Part shown: in pieces, positions 1 through 32,000 of the stretch | Position numbering within the stretch: position 1 is the first letter of the stretch | Layout of the letters: each line of letters begins with the position of its first letter | Assembly: GCA_942493095.1 (NCBI GenBank) | Contig: OW818675.1 | Location: forward strand, 960,001 to 992,000 | Source: Candidatus Electronema halotolerans | GTDB lineage: Bacteria; Desulfobacterota; Desulfobulbia; Desulfobulbales; Desulfobulbaceae | Direction: 5' to 3' | Length of the DNA: 32,000 bases | The notes under the pieces: model-generated | Told to the model about the DNA's origin: nothing | Database searches by the model: none | What the model saw: the letters and a program-made list of their open reading frames with translations, nothing else | Made by a program: the position numbers and the translations under genes

Positions 1-2
1 CA

Positions 3-281
3 GTGGATTATGTCTGCCAAGACGGCGAGATTGTTGACACCATTGCCGAGCCGAGCATTGAGACGATGGAGCCGATTGGCGGCACGGGTGATTTGATCAC
101 CGGCATGATCAGCGGCCTGATGCACGCTGGCCGCAGTCCGCTCTTAGCCTGCCGCATTGCCGGACGGGTCAACCGGGCTGCTGGCGAGCTGGCCAATCCG
201 ACCCCGGCCACGCAGGTGGAGGAAATCCTCCGCTGCCTGCCCAAAGCTCTTGCCAAGGTGGAAAAGGAGCTGGGGCTGTGA
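3..281 (+). CDS. C-terminal fragment of a ribokinase/YjeF_C-like carbohydrate-kinase-fold protein (5' end outside window)
   Basis: The ORF is open to the window edge. GGTGDLITGMISGL resembles the GGxGDxLxGxI motif of NAD(P)HX dehydratase and ribokinase-superfamily proteins. Confidence 0.45.
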   Translation: MDYVCQDGEIVDTIAEPSIETMEPIGGTGDLITGMISGLMHAGRSPLLACRIAGRVNRAAGELANPTPATQVEEILRCLPKALAKVEKELGL

Positions 282-286
282 GCCGG

Positions 287-469
287 ATGCAGTTCACTGC
301 TGTGGTCGAATATTGCAAAGACATAGGTCTCTATGTGGGCTATATGCCGCAGTTTCCCGATGCGCACTCGCAAGGGGAAACGCTTGATGAACTGAACCGG
401 CTGCTTGAAGACGGAGAGCCTTCGTTCAGTTCTGAGTTTGTCGGCACCCAGCAGATTGCCATAGCGTGA
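287..469 (+). CDS. hicB: HicB-family (UPF0150) type II antitoxin, short form
   Basis: MQFTAVVEYCKDIGLYVGYMPQFPDAHSQGETLDELNRLLED matches the short HicB pattern (x-y-x-A-v-i-E..dG.y.a.vP.lPGc.tqGdTlEEa). A GTG at 278 overlapping the upstream stop is an alternative start. Confidence 0.6.
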   Translation: MQFTAVVEYCKDIGLYVGYMPQFPDAHSQGETLDELNRLLEDGEPSFSSEFVGTQQIAIA

Positions 470-477
470 AGGGAAAT

Positions 478-633
478 ATGCCTGCCCTTTCGCACAAGCA
501 GTTCCGCCACGCTGACGGACGGGCAACCACCGTTCCGTTGCATCAAGGAAGAGACATTTCTCCGATTCTCCTGCGGCAGCTTGCACAAGACATCAGCATC
601 TCGGTTGAAGAGCTGCTCAATGCAGGAGCCTGA
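478..633 (+). pseudogene. hicA: HicA-family toxin remnant lacking about 25 N-terminal residues
   Basis: This unlisted 51-codon ORF (frame 1, stop TGA 631-633) reads MPALSHKQFRHADGRATTVPLHQGRDISPILLRQLAQDISISVEELLNAGA. It matches the HicA C-terminal half (GSH..f.HpdGr..tVP.H.g.dl..g.lr.Il.qaGls.eef). In-frame stops at 433-435 and upstream exclude a longer N-terminus. Confidence 0.45.
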
Positions 634-636
634 ACC

Positions 637-1026
637 ATGCGCAATAAATTTCTTGGCACTGGCGAACAGGGCTTTCATCCGCTCCGCAAGATGCGGGTTG
701 CCTTGTCCGGCGCACGCTATGCCGTGCTCCATGATTTTGCGGTCGCCTACAAGACAGTGCTCTCGGTCTTGATTCTGGTGTGCTGTTTTTACTATCGTCA
801 ATGGCTTGATTTCAGCATGGTCTTGGTCGCCACCGGCCTGATGATGATTTCTGAAATGTTCAACACCACCATAGAAGCTCTGTGCGACTTTCTCGAACCA
901 CGGGAAAACGAGCGAATCGGTATTATCAAGGATATTTCGGCGGCAGCGGCAGGGATCAGCATCTTAGTCTGGAGCATTGTCCTCTTGCTGGAAGCAATGC
1001 AGGTCTGGCAGAAGCTGGCCGGATGA
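637..1026 (+). CDS. dgkA: diacylglycerol kinase / undecaprenol kinase (DgkA family)
   Basis: A 129-aa three-TM protein with SEMFNTTIEALCD and IIKDISAAAAGISIL, matching the DgkA signature (E.lNTAIE..vD ... KD..AAAV). Confidence 0.85.
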   Translation: MRNKFLGTGEQGFHPLRKMRVALSGARYAVLHDFAVAYKTVLSVLILVCCFYYRQWLDFSMVLVATGLMMISEMFNTTIEALCDFLEPRENERIGIIKDISAAAAGISILVWSIVLLLEAMQVWQKLAG

Positions 1027-1059
1027 AAGTTGGCATCACCTATAATTCCAATCAACACA

Positions 1060-1677
1060 ATGAGCTGGCAGCACGAAATACGCCACATCCGGCTTCCCCA
1101 AGCAGTCTGGCAGGACATTGTCGCCCATTGCCAAAGAAAGCTGGCCGGTGAGTTCTTGCCCGGTGAAACCCAAGTCAAGCGGGCCTTCGGCATTCTTGTC
1201 GGAGTGAGAAACGGCGACGAGCTGCAGGTGCGGCAGGTCTTGACCATAAAAAAAAACGCCCGCAATGTGGAGCCGATCAAGAGCTTCATGGACAAGCTCA
1301 TGGAGCAGTATGCCATTCCCTCAACCACGCCACTGAATCAGCGCGGCTGGGTCACTGATCCGCAGGAGTTCAAGGAGTGCATGGACTTCTGCAAGCGCGA
1401 GGGCCTGATCATGTTCGGGGCCTATCACATTCATGTGGTGCCGTGGCCCGGCGACCCGCTCCGCGACACCCCGACCGGCTTGGACACCGTGCTGGTCCGA
1501 GGCAGCAAGCTCTTTTCCTTCATCATCTCCATGGTCGATCCTGAGCAGCCCATCATCCGGGCCTTTTATGAAGGCCAGATTGACGCGGAGACCCCCATCC
1601 TGTTCGAGCAGGACGAAGAATCATCTGAACCGCAGAGCATTTCATGGCCGCAGGCGCAGCGACTCAACCTGAACTGA
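1060..1677 (+). CDS. MPN/JAB (JAMM-like) domain protein
   Basis: Contains GETQVKRAFGILVG plus AYHIHVVPWPGDPLRDTPTGLD, resembling E...H-x-H...S/T-x-x-D of JAMM metalloproteases but with longer spacing. The ATG at 1060 is preferred over the TTG at 1030. Confidence 0.4.
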   Translation: MSWQHEIRHIRLPQAVWQDIVAHCQRKLAGEFLPGETQVKRAFGILVGVRNGDELQVRQVLTIKKNARNVEPIKSFMDKLMEQYAIPSTTPLNQRGWVTDPQEFKECMDFCKREGLIMFGAYHIHVVPWPGDPLRDTPTGLDTVLVRGSKLFSFIISMVDPEQPIIRAFYEGQIDAETPILFEQDEESSEPQSISWPQAQRLNLN

Positions 1678-2837
1678 TTGTTGAATACACCGATCCTTTG
1701 GAAGGCTTCAAGGGCTGGTTGGTCATTGATTCACTCACGCACCGGCTGGCCGCTGGCGGGATGCGGGTGCAGAAAGGTCTGACCTGTGAAGTGGTGCGCC
1801 AGTTAGCCGCAACCATGACCTTGAAGATGCGCATTGCTGGCATCCGGGCGGACGGTGCCAAGTGCGGCATTGACTATGACCCGCGCAGTCCGGGCAAGCA
1901 GGAGGCCCTGTTCCGCTTCATCCGGGCGATCAAGCCGTATCTGCTCGAACGCTATTCAATGGGGCCGGACCTCAACACCACCATGCCGGAGCTGGACGCG
2001 GTCTGCGCCCGCATCGGCATTCCGTCGATCAAGGCAGTGATTGCCAAATGCCAAGGCTTCACGCCAGAGGACTTTGCCGAGCGGACCAAGCTCCTCAAGC
2101 AGCCGGTTGCTCACTCAACTCTGGGTGGGCTGCGCTCCGGCGCAGGTGTGGCCGCTTCCTGCGCAGCGGCCTTAGAATTCCTCCATATTCCTTTGGCGCA
2201 GGCCAAGGTGGTGATTCAGGGCTTCGGCAGCTTGGCCTCCAGCGCGGCCTATTTCCTCCATCAGGCCAGTGTGCCGATCATTGGTCTGGCTGACTGCGAC
2301 AAGAGCCTGATCAGCCCGGACAGCACAGCCTTGGACATTCCCGATCTGCTGGCCCGTTCCTGCTCTGACTGCCGCCGCAAGGGGCTGATCCCGCCGGATG
2401 CGCTCCGCCACAGTTATGGCGACCGGCGCGAGATTTACAATCTTGCCTGCGATGTCTTCATTCCAGCGGCCATTGAGCGGGCCATTGACCGGCAGGCGGC
2501 AGAGACCATGCAAGTCAAGGCCATTGTTTCCGGCGCGAATCTGGCTGTGACTGACGAGGCCGAGGCCATTCTCCATCAGCGCGGCATCGTGGTCATTCCC
2601 GACATGGTGGCAGGCTGCGGCGGTTCGCTGTCCATGGAAGGACTGTTCGGCCCGGACGAGCTGCCTGCGGTGCAGGAGGTGCTGAACCACGTTGACCGCA
2701 AAACCCGCCGCATTGTCAGGAACATGCTCCAGCGCAGCCGTCAGGACGGCATCTCGCCCCGCGAGGCGGCCCTGCGCATCTGTGCGGAAACTCCGCTCTA
2801 TCCCGATTCCAAGCCCTACCTGCCTTTTCACGATTGA
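1644..2837 (+). CDS. Glu/Leu/Phe/Val dehydrogenase family protein
   Basis: GGMRVQKGLTCEVVRQLAATMTLKMRIAGIRADGAKCGIDYDP matches the ELFV dehydrogenase catalytic region. A Rossmann GFGSLA motif follows. The gene overlaps the upstream gene by 34 nt. Confidence 0.8.
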   Translation: MAAGAATQPELIVEYTDPLEGFKGWLVIDSLTHRLAAGGMRVQKGLTCEVVRQLAATMTLKMRIAGIRADGAKCGIDYDPRSPGKQEALFRFIRAIKPYLLERYSMGPDLNTTMPELDAVCARIGIPSIKAVIAKCQGFTPEDFAERTKLLKQPVAHSTLGGLRSGAGVAASCAAALEFLHIPLAQAKVVIQGFGSLASSAAYFLHQASVPIIGLADCDKSLISPDSTALDIPDLLARSCSDCRRKGLIPPDALRHSYGDRREIYNLACDVFIPAAIERAIDRQAAETMQVKAIVSGANLAVTDEAEAILHQRGIVVIPDMVAGCGGSLSMEGLFGPDELPAVQEVLNHVDRKTRRIVRNMLQRSRQDGISPREAALRICAETPLYPDSKPYLPFHD

Positions 2838-2919
2838 GGAGCTGGAACGCTCGTTCGGGGAAATGTGCCGATCCGTTTCAACCTTCCATCGCGCCGCTGC
2901 TCTTGGCAGCCAAGACATC

Positions 2920-4017
2920 ATGAACAGAAATAAAAAGATTGAGCAGCTCCAGCAGCTGCTTCAACGACGCAAAATTGATGCGGTGCTGATCACCCAGCCG
3001 GAAAACCGCCGTTATCTGAGCGGCTACACCGCTGCTGATCACGGCATTCAGGAAAGCTCCGGGGTGCTGCTGATTCCGAAAAAAGGCGCGCCGTGGCTGC
3101 TTACAGATTCCCGCTTCACGCTGCAAGCTGAGGAGGAGGCGCAGGGCTTCACGGTTGAGCTGTACAAAAAAGGATTGTTCAAACTGCTGAAAAAGCTGCT
3201 GCCCGCCTTGGGGATACGGCGGCTGGCCTTTGAGAGTCATCATTTTCTCCACTCCGCTGTTGCGAGAATGGAGAACGTCTTGGGCAGCAAGACAGAGCTG
3301 CTGCCAGTGACAGATGTGGTCGAAGCAATGCGGCTGGTCAAGAGCGAGGAGGAAATCAGCCTGATTAAGGCATCTGTCCTGCGCAACGAGCAGGTTTTTC
3401 AACAAATTCATGGCCTGATCGCGCCGGGCATGACAGAAATCGACATTGCCCTGCATATCGAACGCATCATGCGGGAACAGGGCGCGGAACGGCCCAGCTT
3501 TGAGACCATTGTCGCTTTTGGCACGAACGCGGCCAAGCCGCACGCTGTGCCCTCAAAGCGGGTGCTGCTGGAAGGCGACCTTGTCCTGATCGACATGGGT
3601 TTGGTCCTGCAAGGCTATTGCTCGGACATGACCCGCACTTTTGTGGCTGGCAAGCCGGACAGCCTCTTTCTTGAACGGTTGCGGGTGGTACGCAAAGCCC
3701 AGCTTGCTGGCATCAAGGCCATCCGGGCTGGAGCAGTCTGCAAGGACGTGGATCAGGCCGCCCGCAAGGTGATTGCCGATGCTGGTTACGGCGACTTTTT
3801 CGGCCACAGCTTGGGGCACGGAGTCGGCTTGGCCGTGCATGAAGCCCCCAGCCTCAGCACCCGCAACCGGAAGAAATTGCAGGCTGGCATGATCGTCACC
3901 ATTGAGCCGGGCATTTATCTGCCCGACTGGGGCGGCATCCGGCTGGAAAACATGGCAGTTGTCCGCGAGGACGGCTGCGAGCTGCTCAACGAGGACTCAA
4001 CCGGGCTGGATTTGTAA
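2920..4017 (+). CDS. Xaa-Pro aminopeptidase / M24B family metallopeptidase
   Basis: Creatinase-like N-terminal domain (IDAVLITQPENRRYLSGY) and the M24 metal ligand pattern (DMG..., HSLGHGVGLAVHE, IEPGIY, ENM). The ATG at 2920 is chosen over the long upstream extension of the 2692 ORF. Confidence 0.85.
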   Translation: MNRNKKIEQLQQLLQRRKIDAVLITQPENRRYLSGYTAADHGIQESSGVLLIPKKGAPWLLTDSRFTLQAEEEAQGFTVELYKKGLFKLLKKLLPALGIRRLAFESHHFLHSAVARMENVLGSKTELLPVTDVVEAMRLVKSEEEISLIKASVLRNEQVFQQIHGLIAPGMTEIDIALHIERIMREQGAERPSFETIVAFGTNAAKPHAVPSKRVLLEGDLVLIDMGLVLQGYCSDMTRTFVAGKPDSLFLERLRVVRKAQLAGIKAIRAGAVCKDVDQAARKVIADAGYGDFFGHSLGHGVGLAVHEAPSLSTRNRKKLQAGMIVTIEPGIYLPDWGGIRLENMAVVREDGCELLNEDSTGLDL

Positions 4018-4056
4018 ACGCATCCAGCCCGGCGGCACAAAGGGCCGGGCGGTTTG

Positions 4057-5517
4057 TCAGCACTCCATCCGGCAAAGACCCTTTCCCTCGATGCAGAGCG
4101 GGCAGATGTGACTCTGCTGGGCCGGACTGATGTCCAGCTCCTCCATCCTCGCCTTGACCGACTCAACCGTCTGTCTGCTCAGTTCCTTGGCCATGCCGAT
4201 GTGCTTTTCCGGCAGGATGGCCTGCTCAATATCCTTGCGGCAAAACCTGCCTGCCACTTCAGGCTGCTCCATAAGAATGTCCAACACCGGCCTACCGCTC
4301 TCCACTGCCTCCATTGAGACCTCATAGACCAAGGCATGGGCGTTCTCCTTGCCGATCTTGGTGCCGATGAAAAACATCAGGGCCTCGCTGGAGATCAGCG
4401 GCGCGGCCCGGAGCACGTTCTCCCGCACGCAGCCCTCATGGACAATCATATCCCTGAGTATATGCTGCATCATGTTCAGCAGGCCGCAGATGTAGAGCGA
4501 GGCATCGGTGAGCGCAGCCCATTCCACCCGCACGGAACGGTAGTCGCGCTCATGCTCGCAGATCAGGCCGTCATAACCAAGCATGGCCTGCGCTTTGATC
4601 AGTTTGGCCAGGACCACGACCTGCTCGCACAGCTCCGGGTTGCGCTTGTGCGGCATGGTGCTGCTGCCGATCTTGCCAAGATGGAACGGCTCCTCCAGCT
4701 CGCCGATCTCGTTGCGGGCCAGACAGCGGATTTCATCAGTAATCCGGGCCAGTGAGCCGCTGATCAGGGCCAGCACGGACAGGTATTCGGCAAAGCGGTC
4801 GCGGGAGGAATGCCAGGCCGTGTTCGGTGCTTCCAGTCCCAGCCGGGCCGAGAACTCAGCCAGCAGCGGCAGGGCGCGTTCGCCAAAGGCATCCATAGTC
4901 CCGACTCCGCCGAAAAGCTGGCTGACCAAGACCCGCTTCTTCATCTCCTCCAGCCGCTCAATGCTGCGCCATGTCTCGTCCAGCCAGCCTGCCATTTTCA
5001 GGCCCAAGGTCATGGGCAGGGCGTGCTGACAGTGGGTGCGGCCTATCATGACCAAGTCCTCATACTGCTTGGTGCGCTGGATGAGCAGGCGGACAATGCT
5101 GTGCAGGTCGCGCTCGACAATGGAGATGATGTCGCGCAGCTCCAGCACTTGGGCCGTGTCCTGAATGTCCTGCGTAGTGGCTCCGAAATGGATGAACTGG
5201 CCTGCCTCCTTGTCGCAGGCGTTGCGCAGGGCTGCCAGCAGCGGCATCAGGGAATGATTGGTCACTTGCAGCCCTGCCTGTATCTCGGCAAGGTCAAACC
5301 TGCTGATCTGGGCATTTTGCTGGATGTTCTCCGCCGCTGCCAGCGGAATGATGTCTAGCCCGGCCATTGCCATTGCCAAGGCAGCTTCCACGTCTAACCA
5401 GCGTTGATAGCGGCGGATGTCGCAGAAAACTTGCCGTGCTTCCGGCGTGGTGTAGCCGCCGGAGTAGAAGCGGGAATCAACAATATGGCTGTTAGGAGCG
5501 CAAGTGGTCATAATCAT
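4057..5517 (-). CDS. adenylosuccinate lyase / fumarate-lyase superfamily protein with a Cys-rich C-terminal tail
   Basis: Carries the GSSTMPHKRNP lyase-1 signature, HFGATTQDI and TQRP-like regions. An extra C-terminal segment ends HICPLCIEGKGLCRMEC. Confidence 0.8.
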   Translation of the reverse strand: MIMTTCAPNSHIVDSRFYSGGYTTPEARQVFCDIRRYQRWLDVEAALAMAMAGLDIIPLAAAENIQQNAQISRFDLAEIQAGLQVTNHSLMPLLAALRNACDKEAGQFIHFGATTQDIQDTAQVLELRDIISIVERDLHSIVRLLIQRTKQYEDLVMIGRTHCQHALPMTLGLKMAGWLDETWRSIERLEEMKKRVLVSQLFGGVGTMDAFGERALPLLAEFSARLGLEAPNTAWHSSRDRFAEYLSVLALISGSLARITDEIRCLARNEIGELEEPFHLGKIGSSTMPHKRNPELCEQVVVLAKLIKAQAMLGYDGLICEHERDYRSVRVEWAALTDASLYICGLLNMMQHILRDMIVHEGCVRENVLRAAPLISSEALMFFIGTKIGKENAHALVYEVSMEAVESGRPVLDILMEQPEVAGRFCRKDIEQAILPEKHIGMAKELSRQTVESVKARMEELDISPAQQSHICPLCIEGKGLCRMEC

Positions 5518-5631
5518 TAAATTTAAAATACAGGGAGCGGTAAAATGAGGCCCGACCGCTTTGGCGCAGCAGATAGAGCACTACAGACTGCACAGGTTTG
5601 GCCAGCAGCAGCACGATCTTTCCGGCTCAAA

Positions 5632-6246
5632 TCAGCCTGTCCGCACATCCACCCGGCCTTTCCACGGAAACAGCATGGGCACCTGTTCGCAGTAGCGGCG
5701 GTAGGGTTCGCCCAAATCGCGCAGCAATTTGCGTTCCTCCAGCAAGGCACCGATGATGAGATACATGCTGAGGATGAGCCGTGAGGGCCAATTAACATCA
5801 GTGATCGGCCCGATTGTCCAGAGTATGGGCAGCCCGGCAGAGTACCACGGATGACGGACGTAACTGAGCACGCCTCTGCTGGTGAAAGGCAGGGACGGTG
5901 CTTCTTCGCCCTGCCGCCAGCTCTGCCACTGTCTGATGCCGACCAAATAGTTGAGGTCATAAACAACTTGCCCGCCGAGCAGTAAAAACAGGGCATAGAG
6001 AAGAAGCAGACTCTGGGGAATGCGCAGCCAGCCTGCCCAAGAAAACACTATCTCCTGCGGCAGACTGTATTGCAGCCAGATAAGGGGCAACAGGGTCAGG
6101 CCTGCGAACAAGGAGTAAATCAGCCGGTAGGTGCCACGCAGCATTGCTCCCTGTCGTTGCAGCCAGTCATTAACCGGCGCGGAAATCAGCAGACTGTGCA
6201 GAGCGCACCAGAGTATGATGAGAAAATAGAGCGATATTTTCGACAT
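5632..6246 (-). CDS. membrane methyltransferase, ICMT/PEMT-like family
   Basis: A multi-TM protein with RHPWYSAGL...LIIGALLEERKLLRDLGEPYRRYCEQVPMLFPW, typical of isoprenylcysteine carboxyl and phospholipid methyltransferase-like proteins. Confidence 0.65.
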   Translation of the reverse strand: MSKISLYFLIILWCALHSLLISAPVNDWLQRQGAMLRGTYRLIYSLFAGLTLLPLIWLQYSLPQEIVFSWAGWLRIPQSLLLLYALFLLLGGQVVYDLNYLVGIRQWQSWRQGEEAPSLPFTSRGVLSYVRHPWYSAGLPILWTIGPITDVNWPSRLILSMYLIIGALLEERKLLRDLGEPYRRYCEQVPMLFPWKGRVDVRTG

Positions 6247-6265
6247 GAGCTTGTTCTATGACTGT

Positions 6266-7639
6266 TCATACTCTAATCAGCCGCAGCAGCTCGTCAGTCT
6301 TTTCACGCAGCAGCGGCGCATCAGCACGGGTTTCGACATTCAGGCGCAGGACTGGCTCGGTATTGGATTTGCGGAGATTGAAGCGCCAGTTTGGATAGGC
6401 GACAGACAGCCCGTCCGTGTAATCCTTTTCCCCGTCATGATATTGCGCTTCCGCCTGCTGAATGACTGCGTCAGGGTCAGTCACCGTGGAGTTGATCTCG
6501 CCGCTGACCGGGAAGGCCCGCATCCGTTCATCCACCTGAGCAGACAAAGTTGTGTTCTGCTCGCTCATGAGCTGACAGAGCAGCAGCCACGGCAGCATCC
6601 CAGAATCACAGCAGCCAAAGTCGTGGAAATAGTGGTGCGCTGACATCTCGCCGCCGTACATGGCCTGCTCGCGGCGCATGGCCTCCTTGATAAAGGCATG
6701 GCCGGTTTTGACCATCACCGGCTTGCCGCCTGCTGCCAGCACCATCTCCTGCGTGTTCCAAATCAGCCTTGGATCGTGAAGAATCACGCCGCCGGGCTGC
6801 GCTCTCAGCATCGCTGTGGCCAGCAGGCCAACTATATAATAGCCTTCAACAAAGCGTCCGTTCTCATCAAAAAGAAAGCAGCGGTCACAGTCACCATCCC
6901 AAGCAATGCCCAGAGCAGCCTTGTGCTCACGCACTGCTTGGGCGGTCTCCTCCCGGTTCTCCGGCAGAAGCGGATTGGGCACTCCGTTCGGAAAGGTGCC
7001 GTCCGGCTGCCAGTTGAGCTTGATGAAGGTGCAGGGCAGCCGCTCCTCCAGCAGATCAATGACCGGCCCGGCGCAGCCATTGCCCGCATTGACCACGATC
7101 GTGAACGGTTTGAGCGCGGCCACATCAACATAAGAAAGCAGGTGTTCGATATAGCGGCTCTTATCTGGCAGGACACGGCATTGCCCAGATTGCGCCGGGG
7201 CAGCGGCCAGCGCGCTGCGGAACCAGTCTGCGGATGCGGCCATCTCCGCCACCTCCAGCAGGCCGGAGTCAGCAGAAATGGGCCGTGCGCCTTGGCGGAC
7301 AAACTTCATGCCGTTGTATTGGGCTGGATTATGGCTGGCCGTGATCATGATGCCGCCGCCGATGCCCGCCGCCTCGCCGTTGAACACGGCAAAATACACC
7401 TCTTCCGTGCCGCAGAGGCCAATGTCGATCACCTCAATGCCTGCCTTGGTCAGCACCTCGCAGAGGCTTGCGGCAATCTCCGGGCTGGACAGGCGGACAT
7501 CCCGGCCTATAATGATCTTGCTGGCTTCTGTCCGGCGGCAGAAGGCCAGCCCGATCCGGGCGGCAATGTCCGGGTTCAGTTCTTCCGGGACCCGGCCCCG
7601 GACATCATAGGCAGTGAAGCAGCGCAGCGGTGTTGACAT
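6266..7639 (-). CDS. manB: phosphomannomutase / phosphoglucomutase
   Basis: Near-collinear similarity to E. coli ManB/CpsG from memory (CFTAYDVRG, TASHNP active-site Ser loop, FDGDCDRCFLFDE, GGEMSAHHYF, SNTEPVLRLNVE). GAGGAG SD lies upstream of the ATG at 7639. Confidence 0.9.
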   Translation of the reverse strand: MSTPLRCFTAYDVRGRVPEELNPDIAARIGLAFCRRTEASKIIIGRDVRLSSPEIAASLCEVLTKAGIEVIDIGLCGTEEVYFAVFNGEAAGIGGGIMITASHNPAQYNGMKFVRQGARPISADSGLLEVAEMAASADWFRSALAAAPAQSGQCRVLPDKSRYIEHLLSYVDVAALKPFTIVVNAGNGCAGPVIDLLEERLPCTFIKLNWQPDGTFPNGVPNPLLPENREETAQAVREHKAALGIAWDGDCDRCFLFDENGRFVEGYYIVGLLATAMLRAQPGGVILHDPRLIWNTQEMVLAAGGKPVMVKTGHAFIKEAMRREQAMYGGEMSAHHYFHDFGCCDSGMLPWLLLCQLMSEQNTTLSAQVDERMRAFPVSGEINSTVTDPDAVIQQAEAQYHDGEKDYTDGLSVAYPNWRFNLRKSNTEPVLRLNVETRADAPLLREKTDELLRLIRV

Positions 7640-7736
7640 GCAGGACTCCTCAAAGATAGTGAAATAAAACGTGCTGTCATGGTACCATGTTTGAAGAGGA
7701 TTTGACAAAGAAAATCAGAAACAGGAGAGAAGCTCC

Positions 7737-9518
7737 ATGCAGGTAAGGCGATTTTCGGCTTTTTGGAACGAGGACGGCACCATCAGCGACAATGTGCCGG
7801 AGTGGATCAAGAAAAGAGACCGGCTCCGGGACATGGCCTTTCCCTCGCCATACACGGATCAGCCTGACCGCCTTGCCGACAGCATGGAACAGGCCATCAA
7901 GGTGCTGAATGCGCTCAAGCCGGACAAGCAGGGCTGGGGCTGCTTGGGCGATGAGCCGACTGATGATTCCGGCGGACCAGATTACGGCAGGGCCAAGGCC
8001 GCCCGAATCGCGGCCCAATCCGCGCCGCTGGAAGAGGTCATTCAGCAATCTGCGGATATGTTCAAGGGGCTGCCAAACTGGAATCATCCCTTGGTCATGC
8101 CGAATGTTCTTCCGCCCGCCAACATCGCCTCAATTGCCGCCTCGTTCATGACCGACATGTTCAGCCCGAATCTGATTGAAGGCGAATATTCTTGGAACGT
8201 GCATTTTTCCGAGCTGGAATCAGCAGCCATGCTGGCTGACCTGATCGGCTGGGACCCGGTCAAGGCGGGCGGGCTGTTCACCTTTGGCGGCGCAGGCTGT
8301 TATTTCTACGGCCTGAAATACGCCCTGACCAGCGTGCTCGGCGTGCAGTCCCGGCACAAGGGCATCCGCACTGACGGCAAGGTGCTGGTCTCGCAGCAGG
8401 GGCATTACTGCAAGCTGAACAGCACGGACTGGTCCGGTCTGGGCATGGACAACATCATCGACATTGAGACTGATGACCGCAACAGCATGGACTTGAACCA
8501 TCTGGAAGCGGTCATGGCCCGGCTGCACAGTGAGGGCACACCGGTCATTGCCGTGATGTGCACAATGGGCACCACAGACGCATTCGGCATGGACCCAGTG
8601 GCACAGGTGCGGAAGCTGATTGACAAATATCCCAATCCGCCCGGCTATGGCCGACCATTTCTGTATTGCGATGCAGTGATCGGCTGGTCTTGGCTGATGT
8701 TCAGAGATTATGATTTCTCAGAAAATCCGCTGGGTTTCTCAGCCAAGGTGCTGCCCATCATCCGCAAGAATTACGAGGCGGTCATGGACATGCGCCATGC
8801 CGACGCAGTGGGCTGCGATTTTCACAAGGTCGGCTGGACACCGTACAATTGCAGCATATTTGTTTTTCAAGACAATGCGGATTTTCAGCGGCTCATGCTC
8901 CGGCCCGGCGCAGACTATTTGCAGGAGCGGACAGAATACAATCCCGGCCTCTACACCTTTGAGGTTTCCCGGTCAGCCTCCTATTCCATGGCTGCCTGGG
9001 CCACGCTCAAGTTCTTGGGCCAAGAGGGCTTTCAGGTCATGCTGGGCGGCATTCTCGAAGTGCAGCAGCATCTGCGCAACCTGTTGAAAAAAGAACGAAC
9101 TATGGTCTGCGTCAATGAGGATGACTACGGCTTTGTCACCCTGTTTCGAGTCTATCCCAAAGGCGTGGATGCGGAGATGCAGTATCGGCTCGAACGCACC
9201 TGCCCGGATTTCCGCAAAGACCTTGAGCGGCACAACATCCTTCAGCAGGCTGTGGCGGACAAACTCTGGGAATGGTCGCGGGGCAAACATCCTGAAGGCG
9301 TTGATGAACAGCAATGCTCACTGCCTGCGCCCTATATCAGTTACACCAGCGGCTTCCGGCCCACAGCCTATAATCAGAAGCGGAAAGACCCGCGTGCCGT
9401 GATTTACGCCCTCAAGTCCTTTCCCATGAATCTGAATATCAGCGCGGAATCCATGAGCATTATGATCAAATTGGTGCAGGAGGCCAGAGATCAGATTGCA
9501 GAGCAGGGCTGTGGCTGA
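7737..9518 (+). CDS. PLP-dependent group II decarboxylase family protein
   Basis: DFHKVGW looks like the PLP-lysine motif and the fold-type I pattern runs throughout. AGGAGA SD lies upstream. Confidence 0.7.
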   Translation: MQVRRFSAFWNEDGTISDNVPEWIKKRDRLRDMAFPSPYTDQPDRLADSMEQAIKVLNALKPDKQGWGCLGDEPTDDSGGPDYGRAKAARIAAQSAPLEEVIQQSADMFKGLPNWNHPLVMPNVLPPANIASIAASFMTDMFSPNLIEGEYSWNVHFSELESAAMLADLIGWDPVKAGGLFTFGGAGCYFYGLKYALTSVLGVQSRHKGIRTDGKVLVSQQGHYCKLNSTDWSGLGMDNIIDIETDDRNSMDLNHLEAVMARLHSEGTPVIAVMCTMGTTDAFGMDPVAQVRKLIDKYPNPPGYGRPFLYCDAVIGWSWLMFRDYDFSENPLGFSAKVLPIIRKNYEAVMDMRHADAVGCDFHKVGWTPYNCSIFVFQDNADFQRLMLRPGADYLQERTEYNPGLYTFEVSRSASYSMAAWATLKFLGQEGFQVMLGGILEVQQHLRNLLKKERTMVCVNEDDYGFVTLFRVYPKGVDAEMQYRLERTCPDFRKDLERHNILQQAVADKLWEWSRGKHPEGVDEQQCSLPAPYISYTSGFRPTAYNQKRKDPRAVIYALKSFPMNLNISAESMSIMIKLVQEARDQIAEQGCG

Positions 9519-9626
9519 TATGACAGAAGCACCATCCGGATCCTGGAAAAATCTCATAGCTTCAACACGCCAAAAAAATTATCCGCACAAGCCTGCTGAA
9601 AAGCAGCACCTTCACCCTTCACCCTT

Positions 9627-11834
9627 ATGAATCCTGAGCAGCGCAAACGCAAGCAGCGGCTGACCCGATATGTCATCGCCCTCTGTCTCCTGCTCATTCC
9701 CCTGCTGATCTGGCTCCAGCGCCGGCTGCTTCAGGGCGATCTGAACCTGCCCGTGTCGAGCACGGTCCTGATCTTCGCCCTGATCAACATCAACGGCCTG
9801 CTTCTCCTGCTCATGCTCTACCTGATTCTCCGCAATCTGGTGGAGCTGATCTTTGAACGCCGCAACCGGATCATTGGCTCACGCCTGCGCACCAAATTGG
9901 CTGCCGCCTTTGTCTCCCTGTCGATCATTCCCACTGCCGTGCTCTTCTTTTTCGCCCTTGGTTCAGTCTCCACCTCCATGGACTACTGGTTCAACACCAA
10001 TGTTGAAGAATCGCTCGAATCCTCCTTGAAATTGGCCCAAGAGCTGTTTCAGGAGACCGAGAACCGGGCTGGCAACATGGGCAGGCAGATCGGCCTGCTC
10101 TTGGAAAATGTCGATATTCATTTAAGTGACAACAAGAGTCTTCAGCAGCTCTTCAACAGCACCTTGGCCTTGGTCCCGACTGGCGCGCCGGATGCCTTGG
10201 TTCTGATCGACAGCAGCCTGCACGTCCGGGCCGCAGCCAAAGGCGAACGGCTGGCGGCAGTGCCGCTGCCAGATATTCCCACTGAGGCCCTCCGCCACTC
10301 GGTCAGCAGCGGCGAGCCGGAGGTTATCACCCGGCAGGTGAGCGCGGGCGAACTGGTTCAAGCCATAATCCCGGTGCAGATGAAAGACCGGAGCCGGGCA
10401 TTTCTTATCACCAGTCTGCTCATACCAGCGGCCAAGCTGACCCTGATGCAGTCGGTCTCGCAGGGCATCACCGGCTACAAACAACTCATTCTCCTCAAAG
10501 CCCCGATCAAGCTGAGTCTGATCCTCATGCTCCTGATCATCACCCTGCTGATTGTGTTCGGGGCGATCTGGTTCGGTTTTTACATTGCCCGCTCCATGAC
10601 CAGCTCAATCAACAAGCTGGCTGAAGCCACCCAGCGGGTTGCCAGCGGCGAACTGAACTTCACCATTGAAAAAGATTCAGATGATGAAATGGGGCTGCTG
10701 GTCGATTCCTTCAACTCCATGACCTCGGACCTGTTGGCCAGCAACCGCGAGCTGGCCGAAGCGCATCAGGCCTTGCAGCAGTCCAATCTCGTCTCTGAGC
10801 AGCGGCGGCGTTATCTGGAAACCATTCTCAGAAACGTGGCTGCTGGAGTTATTGCTATCAATGAGCAGCATCATGCCACAATCATCAATCCTTTTGCGGA
10901 AAAGTTGCTCCGCTTGGATTGCAGCCAGTTTCTCCATCGCGATTTCCGCGAAGTGCTGCCGCTTTCTCATGCTGCGGTGCTGGAACAATTTTTCAGCGAC
11001 CTGCGCGAATCAGGGCAACGTTCGATTGAACGGCATCTGAGTCTGACGGTGCGCAAAGGCGAGACCTATTCGCTCTTGGTCAACATCACCCGCCTCTTGG
11101 ATGACCGGGAGCGGCCCATCGGCTATGTCATTGTCTTTGACAACCTGACCAAGCTGGAAAAGGCCCAGCGGCTGGCGGCCTGGCAGGAGGTGGCCCGCCG
11201 CATCGCCCATGAGATCAAGAACCCGCTCACCCCGATTCAGCTCTCTGCCCAGCGGCTGCGCAAACGCTACTTGGAACGTATTGGTGATGACCAAGATATT
11301 TTTGACAAATGCACAGCCACGATCATCAGTCAGGTGGATGAGATCAAACGCTTGGTGACTGAGTTTTCCGATTTTGCCCGGATGCCGCGCATTAAAAAAC
11401 AGACCGCAAATATCGCCGCCTTAGCTGCCGACACACTGCTACTCTACCGCGAGGCGCACAAGCATATCGACTTTCAGTTCAAGCAGGAGGAAATTTCGCC
11501 TTTTGCCTTTGATCCGGTGCAGATCAGGCGGGTGCTGATCAATCTTTTGGACAACGGGGTCAGCGTGCTGGGCCACGGCGGCCAGATCAAGGTCCTGCTC
11601 CATAGACATGAGGCGCAGAAAACAATCAGCATCACGGTTAGTGACAACGGTCCAGGCATCCCGGAGGAGGTCAAGCGGCGGCTTTTTGAACCCTATTTTT
11701 CCACCCGCAAATCTGGCACCGGCCTTGGCCTGGCCATTGCAAACACCATTGTCGCAGAACACAACGGCAGCATCCGGGTGCAGGACAATGTCCCTTCCGG
11801 CACCACAGTGACTGTGGTGCTGCCTTTCGCATGA
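9627..11834 (+). CDS. NtrY-like sensor histidine kinase (TM-HAMP-PAS-HisKA-HATPase)
   Basis: N-terminal TM helices, HAMP (SINKLAEATQRVASGELNF), PAS, H-box HEIKNPLTPIQLSAQRL typical of NtrY, and N/G boxes (DNGPGIP, GTGLGLAI). Confidence 0.85.
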   Translation: MNPEQRKRKQRLTRYVIALCLLLIPLLIWLQRRLLQGDLNLPVSSTVLIFALININGLLLLLMLYLILRNLVELIFERRNRIIGSRLRTKLAAAFVSLSIIPTAVLFFFALGSVSTSMDYWFNTNVEESLESSLKLAQELFQETENRAGNMGRQIGLLLENVDIHLSDNKSLQQLFNSTLALVPTGAPDALVLIDSSLHVRAAAKGERLAAVPLPDIPTEALRHSVSSGEPEVITRQVSAGELVQAIIPVQMKDRSRAFLITSLLIPAAKLTLMQSVSQGITGYKQLILLKAPIKLSLILMLLIITLLIVFGAIWFGFYIARSMTSSINKLAEATQRVASGELNFTIEKDSDDEMGLLVDSFNSMTSDLLASNRELAEAHQALQQSNLVSEQRRRYLETILRNVAAGVIAINEQHHATIINPFAEKLLRLDCSQFLHRDFREVLPLSHAAVLEQFFSDLRESGQRSIERHLSLTVRKGETYSLLVNITRLLDDRERPIGYVIVFDNLTKLEKAQRLAAWQEVARRIAHEIKNPLTPIQLSAQRLRKRYLERIGDDQDIFDKCTATIISQVDEIKRLVTEFSDFARMPRIKKQTANIAALAADTLLLYREAHKHIDFQFKQEEISPFAFDPVQIRRVLINLLDNGVSVLGHGGQIKVLLHRHEAQKTISITVSDNGPGIPEEVKRRLFEPYFSTRKSGTGLGLAIANTIVAEHNGSIRVQDNVPSGTTVTVVLPFA

Positions 11835-11844
11835 GAGAGCAGAA

Positions 11845-13218
11845 ATGTCACCAGCAACGATTTTAATTATTGATGATGAAAGCGCAATCTTAGAATCCTT
11901 GTCCGGGATTTTAGAGGATGAGGGCTTTCAATCCGTGACCGCCTCCTCAGCCGAAGAAGGGCTGTCCATGCTCGCTGATCAGGATATTCACTTGATATTG
12001 CTTGACATCTGGCTGCCAGGCATGGACGGCATTGAGGCTCTGAAGCAGCTGCGGCAGGACTGGAGCGAAGTGCCGGTGATTATGATTTCCGGGCACGGCA
12101 CGATTGAAACTGCTGTGCAGGCCACCCGGATCGGTGCCTTTGATTTTATTGAAAAGCCGCTCTCTTATGACAAGGTGATCCTCTCTGTCAGCCAAGGACT
12201 GCGCTTGGCCCGGCTGGAACGGGAGAACCGCCTGCTGCGCGAAGCCTCTGCCGGGCCGGGCCGGATCACCGGCAATTCCGCCGCAGTCCATCATCTGCGG
12301 CGGCAGATTGAGCGGGTCGCGCCCACAGACGCTTCAGTCCTGATTCTCGGCGGGCACGGCACAGGCAAGGAGCTGGCTGCGCAGGCCATTCATCAGCATT
12401 CCACTCGCGCTGCCCGGCCAATGGTGGCGATAAACTGTGCTGCCATCCCGGAAGAGCTGATTGAATCAGAGCTGTTTGGCTATGAGAAAGGGGCCTTCAC
12501 CGGCGCGGAACGGGTCAAGCCGGGCAAGTTTGATCAAGCGGACGGCTCCACGCTTTTTCTTGATGAAATCGGCGACATGAGTTTGAAAAGCCAAGCCAAG
12601 GTGCTGCGTATTTTGCAGGAGCGGCAGTTTGAGCGGGTGGGCGGCGGCAGGACGGTGGAGGTGGATGTGCGGATCATTGCCGCCACCAACAAGGACTTGG
12701 AAGAGGAAATCCGGCACGGCAATTTCCGGGCTGATCTCTTTTACCGGCTCAATGTGATTCCGCTCCGCATTCCTGATCTGAAGGAACGACTGGAGGACAT
12801 TCCCCTGCTGGCGGCAGATTTTCTCCGCCAGTTCAGCCGCAAGGGGCTGGGCGAAAAGCAGTTTGCCGACAGCGCCCTATCCATGCTCATGCGCCATACT
12901 TGGCCGGGCAATGTCCGGGAGCTGCGCAACATGGTGGAACGGCTGGTGATCATGACTCCGGGCCAGCTCATCACCGCTGAGGATGTGGTCTTATTTCTCC
13001 AGCCAAGCACGGCCCGCTCTCTGCCCTCTGTCTGTCTGCCTGCATGGAACCAGCTCGGCTTCAAAGAGGCGCGGCGGCAGTTTGAGCATGATTATCTCTG
13101 CAAGAAATTGGCCGAGAACAGCGGCAATGTCTCCAAGACTGCTGAAAAAATCGGCATGGAGCGTAGTCATCTCCACAAAAAGCTCAAGGCCTTGGGCATC
13201 AGGGCAACAGAGGACTGA
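11845..13218 (+). CDS. sigma-54-dependent two-component response regulator (NtrC/AtoC family)
   Basis: Receiver domain (LILLDIWLPGMDG), AAA+ Walker A GHGTGKE, GAFTGA sigma-54 contact loop, and a C-terminal Fis-type HTH. It lies directly downstream of the kinase. Confidence 0.9.
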   Translation: MSPATILIIDDESAILESLSGILEDEGFQSVTASSAEEGLSMLADQDIHLILLDIWLPGMDGIEALKQLRQDWSEVPVIMISGHGTIETAVQATRIGAFDFIEKPLSYDKVILSVSQGLRLARLERENRLLREASAGPGRITGNSAAVHHLRRQIERVAPTDASVLILGGHGTGKELAAQAIHQHSTRAARPMVAINCAAIPEELIESELFGYEKGAFTGAERVKPGKFDQADGSTLFLDEIGDMSLKSQAKVLRILQERQFERVGGGRTVEVDVRIIAATNKDLEEEIRHGNFRADLFYRLNVIPLRIPDLKERLEDIPLLAADFLRQFSRKGLGEKQFADSALSMLMRHTWPGNVRELRNMVERLVIMTPGQLITAEDVVLFLQPSTARSLPSVCLPAWNQLGFKEARRQFEHDYLCKKLAENSGNVSKTAEKIGMERSHLHKKLKALGIRATED

Positions 13219-13222
13219 ACGG

Positions 13223-14452
13223 TCATTGCCGCAGCAGGGTTCTGACCGCTTGCAGATGCCGCTCCACACTGCCGCGCTGCTGCTCCACCAATTGCCGGGC
13301 CGCAGCAGACATGGCCGCATGAAGCGCATCATCACTGAGAATGGCGGCCACCTGTTCGGCCAGCGACTCTGCCGAGACCACCTTTGCCCCGCCGCAGCTG
13401 CATAAATCACGGGCGATTTCAGCAAAATCCTCAGTATGCGGGCCAAAGAGCACCGGCACACCCTGAGCTGCCGCCTCAATCGGATTATGGCCGCCCGCAT
13501 CTGCCAGACTGCCGCCAATAAAGGCCAGCCGGGCCAAGCTGTAGCAGGCGGCCAGCTCGCCGATGGTGTCCAAAATCAGCACCCGGCTCTCTGGACTCCT
13601 TGTCCCGCTGCTGCGCAGGTCGGCGGCAAGGCCAAAGCTGCGGGCCAGCCGCACCAGCTCGCTGCCCCGGCTGATCTGACGCGGGGCAAGCAGCAATTGC
13701 AGGGGCGAATGGTCAGGGCAGCCACAGGGGTTCGCCCCTACGATATATTTGAAGGCGGCAAAAATCACTTCCTCCTCGCCCGGATGAGTGGAGCCGCAGA
13801 CCCATACGAGCTGCCCTTGTTCTGCGGCCAGATCAGGCGGCGCAGCCTGCTGCATGGGCAGATCGTATTTGAGATTGCCGAGAACCACCACTTTCTCTGC
13901 CGGGAGGCCGAGCGCAAGCATCTTGTCCCGCTCCTCCGCTGTCTGCATGGCCAGCAGATCAAAGCAGCGGAACATCGGCTTGAAAAAAAAGGCAAAGCGG
14001 CGGTAAGCTGCTAAAGATTTTGCCGAAATCCGGCCATTGACCAGCATGATCGGCACCTGCTGCCGCCGGAGCAGGGTCAGCCAGTTGGGCCAGAAATCGG
14101 TTTCGACAAGGATGAACAAGTCCGGCCTGATGGCAGACAGATAGCGGCGCACGGCAAAACGGCAGTCCAACGGACTGTACAGGACAAGGTCAGCATGCGG
14201 GCTGATCAGGTGTTCAGCCAAGGCCTTGCCGCTGCGGGTGCTGGCCGTGAAAACAATTCGCACCGAGCCGAACTGCCTGCGGATGCCTTTGACCAAAGGC
14301 AGGGCCGAACTGACCTCGCCCACCGACAGAGCGTGCAGCCAAATTGTCGGGCCTTGAGGGACTGAGCTGCGCTGGGCAGCAAATTGATGGCGTTTCAGGC
14401 CCAGCCGTTCTACAATTCGTCCCTGACAGCTGGATTTACGTAATACGTGCAT
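13223..14452 (-). CDS. waaA: 3-deoxy-D-manno-octulosonic acid (Kdo) transferase
   Basis: IWLHALSVGEV, ETDFWPNW, NGRISAKS and GGSL...GGHNPIEAA match WaaA/KdtA. The ATG at 14452 is preferred and a TTG at 14509 is possible. There is no N-terminal TM anchor, as in some WaaA proteins. It overlaps the rsmI 3' end. Confidence 0.85.
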   Translation of the reverse strand: MHVLRKSSCQGRIVERLGLKRHQFAAQRSSVPQGPTIWLHALSVGEVSSALPLVKGIRRQFGSVRIVFTASTRSGKALAEHLISPHADLVLYSPLDCRFAVRRYLSAIRPDLFILVETDFWPNWLTLLRRQQVPIMLVNGRISAKSLAAYRRFAFFFKPMFRCFDLLAMQTAEERDKMLALGLPAEKVVVLGNLKYDLPMQQAAPPDLAAEQGQLVWVCGSTHPGEEEVIFAAFKYIVGANPCGCPDHSPLQLLLAPRQISRGSELVRLARSFGLAADLRSSGTRSPESRVLILDTIGELAACYSLARLAFIGGSLADAGGHNPIEAAAQGVPVLFGPHTEDFAEIARDLCSCGGAKVVSAESLAEQVAAILSDDALHAAMSAAARQLVEQQRGSVERHLQAVRTLLRQ

Positions 14453-15287
14453 ACAGGGCCAAGGCGCGCTGATAGACCTGTGAGCGCGGCAGGTCCAAGT
14501 CAGCGGCAATTTGGCGGGCCGCGTCTTTGAGCGAGCTGCCCTGTTCGCGGTGCCAAAGAATCAGTTCATCCAAATTGTCCGGCTTGCCGCTGTCAGGTGC
14601 TGTTTCATTGCCGCTGATGATCAAAACCAGCTCGCCCCGCGCCCGACCGCGCAGCTGCTCCAGCAGGGCAGACAGCGGTCCGGCCAAATGCTCCTCATGC
14701 AGCTTGGTCAGCTCCCGGAAGAGCTGGGCCTGCCGGTCGCCGAATATTTCCAAGCAGTCCTGCAAGGCGGCTTCAATCCGGTGCGGGGCCTCGTAAAAAA
14801 TCAGCGGACAGGGGAGCGTTTTGAGCACGGCAAATTGCTTGCGGCGTTCGCTCTTTTTTGCTGCCGGGAAGCCGCCAAAGTAAAAATCTGTGCCCGTCAG
14901 TCCGGCCACAGAGAGTGCGGCAGCCAAAGCAGACGGCCCGGCCACTGGCACAACAGCGATTCCAGCCGCCCGCGCCGCCTGCACCAGCACTGCGCCAGGG
15001 TCGGAAAGACCGGGAGTGCCCGCATCTGAGACCAAGGCCACATTCTCGCCTGCCAGCAGCCGGGCAACAAGGGCGGCAGCCTGCTCCTGCTCATTCTCGC
15101 GGCGGCAGCTGATCAGTTTTGCCCTGATGTTCAGGTGGGAAAGCAGCTTGCGGGTGCGGCGGGTGTCCTCACAGGCGATGAGGTCCGCCGCAGCCAGTGT
15201 TTCCCGCAGCCGCTGGCTGACATCACCGAGATTGCCGATTGGCGTGGCGACAATGTGCAGGAGGCCGCTTTGTTTCTCCGGGTTCAT
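14436..15287 (-). CDS. rsmI: 16S rRNA (cytidine1402-2'-O)-methyltransferase
   Basis: LHIVATPIGNLGDVSQRLRETLAAADLIACEDTRRTRKLL and GTPGLSDPG are the tetrapyrrole-methylase-fold RsmI signature. Confidence 0.9.
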   Translation of the reverse strand: MNPEKQSGLLHIVATPIGNLGDVSQRLRETLAAADLIACEDTRRTRKLLSHLNIRAKLISCRRENEQEQAAALVARLLAGENVALVSDAGTPGLSDPGAVLVQAARAAGIAVVPVAGPSALAAALSVAGLTGTDFYFGGFPAAKKSERRKQFAVLKTLPCPLIFYEAPHRIEAALQDCLEIFGDRQAQLFRELTKLHEEHLAGPLSALLEQLRGRARGELVLIISGNETAPDSGKPDNLDELILWHREQGSSLKDAARQIAADLDLPRSQVYQRALALYARIT

Positions 15288-15340
15288 GAATGGGCACTGT
15301 ACGTGCGGCAGGCGGCGGTGTCAATCAAAATAAACGGTAA

Positions 15341-15447
15341 TGTCGAGAATGGTGCAGGAATCAACCCGCGAGGAAACATTGAAGAAAATTCGGGTCGGGA
15401 AATTGGCCTTGATCACGCCGGTGAGCACATCTATTGAAGGACGCTGC
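15341..15447 (-). pseudogene. 107-bp internal fragment of ftsK (motor-domain segment), orphan copy
   Basis: Ungapped alignment to 21011-21117 within ftsK at a constant offset of 5670 gives 98/107 identical by hand count. It would encode [35 protein letters not shown] versus fts[36 protein letters not shown]. There is no start codon and no surrounding ftsK sequence. Confidence 0.85.
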
Positions 15448-15466
15448 CCAAGACGAGCAAACTTTA

Positions 15467-16021
15467 CTACGGTAAGGACGAATTAGAACTGGCGCATTTT
15501 CTGCGCTGTTTATCAAGCAAGATTTTTCTTGCCGCTCTCTTGGGCAGGCGGAGCAGGAAGACAATCGGTCGTTCAATAAGCGAGATGGACGGCGACAGTT
15601 TTCCCAGCAGGAGATTGACTGTCCGCCACGTTCGGCTTTCGTAATGCGTCGTCCTGCCGTTTCGGGTTACTTTGCTGATGATGCCGAGGAAATCAGCCGC
15701 AGAAACGGGCGGGTCGCAGCGGTATCTGCGGTCGCTCTTGGTCAGCAGATGTTGCTTTCCGTCAAGCTGGATGCAACGAAGAAAGCGATGTGCTTTCAAT
15801 CTGCCGTTGACATGATAGACCGCAACATCGCCACAGCGGAGCGTATCCGCCTGTATTGGTTTGATGAAAATCAAGTCGCCCTCGCGGAGCAGCGGTTTCA
15901 TGCAGTGACCGGTGAGCGTGATTTCCACCGGCTCGCCCTTTTGCAGCAGCAGGATGATGATCTTGTAATAATCATGCTTTTTGAAAAACTCCTCCTGAAA
16001 GGTGCTGCCGGAATCTGTCAT
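15467..16021 (-). CDS. S24/S26-fold peptidase-like protein with Cys at the nucleophile position
   Basis: [13 protein letters not shown] aligns to the G-x-S-M-x-P-x-L-x-x-GD nucleophile motif of LexA/signal-peptidase-fold enzymes. GDVAVY...LKAHRF aligns to the GD(i/v)v.f...(K/H)R(v) general-base region. The start overlaps the kinase stop (ATGA). Confidence 0.6.
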
Positions 16022-16854
16022 ACCGTTTCAATATGTTCCGTGAGCAGGCGGGCTGCTGCCGTCGCATCGTTGTGGATAAGCTGAAAAGCATTCGCCTTTT
16101 TCACTACTTCGGCCATCTGCTCAATGCTTGCAACGGATTTTGCCCTGCCGATCTGGGCATTCATCAGGCGCAGCAGGGCTGCTGATTTCTTCATCGGTGC
16201 AAGAGAAGGCGGTTTGTCCGGGTCGTAGCGGACAAAGAAGATGCTGTGCAGCGGCGCAGGTTTGCCGTGTATCGCCTTTGGCACGGCAATCTGATGATCC
16301 GCACCAAAGCTGCGCACCGGCCAGGATGGAGCAAGGCGGACAATACCGGTCTCTTTGCAGGACACGGTTTTGAGAAAGGGATGAACAATCTGTCCGGCAT
16401 CCAGCAGGCCGACTTCATCGGTAAGATAAGCCCAACCGTGGTTTGCGATCAATTCAAGAGTGAGGGTTGATTTACCGTGACCGCTTTCGCCGAGCAGCAG
16501 GATTGCGCTGTTGTTTCTGCTGACCGCACCGGCATGAAGGGTGATCAGCTCTTGTTTGTCAATCTGGTTAATGGCGTGGCCGGAGACGATATTCTCCAGT
16601 GCCTTGCTCAGGAGGGCAGAGGGAACGGCGTGCAGCTCGCGGCCCCAGTCAAAGGCGATTTTCCCTTGTTTCCAGATGGAAAAGCAGTCGGGCTGATCAG
16701 CACTCGGCAGAACGGTTATTTGTGCTGCTGTCTTATCCGGCGGAGCAGGGCTGAGAAACTCCTGCCACATGTAATCGCAGAACTGGTTAAGTTCTGCGAG
16801 CGGGGTTTCAAGGCGGATGAGGGTTTTGGTGATGGAGTAGAAGCTCTCAGGCAT
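16018..16854 (-). CDS. HprK-related P-loop kinase (HPr kinase C-terminal-domain-like)
   Basis: LHAGAVSRNNSAILLLGESGHGKSTLTLELIANHGWAYLTDEVG matches HprK-related kinase A/B-type proteins. The start overlaps the radical-SAM stop by 8 nt. Confidence 0.75.
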   Translation of the reverse strand: MPESFYSITKTLIRLETPLAELNQFCDYMWQEFLSPAPPDKTAAQITVLPSADQPDCFSIWKQGKIAFDWGRELHAVPSALLSKALENIVSGHAINQIDKQELITLHAGAVSRNNSAILLLGESGHGKSTLTLELIANHGWAYLTDEVGLLDAGQIVHPFLKTVSCKETGIVRLAPSWPVRSFGADHQIAVPKAIHGKPAPLHSIFFVRYDPDKPPSLAPMKKSAALLRLMNAQIGRAKSVASIEQMAEVVKKANAFQLIHNDATAAARLLTEHIETV

Positions 16855-18259
16855 GGCTTTCCGCCTGCACTTCCTCCACCAAGCCTAATTTCTGGAAGGC
16901 GGCAAGCTGGCCGTAGATGTCGTCTTTGATGGTGTCAAATTCCACTTCGCAGACGTTGGCAATCTCTTGGGCGATTTGTTGGGCGGTGCGGTGGCCGTTG
17001 ATGAGATCCCAGATGGCCATCCCCATTGAATTTAATGCGTACCTTTTATCGTGATTACATAACAACCCTTCTTCTTTTAAATCTATCGTTGTTATGTTTG
17101 GACATCTCGTCATTACAGTACGTTGAGCAGAAGGAAGATCATTTTTACCGCATCTGTTATCATAAGGTATGTTTTTCATTTGAAATTCATTTTTATTTTT
17201 GATCATATATCTCAGAACGGCAGTAATTATTGTTTTGTTAAACAAACATAAATAATTAGCAGACAAATCGTTATTATATTCGTGAATACAGACACCTCCG
17301 CACAAAAAAATATATTGGCACTCCGAGCAGTGATCCCTGTATATGTTTTGAATATTGATGTTTTCTATTTTTTCTTTATCTATCCCGTTACGGGTGTTGC
17401 CAATCAAATATTTTGAGTGACTGACAAAACGATGACAGGGAAAGAAGTCTCCGTTAAAAGATACTGTTATTTTGTTTCTTCCAATACCGCATCTCGTAGC
17501 TTTCTTTTGAGAAAGAAAAGTATTTATTATACGTTGAACGTTATATATCGTGCTGTTTAAATTCCCCTTTTCTTTATACGAAAGAATAATACTATCAACT
17601 ATATCTAACAGTTGCTGTTGACCAACAGCATTACTATCATTAGTGGTTACAGGTGTTACTATTCCAAATACTACCATTTCATTATTTTGCAAGATTCCTA
17701 TATCAGAGTAATTCCTTAAAATATCGTAAGGTAAATCAGTGTTTGCTGTCAAAGTAACTCTAATTTGATACTTCACGTTGTATTTTTGCAATATTTTTAT
17801 ATTATTAACTATTTTGCTAAAACTCACACCCCCCTTCTTGTATCTTCTTTGAAGATCATGTGTCTGTTTTTTTCCGTCTAACGTAACTTGAATATGAACT
17901 TTGTTATCGTGACAAAACTTAGCTATTTCATCATCTATTAAAGTTCCATTAGTTATTATTCTAAATGATAAGTCATTTTTATGATCTATTTTACTTATTA
18001 ATCTATTGATTGTATATCGAATTTTAGAAAACTCAATTAATGGTTCTCCGCCAAAAAATGATACTTTTACACATCCACGATGTTTCTTCTCATAAATATC
18101 AATGAAGTTGTCAATATCGTTTTTAGATAACGATTTTTTTCTATTCGTATACTTATCACCAGCTTTCAGATAGCAGTAAGTGCATTGAAGATTACAAGAA
18201 CCGGTTATATCTATCTCGACATCTGATACATCTTCCAACATGCACTTAATCTCCGCCAT
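16847..18259 (-). CDS. radical SAM / SPASM-domain peptide maturase with a C-terminal PqqD (RRE) domain
   Basis: CNLQCTYCY is the CX3CX2C motif. SFFGGEPL is the GGE motif. The SPASM region is CGIGRNKITVSFNGDFFPC...CSECQYIFLCGGVC (CX2CX5CX3C). The C-terminal ITTIDLKEEGLLCNHDKRYALNSMGMAIWDLINGHRTAQQIAQEIANVCEVEFDTIKDDIYGQLAAFQKLGLVE is PqqD-like. An alternative ATG at 18241 has GGAG 9 nt upstream. Confidence 0.85.
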   Translation of the reverse strand: MAEIKCMLEDVSDVEIDITGSCNLQCTYCYLKAGDKYTNRKKSLSKNDIDNFIDIYEKKHRGCVKVSFFGGEPLIEFSKIRYTINRLISKIDHKNDLSFRIITNGTLIDDEIAKFCHDNKVHIQVTLDGKKQTHDLQRRYKKGGVSFSKIVNNIKILQKYNVKYQIRVTLTANTDLPYDILRNYSDIGILQNNEMVVFGIVTPVTTNDSNAVGQQQLLDIVDSIILSYKEKGNLNSTIYNVQRIINTFLSQKKATRCGIGRNKITVSFNGDFFPCHRFVSHSKYLIGNTRNGIDKEKIENINIQNIYRDHCSECQYIFLCGGVCIHEYNNDLSANYLCLFNKTIITAVLRYMIKNKNEFQMKNIPYDNRCGKNDLPSAQRTVMTRCPNITTIDLKEEGLLCNHDKRYALNSMGMAIWDLINGHRTAQQIAQEIANVCEVEFDTIKDDIYGQLAAFQKLGLVEEVQAESHA

Positions 18260-18422
18260 TATTACAGCAGCTTTGCCATGATGCCATATCGGAACACTCA
18301 GATACAGATTCACCGTTTAAATCTGTCAATTCGCATATATCTGGTTTAACATAATTCCCCTTTAAAACCTTCAACCTTCCCTCTTTAATCCCGTTTTTTC
18401 CTTTCTCATTCATATTTTCCAT
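18246..18422 (-). CDS. candidate RiPP precursor peptide (58 aa, Cys-rich C-terminus)
   Basis: MENMNEKGKNGIKEGRLKVLKGNYVKPDICELTDLNGESVSECSDMASWQSCCNNGGD. AGGAGGAG SD lies 4 nt upstream of the ATG at 18422. The stop overlaps or abuts the radical-SAM start. The gene shares the low-GC composition of the maturase. In-frame ATGs further upstream lack an SD. Confidence 0.65.
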   Translation of the reverse strand: MENMNEKGKNGIKEGRLKVLKGNYVKPDICELTDLNGESVSECSDMASWQSCCNNGGD

Positions 18423-18560
18423 GATCTCCTCCTGTTCATTCATTTCGCCAGCCATTATCGGCAATTAGATCCAACCCAATCAACCTTCATCACCATGCCA
18501 ACGAAGAAAGGCTCAAATCATCATGCAGCCTCAATCCGTTTCAGTCCGCTCAGATCAACT

Positions 18561-18958
18561 CTAAAAAAATCGGAAGCCCGCCTGCTCGAAATGATGATCA
18601 AAGGTCAGCGCAGTGGTGATCTGCATTTCCCTCATCACCACAAACGACAGACAGTCAACCAAGCCCCACGTTTTATCCTGATATCTGTTAAACAGGTTCA
18701 CTGCCTGCTTGAACAGAACAGGATTCATATAAATCAGCGTCATTTCGTCAGCTTCCTGAAAGGCGCGAATAAGCTGGCTGCATTGACGGCGGCGATGCGT
18801 GACAAAGCATTGCCCGTTTCCAGCAGGACAGCATCGGTCGTCACCAAAGGATAACCAGCGCACTGTTCCGCCAAGCTCAAGGCCCGCTTATGATAATTGT
18901 CGTTCTCGTTGATTAGGGCGATGATATACCCTGTATCAACAAACAAAGGCTCAAGCAT
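18561..18958 (-). pseudogene. vapC: PIN-domain VapC toxin, disrupted by one frameshift
   Basis: The N-terminal half (MLEPLFVDTGYIIAL...TTDAVLLETGNAL, ORF 18740-18958) and C-terminal half (NRYQDKTWGLVDCLSFVVMREMQITTALTFDHHFEQAGF, ORF 18561-18863) of one PIN domain lie in different frames. The shift maps to about 18770-18810. Confidence 0.75.
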
Positions 18959-19193
18959 TCTTCTCGCCGTTCAAGTAGGCATCAATGTTTTCAGAGAAGT
19001 CCGCAGGCCCGCTGATTTTAATCTCCTGCAACCGTGCCAGCAGGGAAGCCTTTGGCTTTGGCAGGGCAGCATCCTCGTCAATAATCACAATCACGCGCAC
19101 CGATTTGTCATCCCATGCCTGACGATACGCATCTGGAATAGTGACGGTCACTTTGCCGTCACGAGCAACCGCGTTCAGTTCAACGGCATTCAT
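18951..19193 (-). CDS. VapB-type antitoxin (small DNA-binding antitoxin upstream of vapC)
   Basis: An 80-aa ORF overlapping the vapC start by 8 nt, the typical TA architecture. The family assignment rests mainly on context. Confidence 0.5.
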   Translation of the reverse strand: MNAVELNAVARDGKVTVTIPDAYRQAWDDKSVRVIVIIDEDAALPKPKASLLARLQEIKISGPADFSENIDAYLNGEKNA

Positions 19194-19264
19194 AATCGTT
19201 CAGTTTCTTTTCTTGAGCGCGGCTAAAATATCTTGTGAAACTTCCAATCGCATTGTTTCATTCA

Positions 19265-20452
19265 TTATCTTCTTCCGATCACATACACATTGACTAATTT
19301 CAGCCAATACCTCGGATACGCCATTGCCAGCTTTCCAGCGGTGCTGACATCATACTTTCCTGCCATCCCCATCCACTCTTTCTCCGGCACAAAGGTGCGG
19401 AAAATATAAGCTGCTTTTGCGGCTGGACTCGGTTGCTGCCTCAAACTGACAAAATAACTCTTCAGTCTTTTCAAAAGAGGCATCCTGACTTTCTTAACAT
19501 ATACTTCTTCGCGCAAAAATGAAGAAAAAATCGCCTCCCTGTTCTTCAATGTCTTCTCAGCAAGAAACTGTTCTGGCACCGGTGCATCCAGCAGGATATG
19601 GGCATAACTCAAGCCTGTCATAACTTCCTTGCGCAGCTCAGGAACGACACATATTTGTTCTATTTTATGCCAATCAAGTGTTTTCTCATGCTTCCGCAGC
19701 AGTTCGTTGATGTCGCACAGTTCTCTGAGAACAACTCCCATATAATAAACATGCTTGAAAAAATGCGTACAAAGATGAATCAGCATCATTTCCTGTGTCA
19801 ATTTATGCTGATTACCGCTGACATTTACAGAACTTGCTAAAGCCTGCCGCGTGATCTCTCGAAATCTGTTGTCCTGAAAAAGTGACCTATGCACTTCAAT
19901 AGCTACTTTTTTGCATAATGGAGGAAGATGCAGACATGTTTCCGGCAGCTCGCCATGCGCTTGCGACTTTTTGACCGCATGAAGCGGTAAAGAGGATGTG
20001 TAACCAAAGTCCCTCAACTGATACCAATTCTCTTCCACATATTCCTGCTCCACCAGCAAATCAATATCGCACATTGAGCGAAGAGCAATATTCGGATACA
20101 GGCTTTGAATCAGTTCTATTCCTTTCAGCGGAATGACTTTGTTCGGCAGAATGCTGGCAATTTCCTTGAACGCTTCAAGCATCTTGGCATTTCTGAGTGC
20201 AGTGTCGTAATATTCAATTTCAGTGTCGTAATATTCAATTTGAAACCTTTTCAACAATTCTTTCGGCAGCAGATCAGTCAAATCATGCTGCCTGAAGGCG
20301 TAATAAATGAACTGACTGACCCCATGCGTGAAAGCCTTTTTCGCCACCGCCGACCAGTCCAAGCCGCTGCCTGCCAGCTCTTTCAGTGCGGCAATGTTGT
20401 CTTCCGCCAGATGCAGCCGGGCCGCATTGAAGATGAATGCGTCTTCCTTCAC
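19265..20452 (-). CDS. nucleotidyltransferase family protein (NTP_transf_5-like)
   Basis: RSMCDIDLLV, the surrounding pattern and the roughly 390-aa size match the uncharacterised nucleotidyltransferase family that co-occurs with PqqD and HprK-like genes. GTG start. GC is visibly lower than the flanks. Confidence 0.65.
   Translation of the reverse strand: MKEDAFIFNAARLHLAEDNIAALKELAGSGLDWSAVAKKAFTHGVSQFIYYAFRQHDLTDLLPKELLKRFQIEYYDTEIEYYDTALRNAKMLEAFKEIASILPNKVIPLKGIELIQSLYPNIALRSMCDIDLLVEQEYVEENWYQLRDFGYTSSLPLHAVKKSQAHGELPETCLHLPPLCKKVAIEVHRSLFQDNRFREITRQALASSVNVSGNQHKLTQEMMLIHLCTHFFKHVYYMGVVLRELCDINELLRKHEKTLDWHKIEQICVVPELRKEVMTGLSYAHILLDAPVPEQFLAEKTLKNREAIFSSFLREEVYVKKVRMPLLKRLKSYFVSLRQQPSPAAKAAYIFRTFVPEKEWMGMAGKYDVSTAGKLAMAYPRYWLKLVNVYVIGRR
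20200..20241. repeat. perfect 2 x 21-bp tandem duplication inside the nucleotidyltransferase gene
   Basis: cagtgtcgtaatattcaattt occurs at 20200-20220 and again at 20221-20241. It is in frame and duplicates EIEYYDT in the protein. Confidence 0.95.
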
Positions 20453-20573
20453 GCCAAGAGAGTTTTTTAAATGAGAATGTTTCTCATTATCAATCTGGTC
20501 AAGCAGTTAAAAATTATATGCCCCAAGAATAGCACTCCAGAATAAGATGTCAAGACATTTTTTTGCTGTTGCG

Positions 20574-20605
20574 AAAAAAATACCGGCCAGCAAGCTGCTG
20601 CGCCG
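20574..20605 (-). terminator. putative intrinsic terminator of ftsK
   Basis: On the minus strand a 9-bp stem with one bulge (CGGC-G-CAGCA gct TGCTG GCCG) starts 1 nt after the ftsK stop. It is followed by GTATTTTTTT. Confidence 0.5.
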
Positions 20606-20606
20606 A

Positions 20607-22826
20607 TTACTCCATCGAAGCCAGCACTTCTCTTGGCCGTGAACCATCGGACGGCCCGACAATGCCGTCGCGCTCCATCATCTCGATCATGCGGGCGGCC
20701 CGGTTGTAGCCGACCCGCAGCCGCCGCTGGAGCATGGAGATGGAAGCCTGCCGGGTCTCCTTGACCACAGCCACTGCCTGATCATAGAACTGATCATGCT
20801 CCTCCTCGCCGCTGTTGCCGCCGTTCTCCTCCTCGGCAAACTGGAGGACAGACTCGTCATAATCCGCACTGCCCTGCTCCTTGAGGAACGCAATGATCCG
20901 CTCGGTTTCAGCCTCGGATATGTAAGCCCCGTGAATGCGCTTGAGCTTGGCCGCGCCCGGCGGGAGAAAGAGCATGTCGCCTGCGCCGAGAAGGTGTTCG
21001 GCCCCGGAGCTGTCGAGAATGGTGCGGGAATCGACCCGCGAGGAGACCTTGAAGGAAATCCGGGTCGGGAAATTGGCCTTGATCACGCCGGTGAGCACAT
21101 CCACTGAAGGCCGCTGCGTGGCTAAGATGATGTGCATGCCAGCGGCCCGCGCCATCTGCGCCAAGCGGGCGATGGAGGTTTCCACATCTTTTGATGCGAC
21201 CATCATCAAATCAGCCAGCTCATCAACAATAATGACGATATAGGGCAGCTTTTCCTCAGCGGTCTGTTTGTTGTAGGTGGTGAAGGATTTGACCTTGGCC
21301 TCCTCCAGCAGTCGGTAGCGCCGTTCCATCTCCCGCACCGCCCAAAGCAGGGCGCGGCTGGCCATCTTCGGCTCGACCACCACCGGATGGAGCAGATGCG
21401 GAATGCCCTCATAGGCTGACAGCTCAATCCGCTTGGGATCGATCATCAGCAGGCGGACCATGTCTGGCGGGGCCTTGTAGAGCATGGAAGCAATGAAGGC
21501 GTTGATGGCCACTGACTTGCCCGCGCCCGTGGCTCCGGCAATCAGCAGATGCGGCATCCGGGCCAGATCAGCCACTGTCGGACGGCCCACCGAGTCAAAA
21601 CCCAAGGCAACCGTCAGATAGGAGCGCGAGTTTTTATACGGATTGGCAAGGAGGATGTCGCGGAGAAAGACGGTCTTGCGCTTGGGATTGGGAATTTCAA
21701 TGCCGACCGCCGCCTTGCCTGGAATCGAGCCGACCACCCGCACTCGATCTACTTTGAGCACCATTGCCAGATCATCGGCCAAGTTGACAATCTTGCTGAT
21801 CTTGATGCCAGCAGCCGGGGCGAATTCATACGTGGTCACCACCGGTCCCGGCGAAATGCCAACCACCTCACCCTGCACTGAGAAATCAAGCAGCTTGGCA
21901 GTCAAGATCGCGCTGGTTTCTTCATAATGCTGCCGGTCAATTTCCACATCCTCCAAGCTGTTCTCCTCCAGCAGGGTGATGGGCGGCAGCTCAAAGTTCT
22001 GCCAGTCAACCGGTTTTTTCTTCTTGGGAGGCTCCTCTGTTTTTTTGCCCTTCTTATCCGGTGATGATGGACTGCTGCCAGCTTCCGCCTTGCCTGCCTC
22101 ACGAAGAAAAGGCAGCTTCTGGATGATCACCGCAGGCAGGCTGGGCAGATTTCTGACAGGAGCAGGTTCCGGTGCTGGCGGTGGCGGCAGAGCTTTGCGC
22201 TGCTCGCGCTCCTCCTTCCACGCAGTCAGTTTTTCCCGCAGCGGCTCTTCCAGCGCAGCCATCTTGCCGCCTGCGTTCCGAGCCTGACCCCAGAGCCAGA
22301 AGGAAAAGGCGATGGGCGAAAAGCGCACTGCCGCCATCAGGGAGAAAATCAGGAGCAGGAGCAGGAGCAGGGCCGAGCCAACCCCGCCGAGCAGATTGCC
22401 GAGCAGGCGGTGCAGCAGGCTGCCGAGAAAGCCTCCCGGTGCAACTAACTCTGGTGGAAAAATAAGTTTATCCAAACTTGCCAAGAGACCGGAGGCGGCC
22501 AGCAGCACTCCGGTCAGTCCGGCAACAATGAAGGGAAGACGGTCAATGGCGGCTTGGGCCGTGAGAACAGTCGCAGCGAGTTGGAAAAAGAGCAGGGGCG
22601 GAAAAAAGGAAATCAGGCCGAAAAAGGAGAACAGATAGCGGGCTGTGTAATAGCCGAAATGGCCGCACCAGTTCGCTGCCGGGAGCTGGACTTGCGGTTG
22701 CGAGCCGAGCAGCGGCAGGCTGTAGCTGATCAGACTGAGCAGCAGAACCATGCCCAGAAACAGGCAGGTGACTGCCGCCGCCTCCTGCTGGAGCCGGGCC
22801 TGCCGGGCCAAGGCTGCGAGGCGCAT
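20607..22826 (-). CDS. ftsK: DNA translocase FtsK
   Basis: N-terminal TM helices, a Pro/Lys-rich linker, the motor domain (PHLLIAGATGAGKS, IVIIVDELADLMM, ATQRPSVDV) and the C-terminal gamma wHTH (SISMLQRRLRVGYNRAARMIEMME). The ATG at 22826 is preferred over the TTG at 22829. Confidence 0.95.
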   Translation of the reverse strand: MRLAALARQARLQQEAAAVTCLFLGMVLLLSLISYSLPLLGSQPQVQLPAANWCGHFGYYTARYLFSFFGLISFFPPLLFFQLAATVLTAQAAIDRLPFIVAGLTGVLLAASGLLASLDKLIFPPELVAPGGFLGSLLHRLLGNLLGGVGSALLLLLLLIFSLMAAVRFSPIAFSFWLWGQARNAGGKMAALEEPLREKLTAWKEEREQRKALPPPPAPEPAPVRNLPSLPAVIIQKLPFLREAGKAEAGSSPSSPDKKGKKTEEPPKKKKPVDWQNFELPPITLLEENSLEDVEIDRQHYEETSAILTAKLLDFSVQGEVVGISPGPVVTTYEFAPAAGIKISKIVNLADDLAMVLKVDRVRVVGSIPGKAAVGIEIPNPKRKTVFLRDILLANPYKNSRSYLTVALGFDSVGRPTVADLARMPHLLIAGATGAGKSVAINAFIASMLYKAPPDMVRLLMIDPKRIELSAYEGIPHLLHPVVVEPKMASRALLWAVREMERRYRLLEEAKVKSFTTYNKQTAEEKLPYIVIIVDELADLMMVASKDVETSIARLAQMARAAGMHIILATQRPSVDVLTGVIKANFPTRISFKVSSRVDSRTILDSSGAEHLLGAGDMLFLPPGAAKLKRIHGAYISEAETERIIAFLKEQGSADYDESVLQFAEEENGGNSGEEEHDQFYDQAVAVVKETRQASISMLQRRLRVGYNRAARMIEMMERDGIVGPSDGSRPREVLASME

Positions 22827-22829
22827 CAA

Positions 22830-23330
22830 TCAGCGCGGGGCAAATTCGCGGATGCTCCCTTGCAGCTCTTCGTCCGCCTCAAGAATGGCGTAGGTGCAGG
22901 GCACCCCGTATCTGCTGCCGAGCTGAAAGGAACCGGGATTGATGATGAGCTGACCGCGCTCGCGGCGACAGACCGGCTCATGGGTGTGGCCGTAGATCAG
23001 GCAGTCCGCTTCCGGGAAATGGGCGAGCAGGCCCGGCTCAATGTCGTCCGCATATCTGCCGAAGCGGTGGCCGTGGGCCACGGCGATGTTGAAACGGCCC
23101 AAGCTGAATTCAAGCTGGTCCGGCAGGCGGTTGTGCGCAGCCAGATTGCAGCAGTTGCCATGCACGGCCTGCACGGTTTTGCCGGGAAACGCCTCCAGCA
23201 CAGCAGGATCAACAATGTCTCCGGCATGAATGATGACTTCGCAGTCAGCAAAGCACTGCTGGACAGCGTGGAGAAAATCCGTGCTCACGCGGGTCAGATG
23301 GGTGTCTGAAAGAATGCCTGCTTTGATCAT
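22830..23330 (-). CDS. YfcE/MJ0936-type metallophosphoesterase
   Basis: Carries GILSDTHL, HAGD, GNCC, HGH and YGHTH motifs. Confidence 0.8.
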   Translation of the reverse strand: MIKAGILSDTHLTRVSTDFLHAVQQCFADCEVIIHAGDIVDPAVLEAFPGKTVQAVHGNCCNLAAHNRLPDQLEFSLGRFNIAVAHGHRFGRYADDIEPGLLAHFPEADCLIYGHTHEPVCRRERGQLIINPGSFQLGSRYGVPCTYAILEADEELQGSIREFAPR

Positions 23331-23525
23331 GAAAATTCACGCGCTTGGTTGGTCTGAGAAAAGAAAGGCCAGTGCCGCAGCGGGCCGACCGCATTCAGTT
23401 TATCGGAAGCGCCTGCCCTTGACAAGGAAAGGTTGCAAAAAACAGGGGCATCCCGTAACATGCAGCCTTGCGGGGCCAGCCCGCACCATCCTCATATCAA
23501 CCACTTTCTTGAAAGGATAAAGCCA

Positions 23526-24092
23526 ATGTACTCAGCAGCAGATTTGCGCAAGGGACTGAAGGTTCAGATTGACGGCGAGCCGTACATCGTCACTGATTTC
23601 GAGTTCTCCAAGCCGGGCAAAGGCCAGGCGCTCTACCGCACCAAGATGCGGAGCCTGATCAGCGGCAACCAGCTCGTCAACACCTACCGCTCAAACGACA
23701 AGTTTGACAAACCGGAATTGGACGAGCGCACCATGCAGTTTCTCTACGCTCAGGGCGACGAGTTTCATTTCATGGATACAGGCAACTATGAGCAGATTTT
23801 CCTGACTCGCGAGCAGCTTGGCGACAACATCAATTTTCTCAAGGAAGGCATGGAGGTGCAGGTGCTCTTCTTTGAGGGCACCCGGCCCATTGATGTGTCC
23901 ATTGCCACCTTTGTCAATCTCAAGGTGACGCAGGCTGATCCGTGGGCCAAAGGTGACACAGCCAGCACGGACACCAAGCCGGTGACGGTCGAGACCGGCT
24001 ACCAGCTTCAGGTGCCGCCTTTTGTCAATGAGGGCGACCTGATCCAGATCGACACCCGCTCTGGCGCATATCTGACCAGAGTGAAAGAATAA
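23526..24092 (+). CDS. efp: translation elongation factor P
   Basis: MYSAADLRKGLKVQIDGEPYIVTDFEFSKPGKGQALYRTKMRSL contains the conserved KPGKGQA loop. Length is 188 aa. The ATG at 23526 is chosen over the upstream extension. Confidence 0.95.
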   Translation: MYSAADLRKGLKVQIDGEPYIVTDFEFSKPGKGQALYRTKMRSLISGNQLVNTYRSNDKFDKPELDERTMQFLYAQGDEFHFMDTGNYEQIFLTREQLGDNINFLKEGMEVQVLFFEGTRPIDVSIATFVNLKVTQADPWAKGDTASTDTKPVTVETGYQLQVPPFVNEGDLIQIDTRSGAYLTRVKE

Positions 24093-24110
24093 ATCAGCAC
24101 GGAGGACATC

Positions 24111-24677
24111 ATGGCGAAGCCGCGCATCCTGCTCAACCTCTTTCATCCCAATTTTGCCCATTCCAGAGGCAACCGCGCCTTGGCCGAGGCAGCCGGGAAG
24201 CTGATCAATCTCACCTGCCGCAATCTGTATCAGGAATATCCTGATTTCAAGATTGACGCGAAAAAGGAGCAGAGTCTGCTGCTGGAGCATGACCTGATCG
24301 TGTTTCAGCACCCGTTCTATTGGTATAGCTGCCCGGCCCTGCTCAAGGAATGGCAGGACAAGGTGCTGGAGCAAGGCTTTGCCTATCCTCCGGGCGTGGG
24401 CGACAAGCTGAACGGCAAATATTGGCTCTCAGCACTCACCACCGGCGGAGCGCAGGATGCCTATCGCTCTGGCGGCTTCAACAACTACACCATCAGCGAG
24501 CTGCTCCGGCCTTTCCAGCAGACCGCCAACCTCTGCGGCATGACGTGGCTGCCGCCCTTTGTCATCCACAGCGTCCTGCCTCCCGGCATAGCGGGCTTCA
24601 AAAACATCAGCGACGAGGAGCTTGGCCAGCGGGCTGAGGTGTATCGGACATTCTTGGACAGCGTCACGCTCGACTGA
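24111..24677 (+). CDS. flavodoxin-like-fold NAD(P)H oxidoreductase, KefG/KefF-like
   Basis: ILLNLFHPNFAHSRGNRAL...DLIVFQHPFYWYSCPALLKEWQDKVL resembles KefG and general stress protein 14. GGAGGA SD. Confidence 0.75.
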   Translation: MAKPRILLNLFHPNFAHSRGNRALAEAAGKLINLTCRNLYQEYPDFKIDAKKEQSLLLEHDLIVFQHPFYWYSCPALLKEWQDKVLEQGFAYPPGVGDKLNGKYWLSALTTGGAQDAYRSGGFNNYTISELLRPFQQTANLCGMTWLPPFVIHSVLPPGIAGFKNISDEELGQRAEVYRTFLDSVTLD

Positions 24678-25231
24678 TGCGCCAGACCGGACACCATCTT
24701 GTTTACGGCACGCTGACGGATTATCTCACTGGCGAGGAGTTGCCTGACACGGACGATGAACGGTTCCGGCAGCGGCTGGCCTGGCTCTTGGTGGAGGAAA
24801 AGGGCTTTGCCAAGGCCGAGCTGGCACCGCGCCTGACCATTGAGACCCTGTTCAACAGCATTTTTGTCCGTTCAATCATTGATCTGACCGTGTCAGTCAG
24901 CAGCCAGCCATGCTTTGTCCTCCGCTATGGGCCGGGTTCCTTGGTCACGCGGGAAAAGCCAGCTCTGGCGGCGGCGCGAGTGCTGAACGAACGCTTCTGC
25001 ATCCCTTTGGCGGTCGTGACTAATGGCCAAGATGCCGAGCTGCTCGAAACCAAGAGCGGCACGGTGCTGGCTGTCGGCATGACCGCCATTCCCAGCCGGG
25101 CGCAGGCAGAGGAGCTGCTCAAGGAGCATCCGCCCCGTCCGCCGCTGACTGGTGCGGAGCGGGAACGCAACCTGCGGGTCCTTAATGCCTTTGATCTCGA
25201 AATCTGCTGCCGGGGAGACAAGTGCGGATAA
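24677..25231 (+). CDS. HsdR N-terminal-domain-like (PD-(D/E)XK-like) protein
   Basis: The pattern DLTVS...CFVLRYGPG...AAARVL...IPLAVVTNGQDAELLE resembles standalone type I restriction enzyme R N-terminal domain proteins. The start overlaps the upstream stop (TGATG). Confidence 0.5.
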   Translation: MRQTGHHLVYGTLTDYLTGEELPDTDDERFRQRLAWLLVEEKGFAKAELAPRLTIETLFNSIFVRSIIDLTVSVSSQPCFVLRYGPGSLVTREKPALAAARVLNERFCIPLAVVTNGQDAELLETKSGTVLAVGMTAIPSRAQAEELLKEHPPRPPLTGAERERNLRVLNAFDLEICCRGDKCG

Positions 25232-25348
25232 TTGGCAATTTCCGCCTTCTTCCCTCCATTCCGCATAAAATTCCTTTACGCAATGCTGTTTGGTGGTAAG
25301 ATACCCGGCACAGACAGATATTTTGCTTACACCTGAAGGAGACATACC

Positions 25349-26818
25349 ATGTCCAATTACTTCAACAGCCTGCCCCTGCGTCTTCAACTGGAAGAACTGG
25401 GCCGCTGCCGCTTCATGCAGTCATCAGAGTTCAACGGTGTTGAGGCCCTCAAGGGCAAGAAGATCGTCATTGTCGGCTGCGGCGCGCAGGGCCTGAACCA
25501 GGGTCTCAATCTGCGCGACAGCGGTCTGGACGTATCCTACACCCTGCGCGAGGCCGCCATTGCTGAGAAGCGGCTCTCCTGGCAGCGGGCCACGGAGAAC
25601 GGCTTCAAGGTCGGCACGTATCAGGAAATGCTGCCTGATGCTGATCTGGTCATCAACCTGACCCCGGACAAGCAGCATTCCAGCGTGATCAAGGCGGTCA
25701 TGCCGCTGATGAAAGAGAACGCCTGCCTGTCCTACTCGCACGGCTTCAACATCGTGGAAGAGGGCATGCAAATCCGCAAGGACATCACCGTGATCATGGT
25801 GGCGCCCAAGTCGCCCGGCACCGAGGTGCGCGAGGAATACAAGCGCGGCTTCGGCGTGCCGACCCTGCTGGCCGTGCATCGGGAAAATGATCCGCTCGGC
25901 ATTGGCTGGGACATTGCCAAGGCTTATGCCTGCGGCACCGGTGGCGACCGGGCTGGCTGCTTGGAGTCCTCTTTTGTCGCCGAGGTGAAATCAGACCTGA
26001 TGGGTGAGCAGACCATTCTCTGCGGCATGTTGCAGACTGGCTCGCTGCTCTGCTTTGACAAGATGATTGAGCAGGGCATTGATGCCCGCTATGCGGTCAA
26101 GCTGATTCAGCACGGCTGGGAGACCATCACCGAGGCCCTCAAGCACGGCGGCATCACCAACATGATGGACAGGCTGTCCAATCCGGCCAAGATCAGGGCG
26201 CAGGCTCTGTCCGAGGAGCTGAAGCGGATCATGACTCCGCTGTTCAACAAGCATATAGACGACATCATGTCCGGCCATTTCTCTGCCACCATGATGGAGG
26301 ACTGGGCCAATGACGATGCCAATCTGCTCGCGTGGCGCAAGGCCACTGGCGAGACCGTTTTTGAGAAGACCGAGGCTGCGGATGTCGTGATCAGCGAGCA
26401 GGAGCACTTTGACAAGGGCATCCTGATGGTGGCGATGGTCAAGGCGGGCGTGGAGCTGGCTTTTGACACCATGGTCGCCACCGGCATCAAGGAGGAGTCA
26501 GCTTATTACGAGTCCCTGCACGAGTTGCCTTTGATCGCCAATCTTGTCACCCGCAAGAAGCTGTACGAGATGAACGTGGTTATTTCGGACACGGCGGAAT
26601 ATGGCTGCTACCTGTTCAACCATGCCGCCTATCCGCTGCTGCAGGACTTCATGAAGACCGTGGGCACGGACGTGATCGGCAAGGGGCTGAATGTGAAGGA
26701 CAACGGGGTCAGCAACAAGGAGCTGATAGCGGTCAACAAGGCTGTCCGCAGCACCGGTATTGAGGCAATCGGCGCGAAGCTGCGCGGCTATATGAGCGCG
26801 ATGAAGCCGATTATTTGA
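25349..26818 (+). CDS. ilvC: ketol-acid reductoisomerase, class II (long form)
   Basis: Strong collinear similarity to E. coli IlvC from memory ([43 protein letters not shown]). Length 489 aa. GAAGGAGA SD. Confidence 0.95.
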
Positions 26819-26827
26819 GGTTGCTTG

Positions 26828-26854
26828 CGGGGAGCAGGGATGTTCTGCTCCCCG
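26828..26854 (+). terminator. stem-loop downstream of ilvC (possible terminator, no T tract)
   Basis: A perfect 10-bp stem cggggagcag / ctgctccccg with a 7-nt loop lies 10 nt after the ilvC stop. There is no following U-run. Confidence 0.35.
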
Positions 26855-26928
26855 GATGCTGCTGAAACTGTAGGATGCACGGTTCGGTATAATTCTTTGT
26901 TCACCGTAACTACTCAGCCTGACAAAAA

Positions 26929-26959
26929 AGGCCGTTTTCAGAAGTGCTGAAGACGGCCT
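26929..26959 (-). terminator. intrinsic terminator inside the IS66 end, after the transposase stop
   Basis: A 13-bp stem with one mismatch (AGGCCGTCTTCAG / CTGAAAACGGCCT on the minus strand) and a 5-nt loop is followed by TTTTTTG on the minus strand. Confidence 0.5.
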
Positions 26960-26969
26960 TACTCGTTTT

Positions 26970-28545
26970 TTATACTGCGGCATCGGGGATAAAAGGACTT
27001 CCAAGGAAAGCATCTTTGATCGCTTCAAAAATGTTTCTTGAATTTTTACGGACCGTGGAGATATATCCCCGGATACAGGCGAATCGTTCTGCCCCCTCAA
27101 GTGTTCGGAAGCAGCCGGAAACCTTCTGCTTGACCTTGATCATCCGCACATCTCTTTCCGCCGCGTTGTTGTCGAACGGAACCCGGAAATCATACATGAA
27201 TGCGAGGGTCTCCGCCCTGTAATCACGCATCCGTGTCAGCAAATTGAGCGGCGGAGTCTTCTTCACCCGTCCTCGTTTTTTCTCCTTAGGGTACCTCGAA
27301 AAATACCGATTTTGCCGAAGGCGTGATCGAATAATCAGACATTTACAACGCAACAACTGCCAAAAATACCAATTTTTCGAGGTACCCCTTAGGCGGAGTG
27401 AACGGATTGTCCGCAAAACCCCGTCGGACGATTTCATCATACCGCCGCTCAAATTCTTCGATCTTCTCCGGCGTGAAGCCGTCCCGATCCGGCTTCAGCT
27501 TTTCAGCCGCGCCTTTTATTTCAAGCAGCAGCTCGGCCATCTCGCCGGCCCAAACTTGTCCGTACTGTTTTTCTATGAACTTGAGTTCCCGGAGATGATG
27601 CGCATTGCACAGCGCATGACCGCAGTTTTCATAGCTGAAGTACGATTTCCAATGATCATGCGTCGCTGTTCCTGTGAACTTTCCAAGGATTCCCGCTGCG
27701 TCCATCGCCTCTTTTCCCCGTTTTTCATGCACCGAATAAAGGGTGAGGCAGTTCGTCGAAGCGACATGCAGCCAGTGCAGCTTCCCTTTCACGCGGACTC
27801 CGCTTTCATCGGCATGTAACACATCGGTATTCATGAGCAGTTTTTCGACTGCTTCCGTTGAAGGACGCACGCATCCGCAAAGCTCTTCCGATGCCTTCAG
27901 CAGCGAACCCTCGGAGACGGAATGCCCGGTCAGGTCTTCGATAATCTGCGCAGCCCGTTCAAGCGGAATATGATGCTGGTTCGCGAAATATGCCGCCCAA
28001 GTTTTCACCCCCGTGCCGTAACGGATGCCCTGTCCGACGTTTTCCGGGAATTTGCCTCTGTTTTCCGTGCCGCAGCCGGGACAGATTTTTATTTCCGCTC
28101 GATGCGAGGTCACTTCAATCCGAATCGCCGGAATATCATAAACCTGCCGTTCCTCCTCTCCGACAGCGACGACATCCGCAAGCGACATTTTGCAAGCCGC
28201 GCATTCCTCGGATTTATACCTCTCCGTAGAATCCGGCGCCGCAGACCGCTCAAGAGTATGCCCTTGATGACCTGGCTGGCCGCCGTTCGGCTTCCTGCCG
28301 GACTCTCTCAGACTTTCCGTTCGCTTCGCTTTACCGTATCCATCGCTCGAAGGCGGTTTCCCGCTGTTCCGACTGTTTTTCGACAGCCGGGCCTGCAAAT
28401 CCTTCAATATCTCGGACTGCTTGGCTGACTGAGCGGCGAGGTTTTCAACCTGCGCAGTTATACTGCTAAACAGGGCGACGACCGCTTCTTCGCCTTCTGC
28501 GTATGCAGCACGGACTTCTTTTTCACTAGGAACACTGAAATTCAT
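26970..28545 (-). pseudogene. IS66-family transposase split by a 97-bp insertion
   Basis: ORFs 27343-28581 and 26970-27452 carry consecutive IS66 transposase regions (zinc-ribbon-like CAACK...CPGCG, HADESG, CNAHHLRE, then [24 protein letters not shown]). Removing 103 bp (element plus one repeat copy) joins ...PFTPPK to [12 protein letters not shown]... in frame. Confidence 0.85.
27289..27385. mobile_element. MITE-like 97-bp nonautonomous element
   Basis: It has perfect 15-bp terminal inverted repeats, GGTACCTCGAAAAAT and ATTTTTCGAGGTACC. These are flanked by the direct repeat CCTTAG (27283-27288 and 27386-27391). It has no coding capacity. Confidence 0.7.
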
Positions 28546-28560
28546 AACGGCAGCATAATC

Positions 28561-28609
28561 TTTACCTGTTGATTTTGTCAAGAGGCTTGGCGGATGCCTG
28601 AGTAGTTAC
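28561..28609. repeat. 49-bp IS66 end sequence, copy 1 (part of the IS)
   Basis: tttacctgttgattttgtcaagaggcttggcggatgcctgagtagttac is identical to 28878-28926. Confidence 0.9.
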
Positions 28610-28610
28610 G

Positions 28611-28874
28611 ATTCAGTATCTGAATATCTATAACTGCAATATTCCTCAAAGAAACCTCGGCCATGTCACGCCGACAGAGGCACTTGACAAATGGAGAAAA
28701 ACACATCCTGATTTGTTTAAAAATCCGGAATGCAATCATCCGGGTCTTGACATGCAGTGTGATGTTCATGATGACAAACCGGGCTGTTCATGTTCTGACA
28801 ATATCTCGCTGATCCGCTCCCGCGCTCGGAACAACGGCCAGCTCCTTCTCGGTATATTATCATACGGGGCTTGA
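28611..28874 (+). pseudogene. 3'-terminal remnant of a DDE (rve-type) transposase/integrase
   Basis: The frame reads IQYLNIYNCNIPQRNLGHVTPTEALDKWRKTHPDLF... to a TGA at 28872-28874. YN...(R)P(H)..Lg..TP.Eal is the conserved C-terminal integrase-core motif. The remnant is truncated at its 5' side by the IS66 end. Confidence 0.4.
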
Positions 28875-28877
28875 CAG

Positions 28878-28926
28878 TTTACCTGTTGATTTTGTCAAGA
28901 GGCTTGGCGGATGCCTGAGTAGTTAC
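28878..28926. repeat. 49-bp IS66 end sequence, copy 2 (solo end)
   Basis: An exact direct repeat of 28561-28609 with no transposase attached. Confidence 0.9.
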
Positions 28927-28954
28927 AACTGCGGATTCAATTGCAAAATGCCAT

Positions 28955-28983
28955 TTGACAAATGTTCGAGGGAGGAATACAAT
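28955..28983 (+). promoter_or_regulatory. sigma-70-type promoter candidate for the DUF3859 gene
   Basis: TTGACA (28955-28960), a 17-nt spacer, then TACAAT (28978-28983), about 130 nt upstream of the ATG at 29111. Confidence 0.5.
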
Positions 28984-29110
28984 ATTTAAAATCAGATTGT
29001 CTCTGCGGCTGCAGCAGATAATTTTAACAACTGGAACCAAGTTGAGGAGAGATGTTATGAATCAGAATTACAAGGAAAAATCAAAATGCATGGTATTGAA
29101 AGGAGAGAAA

Positions 29111-29611
29111 ATGAAAAGAAACATCTCGTATGTTTTTTCCGCTTGCTGCATATTCTTTTTTACAGCGTTGATTGCGCCTCTTGCTGATGCGAAATCAGAA
29201 ATTATTAGTGCTAAGGTTGTTGATTATGGAATTATTGAGCTTCAGACGACGGCATCTACTGAACAGCCTGATGATGTAATAATCAATCAATTAGCCACTT
29301 CTACAGAGAGAATACCTGCCAAGATCGGGACAAGTTTCGGAATCATTTTTAAAGTAGATGGTCCTCCTGATGGAGAATTTATCGACCTGACTGCAAATTG
29401 GCTATTTCAAAAAGATGGTGTCAAAAATCCTGAAAGTGGAGAATTTTTACATCAGGCTACAGTACCTTTTAAAGCTAATATCGGCAAGCTGTCTTTGCAA
29501 TATGCAACTTTTGACTCTGCGAATGACTTGGTTCCTGGCAATTGGGTAATTGAAATATGGCATCAAGAAAGAAAACTCTGTGAGAAAAAATTCGAAGTGT
29601 ATATGCCCTGA
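29111..29611 (+). CDS. secreted DUF3859-like protein
   Basis: Signal peptide MKRNISYVFSACCIFFFTALIAPLADA. The remainder (IPAKIGTSFGIIF...GNWVIEIWHQERKLCEKKFEVY) resembles DUF3859. AGGAGAGAAA SD. GC is low. The ATG at 29111 is chosen over the 28955 extension. Confidence 0.6.
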   Translation: MKRNISYVFSACCIFFFTALIAPLADAKSEIISAKVVDYGIIELQTTASTEQPDDVIINQLATSTERIPAKIGTSFGIIFKVDGPPDGEFIDLTANWLFQKDGVKNPESGEFLHQATVPFKANIGKLSLQYATFDSANDLVPGNWVIEIWHQERKLCEKKFEVYMP

Positions 29612-29689
29612 TGCTAAAAGTCGCGTCGCTCTTCGATGAACCGGATGGAATCTACTGATTGCCCTGTCTTGCAGGCGGCTTGTTGTGAA

Positions 29690-29720
29690 GGGTGCGCCCC
29701 GCGCACCCTGTTTTTTCTTT
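29690..29720 (+). terminator. rho-independent terminator after the DUF3859 gene
   Basis: GGGTGCGC ccc GCGCACCC is followed by TGTTTTTTCTTTTT. Confidence 0.75.
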
Positions 29721-29827
29721 TTCCATTCCATCCTCTCTTCCTAAAAAAACTGCTTGCCTTTTCACCTCTAATGCCATCCTACAGTAGAATTTCAACAGCA
29801 AAAAATGAACTCAGCTCTGCTAAAAGG

Positions 29828-29856
29828 TTGACACCTTATGCGGGGGTGGGTAATAA
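29828..29856 (+). promoter_or_regulatory. sigma-70-type promoter candidate for the small-peptide array
   Basis: TTGACA (29828-29833), a 17-nt spacer, then TAATAA (29851-29856), about 60 nt upstream of the ATG at 29919. Confidence 0.45.
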
Positions 29857-29918
29857 TTAATTGATTTCAGTGACGGGCGCAGCAATTCATCAATTGACCC
29901 TAAAAAAGAAGAAACATC

Positions 29919-30047
29919 ATGAAACGCAACACCAGCAGAAAGACAGACCGCAAGACTCTTGCCCGGAAGACCGACACGAAAGGGAAAAATTTTCCGGTCT
30001 CGATTCGCAGCGATATTAAAGCAGGAATAGCAATGGCCATTATATGA
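29919..30047 (+). CDS. small basic peptide, paralog 1 (42 aa)
   Basis: MKRNTSRKTDRKTLARKTDTKGKNFPVSIRSDIKAGIAMAII. The first 38 nt are identical to paralog 3. Not in the ORF track because it is under 60 aa. Confidence 0.55.
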   Translation: MKRNTSRKTDRKTLARKTDTKGKNFPVSIRSDIKAGIAMAII

Positions 30048-30170
30048 AAGAGAGGTTCCGGTTCAGTTTCATTGCCAACTGAGCCGGATTCAGGAAAAGA
30101 GTCAGTTTATACTGAACAATACGTCCGGTCAGAACACCGAAAACAGTCAATCCATAAAGGGAGAATCGTT

Positions 30171-30293
30171 ATGAAAGATCGCACCAAAAAGACAGACCGC
30201 AAGACCGTTGCAGCGCAGAAGAACGAGAATAAAAACCGAAAGGGCCTTCGTACCGGTGTGAAAGCAGGAAAAATTGGCTGGCAGCCCGTTTAA
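30171..30293 (+). CDS. small basic peptide, paralog 2 (40 aa)
   Basis: MKDRTKKTDRKTVAAQKNENKNRKGLRTGVKAGKIGWQPV. AGGGAG SD lies 7 nt upstream. Leader differences from paralog 3 are mostly synonymous. Confidence 0.65.
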   Translation: MKDRTKKTDRKTVAAQKNENKNRKGLRTGVKAGKIGWQPV

Positions 30294-30295
30294 AC

Positions 30296-31781
30296 GTAAG
30301 CGATCACAGGGTACCGCTCAGACCCAGCTTAAATCCGGCATCTGTCCTCTGAAATAGCAGCGCATGGCCTCGGTGAGCACCTCGAAAGTGGATTTTCCCC
30401 GAAGCAGGCATGTCTGCCGGAGGGAAAGGATTCGTTCAACCCAGCGGTTTCCCTTGTCGCTGTCAGTGCCCTGACTCCGTTTGCGCCACAGCACGCCGAA
30501 GCGGAGCATCCGTTCCGCTGGATTATTTGTCGGCTCTACGCCTTCTTCGAGCAAGAAAGTGAACAACGCCTCCATTTCCTTGTCAATATGACGGACAAAC
30601 CTCCCCGCATCACTGTCGCAATCGCGCCAGCGTAGGATAAGTCGGCAGAGCCGGGCATAAAATGCGGACCATTCACCTTTGGTCGGCGGGTCTTTCGCCA
30701 TGCGGCAGAGCCGCCGCAGTTCCGCAGCGGCCCATTTGCCGCAGGCGGCCAGTTCAGGGTCAGCGCGCTCCGCAAGGCCGTCTGCCCGGCGGATAAGATG
30801 CGCGAGGCAAGTCTGCCGCTTGCCGACCCATTTTTGGTACACGTTGTATCCGTCGCTGATGAGAATACCGTTCCAAGCACCGATCAGTTCTTCAAAGGCT
30901 TCCTTAGAGCGTTTCGGATGAATCATGAAGAACGCGGCCTGCCGGTTCGCCATAACCCATAACCAGCGCAGCCTGCCGCCAGTTTTCCACGTTGTTTCAT
31001 CAACATGTCCGATATCCCCGCTTGTGACGGCAGCCCGGACGGCCTCATAGTGCGGCGCGACAGCCGCCGAAGCCCGGTCAATGATCTTCTGCACCGCCCC
31101 GGCGCTGATAGGAACGCCGAGCACGGAACGGATGAATTTCCGCACAGTTCCCCGGCTGCTGCCGTCCATGCCGCTCAGTTCGGCAACCAGCGCGGTGAAC
31201 CGCGCCCCGAAACCGGTTCTGAATTCATCGGGAACACAGCCTCTGACGGTTTTGCCGCAGGCGGCGCATTCCCCTTTATAAAGAAGGAAATGCCTGACCT
31301 GCATCACGATTTCCGGCAGTTCAATATGCTGATGCGTATAATATGACCGTATGTTTTTGAATTTGCCGCAACCGCAGGAGCAGGCGGAAGGATACATTTT
31401 TTGCGTTTCTGTCGGCGGCATCAGCTCCTGACGATATCCACGCCGCTTTTTCCGGGGCTTCCCCGCCTGATCTCTCTGCCGTTTTTCTGTAAACGGAGAG
31501 TCGGAAGAAGGCGGCCTGTTCGAGTTCGAGGAATCTTCGCCGAGTTTCGCCTCAAGCTCTTCGACCCGTTTTCTCAGCCGCGTTACCTCAGCGATCAAAA
31601 AAGACAGCAGCTTCCGCACCGCAGGAGGTGTAGCGGCAAGGTCTTCCTCGCTTATCTCAAAATTTTCACGATGGAACGGGGCGGTCACAGCTTTCTCCTG
31701 CGGAAAAAATTACTGCTCACAATTTATCCAGTTGCGATGCCAAGCGCCAGTGTTTTTTAGAGACACCCTGTGATCAGTTAC
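30296..31781 (-). mobile_element. intact IS66-family insertion sequence (single ORF) with 8-bp target duplication
   Basis: IRs are GTAAGCGATCACAGGGT (30296-) and ACCCTGTGATCAGTTAC (-31781), matching at 15/17. They are flanked by GTTTAAAC at 30288-30295 and 31782-31789. Confidence 0.9.
30318..31688 (-). CDS. IS66-family transposase
   Basis: N-terminal coiled coil (RKRVEELEAKL), Cys clusters (CSCGCGKF, CAACGK), HVDETTW, CLAHLIRR and TNNPAERMLR motifs. GTG start with AGGAGAAAG SD. Confidence 0.9.
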   Translation of the reverse strand: MTAPFHRENFEISEEDLAATPPAVRKLLSFLIAEVTRLRKRVEELEAKLGEDSSNSNRPPSSDSPFTEKRQRDQAGKPRKKRRGYRQELMPPTETQKMYPSACSCGCGKFKNIRSYYTHQHIELPEIVMQVRHFLLYKGECAACGKTVRGCVPDEFRTGFGARFTALVAELSGMDGSSRGTVRKFIRSVLGVPISAGAVQKIIDRASAAVAPHYEAVRAAVTSGDIGHVDETTWKTGGRLRWLWVMANRQAAFFMIHPKRSKEAFEELIGAWNGILISDGYNVYQKWVGKRQTCLAHLIRRADGLAERADPELAACGKWAAAELRRLCRMAKDPPTKGEWSAFYARLCRLILRWRDCDSDAGRFVRHIDKEMEALFTFLLEEGVEPTNNPAERMLRFGVLWRKRSQGTDSDKGNRWVERILSLRQTCLLRGKSTFEVLTEAMRCYFRGQMPDLSWV

Positions 31782-31862
31782 GTTTAAACTCTCGCTCTTT
31801 TTCTCCTTGTGTCGGCTCTGCTCCGGCACAGGGCAACACAAACTCTGTTCATAAGGAACACT

Positions 31863-32000
31863 ATGAAACGCAACACCAGCAGAAAGACAGACCGCAAGAC
31901 CGTTGCAGCTCAGAAAAACAACAAAAATCGAAAAGGACTTACGACTGGGGTAAAAGCAGGTCGTTGGCCCCTCTTTATTCCTGTTTCCTTCGCTGGCCCT
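31863..32000 (+). CDS. small basic peptide, paralog 3 (partial, runs off window)
   Basis: MKRNTSRKTDRKTVAAQKNNKNRKGLTTGVKAGRWPLFIPVSFAGP... AAGGAA SD. No stop occurs before the window end. Confidence 0.6.
   Translation, partial: MKRNTSRKTDRKTVAAQKNNKNRKGLTTGVKAGRWPLFIPVSFAGP

Follow-up and report, generated by a model that had tools for sequence, protein, structure and literature searches.

The cable bacterium Candidatus Electronema halotolerans carries a locus in which a Cys-rich precursor is encoded together with a radical-SAM/SPASM maturase as well as a kinase, a nucleotidyltransferase and a protease, and this raises the question of which peptide product would result.

Gene layout and recurrence of the locus

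On its minus strand, the window (the whole stretch of 32,000 nucleotides that was analysed) encodes an NTP_transf_5 protein, VapBC, the precursor, a radical-SAM/SPASM::PqqD enzyme, an HprK/PEPCK-fold kinase and a signal-peptidase-fold protease (Table 1), the last four genes overlapping or abutting one another. The coordinates, overlaps and motifs of a preliminary description of this DNA were all recovered. The kinase and protease genes share the ATGA at 16018-16021, and the radical-SAM gene, whose 3' end lies at 16847, overlaps the kinase ATG at 16854 by 8 nt. The precursor stop (TAA 18248-18246) overlaps or abuts the radical-SAM gene, as had been described, depending on whether that gene starts at ATG 18259 or, 4 nt past the stop, at ATG 18241; the longest ORF begins at GTG 18313. 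The start at 18241 is favoured on the basis of the deposited annotation (464 aa) and of homologue N-termini. An AGGAGG box is located 5 nt 5' of the precursor ATG 18422.

Table 1. Features of the locus and their coordinates in the window (Candidatus Electronema halotolerans).
Feature	Position	Strand	Size	Details
107-nt fragment of ftsK interior	15341..15447	-	107 nt	far end of island; direct repeat of 21011-21117
Signal-peptidase-fold protease (clan SF, SEC11/S26B-like)	15467..16021	-	184 aa	TIGR02228 5e-9
HprK/PEPCK-fold P-loop kinase-like protein	16018..16854	-	278 aa	TIGR04352 7e-21, below cut-off
Radical-SAM/SPASM peptide maturase with C-terminal PqqD domain	16847..18241	-	464 aa	PF04055 2e-19, PF05402 2e-9
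Constant half of PqqD domain	16847..17020	-		M408 of MAIWDL to stop; GC3 72%
Exchangeable AT-rich cassette	17021..18396	-		~30% GC, GC3 27%
Precursor	18246..18422	-	58 aa	MENMNEKGKNGIKEGRLKVLKGNYVKPDICELTDLNGESVSECSDMASWQSCCNNGGD; ATG 18422; alternative ATG 18443 gives 65 aa
Promoter-like site	18454..18483	-		just 5' of precursor; consensus scan 9/12 matches; weak evidence
VapC (PIN) toxin gene, frameshifted	18561..18958	-		PF01850 matches both halves
VapB-like antitoxin	18951..19193	-	80 aa	between nucleotidyltransferase and precursor; paired with PIN gene
NTP_transf_5 nucleotidyltransferase-fold protein	19265..20452	-	395 aa	PF14907 3e-42; DxD motif (CDIDLL)
Second 107-nt repeat copy	21011..21117	-	107 nt	inside intact ftsK (20607-22829)

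Pfam analysis matched PF04055, PF05402 and PF14907, whereas SPASM (18.4 bits against a gathering score of 21.5), Peptidase_S24 (22.6 against 23.3) and Hpr_kinase_C (17.8 against 33.3) stayed below gathering, so that the SPASM, peptidase and kinase calls rest on NCBIfam models (PapB 1.8e-56; HprK_rel_A 7e-21; archaeal signal peptidase I 5e-9) and on predicted folds. With this backing, the gene identities proposed earlier hold; since the family-specific NCBIfam models all scored below cut-off, functions are carried over from distant relatives.

The arrangement was found again in about 15 other loci. The order of small ORF, radical-SAM::PqqD, kinase (8-nt overlap) and protease (4-nt overlap) is kept in L001/L003, L004, L006, L007, L008, L012, L014, L017 and L025, and a more distant kinase relative (30% identity) likewise lies downstream of a SPASM::PqqD gene. 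A nucleotidyltransferase gene is present close by in most related loci, often together with an ABC exporter, the place of which is occupied by VapBC in the window. The recurrence of the same order and overlaps in independent loci implies that the arrangement is beyond chance, and the five-gene combination for which a neighbourhood search had been suggested is indeed a recurring one. No paper describing it was found in the open-access literature. The window ORFs that were scanned include neither a lasso cyclase nor a B2 protease, both reported absent before, nor an ABC exporter, and the window holds no receptor or immunity gene.

Precursor, enzymes and known relatives

The window precursor consists of the leader motif RLKxLKxNYxxP, a CSDMAS box and the tail WQSCCNNGGD. 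A homologous small ORF is located 5' of each related maturase examined, and all precursors combine a YxxP-type leader and an almost invariant C[ST]DMAS box with a variable tail; the retention of leader motif and box beside every one of these maturases identifies the small ORF as a genuine precursor. In a collection of 5.8 billion proteins, a profile search retrieved only 35 relatives, each with a [CR][ST]DM[AGQ][ST] box and a spacing of 15-16 residues from the YxxP proline to this box. The window peptide, whether started at 18422 or at 18443, had no exact match in the protein collection.

Numbered from M1 at 18241, the maturase has the radical-SAM motif C16x3C20x2C23 and the SPASM cysteines C251, C269, C305x2C308x5C314x3C318 and C332; the CX3CX2C, CX2CX5CX3C and C-terminal PqqD elements were thus read as described, and an N-terminal RRE is missing. 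Among NCBIfam models PapB ranked first, followed by Nif11 and SCIFF maturases, with anSME at 6e-33. The best PDB match was CteB (1e-31, CteB residues 101-423 aligned), with anSME at 3e-20. Tested against a grouping with sulfatase maturases, the enzyme sides with SPASM enzymes that form peptide thioethers.

The ranthipeptide/SCIFF maturases PapB and CteB (PDB 5WGG), besides being these best matches, share the CX3CX2C core and seven-Cys SPASM region, as well as a Cys-rich precursor, with CxxxD-type tails in some alleles of the family studied here (L017 CG[TV]GD, L018 CGRGD). They differ in that the window enzyme scores 192 bits against the PapB cut-off of 340, has the C-terminal PqqD domain in place of an N-terminal RRE and sits in a kinase/protease/nucleotidyltransferase cassette, while the window precursor lacks the SCIFF/PapA-like repeat pattern. 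PapB joins Cys to Asp or Glu, or to the residue that bears the C-terminal carboxylate (PMC9413430, PMC12373016).

In the kinase, neither the P-loop G122-x-S-G-x-G-K-S-T130 nor D146-E147 varies among six aligned sequences, and the AlphaFold model (pLDDT 95.7) gave ATP-dependent PEP carboxykinases and HPr kinases as best Foldseek matches. It falls into a small separate clade, as only 5 of its 4565 detectable relatives reach 1e-30 or lower, and this distinguishes it from the kinases of the paeninodin (PadeK) and pseudomycoidin (PsmK, PsmN) lasso systems. Those systems likewise group a kinase of the HprK family with an NTP_transf_5-type protein and a PqqD-type leader-binding protein, and the ABC exporter of the locus's relatives is a further shared trait; a lasso cyclase and a B2 transglutaminase-like protease are missing from the present locus. 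Lasso leaders have a YxxPx[LIV]-like motif, as does the leader here. Lasso kinases target a C-terminal Ser, whereas the likely target here is a Ser or Thr inside the C[ST]DMAS box.

The SynChlorMet (Scm) and HPr-rel-A (HprK_rel_A/PqqD_rel_X) systems, in-silico families of NCBIfam/TIGRFAM that are themselves uncharacterised, also contain a PqqD homologue beside a protein related to HprK, and Scm has radical-SAM/SPASM enzymes in addition. Matches to ScmC, ScmD, ScmE and HprK_rel_A were weak, all far below cut-offs, and the window locus is therefore not a member; a Cys signal-peptidase-like protease is not described for these families, and no precursor is known for Scm.

The protease had been taken for an S24-fold peptidase. 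With its signal-peptidase fold, the protein is nearer to S26B (SEC11/archaeal signal peptidase) than to S24, and Cys replaces the expected Ser: C40, at the nucleophile position, is invariant in a 37-sequence alignment, as are H78, K76, D97 and D103. In the PDB profile search, SEC11C and SEC11A were matched at 2e-5, with C40 opposite the catalytic Ser and H78 opposite the catalytic His, and Foldseek analysis of the model (pLDDT 85.7) yielded SEC11C, LexA, SipA and SpsB. SEC11 (S26B), archaeal and SipW-type signal peptidases are alike in fold and in the catalytic Ser/His/Asp motifs (GxSMxP, HR, KGDNN-like); in contrast to them, the present protein has the Cys, in the model a long C-terminal helix, no evident membrane anchor and the context of a cytoplasmic peptide-maturation operon.

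Exchange of tail and maturase between strains

Comparison of the window with L008, a second assembly with a different allele of tail and radical-SAM domain, by blastn revealed 96.7% identity over 21090-18397 and 97.0% over 17020-15402, and between these flanks a sole match of 51 nt (78%). At the protein level, the kinases are 98% identical and the radical-SAM cores 34%. The two kinase genes differ synonymously at 16 codons and non-synonymously at 5, which shows that the constant genes are under purifying selection. The swapped segment of ~30% GC, set in a ~55% GC frame, comprises precursor codons 10-58, the entire radical-SAM/SPASM domain and the beta-strand part of PqqD. It is bounded by breakpoints within the leader and at the MAIWDL motif, the right-hand one (17020/17021) being identical against L007, L006 and L004, so that the PqqD domain of the window's fused enzyme spans a recombination boundary. 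Tail and radical-SAM enzyme are swapped as one module between otherwise near-identical strains. Radical-SAM similarity tracks tail type and not the kinase: L008 and L007, with near-identical tails, share 79% in the radical-SAM enzyme and 67% in the kinase, and L006 and L025, with the same tail, 55% and 64%.

L011 has two PqqD sequences: its free-standing gene shares 83-97% DNA identity with the constant PqqD half of the window, whereas the PqqD fused to its radical-SAM gene shares only 40-63%. In L011, L013 and L018, radical-SAM::PqqD is followed by such a separate second PqqD gene, and L020 consists of precursor (Cys-free tail NIAD), PqqD, kinase, protease and nucleotidyltransferase without a radical-SAM gene; where that gene is missing, the peptides end in short tails devoid of Cys. 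These loci mark the radical-SAM enzyme as an add-on and directly bear out the earlier claim that a maturase is attached to the cassette.

In agr specificity groups and comQXP pherotypes, too, a hypervariable segment holds the peptide and the handling part of its modifying enzyme, between highly conserved flanks and with sharp breakpoints. Here, however, the variable enzyme is a radical-SAM maturase, no receptor gene lies within or close to the variable segment, and no sign of signalling was seen.

Proposed pathway and its alternatives

We consider it probable that the locus is an intact two-module operon whose product is synthesised by the ribosome and modified after translation. The constant module comprises the leader start, the helical PqqD half, the HprK/PEPCK-fold kinase, the protease in which Cys takes the nucleophile position and the PsmN-like nucleotidyltransferase, its targets presumably being the YxxPx[LIV] motif of the leader and the nearly invariant C[ST]DMAS box; the exchangeable module holds the remaining precursor including the Cys-containing tail, the CteB/PapB-like radical-SAM/SPASM domain and the beta-strand PqqD half. 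After docking of the leader by the PqqD domain, the radical-SAM enzyme would build one or several thioether links starting at tail cysteines, with the C-terminal Asp as possible acceptor in the window allele. The kinase would then phosphorylate the Ser or Thr of the box, the nucleotidyltransferase-fold enzyme would decorate the phosphate, and the putative Cys protease would cut off the leader. Against this scheme stand the target of lasso kinases, a C-terminal Ser, given that no precursor here stops at the box Ser, the conservation of the box Cys even in loci that lack a radical-SAM gene, and the absence of exporter, receptor and immunity genes from the window.

That two separate products are made is rather unlikely: the constant module would yield a small product or signal from the box, the protease would cut between box and tail, and the radical-SAM-modified tail would be optional. 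This would suit the hypervariable tails beside a nearly invariant box, the retention of the box with a mere 3-5 residue tail where the radical-SAM gene is absent, and the A-S end of the box, as a signal-peptidase fold suggests cutting after small residues. However, no precursor stops at the box, and a cut after the box would put Met at -3, which is atypical of signal-peptidase sites; the need of a leader-binding radical-SAM enzyme for a leader-attached tail is compatible with one product and with two.

For the decoration step, lasso precursor peptides are phosphorylated by HprK homologues, and PsmN, of an uncharacterised NTP-transferase family, is required for hexose addition to that phosphate (PMC6993621, PMC8498205). 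By analogy with PsmN, decoration of the phosphate is more likely than nucleotidylation of the peptide, which the preliminary description had considered. We regard it as improbable that the HprK-like protein is a ScmC-type scaffold or chaperone that depends on ATP and that the NTP_transf_5 protein nucleotidylates the peptide directly (e.g., by AMPylation) with no phosphate ester formed. The kinase-like protein does match the ScmC model (TIGR04249 4e-3; PF27840), its HprK_rel_A score is 75 against a cut-off of 200 bits, and PMC6993621 leaves open how PsmN works biochemically, but the invariant P-loop and acidic pair, the phosphotransferase fold and the fact that the sole characterised relatives in peptide pathways are kinases argue for phosphorylation.

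The chance that the locus is a decaying remnant whose product is no longer made in this genome appears similarly small. The island lacks an exporter and holds ftsK-fragment and UPF0175-antitoxin remains, its PIN gene is frameshifted by a 1-nt deletion in a C run (the L008 gene is intact, 132 aa), the nucleotidyltransferase gene contains a 21-nt in-frame duplication, and in the related E. communis locus the radical-SAM gene is disrupted. Given the frameshift and the duplication, this genome's copy may be on its way out of use. Yet the five biosynthetic ORFs are all intact, their starts and stops overlapping, kinase and protease differences from L008 are mostly synonymous, and the frameshift, in a homopolymer of a toxin gene, could be a sequencing error. 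The VapB-like antitoxin is 98% identical to the L008 copy; the two 107-nt repeat copies are 92% identical, and both ends of the L008 contig lie within this repeat. That fusion and GC step are an assembly chimera, as the fall from ~55% to ~30% at 17020 within one gene might suggest, is a practically negligible possibility, as the reading frame is unbroken, a separate Logan contig (P0001) encodes the identical junction (100% identity), and step and breakpoint recur in no fewer than five further loci, which come from other samples.

Returning to the two-module operon, its product would be a peptide that is both cross-linked and phosphorylated. We conclude that the cluster is genuine, rare and uncharacterised, and that it serves a small peptide with chemical modifications, the chemistry of which we infer.

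Gene order and distribution of the cluster

The minus-strand genes and the overlaps of the preliminary description were confirmed by an ORF map and by domain scans. In the deposited annotation, the cluster genes are listed as hypothetical, with the exception of one 'HPr kinase C-terminal domain' protein, and the flanking genes are housekeeping genes (rsmI, a Kdo-transferase gene, ntrX, ftsK, efp and ilvC). No exporter is present in the window copy of the cluster. A regulatory RNA or a tRNA integration site was discarded, since an Rfam scan of positions 15000-21200 revealed no family at gathering score and a tRNA scan of the whole window no tRNA gene. No known anti-phage defence system was matched, as PADLOC showed generic radical-SAM similarity to viperins only.

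Features of the cluster and of its surroundings in the window
Feature	Position	Strand	Basis or remark
Peptidase-like gene	15467-16021	minus	ORF map and domain scans
Kinase-like gene	16018-16854	minus	ATGA common to the kinase and peptidase genes
Radical-SAM/SPASM::PqqD gene	16847-18241	minus	8-nt overlap with the kinase gene
Precursor	18246-18422	minus	AGGAGG box 5 nt before ATG; stop 4 nt ahead of the radical-SAM ATG
VapB and frameshifted VapC (PIN) genes	between the nucleotidyltransferase gene and the precursor
VapC (PIN) gene	18561-18958		1-nt deletion in a C run near 18785
Short ORF	19200-19307		MAEISQCVCDRKKIMNETMRLEVSQDILAALKKRN
NTP_transf_5 gene	19265-20452	minus	PF14907, 3e-42
Tandem duplication in the NTP_transf_5 gene	20200-20241		perfect, 21 nt, in frame
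Direct repeat, 107 nt	15341-15447 and 21011-21117		copies 92% identical
IS66-family transposase genes	27343-28581 and 30318-31688		bracket a lower-GC stretch (about 41% at 29001-30000)
DUF3859 protein gene	28955-29611		in the low-GC stretch between the transposase genes

The gene combination recurs: about 15 distinct loci in metagenomic and genomic data share this gene order, overlaps included, and derive from Electronema, Electrothrix, and Bacteroidales or other low-GC genomes. The cluster is rare, with only three matches among 185,579 species-representative genomes. Three architectures were distinguished. In the majority (nine of the 13 radical-SAM loci compared, plus the truncated locus L015), the radical-SAM enzyme is fused to a single PqqD domain; in others, such as L011, L013, L018 and the disrupted L026, the radical-SAM enzyme has a complete PqqD domain of its own, and a separate PqqD gene lies between its gene and the kinase gene. 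Locus L020 is devoid of a radical-SAM gene and consists of precursor, PqqD, kinase, protease and nucleotidyltransferase genes, its precursor carrying the box CTDMAS and the Cys-free tail NIAD; five more precursors with a short Cys-free tail of this type were retrieved. Loci of this third kind define the base system as leader and box together with PqqD, kinase, Cys protease and nucleotidyltransferase, and the radical-SAM enzyme is an add-on arriving together with a Cys-containing tail.

The precursor of locus L026 (6331-7853; Ca. Electrothrix communis CP130629) has a tail that lacks Cys and contains much Gly and Asn (SILGRGNGGGNRGGNGGGNS); the radical-SAM gene of this locus is fragmented, and its separate PqqD, kinase and protease genes are intact. 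A more distant system in L009 (7775-17511) comprises a 44-aa ORF, a 561-aa radical-SAM::PqqD protein, two methyltransferases, a GAF protein, a separate PqqD, a ScmC-like protein and an ABC-2 transporter, by which the pairing of HprK-like and radical-SAM/PqqD proteins is seen to be a wider theme.

Between the nucleotidyltransferase gene and the precursor, many relatives have an ABC exporter, and the window and the related contig L008 have the VapBC pair; in the window lineage, the toxin-antitoxin module stands in place of the relatives' exporter. In Electrothrix sp. AR3, a UPF0175/DUF3368 pair lies just upstream of the precursor, after an ABC transporter gene. Depending on the genome, the slot that separates the nucleotidyltransferase or ABC gene from the remaining cluster genes holds a VapBC, HigB-like/HTH or UPF0175/DUF3368 module, and toxin-antitoxin or abortive-infection modules of differing families are located in or beside the cluster in L006, L007, L008, L027 and L028, with an AbiEi/AbiEii pair a few kb off the cluster in L006. 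Relative to the intact 132-aa gene of L008, vapC of the window is split, so that the gene either is truly a pseudogene or was misread in the homopolymer during sequencing. The short ORF at 19200-19307 resembles the start of a 92-aa ORF upstream of the precursor in L011, which in turn is similar to the UPF0175 antitoxins that occupy this position in L027 and L028; judged by this resemblance, the short ORF was probably left behind by an earlier toxin-antitoxin insertion at this site.

The island is bracketed by the 107-nt direct repeat, of which one copy lies inside intact ftsK and the other, located between rsmI and the protease gene, is a stray ftsK-interior fragment. The L008 contig terminates within this repeat on either side. 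No integrase or clear mobility mechanism was found for the island.

The precursor and the predicted tailoring enzymes

The small ORF had been proposed as a peptide precursor, and this held in all loci examined, where a conserved counterpart is located directly upstream of the homologous maturase. These ORFs share a leader with the motif GIKExRLKxLKxNYxxP, which includes YxxPx[LIV], a spacer that is constant in length at 15-16 residues, and the nearly invariant box C[ST]DMAS, after which a variable tail follows. When 13 precursors were combined into a profile, only 35 proteins among 5.8 billion were retrieved, several of them from Electrothrix species (LOE2, AUS4 and AR3). None of these ends at the box, and none has a terminal Ser directly after it. 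The window precursor, read from a start at either 18422 or 18443, gave no exact match in the protein collection. In L025 (6106-6703; a 6.6-Mb genome), two tandem precursors with the tails SPMGSCGSGDTYPGA and CCCVVIKY precede one radical-SAM::PqqD gene.

Among the Pfam families named in the preliminary description, PF04055, PF05402 and PF14907 were recovered; SPASM, Peptidase_S24 and Hpr_kinase_C remained below their gathering scores, and the identification of these three is based instead on predicted folds and on NCBIfam models. The radical-SAM enzyme carries the CX3CX2C cluster motif (C16, C20 and C23; PF04055, 2e-19) and the seven cysteines of the SPASM motif for two auxiliary clusters (C251, C269, C305, C308, C314, C318 and C332). 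Its best NCBIfam matches were PapB (1.8e-56), Nif11-type (1.9e-47) and SCIFF (5.6e-43) maturases, and CteB was its best solved relative in the PDB (1e-31); in both collections, anaerobic sulfatase maturases scored lower (anSME; 5.7e-33 in NCBIfam, 3e-20 in the PDB). This upholds the earlier assignment to the peptide-type SPASM enzymes, and a role as anaerobic sulfatase maturase or other non-peptide SPASM enzyme was rejected. With 191.8 bits, the protein did not reach the cut-off of the PapB equivalog NF047865 (340 bits) and, by this score, is a relative and not an orthologue of PapB. The alignment to CteB is confined to residues 101-423 of the latter, which implies that the usual N-terminal peptide-binding domain is missing; in its place, a PqqD domain is found at the C-terminus (PF05402, 37.9 bits versus a gathering score of 23.4), in a peptide-maturation context. 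The nearest NCBIfam models of this domain, lasso PqqD and ScmD, both scored below cut-off.

The kinase-like protein matched HprK-related kinase A (TIGR04352) over its full length (7e-21), its 74.6 bits lying far below the cut-off of 200 bits. The Walker A motif GxSGxGKS is present as GESGHGKST, with G122, S124, G125, G127, K128, S129 and T130 as well as the pair D146-E147 being invariant in six aligned sequences. The structure model (pLDDT 95.7) retrieved ATP-dependent PEP carboxykinases (5e-9) and HPr kinases (8e-5) in Foldseek, two groups that have one common fold; a PDB sequence search gave P-loop matches only. Relatives detectable among 1.84 billion representative proteins numbered 4565, only five of them at ≤1e-30, which places the window kinase in a small, separate clade. 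The nucleotidyltransferase is a clear member of PF14907 (145 bits versus a gathering score of 31.2) and gave no match in a PDB sequence search. Its CDIDLL segment contains a DxD metal-binding motif, analogous to which D134 and D136 of PsmN are essential (PMC6993621). The tandem duplication in its gene adds seven residues (EIEYYDT twice) and is absent from L008.

The peptidase-like protein was found closest to SEC11 and the archaeal type I signal peptidases (TIGR02228, 5e-9; SEC11C and SEC11A PDB profiles, 2e-5). Its model (pLDDT 85.7) has the predicted beta-barrel fold of clan SF and retrieved SEC11C (1e-4), LexA (6e-4), SipA (8e-4) and SpsB (5e-3) in Foldseek. At the position of the nucleophilic Ser of GxSMxP, it carries a Cys (GHC40MKP in the window); this Cys, in the context G-H/Y/S-C-M-K/R-P, is invariant in 37 of 37 family members, so that the Ser of clan SF is lacking throughout. 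H78 aligns with the catalytic His of SEC11, and D97 and D103 correspond in position to the KGDNNxxDD region; C40, H78, D97 and D103 are all invariant in the 37 members. Only 45 proteins of this Cys signal-peptidase type were found among 5.8 billion. If active, the enzyme would be a leader protease of a new kind, in which Ser has naturally been switched to Cys within clan SF.

Exchange of tail and radical-SAM cassettes

Comparison of the window with L008, a Logan contig, by blastn revealed two stretches of near identity: 96.7% over 21090-18397, covering the 3' end of ftsK, the nucleotidyltransferase gene, vapBC and the first nine leader codons, and 97.0% over 17020-15402, covering the PqqD domain from M408 of the motif MAIWDL, the kinase and the protease. 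Between these flanks, a single match of 51 nt (78%) was obtained; the radical-SAM cores are 34% identical as proteins, and the tails read WQSCCNNGGD in the window and CMGYMCCAGYA in L008. The right-hand breakpoint (17020/17021) recurs against L007, L006 and L004, and the left-hand one (18397) against L007. In an all-against-all comparison of the loci, radical-SAM identity tracked the tail type and not the kinase (see the pairwise values below). The cassette type of the window was also found in Electrothrix sp. AR3, with 71% identity of a 274-aa partial protein and the same tail. The kinase genes of the window and of L008 differ at 16 synonymous versus five non-synonymous codons, which points to purifying selection. 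No receptor or immunity gene is present in the window.

Protein identities and tail types in pairs of related loci
Pair	Kinase	Radical-SAM	Tails
Window / L008	98%	34%	different
L008 / L007	67%	79%	near-identical
L006 / L025	64%	55%	same (CCCVVI[RK]Y)
L017 / L018	73%	33%	different

The variable segment has about 30% GC (GC3 27%), compared with a GC3 of 72% in the constant PqqD half and 62% in the kinase gene, and this step recurs in further cable-bacterial loci, among them L011, where it falls in the free-standing PqqD gene. An origin of the breakpoint solely in the fusion of tandem PqqD domains is weakened by this gene of L011, which is AT-rich before and GC-rich after MAIWDL, so that the boundary is a general recombination point beyond a fusion scar. 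The idea that a chimeric assembly produced the GC step was rejected, because a separate Logan contig has the same junction and both step and breakpoint recur elsewhere.

All cassettes of the cable-bacterial loci (the window, L004, L006, L007, L008, L011 and L014) lie at 27-34% GC, the encoded proteins being only 26-55% identical to each other. The constant genes beside the cable-bacterial cassettes are far more GC-rich; Bacteroidales loci are low in GC throughout. The AT-richness of the cassettes may stem from import from a low-GC pool or from selection.

Predicted pathway and relation to known peptide systems

In the pathway we propose, the PqqD domain would bind the leader and the radical-SAM enzyme would form one or more thioether cross-links starting from tail cysteines. 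PapB is reported to join Cys to Asp or Glu or to the residue bearing the C-terminal carboxylate (PMC9413430, PMC12373016); the window tail ends in Asp. Lasso precursors are phosphorylated by PadeK and PsmK (PMC6993621, PMC8498205), and by analogy the kinase may phosphorylate a hydroxyl within C[ST]DMAS. The phosphate might then be decorated by the PsmN-like nucleotidyltransferase, as PsmN itself is needed for +162 Da hexose additions (PMC6993621), and the Cys protease would finally take off the leader.

The cluster differs from lasso systems. There, the phosphorylated Ser of the precursor is C-terminal, whereas the present precursors have no such Ser end after the box; further, the Asn-synthetase-like cyclase and the transglutaminase-like B2 protease of lasso clusters were found neither in the island or the window ORFs scanned nor, for the related loci, among those genes that were called or scanned. 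The SynChlorMet models also scored below their cut-offs (ScmC, 16.5 versus 125 bits; ScmE, 76.6 versus 400; ScmD, 27 versus 100). As PapB, HprK_rel_A, ScmC/ScmD/ScmE and lasso PqqD all stayed below cut-off, the cluster falls outside every named system. In the literature searched, the gene combination was not found described; nothing relevant was retrieved on HprK-related kinase A/TIGR04352/SynChlorMet (the acronym ScmC being ambiguous) or on PF14907, and no relevant account of peptide natural products in cable bacteria.

On the sequence evidence, we take the cluster to be a peptide natural-product operon built from parts of known superfamilies. Unusual are the conserved box, the protease that combines a signal-peptidase fold with a Cys, and the swap, between strains, of cassettes of tail and radical-SAM enzyme with a breakpoint inside a peptide-binding domain. 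This swap suggests that a peptide which is secreted or located at the surface is under diversifying selection in cable bacteria, of whose cell-cell biology little is known to our knowledge.

A more far-reaching reading, which we regard as rather improbable, is that the fixed chassis and the swapped cassettes constitute a strain-specific 'identity' peptide system of cable bacteria and a new peptide class. The chassis of leader, box, kinase, Cys protease and nucleotidyltransferase would take up interchangeable AT-rich cassettes, each of a tail and its matching radical-SAM cross-linker, which would recombine at the leader and at MAIWDL of the PqqD domain, and the differently cross-linked peptides of neighbouring strains could serve to distinguish kin from non-kin, or to antagonise the latter, in the multicellular filaments. 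This would resemble the agr and comQXP pherotypes, but the specificity determinant here would be the radical-SAM enzyme. The base chassis would also stand for the new class, whose hallmark would be the chemistry at C[ST]DMAS.

The joint swap of a tail and its matching radical-SAM enzyme is a natural experiment on recombinable sites and is useful for the design of hybrid peptide maturases. Being small and well bounded, with about 35-45 members among 5.8 billion proteins, the family is a clear target for heterologous expression, and it would pair radical-SAM cross-linking with the kinase and nucleotidyltransferase tailoring that had been known solely in lasso peptides.

Follow-up and report, generated by a model that had tools for sequence, protein, structure and literature searches.

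A GC break inside a radical-SAM maturase gene of Candidatus Electronema halotolerans as the probable edge of an exchanged specificity cassette in a putative RiPP locus of cable bacteria

A GC break within a single maturase ORF of Candidatus Electronema halotolerans is, with good confidence, the edge of a horizontally exchanged, hypervariable specificity cassette in a putative RiPP locus of cable bacteria. The window is the whole stretch of DNA that was analysed (32 kb). The locus comprises the following features, where (-) denotes the reverse strand and L006 is a contig carrying a sister locus:

15341..15447, no strand assigned: 107-nt copy (92%) of the internal ftsK segment 21011-21117, from a repeat search
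15467..16021 (-): S24/S26-like peptidase, putative leader peptidase of the constant module, with Peptidase_S24 and sigpep_I_arch matches
16018..16854 (-): HprK/ScmC-like P-loop protein, putative peptide kinase, with Walker A motif GESGHGKST and GC of 0.547
16847..17020 (-): constant host-like 3' end of the maturase ORF, GC 0.56 and GC3 0.65-0.80
16921..18496, no strand assigned: putative exchange tract between the window and L006 lineages, made up of the cassette and ~100 nt of conserved flank on either side
17021..18259 (-): variable AT-rich part of the maturase, aa 1-413 of 470, GC3 ~0.25, unalignable to L006
18246..18422 (-): precursor peptide gene, 58 aa (MENMNEKGKNGIKEGRLKVLKGNYVKPDICELTDLNGESVSECSDMASWQSCCNNGGD), with an AGGAGG that precedes the ATG by 5 nt
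18423..18500 (-): conserved 5' leader/promoter region, the left homology arm, from a multi-locus alignment
18951-19193 and 18561-18958 (-): VapB-like antitoxin and frameshifted PIN/VapC toxin, between the nucleotidyltransferase and precursor genes
19265..20452 (-): NTP_transf_5 nucleotidyltransferase-family protein (PF14907, 145.3 bits)

The ORF at 16847..18259/18313(-) shifts its GC3 from ~0.25 to ~0.75 at codon M414 (window 17020/17021), at the start of helix alpha1 in the C-terminal PqqD/RRE domain. In sliding 180-nt windows, the GC content is 0.556 at 16840-17019 versus 0.317 at 17020-17199. It has a minimum of 0.24-0.26 at 17860-18159, and has returned to 0.44-0.48 by 18400-18640. GC3 in 20-codon windows is 0.05-0.50 through the window ending in ..KRYALNSM, and 0.65-0.80 from GMAIWDLING on. 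The background for 180-nt windows across the 32 kb is 0.557 +/- 0.065, and the 20 windows within 17021-18396 have a mean GC of 0.311 (z = -3.8). This tract is the deepest and longest low-GC tract of the whole 32 kb, and the step near 17043 is one of the three largest within the window. The abrupt break inside one ORF, which an earlier note had described, is thus confirmed by sliding GC and GC3. The note placed the switch at 17025-17040, which is correct to ~10 nt, DNA homology to other loci beginning at 17020. It also extended the low-GC tract to about 18470. This holds as an approximate extent: sister loci are homologous again from 18397, and the return of GC is gradual, across 18200-18500.

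The window and L006 are 97.0% identical over 15402-17020 and 96.7% identical over 18397-21090. The intervening 1.4-1.5 kb is unalignable (~44% identity if forced, with 38% aa identity between the rSAMs), and contains the precursor body, the rSAM/SPASM domain, and the RRE beta-strands. Homology to the window on the right side starts at 17020 in six further cable loci, at 17021-17034 in three, and at 16998 in two. On the left side, it ends at 18395-18417 in most cable loci that extend that far. The GC step (0.27-0.34 to 0.47-0.56) occurs in 12/12 distinct cable loci within a junction zone of ~25 nt. The loci L010, L016, and L017 are AT-rich as far as GACGG, and the switch point wanders over those ~25 nt. 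About 10 cassette types are present among the 12 cable loci, and four of them occur within one metagenome (JACCEE01). The position is orthologous as well as the flanks conserved, since L010 adjoins the 3' end of ftsK like the window. At the level of sequence, these comparisons establish that very different cassettes fill the same slot across strains and species and move between lineages. A profile search with the constant 61-aa alignment matched one GTDB representative (L007), and a profile search of genome contigs with the kinase alignment, which used narrow patterns, gave no match.

The relationships of the cassettes and of their hosts are discordant, as identity matrices and bootstraps indicate. 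Kinase genes form the nucleotide identity groups window/L006 (95%), L001/L016 (92%), and L008/L010/L011 (94-97%). Cassettes form the amino acid identity groups window/L001 (68%), L003/L006 (86%), and L010/L016 (83%). The cassettes of L003 and L006 are 81% identical at the nucleotide level, and their flanks just 71%. The earlier note had asked whether the two halves of the ORF have separate relatives, and they do: the N-terminal part is nearest to Ca. Electrothrix sp. AR3 (L001), and the closest relatives of the C-terminal part and kinase are in L006, whose cassette is unrelated. Cable cassettes interleave with family members bearing other C-termini. The cable sequence P0009 groups with P0137/P0140/P0132, and the cable sequences P0011/P0012 group with P0013, each in 100/100 NJ bootstraps.

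The maturase probably starts at ATG 18259 (MAEIKC..., 470 aa) and not at GTG 18313, and this ATG overlaps the last codons of the precursor gene. Encoded in the variable part (17021..18259) are a radical-SAM core with the motif CNLQCTYC, a probable Cys-rich SPASM region, and the RRE beta-strands. Pfam Radical_SAM (PF04055) scores 70.5 bits (cutoff 29.5), Fer4_12 is also matched, and Pfam SPASM gives a weak match of 18.4 bits against a cutoff of 21.5. In a 40-sequence alignment, C22, C26, and C29 of the CxxxCxxC motif are nearly invariant, and seven cysteines of the SPASM region are invariant (C257, C275, C311, C314, C320, C324, and C338). The constant part (16847..17020) encodes RRE helices alpha1-alpha3 and a terminal strand (MAIWDLINGHRTAQQIAQEIANVCEVEFDTIKDDIYGQLAAFQKLGLVEEVQAESHA), followed by the stop codon. 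It is 81-91% identical at the nucleotide level across all 12 cable loci, independent of the cassette.

Pfam PqqD (PF05402) matches aa 424-479 of the 488-aa ORF with 37.9 bits (cutoff 23.4). The AF2 model of the RRE has strands at 381-409 and helices at 411-419, 426-437, and 441-457 (pLDDT ~80-88), which is the winged helix of three strands and three helices of PqqD-family RREs. The junction coincides with the beta3/alpha1 boundary of this model. An AT-rich precursor, rSAM, and N-terminal RRE are joined to a host-like RRE C-terminus, and the RRE is therefore chimeric. The flank homology, the GC step, the discordance, and the AF2 map all support the earlier proposal of a chimeric RRE with a recombination boundary in the PqqD coding sequence. 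The proposal that the RRE C-terminus, kinase, and peptidase are host-like also stands, with the kinase at a GC of 0.547.

The left boundary lies in the precursor gene. The constant left flank includes codons 1-9 (18397-18422), and the remaining codons are part of the cassette. Homology of the left flank to L006 and L003 stops at 18397. The earlier account of the graft boundaries is right about the break in PqqD, but incomplete, as a second boundary exists within the precursor gene after codon ~9 (18396/18397). A homologous precursor precedes every homologous maturase. These precursors have a conserved leader (GIKEGRLKxLKxNYxKP) and CSDMAS motif, and a hypervariable Cys-rich tail, which varies together with the cassette type while the leader and CSDMAS remain constant. 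The region 18423..18500 is conserved in all cable loci regardless of the upstream content. It overlaps a promoter-like element, TTGATT-N18-GATAAT, at 18483-18454, whose spacing differs between loci owing to a 4-nt insertion in the window at ~18454. An Rfam scan of 15-21 kb returned sub-threshold noise alone, with no riboswitch or sRNA that accounts for the conserved 5' region.

In the proposed mechanism, the cassette sits in a chromosomal locus of cable bacteria, downstream of ftsK, between flanks of host-like composition that are passed on vertically. On the left, this flank is a ~75-nt 5' region with the first 9 precursor codons, and on the right the three RRE helices, the HprK-like kinase, and the S24-like peptidase. 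The cassette between them extends from 17021 to 18396, and comprises the precursor from codon ~10 onward, the rSAM/SPASM maturase, and the RRE half that forms the beta-sheet. Crossovers within the conserved flanks point to homologous recombination with the flanks as arms. Between the window and L006, the 100 nt of flank next to the cassette have a mismatch density of 15 (right) and 18 (left) per 100 nt, which is mostly 0-5 per 100 nt farther out. The identity is 83% in the first 90 nt past the junction, and then 92-100%. This pile-up in the first ~100 nt of the flanks points to homologous recombination over a site-specific mechanism. Where novel cassettes were first linked to the constant region, the join lies within the conserved patch coding for MAIWDLxDG. 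The near-identical junction in ~10 types exceeds the regularity of random homologous-recombination endpoints, so that either selection for a foldable RRE or a microhomology hotspot must be invoked. Searches of plasmids, phages, and IMG/VR found nothing related except generic rSAM matches, and a plasmid or phage vector is thus unsupported.

A single ancient graft is an unlikely alternative source of the break. It would have brought one low-GC module into a resident standalone PqqD-kinase-peptidase cassette, with later diversification in situ. The junction zone and the constant 57 aa are common to all cable loci, as such an event would leave them, and in L007 (Ca. Electronema sp. KV) the kinase is preceded by a standalone PqqD of 101 aa. 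However, cable cassettes are monophyletic in 0/100 NJ bootstraps, and the two subsets with full bootstrap values include members bearing other C-termini. Close hosts with 97% identical flanks hold unalignable cassettes, and cassettes of one type are closer to each other than their flanks are. In addition, the four low-GC family loci L012, L013/L014, L015, and L018 have the gene order of the cable loci and no GC step. The fusion of rSAM and PqqD is therefore ancestral in the family and was not made by the graft. It follows that the replaced sequence was most probably another fused allele rather than a standalone PqqD of ~90 aa. The standalone PqqD loci that the note had pointed to as a comparison are represented by L007 alone, and its PqqD is itself chimeric at the same codon. 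The N-half of this protein has only ~40% identity to any sampled cassette, and may be the relic of a cassette. From the single-graft picture, the recombination boundary is retained, but recurrent cassette exchange at one junction zone, with about 10 types in 12 loci, replaces the single event. From a second group with a common C-terminus (..DIYQQLATFQELGFIEEVKETA), one contig (L018) was analysed. It has a uniform GC of ~30% over a length of just 1.9 kb, and is thus uninformative about a GC step in this group.

Site-specific exchange of the integron or shufflon kind, at fixed sites in the precursor and PqqD genes, would explain why both boundaries recur at nearly one nucleotide in many independent cassette types. 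It is nonetheless very unlikely. No integrase or recombinase is found in or beside the locus in 12 contigs, with no recombinase ORF in 13-23 kb of the window or in the sister contigs, and no repeat is common to both boundaries. Besides the wandering switch point, the flank divergence decays across ~100 nt, as expected of homologous-recombination tracts.

Divergence without any recombination is less probable still. Here, the rSAM part would drift to an AT-rich composition and evolve fast, and strong purifying selection would preserve the PqqD helices. Even between phyla, no part of the protein family is more conserved than the helices, above all alpha3 (DIYxQLxxFxELGxxEEV), all hosts have an AT-rich cassette, and L015 and P0134 have similar RRE helices though they are not of the cable type. 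The conservation of the C-terminal 57 aa is partly family-wide purifying selection. However, this reading is already contradicted by the window/L006 comparison. It leaves unexplained the 97%-identical flanks around an unalignable core, the discordant groupings of kinase and cassette, the flank mismatches clustering beside the cassette, and a shift of 0.5 in synonymous-site GC3 within one codon window. The chance that contigs of two organisms were joined at the conserved motif is negligible: even though the junction lies in the family's most conserved motif, where assemblers can mis-join, the window derives from a closed genome (PMC10030654), the independent Logan assembly L002 matches 15402-18466 at 99.97%, and the same step and junction are present in 11 other independent contigs (NCBI, ENA, JGI, and Logan), so that the step is no assembly artefact.

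Recurrent cassette exchange leaves a constant module of kinase and peptidase on the right. The putative kinase is only a distant relative of HprK-related kinase A (TIGR04352), with 74.6 bits, below the cutoff of 200, in a full-length alignment (8-272). Hpr_kinase_C scores 17.8 bits, and the kinases of sister loci have a faint ScmC Pfam match. The SynChlorMet models stay below their cutoffs (ScmC 16.5 vs 125 and ScmE 76.6 vs 400 bits). The peptidase adjoins the kinase in all family loci, and scores 22.6 bits with Peptidase_S24 (PF00717, cutoff 23.3) and 36.3 bits with sigpep_I_arch. In its motif GHCMKP, Cys replaces the nucleophilic Ser that the family has in G-x-S-M-x-P. GHCMKP is present in the window, L007, L012, and L013, and GYCMSP in L015. 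A Lys, the candidate general base, is present in GRLKAHRF. No exporter or receptor gene is found at the locus of the window, and the cassette has no identified receptor or immunity gene.

The comQXP locus of Bacillus subtilis has a poorly conserved block of comQ, comX, and the 5' end of comP between conserved sequences (PMC6334282). A coding sequence is cut by one of the boundaries, and a single habitat has many allele classes side by side (PMC6334282). In both loci, a modifying enzyme, a precursor, and part of an adjacent gene form the variable block, and types coexist, here in JACCEE01. In contrast, the cable locus has a radical-SAM/SPASM maturase as its enzyme, an RRE and not a receptor is split, with no cognate sensor evident, and the GC contrast is extreme (0.31 vs 0.56), with cassettes related to genes in other low-GC genomes. 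The staphylococcal agrBDC is another polymorphic pheromone locus. On the best reading, the cable locus would be analogous to comQXP or agr as an exchanged specificity module. O-antigen and capsule loci also have an AT-rich variable block between conserved flanks, which is exchanged by homologous recombination in the flanks, with many types per species. They differ in size (10-20 kb versus 1.4 kb), and in the cable locus both breakpoints lie in coding sequence, where the reading frame and the protein fold must survive.

The best solved sequence relative of the maturase is CteB (PDB 5WGG, E 1.1e-31), and its fold matches are anSME, CteB, ChlB, TigE, and SuiB. Like the CteB and PapB maturases, it has CxxxCxxC and seven conserved cysteines in the probable SPASM region, and its precursor has a Cys-rich tail, with CX3D in the window. 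Unlike them, all NCBIfam models fall below their cut-offs (rSAM_PapB 191.8 vs 340 and rSAM_six_Cys 147.4 vs 425). The RRE is C-terminal and not N-terminal as in CteB, and the alignment begins at CteB residue 101 and query residue 16. The partners also differ from those of SCIFF or Pap clusters, being HprK-like, NTP_transf_5, and Cys-variant S24 peptidase proteins. An HPr-kinase-like protein, a PqqD RRE, and a nucleotidyltransferase around a small precursor are shared with HprK-related kinase A/PqqD, SynChlorMet (ScmC), and kinase-bearing lasso clusters. Lasso peptides are reportedly tailored by a kinase and a nucleotidyltransferase. Unlike lasso clusters, the cable locus is without lasso cyclase or B2 protease genes, and its maturase is an rSAM/SPASM enzyme. 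PADLOC gave no defence-system match for the kinase, nucleotidyltransferase, peptidase, and precursor, and only a generic rSAM-core similarity to pVip. Literature on this gene combination, on RiPPs in cable bacteria, and on the Ca. E. halotolerans genome contained nothing on the locus.

The biological role, chemistry, and product proposed for the peptide are inferred from homology that stays below family cut-offs. The RRE would bind the conserved precursor leader, and the rSAM/SPASM enzyme would cross-link the variable Cys-rich tail, most likely by CteB/PapB-like thioether chemistry. The constant kinase, nucleotidyltransferase, and peptidase would act on constant precursor features, namely the leader and the CSDMAS motif. 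With about 10 allele classes among the few available cable contigs, four of them from a single metagenome, a secreted or surface peptide is likely to be under strong diversifying selection. The polymorphism may be maintained by selection, frequency-dependent or diversifying, that favours peptides specific to a strain (pheromone, bacteriocin, or kin recognition). Cable bacteria are centimetre-long multicellular filaments, which are not yet culturable, and their cell-cell biology is poorly understood. The locus is a candidate for a strain marker, and for a system of kin recognition or competition. It is possible, though doubtful, that cable bacteria keep a plug-and-play slot for RiPP diversification. 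Precursor and radical-SAM modules, some from distant low-GC phyla, would be joined in-frame, at an RRE split at beta3/alpha1, to a constant chassis of leader start, RRE helices, kinase, and peptidase. For these multicellular filaments, the strain-specific cross-linked products would be signals of self/non-self or of pherotype.

The locus represents a newly defined putative RiPP cluster family of several phyla, with an rSAM/SPASM maturase with C-terminal RRE, HprK-like kinase, NTP_transf_5 protein, and Cys-variant S24 peptidase. The natural cut site of the RRE-maturase fusion lies between the beta-sheet and the helices, with function apparently kept, and offers a testable design rule for module swapping in RiPP pathways. 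It is a clean natural case of a compositional break marking a recombination boundary within a single protein domain.

The surroundings of the locus vary. The NTP_transf_5 gene is upstream or downstream of the cluster in L003, L004, L006, L012, L013, and L015. The two copies of the 107-nt ftsK repeat bracket a whole block of 5.67 kb, and the contigs L002 and L006 both end inside this repeat. These breaks are not evidence for a mobile island, because de Bruijn assembly would yield them anyway. The block was rejected as a mobile island or circular element, given the lack of an integrase and the presence of ftsK-adjacent sister loci with different gene content. The two PIN/VapC ORFs of the window each correspond to one half of Pfam PIN. 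This gene is intact (132 aa) in L006, and in the window a C-run at ~18792 has lost 1 nt.

The open reading frame 16847..18313 (minus strand) contains a very sharp compositional break. In sliding 180-nt windows, the GC content is 0.556 at 16840-17019 and 0.317 at 17020-17199, reaches a minimum of 0.24-0.26 at 17860-18159, and is back to 0.44-0.48 by 18400-18640. The shift in GC3 is larger: 20-codon windows ending at or before ..KRYALNSM give 0.05-0.50, and those from GMAIWDLING through the stop codon give 0.65-0.80. GC3 is 0.62-0.64 in the kinase and peptidase genes 3' of the maturase, and 0.68-0.72 in the adjacent host genes (ntrX-like regulator, kdtA, rsmI, and ftsK). The tract 17021-18396, called the cassette here, has a mean GC of 0.311 (z = -3.8 against a window background of 0.557 +/- 0.065, 180-nt windows) and is the deepest and longest low-GC tract of the 32 kb. 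The GC and GC3 scans thus bear out the abrupt break within a single ORF described in the earlier note. Exact protein matches assign the window to the closed genome of the cable bacterium Candidatus Electronema halotolerans. The step is found in 12/12 distinct cable-bacterial loci, where GC is 0.27-0.34 over the upstream 600 nt and 0.47-0.56 over the constant 171 nt. The genes, in minus-strand reading order, are:

20607-22829, ftsK
19265-20452 (-), NTP_transf_5 protein (PF14907, 145 bits)
18561-19193 (-), VapB-like antitoxin and frameshifted PIN toxin
18246-18422 (-), precursor peptide of 58 aa, with AGGAGG upstream
16847-18259 (-), rSAM/SPASM-PqqD maturase (Radical_SAM 70.5 bits, Fer4_12, a weak SPASM match, and C-terminal PqqD 37.9 bits)
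16018-16854 (-), HprK/ScmC-like P-loop protein (the kinase)
15467-16021 (-), S24/S26-like peptidase
after the peptidase, rsmI

The ATG at 18259 is the probable start of the maturase gene (MAEIKC..., 470 aa), which would then overlap the final codons of the precursor gene. The conserved 5' arm includes a promoter-like TTGATT-N18-GATAAT at 18454-18483 (-). Relative to L006, a sister locus, 4 nt (TGGC) are inserted here in the window, and the upstream part is 5 nt shorter in other loci; because the spacing varies in this way, it is doubtful that the element is a promoter.

A protein search shows that proteins only 32-39% identical to the query over the first ~420 residues share almost identical last 57 residues (MAIWDLLDGQRTAQQIAQEIANVCEVEFETIKDDIYGQLAAFQELGLVEEVQAESHA), and the contigs of these matches were compared with the window at the DNA level. 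L006 (Logan SRR21856587) has the gene order of the window and is 96.7% identical to it over 18397-21090 and 97.0% over 15402-17020, but the 1.4-1.5 kb between these flanks is unalignable (about 44% in a forced alignment). On the right, DNA homology to the window starts at 17020 in L004, L005, L006, L007, L011, and L017, at 17021-17034 in L003, L008, and L009, and at 16998 in L010 and L016. On the left, it stops at 18395-18417 in most loci reaching that far. The nucleotide-level switch is the ATG of MAIWDL. The AT-rich sequence of L010, L016, and L017 runs ~20 nt further, to GACGG, so the junction is a ~25-nt zone and not one site. In L008 324-1787 (JACCEE011826932.1), the maturase is split into three overlapping ORFs, either through frameshifts in a decaying allele or through assembly errors. 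L004 205-4474 (GCA_003704795.1) has an expanded version of the cluster upstream of the rSAM-PqqD gene, with an ABC-transporter 3' end, a second 477-aa rSAM, a 655-aa protein, a 63-aa ORF, and a second leader-like small ORF (VEKLSEKSK..GIQEA..CDSGAVACI).

The same cluster is present in low-GC genomes (L012, L013/L014, L015, and L018), and consists of NTP_transf_5, a precursor of 68-78 aa, rSAM-PqqD, an HprK/ScmC-like protein, an S24-like protein of ~175-200 aa, and, in many cases, an ABC transporter. L012 belongs to a 7.4 Mb genome with SusC/TonB-type neighbours and a locus GC of 0.375. In all of these loci, the final ~57 codons are AT-rich like the remainder, without a step. From this comparison, the rSAM-PqqD fusion is ancestral and the GC step specific to cable bacteria. 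The low-GC loci carry the fusion without the step; the graft proposed in the earlier note therefore did not create the fusion, and most probably swapped one fused allele for another.

L007 (Ca. Electronema sp. KV), the only match among GTDB representatives, has two tandem RREs at 864-2625. Its maturase (477 aa, AT-rich) includes a complete AT-rich PqqD domain of its own, followed by a stop codon. Next comes a standalone PqqD of 101 aa, which comprises an AT-rich N-half and the cable constant C-half, with the GC step again at MAIWDL; the kinase follows. The arrangement may represent an import with its right end upstream of the resident RRE, although the identity of the standalone N-half to the sampled cassettes is no more than ~40%. 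If the two MAIWDL patches of L007 recombined, the architecture of the window would be regenerated.

At the 50% clustering level, a complete HMMER scan covering 1.84 billion representatives yielded about 35 full-length members of the family, and an NJ tree was built on the variable part. Cable cassettes are monophyletic in 0/100 bootstraps. The cable protein P0009 groups with P0137, P0140, and P0132 (100/100), and the cable proteins P0011 and P0012 group with P0013 of L015 (100/100); these non-cable partners carry different C-termini. Cable-cable cassette identity is 24-35%, no closer than cable to non-cable. This indicates that cassettes and the cable constant region came together on several occasions, in one direction or the other. 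In composition, the constant genes are close to the host, and the cassettes, at ~30% GC, match the family members outside cable bacteria. The simplest reading would be that low-GC donors contributed cassettes repeatedly. Alternatively, the polymorphism may be old and balanced, with the absence of recombination or of GC-biased conversion keeping it AT-rich. In the conserved MAIWDLxDG-coding patch, AT-rich and cable versions are identical over as many as about a dozen consecutive nucleotides (for example ATTTGGGATTTA, common to L006 and L012/L015), and the patch is a plausible crossover hotspot; selection preserving the fold would narrow the surviving junctions further. The proteins P0123, P0124, P0133, and P0138 (L018) have mutually divergent rSAM parts and a nearly identical C-terminal end (..EIEKDIYQQLATFQELGFIEEVKETA), and may have the same cassette/constant layout in a low-GC lineage, where a step would be invisible.

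Among the cable-bacterial loci, kinase and cassette give different groupings. The first 255 nt of the kinase group the window with L006 (95%), L001 with L016 (92%), and L008, L010, and L011 together (94-97%). The cassettes, at the amino acid level, group the window with L001 (68%), L003 with L006 (86%), and L010 with L016 (83%), and the remaining pairs are at most 47% identical. Wherever a host lineage is represented more than once, its cassettes are unrelated, and cassette types found twice are always in different host lineages. L003 and L006 have 81% DNA identity in the cassettes and only 71% in the flanks, and the cassette therefore moved between the lineages after their split. Between the window and L006, the first 100 nt contain 15 mismatches in the right flank and 18 in the left, compared with mostly 0-5 per 100 nt farther out, except for two indel-containing bins. 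Such clustering is characteristic of homologous-recombination tracts whose ends lie in conserved flanks, and the tract exchanged between the two lineages spans roughly 16921-18496. Rate variation in place of recombination is rejected, as the discordant groupings, the L003/L006 identities, and the mismatch clustering count against it. No recombinase was found near the locus, nor a repeat common to both boundaries. The recombination event within the PqqD coding sequence suggested earlier is essentially right in light of the discordant groupings and flank mismatches, but one graft does not describe its full extent. An AT-rich cassette of precursor, maturase, and half-RRE is probably exchanged recurrently in a conserved RiPP chassis of cable bacteria.

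The AlphaFold2 model of the maturase (pLDDT 82, pTM 0.83) shows a C-terminal winged helix with strands at 381-385, 390-394, 397-401, and 406-409, and helices at 411-419, 426-437, and 441-457. The junction (M414) falls where alpha1 begins; every strand of the RRE is in the cassette and all three helices are in the constant region. The precursors are a single family with the conserved leader ME(K/N)LNEKGK...GIKEGRLKxLKxNYxKP and the conserved motif (D/E)CSDMAS. Their tail is Cys-rich and hypervariable and co-varies with the cassette type: L003 and L006 share the tail end SSEYNWGMKDCSDMASCMG(F/Y)MCCAGYA, and the window precursor tail contains C-ELT-D. By analogy with established RiPP enzymology, the RRE would bind the conserved leader, the rSAM/SPASM enzyme would cross-link the variable tail, most likely with CteB/PapB-like thioethers, and the constant kinase, NTase, and peptidase would act on the constant leader and CSDMAS features.

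The top curated model for the maturase is the PapB ranthipeptide maturase, far under its cut-off (191.8 vs 340), and its fold matches are anSME, CteB, ChlB, TigE, and SuiB. CteB (5WGG) is the best solved relative (E 1e-31). The alignment starts at CteB residue 101, so the N-terminal RRE of CteB-type enzymes is missing, and the maturase has its RRE at the C-terminus. The kinase has an intact Walker A. In the peptidase, Cys replaces the nucleophilic Ser of S24/S26 (GHCMKP), as in L007, L012, L013, and L015 (GYCMSP in L015); the Cys is retained family-wide in different phyla, and the enzyme may therefore represent a LexA/signal-peptidase fold of a Cys-Lys type. None of the locus proteins reaches the curated cut-offs for PapB, SCIFF, HprK-rel-A, or ScmC. 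These scores and the Cys peptidase favour describing the locus as similar in operation to these systems and not as a member of them.

The closest concept is the polymorphic pheromone locus. As in such loci, the variable block combines a modifying enzyme and the precursor with a portion of a neighbouring domain, and one metagenome contains four cassette types. In contrast, the chemistry here is rSAM, the split element is an RRE and not a receptor, the GC contrast is very large, and relatives occur in other low-GC genomes; the window has no evident sensor, immunity, or exporter gene. Peptide-signal or bacteriocin loci that are polymorphic and exchanged by recombination are known, and this one is in an uncharacterised RiPP family; the locus itself is not mentioned in any paper of the searchable library. 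The peptide as a strain-specific signal or weapon is proposed with much lower confidence than the cassette exchange.

Toxin-antitoxin modules also turn over at the locus. A ~70-nt remnant at 19212-19284 corresponds to the 5' end of a UPF0175-family antitoxin gene, with 84-89% identity to the intact genes of L007, L016, and L017, which lie on the upstream side of the precursor, directly adjacent to it in L007 and L017; the VapBC pair has displaced this gene in the window and L006. The PIN/VapC gene at 18561-18958 (-) is split into two overlapping ORFs because a C-run at ~18792 is 1 nt shorter than in the intact L006 gene (132 aa); this is either a genuine pseudogene or a sequencing error in the homopolymer. 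Within the NTP_transf_5 gene, at 20200-20241, 21 nt are perfectly duplicated in tandem (CAGTGTCGTAATATTCAATTT x2), which doubles seven residues (EIEYYDT); L006 lacks the duplication. A 107-nt direct repeat (92% identity) occurs at 15341-15447 and 21011-21117. The distal copy is an ftsK coding-sequence fragment between the peptidase gene and rsmI, and the whole 5.67 kb RiPP/TA block is thus bracketed by ftsK sequence. The Logan contigs L002 and L006 both terminate inside this repeat, which may stem from a Campbell-type insertion, a duplication relic, or a rearrangement. A second low-GC patch at 28.9-29.6 kb (GC 0.37-0.39) encodes a DUF3859 protein (28955-29611) and is flanked by two IS66-family transposase genes at 27343-28581 (-) and 30318-31688 (-).

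Follow-up and report, generated by a model that had tools for sequence, protein, structure and literature searches.

An open reading frame of 58 codons, unannotated in the source genome, was encountered in a 32,000-nt stretch of DNA (the window) from Candidatus Electronema halotolerans, raising the question whether it is a gene and what the enzymes encoded beside it would make of its product. A sequence-only reading had proposed it as the precursor for an adjacent SPASM maturase. The ORF is present exactly with the sequence quoted there, MENMNEKGKNGIKEGRLKVLKGNYVKPDICELTDLNGESVSECSDMASWQSCCNNGGD, on the minus strand (18246..18422), starting with ATG at 18422 and terminating with TAA at 18248-18246. 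The sequence-only reading had noted neither the strand nor the leader motif, and the SEC11-like peptidase with its Cys, the NTP_transf_5 gene and the cassette described below had likewise escaped it. The encoded peptide contains four Cys (C30, C43, C52 and C53) and was absent from the deposited proteins under any of four start variants. A Shine-Dalgarno sequence rated strong, AGGAGGAG (18426..18433, minus strand), precedes the ATG as had been reported and is conserved at the DNA level in loci L003 and L004; its spacing is 3 nt (atc), not the 4 nt given earlier. Longer ORFs starting from ATG 18455 or TTG 18464 were rejected since the Shine-Dalgarno sequence precedes ATG 18422 and homologues from outside the cable bacteria begin at the equivalent Met. 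The ORF had also been described as running into the start of the maturase gene; a gap of 4 nt separates it from the deposited start (ATG 18241), and the two overlap solely if the maturase begins at the upstream in-frame ATG 18259 or GTG 18313. A promoter and terminator scan returned nothing above shuffle expectation. A single weak promoter-like site lies at 18483-18454.

The length of the ORF is not beyond chance, since 6% of the sequences obtained by shuffling the 301-nt segment contained an ATG-initiated ORF of at least 58 codons, and its status as a gene therefore rests on conservation. This frequency, together with the missing annotation, would suit a chance ORF or a conserved non-coding element, such as a regulatory leader, that is not translated. 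However, a profile search of 1.84 billion representative proteins returned 55 clusters, from which one false positive was removed (P0140, a repeat protein of 480 aa), leaving approximately 54 homologous small proteins conserved at the amino-acid level. P0001 is 67% identical to the 58-aa peptide, and a separate profile search gave 28 matches. A six-frame scan detected the signature in every locus with a closely related kinase for which the upstream region was present, and the signature was missing from the approximately 70 control loci containing only distant HprK-like kinases. Wherever the fetched contig included the radical SAM/SPASM gene, the signature ORF was located just upstream of it. 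The dN/dS ratio was 0.35 for the ORF of the window compared with Ca. Electrothrix AR3 and 0.25 for L003 compared with L004. Over the last 17 codons the ORFs of the window, AR3 and L001 encode the same residues, and every nucleotide difference there is synonymous (3 of 3 with AR3, 8 of 8 with L001). The chance and non-coding explanations are further opposed by the strong Shine-Dalgarno sequence, by dN/dS values below 0.4 and by an Rfam scan of the island that yielded zero matches, and are effectively refuted. The sequence-only reading had named lack of conservation in homologous loci as fatal to its proposal, and the small ORF was clearly found to be conserved in them. NCBIfam and Pfam scans of 29 precursor members matched no family, bearing out the earlier remark that the precursor falls outside known families, and no curated family or paper on such a system was found in the databases and literature searched. 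Judged by its conservation, the 58-codon ORF is a genuine unannotated precursor gene under purifying selection, and by the same comparison its product is a member of a small undescribed family of enzyme-modified peptides, here named CSDMAS-motif peptides.

The 35 distinct sequences of the family share a layout comprised of a leader motif, a spacer of 13-15 aa, the CSDMAS motif and a hypervariable tail. In the window the leader motif is R16-L-K-V-L-K-G-N-Y-V-K-P27 (18342..18377, minus strand), corresponding to the family pattern R-x3-L-x3-[YW]-x2-[PA]. Across 29 sequences R16, L20 and M46 never vary, and Y24 and P27 are kept in at least 90%. The leader motif is presumed to be the recognition sequence of the RRE, and would bind it. 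The spacer, D28-E42 (15 aa; 18297..18341, minus strand), varies in sequence and keeps a length of 13-15 aa in all 35 members. The CSDMAS motif, C43-S48 (18279..18296, minus strand), is exact in 27 of 35 members, with M present in 35, D in 34 and C in 33; two members are without C43 and a different two without S44. The motif resembles the K-S46-I-M-G sequence of HPr, and is a candidate kinase site at S44 or S48. It also offers C43 and D45 as a candidate thioether donor and acceptor, and M-A-S as a candidate peptidase site with cleavage after S48. Several Ser residues had previously been suggested as kinase targets; conservation leaves the two in the motif, S44 and S48, as the candidates. The tail, here WQSCCNNGGD (18249..18278, minus strand) and identical in AR3 and L001, was assigned from its variability across the family, where tails range from 4 to 39 aa with 0-6 Cys. 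At least one Cys is found in 30 of the 35 tails and none in the other five. The hypervariable tail is the probable core peptide.

The gene downstream of the precursor encodes a radical SAM/SPASM maturase of 464 aa with a C-terminal PqqD-like RRE (16847..18241, minus strand), deposited as hypothetical protein CAK8715132.1 and recognized by HMMs, PDB sequence matches and structural modeling. The deduced sequence contains the CX3CX2C motif of radical SAM enzymes (C16/C20/C23; PF04055, 70.7 bits) and seven SPASM Cys: C251, C269 (preceded by G264-x4), C305-x2-C308-x5-C314-x3-C318 and C332. The Cys of both motifs are invariant in 10 homologues, although the Pfam SPASM score of 18.5 is below the cutoff of 21.5. 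The C-terminal PqqD/RRE domain claimed in the sequence-only reading was confirmed by PF05402 (38 bits, cutoff 23.4; residues 400-455). Combined with the secondary structure of the AF2 model (pLDDT 79.8) and a break in GC content, this match places the RRE at residues 375-459 (16865..17119, minus strand), predicted to fold as four strands followed by three helices over residues 375-451. The β-strands (375-403) are encoded by AT-rich, cassette-borne DNA, whereas the helices (405-451) and the final strand (455-459) are encoded by GC-rich resident DNA. With its CX3CX2C motif, seven-Cys SPASM domain, PqqD-like RRE and co-oriented adjacent precursor, the protein has every feature of the general class of radical SAM/SPASM maturases with an RRE. 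The best NCBIfam match was the PapB model NF047865 with 192 bits, short of its cutoff of 340; the SCIFF maturase model TIGR03974 gave 147, where 425 is required. The HMM ranking favours families that form thioethers (PapB, nif11 maturase, SCIFF maturase, CcpM and QhpD), and CteB was the best match in the PDB sequence search (E = 1e-31), with anSME second. The earlier view that the nearest relative is a thioether-type maturase is thus supported by the NCBIfam and PDB sequence matches. By fold, anSME topped the list above the thioether synthase CteB, with ChlB, TigE, SkfB, SuiB and EpeE also among the matches; the proteins matched by fold are SPASM enzymes. The scores of the maturase, kinase and PqqD domain are all well below the curated cutoffs of named families. 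Among the PADLOC defence models the sole match was a generic one of the radical SAM core to pVip; the kinase, peptidase and NTP_transf_5 protein matched none.

The maturase gene is part of a recurrent operon encoding NTP_transf_5, the precursor, the radical SAM/SPASM-RRE protein, an HPr-kinase-like kinase and a SEC11-like Cys peptidase. The kinase (278 aa, CAK8715128.1; 16018..16854, minus strand) contains an invariant P-loop, G122-x-S-G-x-G-K-S-T130, and scored 74.6 bits with the HprK-related kinase A model TIGR04352, the cutoff of which is 200. No matches to the kinase were detected in plasmid and phage collections. The peptidase (184 aa; 15467..16021, minus strand) is a homologue of SEC11/archaeal-type signal peptidases, aligning to human SEC11A/C (7p2q, 9rjb and 7p2p) with a best E value of 2e-6; matches to S24 and sigpep_I_arch were weak. 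Where those enzymes have Ser as nucleophile it carries Cys40, and Cys40, His78 and Asp97 are invariant in seven loci. As regards S26B, the score with TIGR02228 was 36.3 against a cutoff of 51.85, and the nucleophile is Cys40, not Ser. This SEC11-type Cys peptidase is presumed from its homology to be the leader peptidase. The nucleotidyltransferase (395 aa; 19265..20452, minus strand) was identified by NTP_transf_5 (PF14907, 145 bits) and was found in the fetched loci with contigs reaching far enough. PDB sequence searches with the kinase and the NTP_transf_5 protein gave no useful match. An ABC transporter gene is additionally present in some loci from outside the cable bacteria, and no exporter gene was found within the island of the window. 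Between the NTP_transf_5 and precursor genes, Pfam matches revealed a toxin-antitoxin-like pair (18561..19193, minus strand) comprised of an 80-aa ORF (19193..18951) and a PIN-domain gene broken by a 1-nt deletion near 18792; in L004 the PIN gene is intact (132 aa) within 99%-identical DNA. The pair is probably outside the peptide pathway. The combination of radical SAM/SPASM-RRE enzyme, HPr-kinase-like kinase, nucleotidyltransferase and Cys-variant SEC11-like peptidase is without a described product.

Taken as a whole, the locus is best explained, with good though not complete confidence, by a ribosomally made CSDMAS-motif precursor processed by a radical SAM/SPASM-kinase-peptidase pathway and diversified by cassette exchange. 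The chemistry probably consists of Cys thioether cross-links, Ser phosphorylation and removal of the leader, as suggested by the kinds of enzymes encoded. The leader motif (G11-P27) would dock onto the C-terminal RRE of the maturase, and the spacer of fixed length would position the CSDMAS motif and tail in the radical SAM/SPASM active site. At least one cross-link would be formed there, most likely a Cys thioether, for which C43 to D45 and the tail residues C52 and C53 are candidates. The kinase would phosphorylate S44 or S48, and the nucleotidyltransferase may extend the phosphate as in phosphoglycosylated lasso peptides. Finally, the Cys-His-Asp SEC11-like peptidase would strip the leader, the likeliest cut being after M46-A47-S48, consistent with the rule of a small residue at -1 and an uncharged residue at -3; this cut would release the tail as a modified 10-residue product. 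An M at -3 is unusual for signal-peptidase-type cleavage. Since 5 of the 35 tails are Cys-free, cross-linking of tail Cys is not a universal reaction of the family, and the Cys-free tails together with the members without C43 or S44 indicate that no single Cys-based reaction fits all members.

The boundaries of the core and the nature of the chemistry admit other readings. The sequence-only reading placed the start of a four-Cys core at ICELTD; a core of approximately 30 residues from about I29-C30 would then carry all four Cys in sactipeptide- or ranthipeptide-type thioethers to acidic or hydroxyl residues. C30-E-L-T-D34 is indeed a CX3D motif of the type that PapB, the best-scoring NCBIfam family, cross-links; a single additional Cys precedes CSDMAS in AR3 and L001 too, at a different position. 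However, this stretch falls in the spacer, D28-E42, which is fixed in length and variable in sequence in the 35 homologues; Cys30 is unconserved and replaced in both closest homologues, a Cys at any position of the spacer occurs in only 5 of 35, and sequence conservation starts only at C43. What is conserved is the CSDMAS motif, together with the tail behind it, and the ICELTD core is accordingly judged very improbable. The alternative that a genuine precursor undergoes non-thioether radical SAM chemistry on the motif, with the tail as a specificity or activity element rather than the substrate of cross-linking, is also considered unlikely, although less remote. Formylglycine formed from C43 or S44 in the manner of anSME, epimerization, or a C-C or C-O cross-link would each accord with anSME as top structural and second-best PDB sequence match and with EpeE, SuiB and TigE among the fold matches; furthermore, the motif Cys alone is near-universal, given the five Cys-free tails. 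The CSDMAS motif nevertheless misfits the sulfatase motif C/S-x-P/A-x-R, the HMM ranking favours thioether formers, and most tails are Cys-rich.

The site of cleavage is the remaining point of divergence, since the CSDMAS motif could be retained in the mature product as an N-terminal ring or phospho-site if the peptidase cuts before C43, for example after E42. Conservation of C, S and D as strong as that of M, A and S exceeds the need of a cleavage site, and C and D of C-x-D could be joined by a thioether into a small ring such as PapB or QhpD makes. Tails of 4-5 residues also seem too short to be products alone. Yet the residue preceding C43 varies (E, D, K, N, Q, I or G), which is unusual for a -1 position, hypervariability starts right after S48, as is typical of the boundary between leader and core, and M-A-S, in which -1 is a small residue (S, G or T), agrees with the specificity of SEC11-type enzymes. 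Retention of the motif is therefore regarded as doubtful, though with a real share of the probability, and cleavage after S48 remains the preferred reading.

The variability of the tail is part of a larger pattern in the DNA. An AT-rich variable cassette of approximately 1.4 kb (17021..18414, minus strand), delimited by the GC break and by alignment to L004, contains the precursor from codon ~9, the radical SAM and SPASM domains and the β-sheet of the RRE. The GC content is persistently low within it, approximately 31% versus approximately 54% outside, with the break at ~17040. The window and L004 are 97-100% identical up to 18415, 40-60% over 18414-17021, 77-87% over 17020-16931 and again 97-100% beyond; identity of 40-60% is the alignment background and signifies no DNA similarity. 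The 3' junction at ATGGCCATCTGGGA is common to L002, L003, L004 and L010. In L012 a stand-alone resident PqqD ORF lies behind a radical SAM gene carrying its own PqqD, and the cassette of L098 is closest to a Prolixibacteraceae cassette with which it shares the tail type. Although the tails of the window and L001 are identical, the catalytic domains are just 36% identical, indicating that co-variation of core and enzyme is not strict. In cable bacteria the cassette appears to be exchanged by recombination, bordered on the 5' side by the conserved upstream region, ribosome-binding site and first eight codons and on the 3' side by the conserved RRE helices, kinase and peptidase. By such exchange, otherwise near-identical genomes would make different peptides. 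A broader and tentative proposal, judged less likely than not, is that cable bacteria and some Bacteroidota contain a plug-and-play peptide diversification locus in which the cassette is inserted into a resident scaffold with the 3' crossover inside the RRE fold, the products being a new class of RiPPs that are cross-linked by radical SAM chemistry, phosphorylated on Ser and perhaps also nucleotidylated or glycosylated. If so, strains of a filamentous, multicellular bacterium that are almost the same in sequence would present modified peptides that differ, which could serve, for instance, in antagonism or in telling strains apart. A connection with the Ni-dithiolene (NiBiD) cofactor of the fibres of cable bacteria (PMC12093952) was considered and rejected since the locus is a strain-variable island, occurs in Bacteroidota as well and encodes hypervariable tails.

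The radical-SAM peptide natural products thereby gain an unannotated and well-defined precursor family of approximately 54 clusters, whose constant distance from leader to motif and one conserved motif, CSDMAS, offer direct starting points for reconstitution in vitro. The cassette represents a natural experiment in RiPP modularity, with leader and RRE helices fixed and core and catalytic domain swapped, and the join inside the RRE fold is relevant for the engineering of hybrid maturases. Strain-level variation is also revealed in cable bacteria, which are still without a pure culture and the secondary metabolism of which is essentially unstudied.

The locus can be compared with several known systems. 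As in the ranthipeptide and SCIFF systems (PapB-PapA of freyrasin and CteB-CteA), a Cys-containing precursor is encoded beside a radical SAM enzyme with CX3CX2C, a full seven-Cys SPASM domain and an RRE. In contrast, the RRE is C-terminal here, whereas the homologous catalytic region of CteB begins at CteB residue 101; the CSDMAS precursors have no similarity to the six-Cys-in-45 SCIFF and the PapA precursor models (29 of 29 without an NCBIfam match), Cys-free tails occur, and the kinase, NTP_transf_5 and SEC11-like peptidase belong to the present locus and not to those systems. An HPr-kinase homologue, a nucleotidyltransferase, a PqqD-like RRE and a small precursor are shared with the phosphorylated and phosphoglycosylated lasso peptides (paeninodin kinase; pseudomycoidin PsmK/PsmN), in which the kinase acts on a precursor Ser and the phosphate so formed receives a hexose from the nucleotidyltransferase (PMC8498205). 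Unlike those systems, neither a lasso cyclase (Asn-synthetase-like) nor a B2 protease is encoded in the window or related loci, which contain a radical SAM/SPASM enzyme instead. The lasso kinases target a C-terminal Ser, whereas only 4 of the 35 tails here end in Ser and that of the window ends in Asp. The bioinformatically defined SynChlorMet (SCM), GeoRSP and HprK-related kinase A systems of NCBIfam/TIGRFAM likewise combine radical SAM/SPASM, PqqD-like and HprK-like genes, and to our knowledge none has an experimentally known product. The present locus differs in that PqqD is fused to the radical SAM enzyme, and the scores are far below the respective cutoffs (ScmE 76.9/400, ScmD 26.7/100, ScmC 16.5/125 and geo_PqqD 23.5/100). 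In the staphylococcal agr specificity groups and the pneumococcal blp/com pherotypes, a block encoding a variable peptide and its handling enzyme is replaced between conserved flanks, resembling the swapping among close strains of the peptide-variable central block and enzyme part described here. The present cassette differs from those loci in containing no receptor or immunity gene, in its sharply lower GC content than the surrounding DNA, and in a 3' junction that falls inside the RRE, between the β-sheet and the helices.

The 58-aa ORF proposed as a precursor candidate from the sequence alone was found on the minus strand, from the ATG at 18422 to the TAA at 18248-18246. The Shine-Dalgarno sequence reported for it, AGGAGGAG, is present at 18433-18426, with a spacing to the ATG of 3 nt rather than 4 nt. 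The ORF had been thought to end inside the first maturase codons; the stop instead falls 4 nt before ATG 18241 of the 464-aa radical SAM gene, which is also the start in the deposited annotation. Proteins around the locus in the cable bacterium Ca. Electronema halotolerans are deposited as CAK8715114 to CAK8715153, with both the maturase and the nucleotidyltransferase labeled 'hypothetical protein', and an exact-sequence look-up with four start variants revealed no precursor among the deposited proteins. The length of the ORF by itself is unremarkable since 6% of shuffles of a 301-nt segment contained one as long.

A single-sequence search with the precursor returned one homologue, the protein P0001 with 67% identity. 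Homologous small ORFs, which the sequence-only reading suggested seeking upstream of related maturases, were found at the same place upstream of every maturase homologue whose upstream DNA was read, and have in common an N-terminal motif and a CSDMAS motif. A profile built from nine of these ORFs matched 28 small proteins, and when 1.84 billion representative proteins were searched in full with HMMER, 55 clusters matched, their lengths being 53-98 aa except for one 35-aa fragment and one 480-aa repeat protein that was rejected as a false positive. A six-frame scan of 98 sequences (97 fetched loci and the window) detected the signature in 24, namely those carrying a close relative of the kinase or maturase, and in none of ~70 loci whose HprK-like kinases are all distant. 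The dN/dS was 0.35 for the precursor versus that of Ca. Electrothrix sp. AR3 and 0.25 between the precursors of contigs L003 and L004; against contig L001, synonymous sites were saturated (pS 0.77) with a pN of 0.26. The last 17 residues, ECSDMASWQSCCNNGGD, are the same in the window, AR3 and L001, the last carrying a 3-residue insert, and the nucleotide differences there (3 in AR3, 8 in L001) are synonymous without exception. The precursor ORF is a real gene belonging to a family, and the family is new, in agreement with the initial failure to recognize it: no member matched any NCBIfam or Pfam model. The reading as a precursor peptide is borne out, and the ORF is very probably a genuine RiPP precursor.

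The layout of the precursor was derived from 35 distinct sequences. The N-terminus is rich in Lys, Asn and Glu, and the leader motif is G-I-K-E-x-R-L-K-x-L-K-x-x-Y-x-K-P, with invariant R16 and L20, and conservation of at least 90% at Y24 and P27. The spacer is 13-15 residues long in all 35 and unconserved in sequence. CSDMAS is exact in 27 (M in 35, D in 34, C in 33), and hypervariability starts at the first residue past it, in a tail of 4-39 residues with 0-6 Cys that reads WQSCCNNGGD in the window. The core had been placed from about ICELTD; this stretch, with Cys30, is located in the spacer, and the boundary is unsupported since only 5 of the 35 spacers contain Cys and the two closest homologues lack Cys at position 30. 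The conserved Cys of the precursor are C43, C52 and C53. In the Prolixibacteraceae locus L014, two tandem precursor genes (3946-4149 and 4361-4543) with different tails, SPMGSCGSGDTYPGA and CCCVVIKY, precede a single maturase. The gap between precursor and maturase is only 4-5 nt in the window and AR3, and 355 nt (323-677) in L001, the tail of which is the same as that of the window.

The radical SAM/SPASM maturase (18241..16847, minus strand) contains a CX3CX2C motif and seven SPASM Cys, all invariant among 10 homologues, and a C-terminal PqqD domain above the Pfam cutoff. The best NCBIfam matches, each to a thioether-forming maturase and each far under its cutoff, were PapB (192 bits) followed by the nif11, SCIFF, CcpM and QhpD enzymes. 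A PDB sequence search returned CteB (E = 1e-31), then anSME. In the AlphaFold model (pLDDT 79.8) the RRE comprises strands 375-403 and helices 405-451, and the nearest folds are anSME, CteB, ChlB, TigE, SkfB and SuiB. The HPr-kinase-like protein (16854..16018, minus strand) has an invariant P-loop and scored 74.6 bits on TIGR04352 versus a cutoff of 200. The 184-aa peptidase (16021..15467, minus strand) aligns to SEC11, the catalytic subunit of the signal peptidase complex, with His78 and Asp97 conserved and an invariant Cys40 at the Ser position (GHCMKP versus SGSMEP); the Cys-His-Asp set was present in 7 of 7 loci compared, and no description of such a Cys-for-Ser variant was found. An NTP_transf_5 nucleotidyltransferase (20452..19265, minus strand) lies upstream of the precursor and is present in loci whose contigs extend far enough. 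An ABC transporter is within the operon in L014 and in loci L006 and L008; no exporter was found in the window.

The GC content is ~31% for the precursor and rSAM gene, ~54% for the RRE helices, kinase and peptidase, and ~56-60% for the flanking chromosome, with the break inside the maturase ORF. This AT-rich cassette stands out most clearly in comparison with contig L004, to which the window is 97-100% identical from 21090 to about 18415, 40-60% (alignment background) at 18414-17021, 77-87% at 17020-16931 and again 97-100% from 16930 to 15402; immediately upstream, the two share a toxin-antitoxin pair with 99% identity. The 5' junction is directly past codon 8 of the precursor, and the leader motif beyond it retains ~60% DNA identity, attributed to constraint. 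The 3' junction at ATGGCCATCTGGGA (M-A-I-W-D), the border of the RRE beta-sheet and helix alpha-1, is common to L002, L003, L004 and L010, with flanks 70-97% identical to the window. In locus L012 (Ca. Electronema sp. KV), the rSAM protein has an AT-rich PqqD domain of its own, and a separate, complete PqqD ORF that is GC-rich comes after it. This arrangement resembles an unfused state and suggests that recombination at the common MAIWDL patch gave rise to the in-frame fusions. Locus L098 has a resident module (RRE helices, kinase, peptidase) ~80% identical to that of the window and a cassette closest to a Prolixibacteraceae cassette (53% aa identity versus 32-43% for other cable-bacterial alleles), with which it has the tail CCCVVI[KR]Y in common; tail types recur across different leaders. 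In Bacteroidota loci the entire system is AT-rich, and GC remains persistently low in the cable-bacterial cassettes.

The entire 5.6-kb island, in which no integrase was found, lies between two copies of an imperfect 107-bp direct repeat (15341-15447 and 21011-21117) that are 91.6% identical. One copy lies within an ftsK-like ORF (20607..22829, minus strand) and the other between the peptidase gene and an rsmI-like gene; both ends of contig L004 fall inside this repeat. A VapC-like PIN-domain gene (18561-18958, minus strand) is interrupted near 18792, where a C-run is 1 nt short and two ORFs result. Either it is a pseudogene or the homopolymer was misread in sequencing; the L004 copy, in DNA of 99% identity, encodes an intact protein of 132 aa. 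Where NTP_transf_5 ends and just downstream (window 19212-19284), 60-73 bp are 87-88% identical to sequence in Ca. Electronema sp. KV (L012 218-287) and Ca. Electrothrix AR3 (L015 1063-1122) at which another toxin-antitoxin module (UPF0175/DUF3368) begins, a match suggesting that the module between NTP_transf_5 and the precursor has also been replaced between conserved sequences. Upstream of its precursor, L098 carries a ~200-bp remnant (6287-6481) with ~75% identity to the central part of the peptidase gene, a sign that the system was once rearranged or duplicated in tandem. Toward the right end of the window lie two IS66-family transposase genes, at 27343-28581 and at 30318-31688 (both minus strand), with associated direct repeats (28561-28609/28878-28926, 29909-29962/31853-31906 and 30182-30268/31877-31960).

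Functionally, the system resembles a radical-SAM RiPP pathway; apart from the gene content, its mechanism is inferred, and each detail by itself falls somewhat short of an even chance. The leader motif probably binds the maturase RRE, and the fixed spacer may act as a ruler from the RRE-bound motif to the active site, where the rSAM/SPASM domain would most likely form Cys thioethers. The C43-x-D45 pair occurs in nearly all members, and further Cys are present in most tails; caveats are that five tails lack Cys, that anSME is the top-ranked fold match of the maturase, and that C43 is missing in two members and S44 in two others. A further caveat is that the window and L001 combine the same tail with catalytic domains of only 36% identity. 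For the kinase, S44 or S48 is the probable target; the resemblance of S-x-M-[AG] to the HPr site K-S46-I-M-G is no more than a lead. The one precedent found for the kinase and nucleotidyltransferase pair comes from lasso peptides, where a precursor Ser is phosphorylated by an HPr-kinase homologue and a nucleotidyltransferase adds a sugar to the phosphate (PMC8498205). Peptidase cleavage would be favoured after S48 of M46-A47-S48 since the small -1 residue (S, G or T across the family) and uncharged -3 residue fit SEC11-type specificity.

Scores stayed under the curated thresholds of every named family tested, namely PapB, SCIFF, ScmC/D/E, GeoRSP PqqD, HprK-related kinase A and archaeal signal peptidase I. 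In contrast to lasso peptide systems, the system has neither their cyclase nor their protease, and the literature searched yielded no description of it. What sets it apart is the combination of a new precursor family, a new enzyme set and an unusual domain-internal cassette exchange.

Follow-up and report, generated by a model that had tools for sequence, protein, structure and literature searches.

An Array of Small Genes in a Cable Bacterium That Are Most Likely Precursors of Secreted, Modified Peptides

Three tiny paralogous genes in the cable bacterium Candidatus Electronema halotolerans encode peptides of 42, 40, and 49 aa that share a basic leader of roughly 33 aa ending in (V/I)KAG, followed by short tails unrelated to one another. 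[quoted passage not shown] The genes lie at the end of the window, the 32,000-nucleotide stretch of DNA that was analyzed (GCA_942493095.1, contig OW818675.1, positions 960,001 to 992,000). The initial annotation described the array from the sequence alone, and what it saw there is confirmed. All three open reading frames (ORFs) exist where they were placed.

Not every detail of the first description held. Of the 2,082 bases assigned to the array, 1,486 belong to an IS66-family insertion sequence (IS) between the second and third genes (par2 and par3), which had been missed. L001, an IS-free metagenome contig that is 99.3-99.5% identical to the window, lacks the element, carries a single copy of its target site, and shows the intact array. 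The par2 stop codon lies inside the target duplication, so par2 is not truncated by the insertion. The description of the tails as hydrophobic holds only in part, since many family tails are polar, for example ALRADAL, ASIAGN, and QAM. The first gene (par1) belongs to a distinct subtype, and its tail is conserved across genera rather than hypervariable. For par2 versus par3, from KTDRK to VKAG, there are 10 synonymous codon differences, 1 replacement, and 1 codon indel, where 9, 2, and 1 had been given; the difference depends only on where the indel is placed. The features of the locus are collected in the table.

Table. Features at the right-hand end of the window and their supporting observations.
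Position	Strand	Feature	Observations
29689..29718	+	Intrinsic-terminator-like hairpin plus T-run	Ends the upstream DUF3859 gene and marks the 5' boundary of the peptide locus; 9-bp stem with 7 GC pairs, followed by GTTTTTTCTT
29828..29857	+	Sigma-70-like promoter candidate upstream of par1	TTGACA-18-AATAAT, 11 of 12 matches; a consensus match only, the region holding 2 such sites against 1.3 expected by chance
29919..30047	+	par1, subtype B precursor, 42 aa	MKRNTSRKTDRKTLARKTDTKGKNFPVSIRSDIKAG-IAMAII; leader ends ...IRSDIKAG; tail identical in the window and in L001, L002, L004, and L005 (Electronema and Electrothrix)
30054..30091	+	Stable RNA hairpin between par1 and par2	dG -20.6 kcal/mol, z -3.76; 0 of 200 shuffles fold as well; no T-run follows, so it may act as a stabilizer or processing site rather than a canonical terminator
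30171..30293	+	par2, subtype A precursor, 40 aa	...TGVKAG-KIGWQPV; preceded by Shine-Dalgarno-like GGGAG; identical to GCAAIG_04590 of Ca. Electronema halotolerans
30288..30295	.	Left copy of the 8-bp target-site duplication	GTTTAAAC
30296..31781	-	IS66-family insertion sequence, 1,486 bp	17-bp terminal inverted repeats GTAAGCGATCACAGGGT and ACCCTGTGATCAGTTAC; not part of the peptide system
30318..31688	-	Transposase ORF of the element, 456 aa	Pfam DDE_Tnp_IS66 (E 8e-35), DUF6444, zf-IS66
31782..31789	.	Right copy of the target-site duplication	GTTTAAAC
31863..32000	+	par3, subtype A precursor, cut by the window end	Full gene in L001 is 49 aa plus a stop, ...TGVKAG-RWPLFIPVSFAGPGGN; preceded by Shine-Dalgarno-like AAGGAA

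The family comprises 21 distinct genes, all from Ca. Electronema and Ca. Electrothrix, and none matches a Pfam or NCBIfam model. Across 12 leaders of the main type, summed pS is 0.464 and pN is 0.087, a ratio of 0.19, and codon positions 1, 2, and 3 are variable in 7, 11, and 27 of 33 columns, which shows that the leader is under purifying selection. The leader ends in KAG in 18 of the 21 genes and in KVG in 3, and conservation stops exactly there. Position -4 is V or I in all 21 leaders, while the next hydrophobic residue (F, L, or I) is at -8 rather than the -7 usual for substrates of C39 peptidases, and the rest of the leader is polybasic. Tails are 2-16 aa, with a median of 7. As an example of the contrast between the two parts, two paralogs about 1 kb apart in L002, the E. 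aestuarii locus, differ at 2 of 99 leader bases but at 6 of the 24 bases of tail plus stop codon.

The initial annotation proposed RiPP or secreted-peptide precursors with a small-residue cleavage motif and with processing or export genes beyond position 32000, naming a C39-peptidase ABC transporter as the thing to look for. That interpretation is supported, though by related loci (designated L002 to L013), since the contig of the window could not be extended and neither the transporter nor the full enzyme gene has been seen in the window's own genome. Two outcomes that had been set in advance as grounds for rejection did not occur. The par3 gene stops at 49 aa instead of continuing into a large protein, and no homolog is a fragment of a larger protein, the 21 genes being complete ORFs of 36-49 aa except for the window's own copy of par3. 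In L007-L009 and L010-L013, peptide genes lie directly beside an ABC protein (717-720 aa), a 191-196-aa protein, and a Peptidase_C39-ABC (926-934 aa). The C39 motifs QTSAMDCGPASL, THFVVVW, and IMDPGTG are intact, and the catalytic Gln, Cys, His, and Asp are retained. However, the E. aestuarii locus shows no exporter within 10 kb.

The peptide genes also flank a gene for a 741-aa glutamine-dependent asparagine-synthetase-type (AsnB-type) enzyme, which is adjacent in the window's locus as seen in L001, in L002, in L003, and in L005/L006. In L001, where only the last 97 codons of the enzyme gene are seen, its 3' end starts 66 nt after the par3 stop in convergent orientation. Subtype C peptide genes end 20-61 nt before the start of the enzyme gene on the same strand, in three species. 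L005 and L010/L013 overlap, which joins enzyme, peptides, and exporter into one locus. The enzyme scores 383.8 bits on the asparagine synthase equivalog model TIGR01536 (cut-off 267), matches PF00733 (E 2.6e-62) and GATase_7 (E 5e-46), starts with MCGF (containing the Cys2 nucleophile of the N-terminal glutaminase), and carries the SGGxDS pyrophosphatase motif as LSGGIDS. In L007, however, there are exporter and peptides but no AsnB-type gene within 10 kb upstream or about 3 kb downstream of the peptide, so the enzyme may not be obligatory.

The enzyme has a C-terminal domain of roughly 150 aa that was not matched by Pfam or NCBIfam models, apart from weak PaaA-like_N and HTH hits, and that may be similar to a RiPP recognition element (RRE). 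The domain is carried by 67 representatives. About 15 of these are full-length proteins (705-769 aa) with the domain at the C-terminus, and all 22 of the longer hits scanned have an Asn_synthase domain. The AF2 model (pLDDT 90.4) predicts beta-strands followed by three helices. Its best full-domain matches to RRE structures are 8t19_A (TM-score normalized to the target, TMt, 0.58) and 5v1v_A, TbiB1 (TMt 0.56), and hhalign against a PqqD domain gives E 0.059. However, the RRE assignment is not statistically significant (the Foldseek E is above 1, and there is no Pfam PqqD hit), and the top Foldseek hits are to GdmN (E 0.017-0.3) and not to RREs.

Relatives outside the cable bacteria extend the picture. 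A non-cable relative (L017/L018) has the enzyme with the same C-terminal extension at 51% identity, followed by five tandem small ORFs ending ...(R/K/H)AG-Q plus 4-14 more variable residues and then by the same ABC at 50% identity. The system is therefore not a curiosity of one clade. In L019, the enzyme lies inside a YcaO/nitroreductase cluster, whereas two other non-cable loci with the same enzyme family (L015 and L016) show no obvious peptide or exporter in 5-6 kb. One locus with the cable-bacteria peptides adds a glutaminyl cyclase (Glu_cyclase_2, E 2e-93), the gene for which directly follows the peptide with tail QAM. Its first 170 aa are 50% identical to the transporter-associated 191-aa protein.

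The best explanation, held with moderate confidence, is that the three ORFs are precursor genes of a peptide family specific to cable bacteria, each with a very short product region. That the precursors are translated is shown by the selection pattern, while the remaining steps, including any modification, cleavage, and export, are inferred from gene linkage, catalytic residues, and precedent. In this view, the conserved leader, above all its C-terminal segment ...G(F/L)xTG(V/I)KAG, would dock on the predicted winged-helix (possibly RRE-like) domain of the amidotransferase. The enzyme would then adenylate a carboxylate of the tail, most simply the C-terminal alpha-carboxylate, which is the one chemical group that all the unrelated tails share, and convert it to an amide, or further. 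A heterodimer-like exporter would recognize the double-glycine-type site (hydrophobic at -4, Ala at -2, Gly at -1), cut after KAG, and export the tail; it would consist of an ABC protein with an inactive C39-like N-domain, the single-pass membrane protein of 191-196 aa, and an ABC protein with an active C39 peptidase. Tails that begin with Gln could be cyclized to pyroglutamate by the glutaminyl cyclase, which is fused to a paralog of the transporter's small membrane protein, an inference that rests on one locus. It should be kept in mind that the leader is atypical for C39 substrates, lacking the usual amphipathic -7/-12/-15 hydrophobic pattern, and that subtype C tails of only 2 aa (FS) are hard to see as products. 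The products would be small, possibly end-capped peptides, one of them conserved (IAMAII) and many hypervariable between paralogs and strains, a pattern that fits signaling or recognition peptides or narrow-spectrum antagonists.

An alternative that remains possible, although less likely, is that the peptides are exported and leader-cleaved but otherwise unmodified, like class II bacteriocin, microcin, or pheromone precursors, and that the neighboring gene is simply an asparagine synthetase that shares inherited synteny. The enzyme does pass TIGR01536, L007 has peptides and exporter without it in the 13 kb seen, and L015 and L016 show it without visible peptides. Also, all cable-bacteria loci are related by descent, so their synteny is not independent evidence. 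Against this, the orthologous enzyme in L017/L018 is again followed directly by precursor-like ORFs and the orthologous ABC, L019 places the enzyme in a YcaO RiPP-type cluster, peptide genes end just upstream of the enzyme gene in three species, and a winged-helix extension of this size is not a feature of housekeeping AsnB.

It is unlikely that the enzyme instead works as a lactam-forming cyclase, like a lasso cyclase or beta-lactam synthetase, joining a tail carboxylate to an amine to make small cyclic peptides. There is partial similarity to the lasso cyclase model NF033535 (E 1e-62), several tails contain Asp or Glu (ALRADAL, RLIIDHY, EFKIDHL, QFEVSSW), and lactamization occurs in the asparagine synthetase (AS) family (PMC13060819). 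However, the NF033535 score is 212.5 bits against a cut-off of 525, and the glutaminase Cys2 and GATase domains are conserved across the family (17 of 22 members, the other 5 being N-terminally truncated fragments), which points to ammonia transfer. No B2-type leader protease was found in any of the annotated loci, and many tails lack Asp, Glu, or Lys (IAMAII, AVSFGSY, ASIAGN), so no common cyclization chemistry is possible. Similarly doubtful is the idea that the peptides are intracellular polybasic proteins that function uncut, for example by binding nucleic acid or the ribosome or as regulators, with the transporter serving other substrates. The leader is indeed extremely basic, lacks a Sec signal and the usual acidic or amphipathic GG-leader character, and is the conserved part, as the active part of a functional small protein would be. 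Yet the sharp boundary at KAG between strong purifying selection and unrelated sequence is not expected for a protein that functions as a whole, linkage to a catalytically intact C39 exporter recurs in two locus types, and the L017 relatives have non-basic leaders but keep the ...(R/K/H)AG boundary. Type I toxins or small membrane proteins are not indicated either, since a hydrophobic segment long enough to span a membrane needs about 18 aa or more, while the tails are mostly 6-9 aa and often polar and the leader is hydrophilic. Genes on the opposite strand (small hydrophobic, type I toxin-like ORFs of 31-46 aa, rich in F, L, and V, opposite each leader, such as 29900-30040 on the minus strand, with terminator-like minus-strand hairpins inside the leader DNA) or a conserved RNA can be all but dismissed, since variation is concentrated at plus-frame third codon positions, the antisense ORFs differ in start, length, and end between paralogs and are the expected by-product of Lys/Arg-rich coding, and no Rfam family reached its gathering score (one weak match, ftsZ-DE, 21.6 bits against 72.2, E 0.47, lies upstream at 29673-29708).

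A bolder hypothesis, improbable on present evidence but not excluded, is that cable bacteria and at least one unrelated lineage make a new class of ribosomal peptides of 3-9 residues that are cut out by a C39 exporter, capped with a C-terminal amide by an RRE-bearing AS-type enzyme, and in some cases capped with an N-terminal pyroglutamate by an exporter-tethered glutaminyl cyclase. This would be the same end-capping logic as that of animal neuropeptides such as TRH. The peptides, one conserved and many strain-specific, would serve as intercellular signals or kin-recognition tags along or between the multicellular filaments.

Cable bacteria are uncultured, centimeter-long multicellular filaments in which nothing is known about peptide-based communication or antagonism, and a lineage-wide family of putatively exported mini-peptides gives a concrete molecular handle that mass spectrometry can test. 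For natural-product biochemistry, the linked enzyme with its fused leader-binding-like domain is an uncharacterized branch of the AS-like RiPP enzymes, of which a 2026 preprint counts about 300 unexplored candidates of this general kind. If it amidates many different C-termini under leader guidance, it would be a useful promiscuous peptide-amidating biocatalyst. AS-like enzymes that amidate or nitrilate RiPP C-termini include TsrC of thiostrepton, ScdTA, and PesC of nitrilobacillin, in which adenylation of the peptide's C-terminal carboxylate with ATP is followed by transfer of glutamine-derived ammonia (PMC13060819). As in those systems, an AS-family enzyme with a glutaminase domain is encoded in a precursor-peptide cluster, but here no thiopeptide, MNIO, or other class-defining enzymes are present, the enzyme carries the additional C-terminal domain, and its putative substrates have diverse C-terminal residues (Y, N, W, L, F, I, V, and others) rather than a fixed Asn. 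Lasso peptide systems combine an AsnB-like cyclase, an RRE protein (B1), and small precursors; here too an AS-family enzyme occurs with small precursors, and its modeled extension, possibly RRE-like, superposes on the lasso RRE TbiB1. They differ in having a B2 protease and a core of about 14 aa or more with an Asp or Glu acceptor at position 7-9, whereas the enzyme here retains the glutaminase Cys and the tails are too short and lack a fixed acceptor.

Double-glycine-type leader peptides processed by peptidase-containing ABC transporters, such as ComC/ComAB, colicin V/CvaB, and the LahT and PCAT1 substrates, share the conserved leader ending in two small residues, the hydrophobic residue at -4, and the placement of several precursor paralogs beside a C39-ABC exporter. 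Their leader is a short amphipathic helix rather than a polybasic stretch of about 33 aa, and here the exported part would be only 2-16 aa. The transporter scores far below every curated model (TIGR03796, 162-164 bits against 853; TIGR01193, 141-147 against 524) and comes with a second ABC that carries a Cys-less C39-like domain and with the novel membrane protein of 191-196 aa. The NHLP/Nif11 systems with paired NHLM exporters (TIGR03796/TIGR03797) also combine many paralogous precursors, with a long conserved leader and variable cores, and one C39-ABC with one ABC that lacks an active peptidase. However, the peptides do not match NHLP or Nif11 leader models, the ABC proteins score 95-164 bits against cut-offs of 709-853, no HlyD-type protein of normal size is present, and the modifying enzyme is different. 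Finally, C-terminal oligopeptide signals are cut from small precursors, as with Phr, PapR, AimP, and ComS in Firmicutes and PatS, with the C39-ABC HetC, in filamentous cyanobacteria. Although there is no Sec signal here, no receptor (RRNPP-type or other) was identified nearby, and a signaling function is only a hypothesis, the comparison rests on a precursor of 36-49 aa whose last 3-9 residues would be the active molecule, with several variants per genome in a multicellular filamentous bacterium.

Three small plus-strand ORFs (par1, par2 and par3) lie between positions 29919 and 32000, and all of them begin with a Lys/Arg-rich segment that ends in (V/I)KAG, after which they share nothing. The observation made in the initial annotation, an array of three paralogous small ORFs with a conserved basic leader, is therefore confirmed. 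However, the initial annotation overlooked that most of this interval is an insertion sequence of the IS66 family, which has 17-bp terminal inverted repeats and is flanked by an 8-bp target duplication, GTTTAAAC. A 2,021-bp metagenome contig (L001), which is 99.3-99.5% identical to the window, carries the same locus without the insertion and shows that the ancestral array is par1, par2 and par3 within about 600 bp. In L001, par3 is a complete ORF and does not run into a large protein; a continuation into one had been set beforehand as part of what would count against the precursor reading. An exact-protein look-up of par1 and par2 found only this contig, so the surroundings of the array beyond it are known from related loci. 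The coordinates of all features are collected in the table.

Positions of the peptide genes, their neighbors and other features in the window and in related loci
Sequence	Position	Strand	Feature
Window	15467-20452	minus	Second, unrelated RiPP-like cluster in a low-GC island (31-46% GC, against about 57% elsewhere)
Window	15467-16021	minus	Peptidase_S24-like ORF of this cluster
Window	16018-16854	minus	HPr-kinase-C-like ORF of this cluster (weak hit)
Window	16847-18313	minus	488-aa radical-SAM protein of this cluster, with a C-terminal PqqD domain
Window	18246-18464	minus	72-aa ORF of this cluster with a Cys-rich C-terminus (...SECSDMASWQSCCNNGGD)
Window	19265-20452	minus	NTP_transf_5 protein of this cluster
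Window	27343-28581	minus	Second IS66-family transposase ORF (412 aa; DDE_Tnp_IS66, E 1.4e-32)
Window	29673-29708		Weak Rfam match, ftsZ-DE (E 0.47, below its gathering score)
Window	29689-29718		Terminator-like hairpin that closes the upstream DUF3859 gene
Window	29828-29857		TTGACA-18-AATAAT site preceding par1
Window	29919-30047	plus	par1, 42 aa, tail IAMAII
Window	30054-30091		Stable hairpin between par1 and par2 (dG -20.6 kcal/mol, z -3.76)
Window	30171-30293	plus	par2, 40 aa, tail KIGWQPV
Window	30196-30214 and 31891-31909	minus	Terminator-like hairpins in the leader-coding DNA of par2 and par3 (GCTGCAACGGTCTTGCGGT followed by a T-run)
Window	30296-31781		IS66-family element; its 456-aa transposase is on the minus strand (DDE_Tnp_IS66, E 8e-35)
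Window	31863 to window end	plus	par3, cut by the window end; 49 aa in L001, tail RWPLFIPVSFAGPGGN
L002; L010; L005	6968-7297, 10159-10655, 11517-14106; 511-1039; 9475-9678 and contig end		Mobile and addiction elements in the peptide loci
L003	3411-5628		AsnB-type gene called as two ORFs (489 and 245 aa)
L007	10255-11502, and 6483-7058		Glutaminyl cyclase fused to a 170-aa N-terminal membrane module, and the small ORF to which that module is related
L007	11503-11682		Decayed family member, ...MKRNISRKMGRN followed by a stop
L017 (also L018)	10275-11816 (2402-3943)		Five tandem small ORFs between the enzyme gene and the ABC gene
L019	1-10235		Cluster of a YcaO protein, a nitroreductase, a FAD-dependent enzyme and an ABC-2 transporter, with the enzyme at its end

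The second IS66-family transposase ORF in the window is not a copy of the element in the array, because blastn finds no similarity between them. No Rfam family reached its gathering score in 29000-32000, the only match being the weak one to ftsZ-DE upstream of the array. The hairpins on the minus strand of the leader-coding DNA are probably a by-product of Lys/Arg-rich coding, although they could also stop antisense transcription.

The ORFs are real genes. A profile search of 5.8 billion proteins found 18 relatives, and every one that carries a source name comes from cable bacteria (Ca. Electronema halotolerans, Ca. Electrothrix aestuarii and other Electrothrix species). The par2 peptide is identical to GCAAIG_04590 of Ca. 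Electronema halotolerans, and a further paralog is GCAAIG_04605 (P0005). A scan of genome contigs with the peptide alignment, which used only an N-terminal pattern, returned one locus (L004), and a DNA-pattern scan of metagenomes also returned one (L014). An HMM scan of the six-frame translations of all fetched loci raised the count to 21 distinct genes. Over 12 leaders of the main type, the Nei-Gojobori sums give a pS of 0.464 and a pN of 0.087, a ratio of 0.19, and codon positions 1, 2 and 3 are variable in 7, 11 and 27 of 33 columns. The comparison of par2 with par3 shows 10 synonymous codon differences, 1 replacement and 1 codon indel, which confirms in substance the 9 synonymous differences, 2 amino-acid changes and one codon indel counted in the initial annotation. 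Conservation ends abruptly at K(A/V)G. For example, two paralogs 1 kb apart in E. aestuarii differ at 2 of 99 leader bases but at 6 of the 24 bases of tail plus stop codon (ALRADAL versus GLRADSR).

The family falls into three subtypes. Subtype A, to which par2 and par3 belong, has a leader ending in ...TGVKAG followed by an unrelated, hypervariable tail. Subtype B, represented in the window by par1, has the leader end ...FPV(A/S)IRSDIKAG followed by IAMAII, and this tail is identical in Electronema and three Electrothrix loci. Subtype C has no member in the window and includes ...GIKVG-FS, ...GVKAG-VSAGSF and ...GIKAG-FTLMSGGAY; its genes lie 20-61 nt upstream of the asparagine-synthetase-type (AsnB-type) enzyme gene described next, on the same strand. 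Over 23 tails, the length is 2-16 aa with a median of 7, and 18 of them are 6-9 aa.

The window's own upstream genes are housekeeping genes (ilvC, efp, ftsK) plus IS elements. In L001, a convergent gene ends 66 nt after the par3 stop, and its last 97 residues align almost residue for residue with the C-terminus of a 741-aa protein in E. aestuarii. That protein is an asparagine-synthetase-type, glutamine-hydrolysing amidotransferase (TIGR01536, 383.8 bits against a cut-off of 267). It starts with MCGF, which retains the Cys2 nucleophile, carries LSGGIDS and has a roughly 150-aa C-terminal extension with no Pfam match. Family peptide genes flank this enzyme gene in every cable-bacteria locus that contains it, namely the window/L001, the E. 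aestuarii locus L002, L003 from the MAG GCA_976560315.1, and L005/L006. The division of the gene into two ORFs in L003 points to a frameshift, a stop or an assembly error, and there it is followed by a MacB/FtsX-type permease and a 420-aa ORF of unknown function.

A second type of locus (L007-L009 and L010-L013) places peptide genes beside three transporter genes. These encode an ABC protein of 717-720 aa, an unannotated single-pass membrane protein of 191-196 aa and a 926-934-aa ABC protein with an N-terminal Peptidase_C39 domain. The C39 domain keeps the catalytic Gln and Cys (QTSAMDCGPASL), His (THFVVVW) and Asp (IMDPGTG). The end of L005 overlaps the start of L010 (142 nt, 99.3% identity), and L005 and L013 are separated only by an IS, so that enzyme, peptides and exporter form one locus in that Electrothrix. 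The exporter was not seen in the window's own genome, whose contig could not be extended. The peptide loci are peppered with mobile and addiction elements, including ParE/Phd, HicA and a TumA-like antitoxin, a PIN-like fragment, a group II intron reverse transcriptase and IS elements, one of which splits L005 from L013. Assemblies tend to break at the repeated leader sequences.

In L007, the peptide with the tail QAM is followed by a glutaminyl cyclase gene (Glu_cyclase_2, E 2e-93). The first 170 residues of that protein form a single-pass membrane module that is a 50%-identical paralog of the small protein encoded between the two ABC transporter genes, which suggests a periplasmic cyclase tethered to the exporter. 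The decayed family member just downstream of the cyclase gene still carries the conserved 5' region shared by active copies.

The link between the enzyme and the peptides was examined further with the C-terminal extension. Word-indexed protein searches with this domain returned only short cable-bacteria fragments, but an exhaustive HMM search of 1.84 billion representatives found 67 proteins. About 15 of these are full-length (705-769 aa) with the extension at the C-terminus, and all 22 of the longer hits scanned have an Asn_synthase domain; 17 also have the GATase domains, and 5 of the 22 are N-terminally truncated. Four non-cable contexts could be fetched. In L017/L018, from the MAG GCA_039028975.1, the enzyme (51% identical) is followed on the same strand by five small ORFs of 51-76 aa, and then by the ABC ortholog at 50% identity. 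Each ORF has ...PG.xAK..(V/I/L)(R/K/H)AG, then Q, then 4-14 more variable residues (NYPWPSISF, RQTGVNLKTFFG, YDLGYIFNGAGGPPA, PSLDETFGA and VTFPF). In L019, the enzyme sits in a YcaO/nitroreductase/ABC2 cluster, a typical azoline-type RiPP setting, in which no precursor was identified. The short contigs L015 and L016 show no obvious peptide. The association of enzyme, precursors and ABC thus recurs outside cable bacteria, with a non-homologous leader body but the same hydrophobic-basic-Ala-Gly boundary. All cable-bacteria loci are related by descent, so the strongest independent support is the single non-cable relative L017/L018.

With a 4-sequence alignment, the AF2 model of the extension had a pLDDT of 39.5 and was discarded, but with a 52-sequence alignment the extension is predicted confidently (pLDDT 90.4) to fold into beta-strands followed by three helices. 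Foldseek finds no significant PDB match for this model, and its top hits are to GdmN (E 0.017-0.3). The best full-domain matches to small proteins are two bona fide RiPP recognition elements (RREs), 8t19_A (TMt 0.58) and TbiB1 5v1v_A (TMt 0.56). A PDB sequence-profile search gave only non-significant wHTH and PqqD hits (E 0.2-1.5), and hhalign against the PqqD domain of the radical-SAM protein in this same window gives an E of 0.059, in the expected register. An RRE-like identity is plausible on this weak evidence but not established.

The interpretation given in the initial annotation, that these are RiPP or secreted-peptide precursors, is supported, in the main by related loci. That the ORFs are translated genes under leader-specific purifying selection is demonstrated by the analysis, whereas the steps that would follow translation are inferred. 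From linkage and motifs, the C39-ABC would cut after K-A-G (hydrophobic at -4, small residues at -2 and -1) and export the tail. From linkage, domain content and precedent, the leader would dock on the enzyme's C-terminal domain before export, and the synthetase domain would adenylate a tail carboxylate and transfer glutamine-derived ammonia. The only carboxylate common to all the unrelated tails is the C-terminal one, and the narrow distribution of tail lengths would fit a leader-anchored enzyme that reaches a fixed distance. The published AS-like enzymes TsrC, ScdTA and PesC do exactly this chemistry on RiPP C-termini (PMC13060819). However, the enzyme may be dispensable, since L007 lacks it within 10 kb upstream and about 3 kb downstream of the peptide. 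Tails that begin with Gln may be cyclised to pyroglutamate by the exporter-tethered cyclase, which rests on one locus plus the invariant Q in L017. The products might be signals, recognition tags or antagonists.

Other readings of the genes were considered and rejected. The family does not consist of lasso peptides, since the enzyme is not a lasso cyclase (NF033535, 212 bits against 525), no B2-type leader protease was found in any of the annotated loci, and the tails are short (median 7 aa) with many lacking Asp or Glu. The peptides are not N-terminal fragments of a larger protein, because every family member found is a complete 36-49-aa ORF apart from the window's own copy of par3, which is complete in L001. 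An Asn-codon attenuator leader for the asparagine synthetase gene was also rejected, as in the window the peptides converge on that gene, their tails vary and there is no run of Asn codons. The F/L-rich antisense ORFs are ruled out as the real genes by the codon-position pattern.

Literature searches on cable bacteria in combination with asparagine synthase, C39 or RiPP found nothing relevant. The parts that were not matched in any of the libraries or literature that could be searched are the polybasic leader family, the very short tails, the divergent two-ABC exporter with its small membrane partner, and the AS-type enzyme with a fused, predicted winged-helix domain. The general logic, by comparison, is already known from other systems: a leader plus a core, a double-glycine-type site, a PCAT and an AS-like tailoring enzyme. 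The genes described here vary this logic in the parts just named and are a candidate new RiPP family, so far seen in cable bacteria and at least one other lineage.
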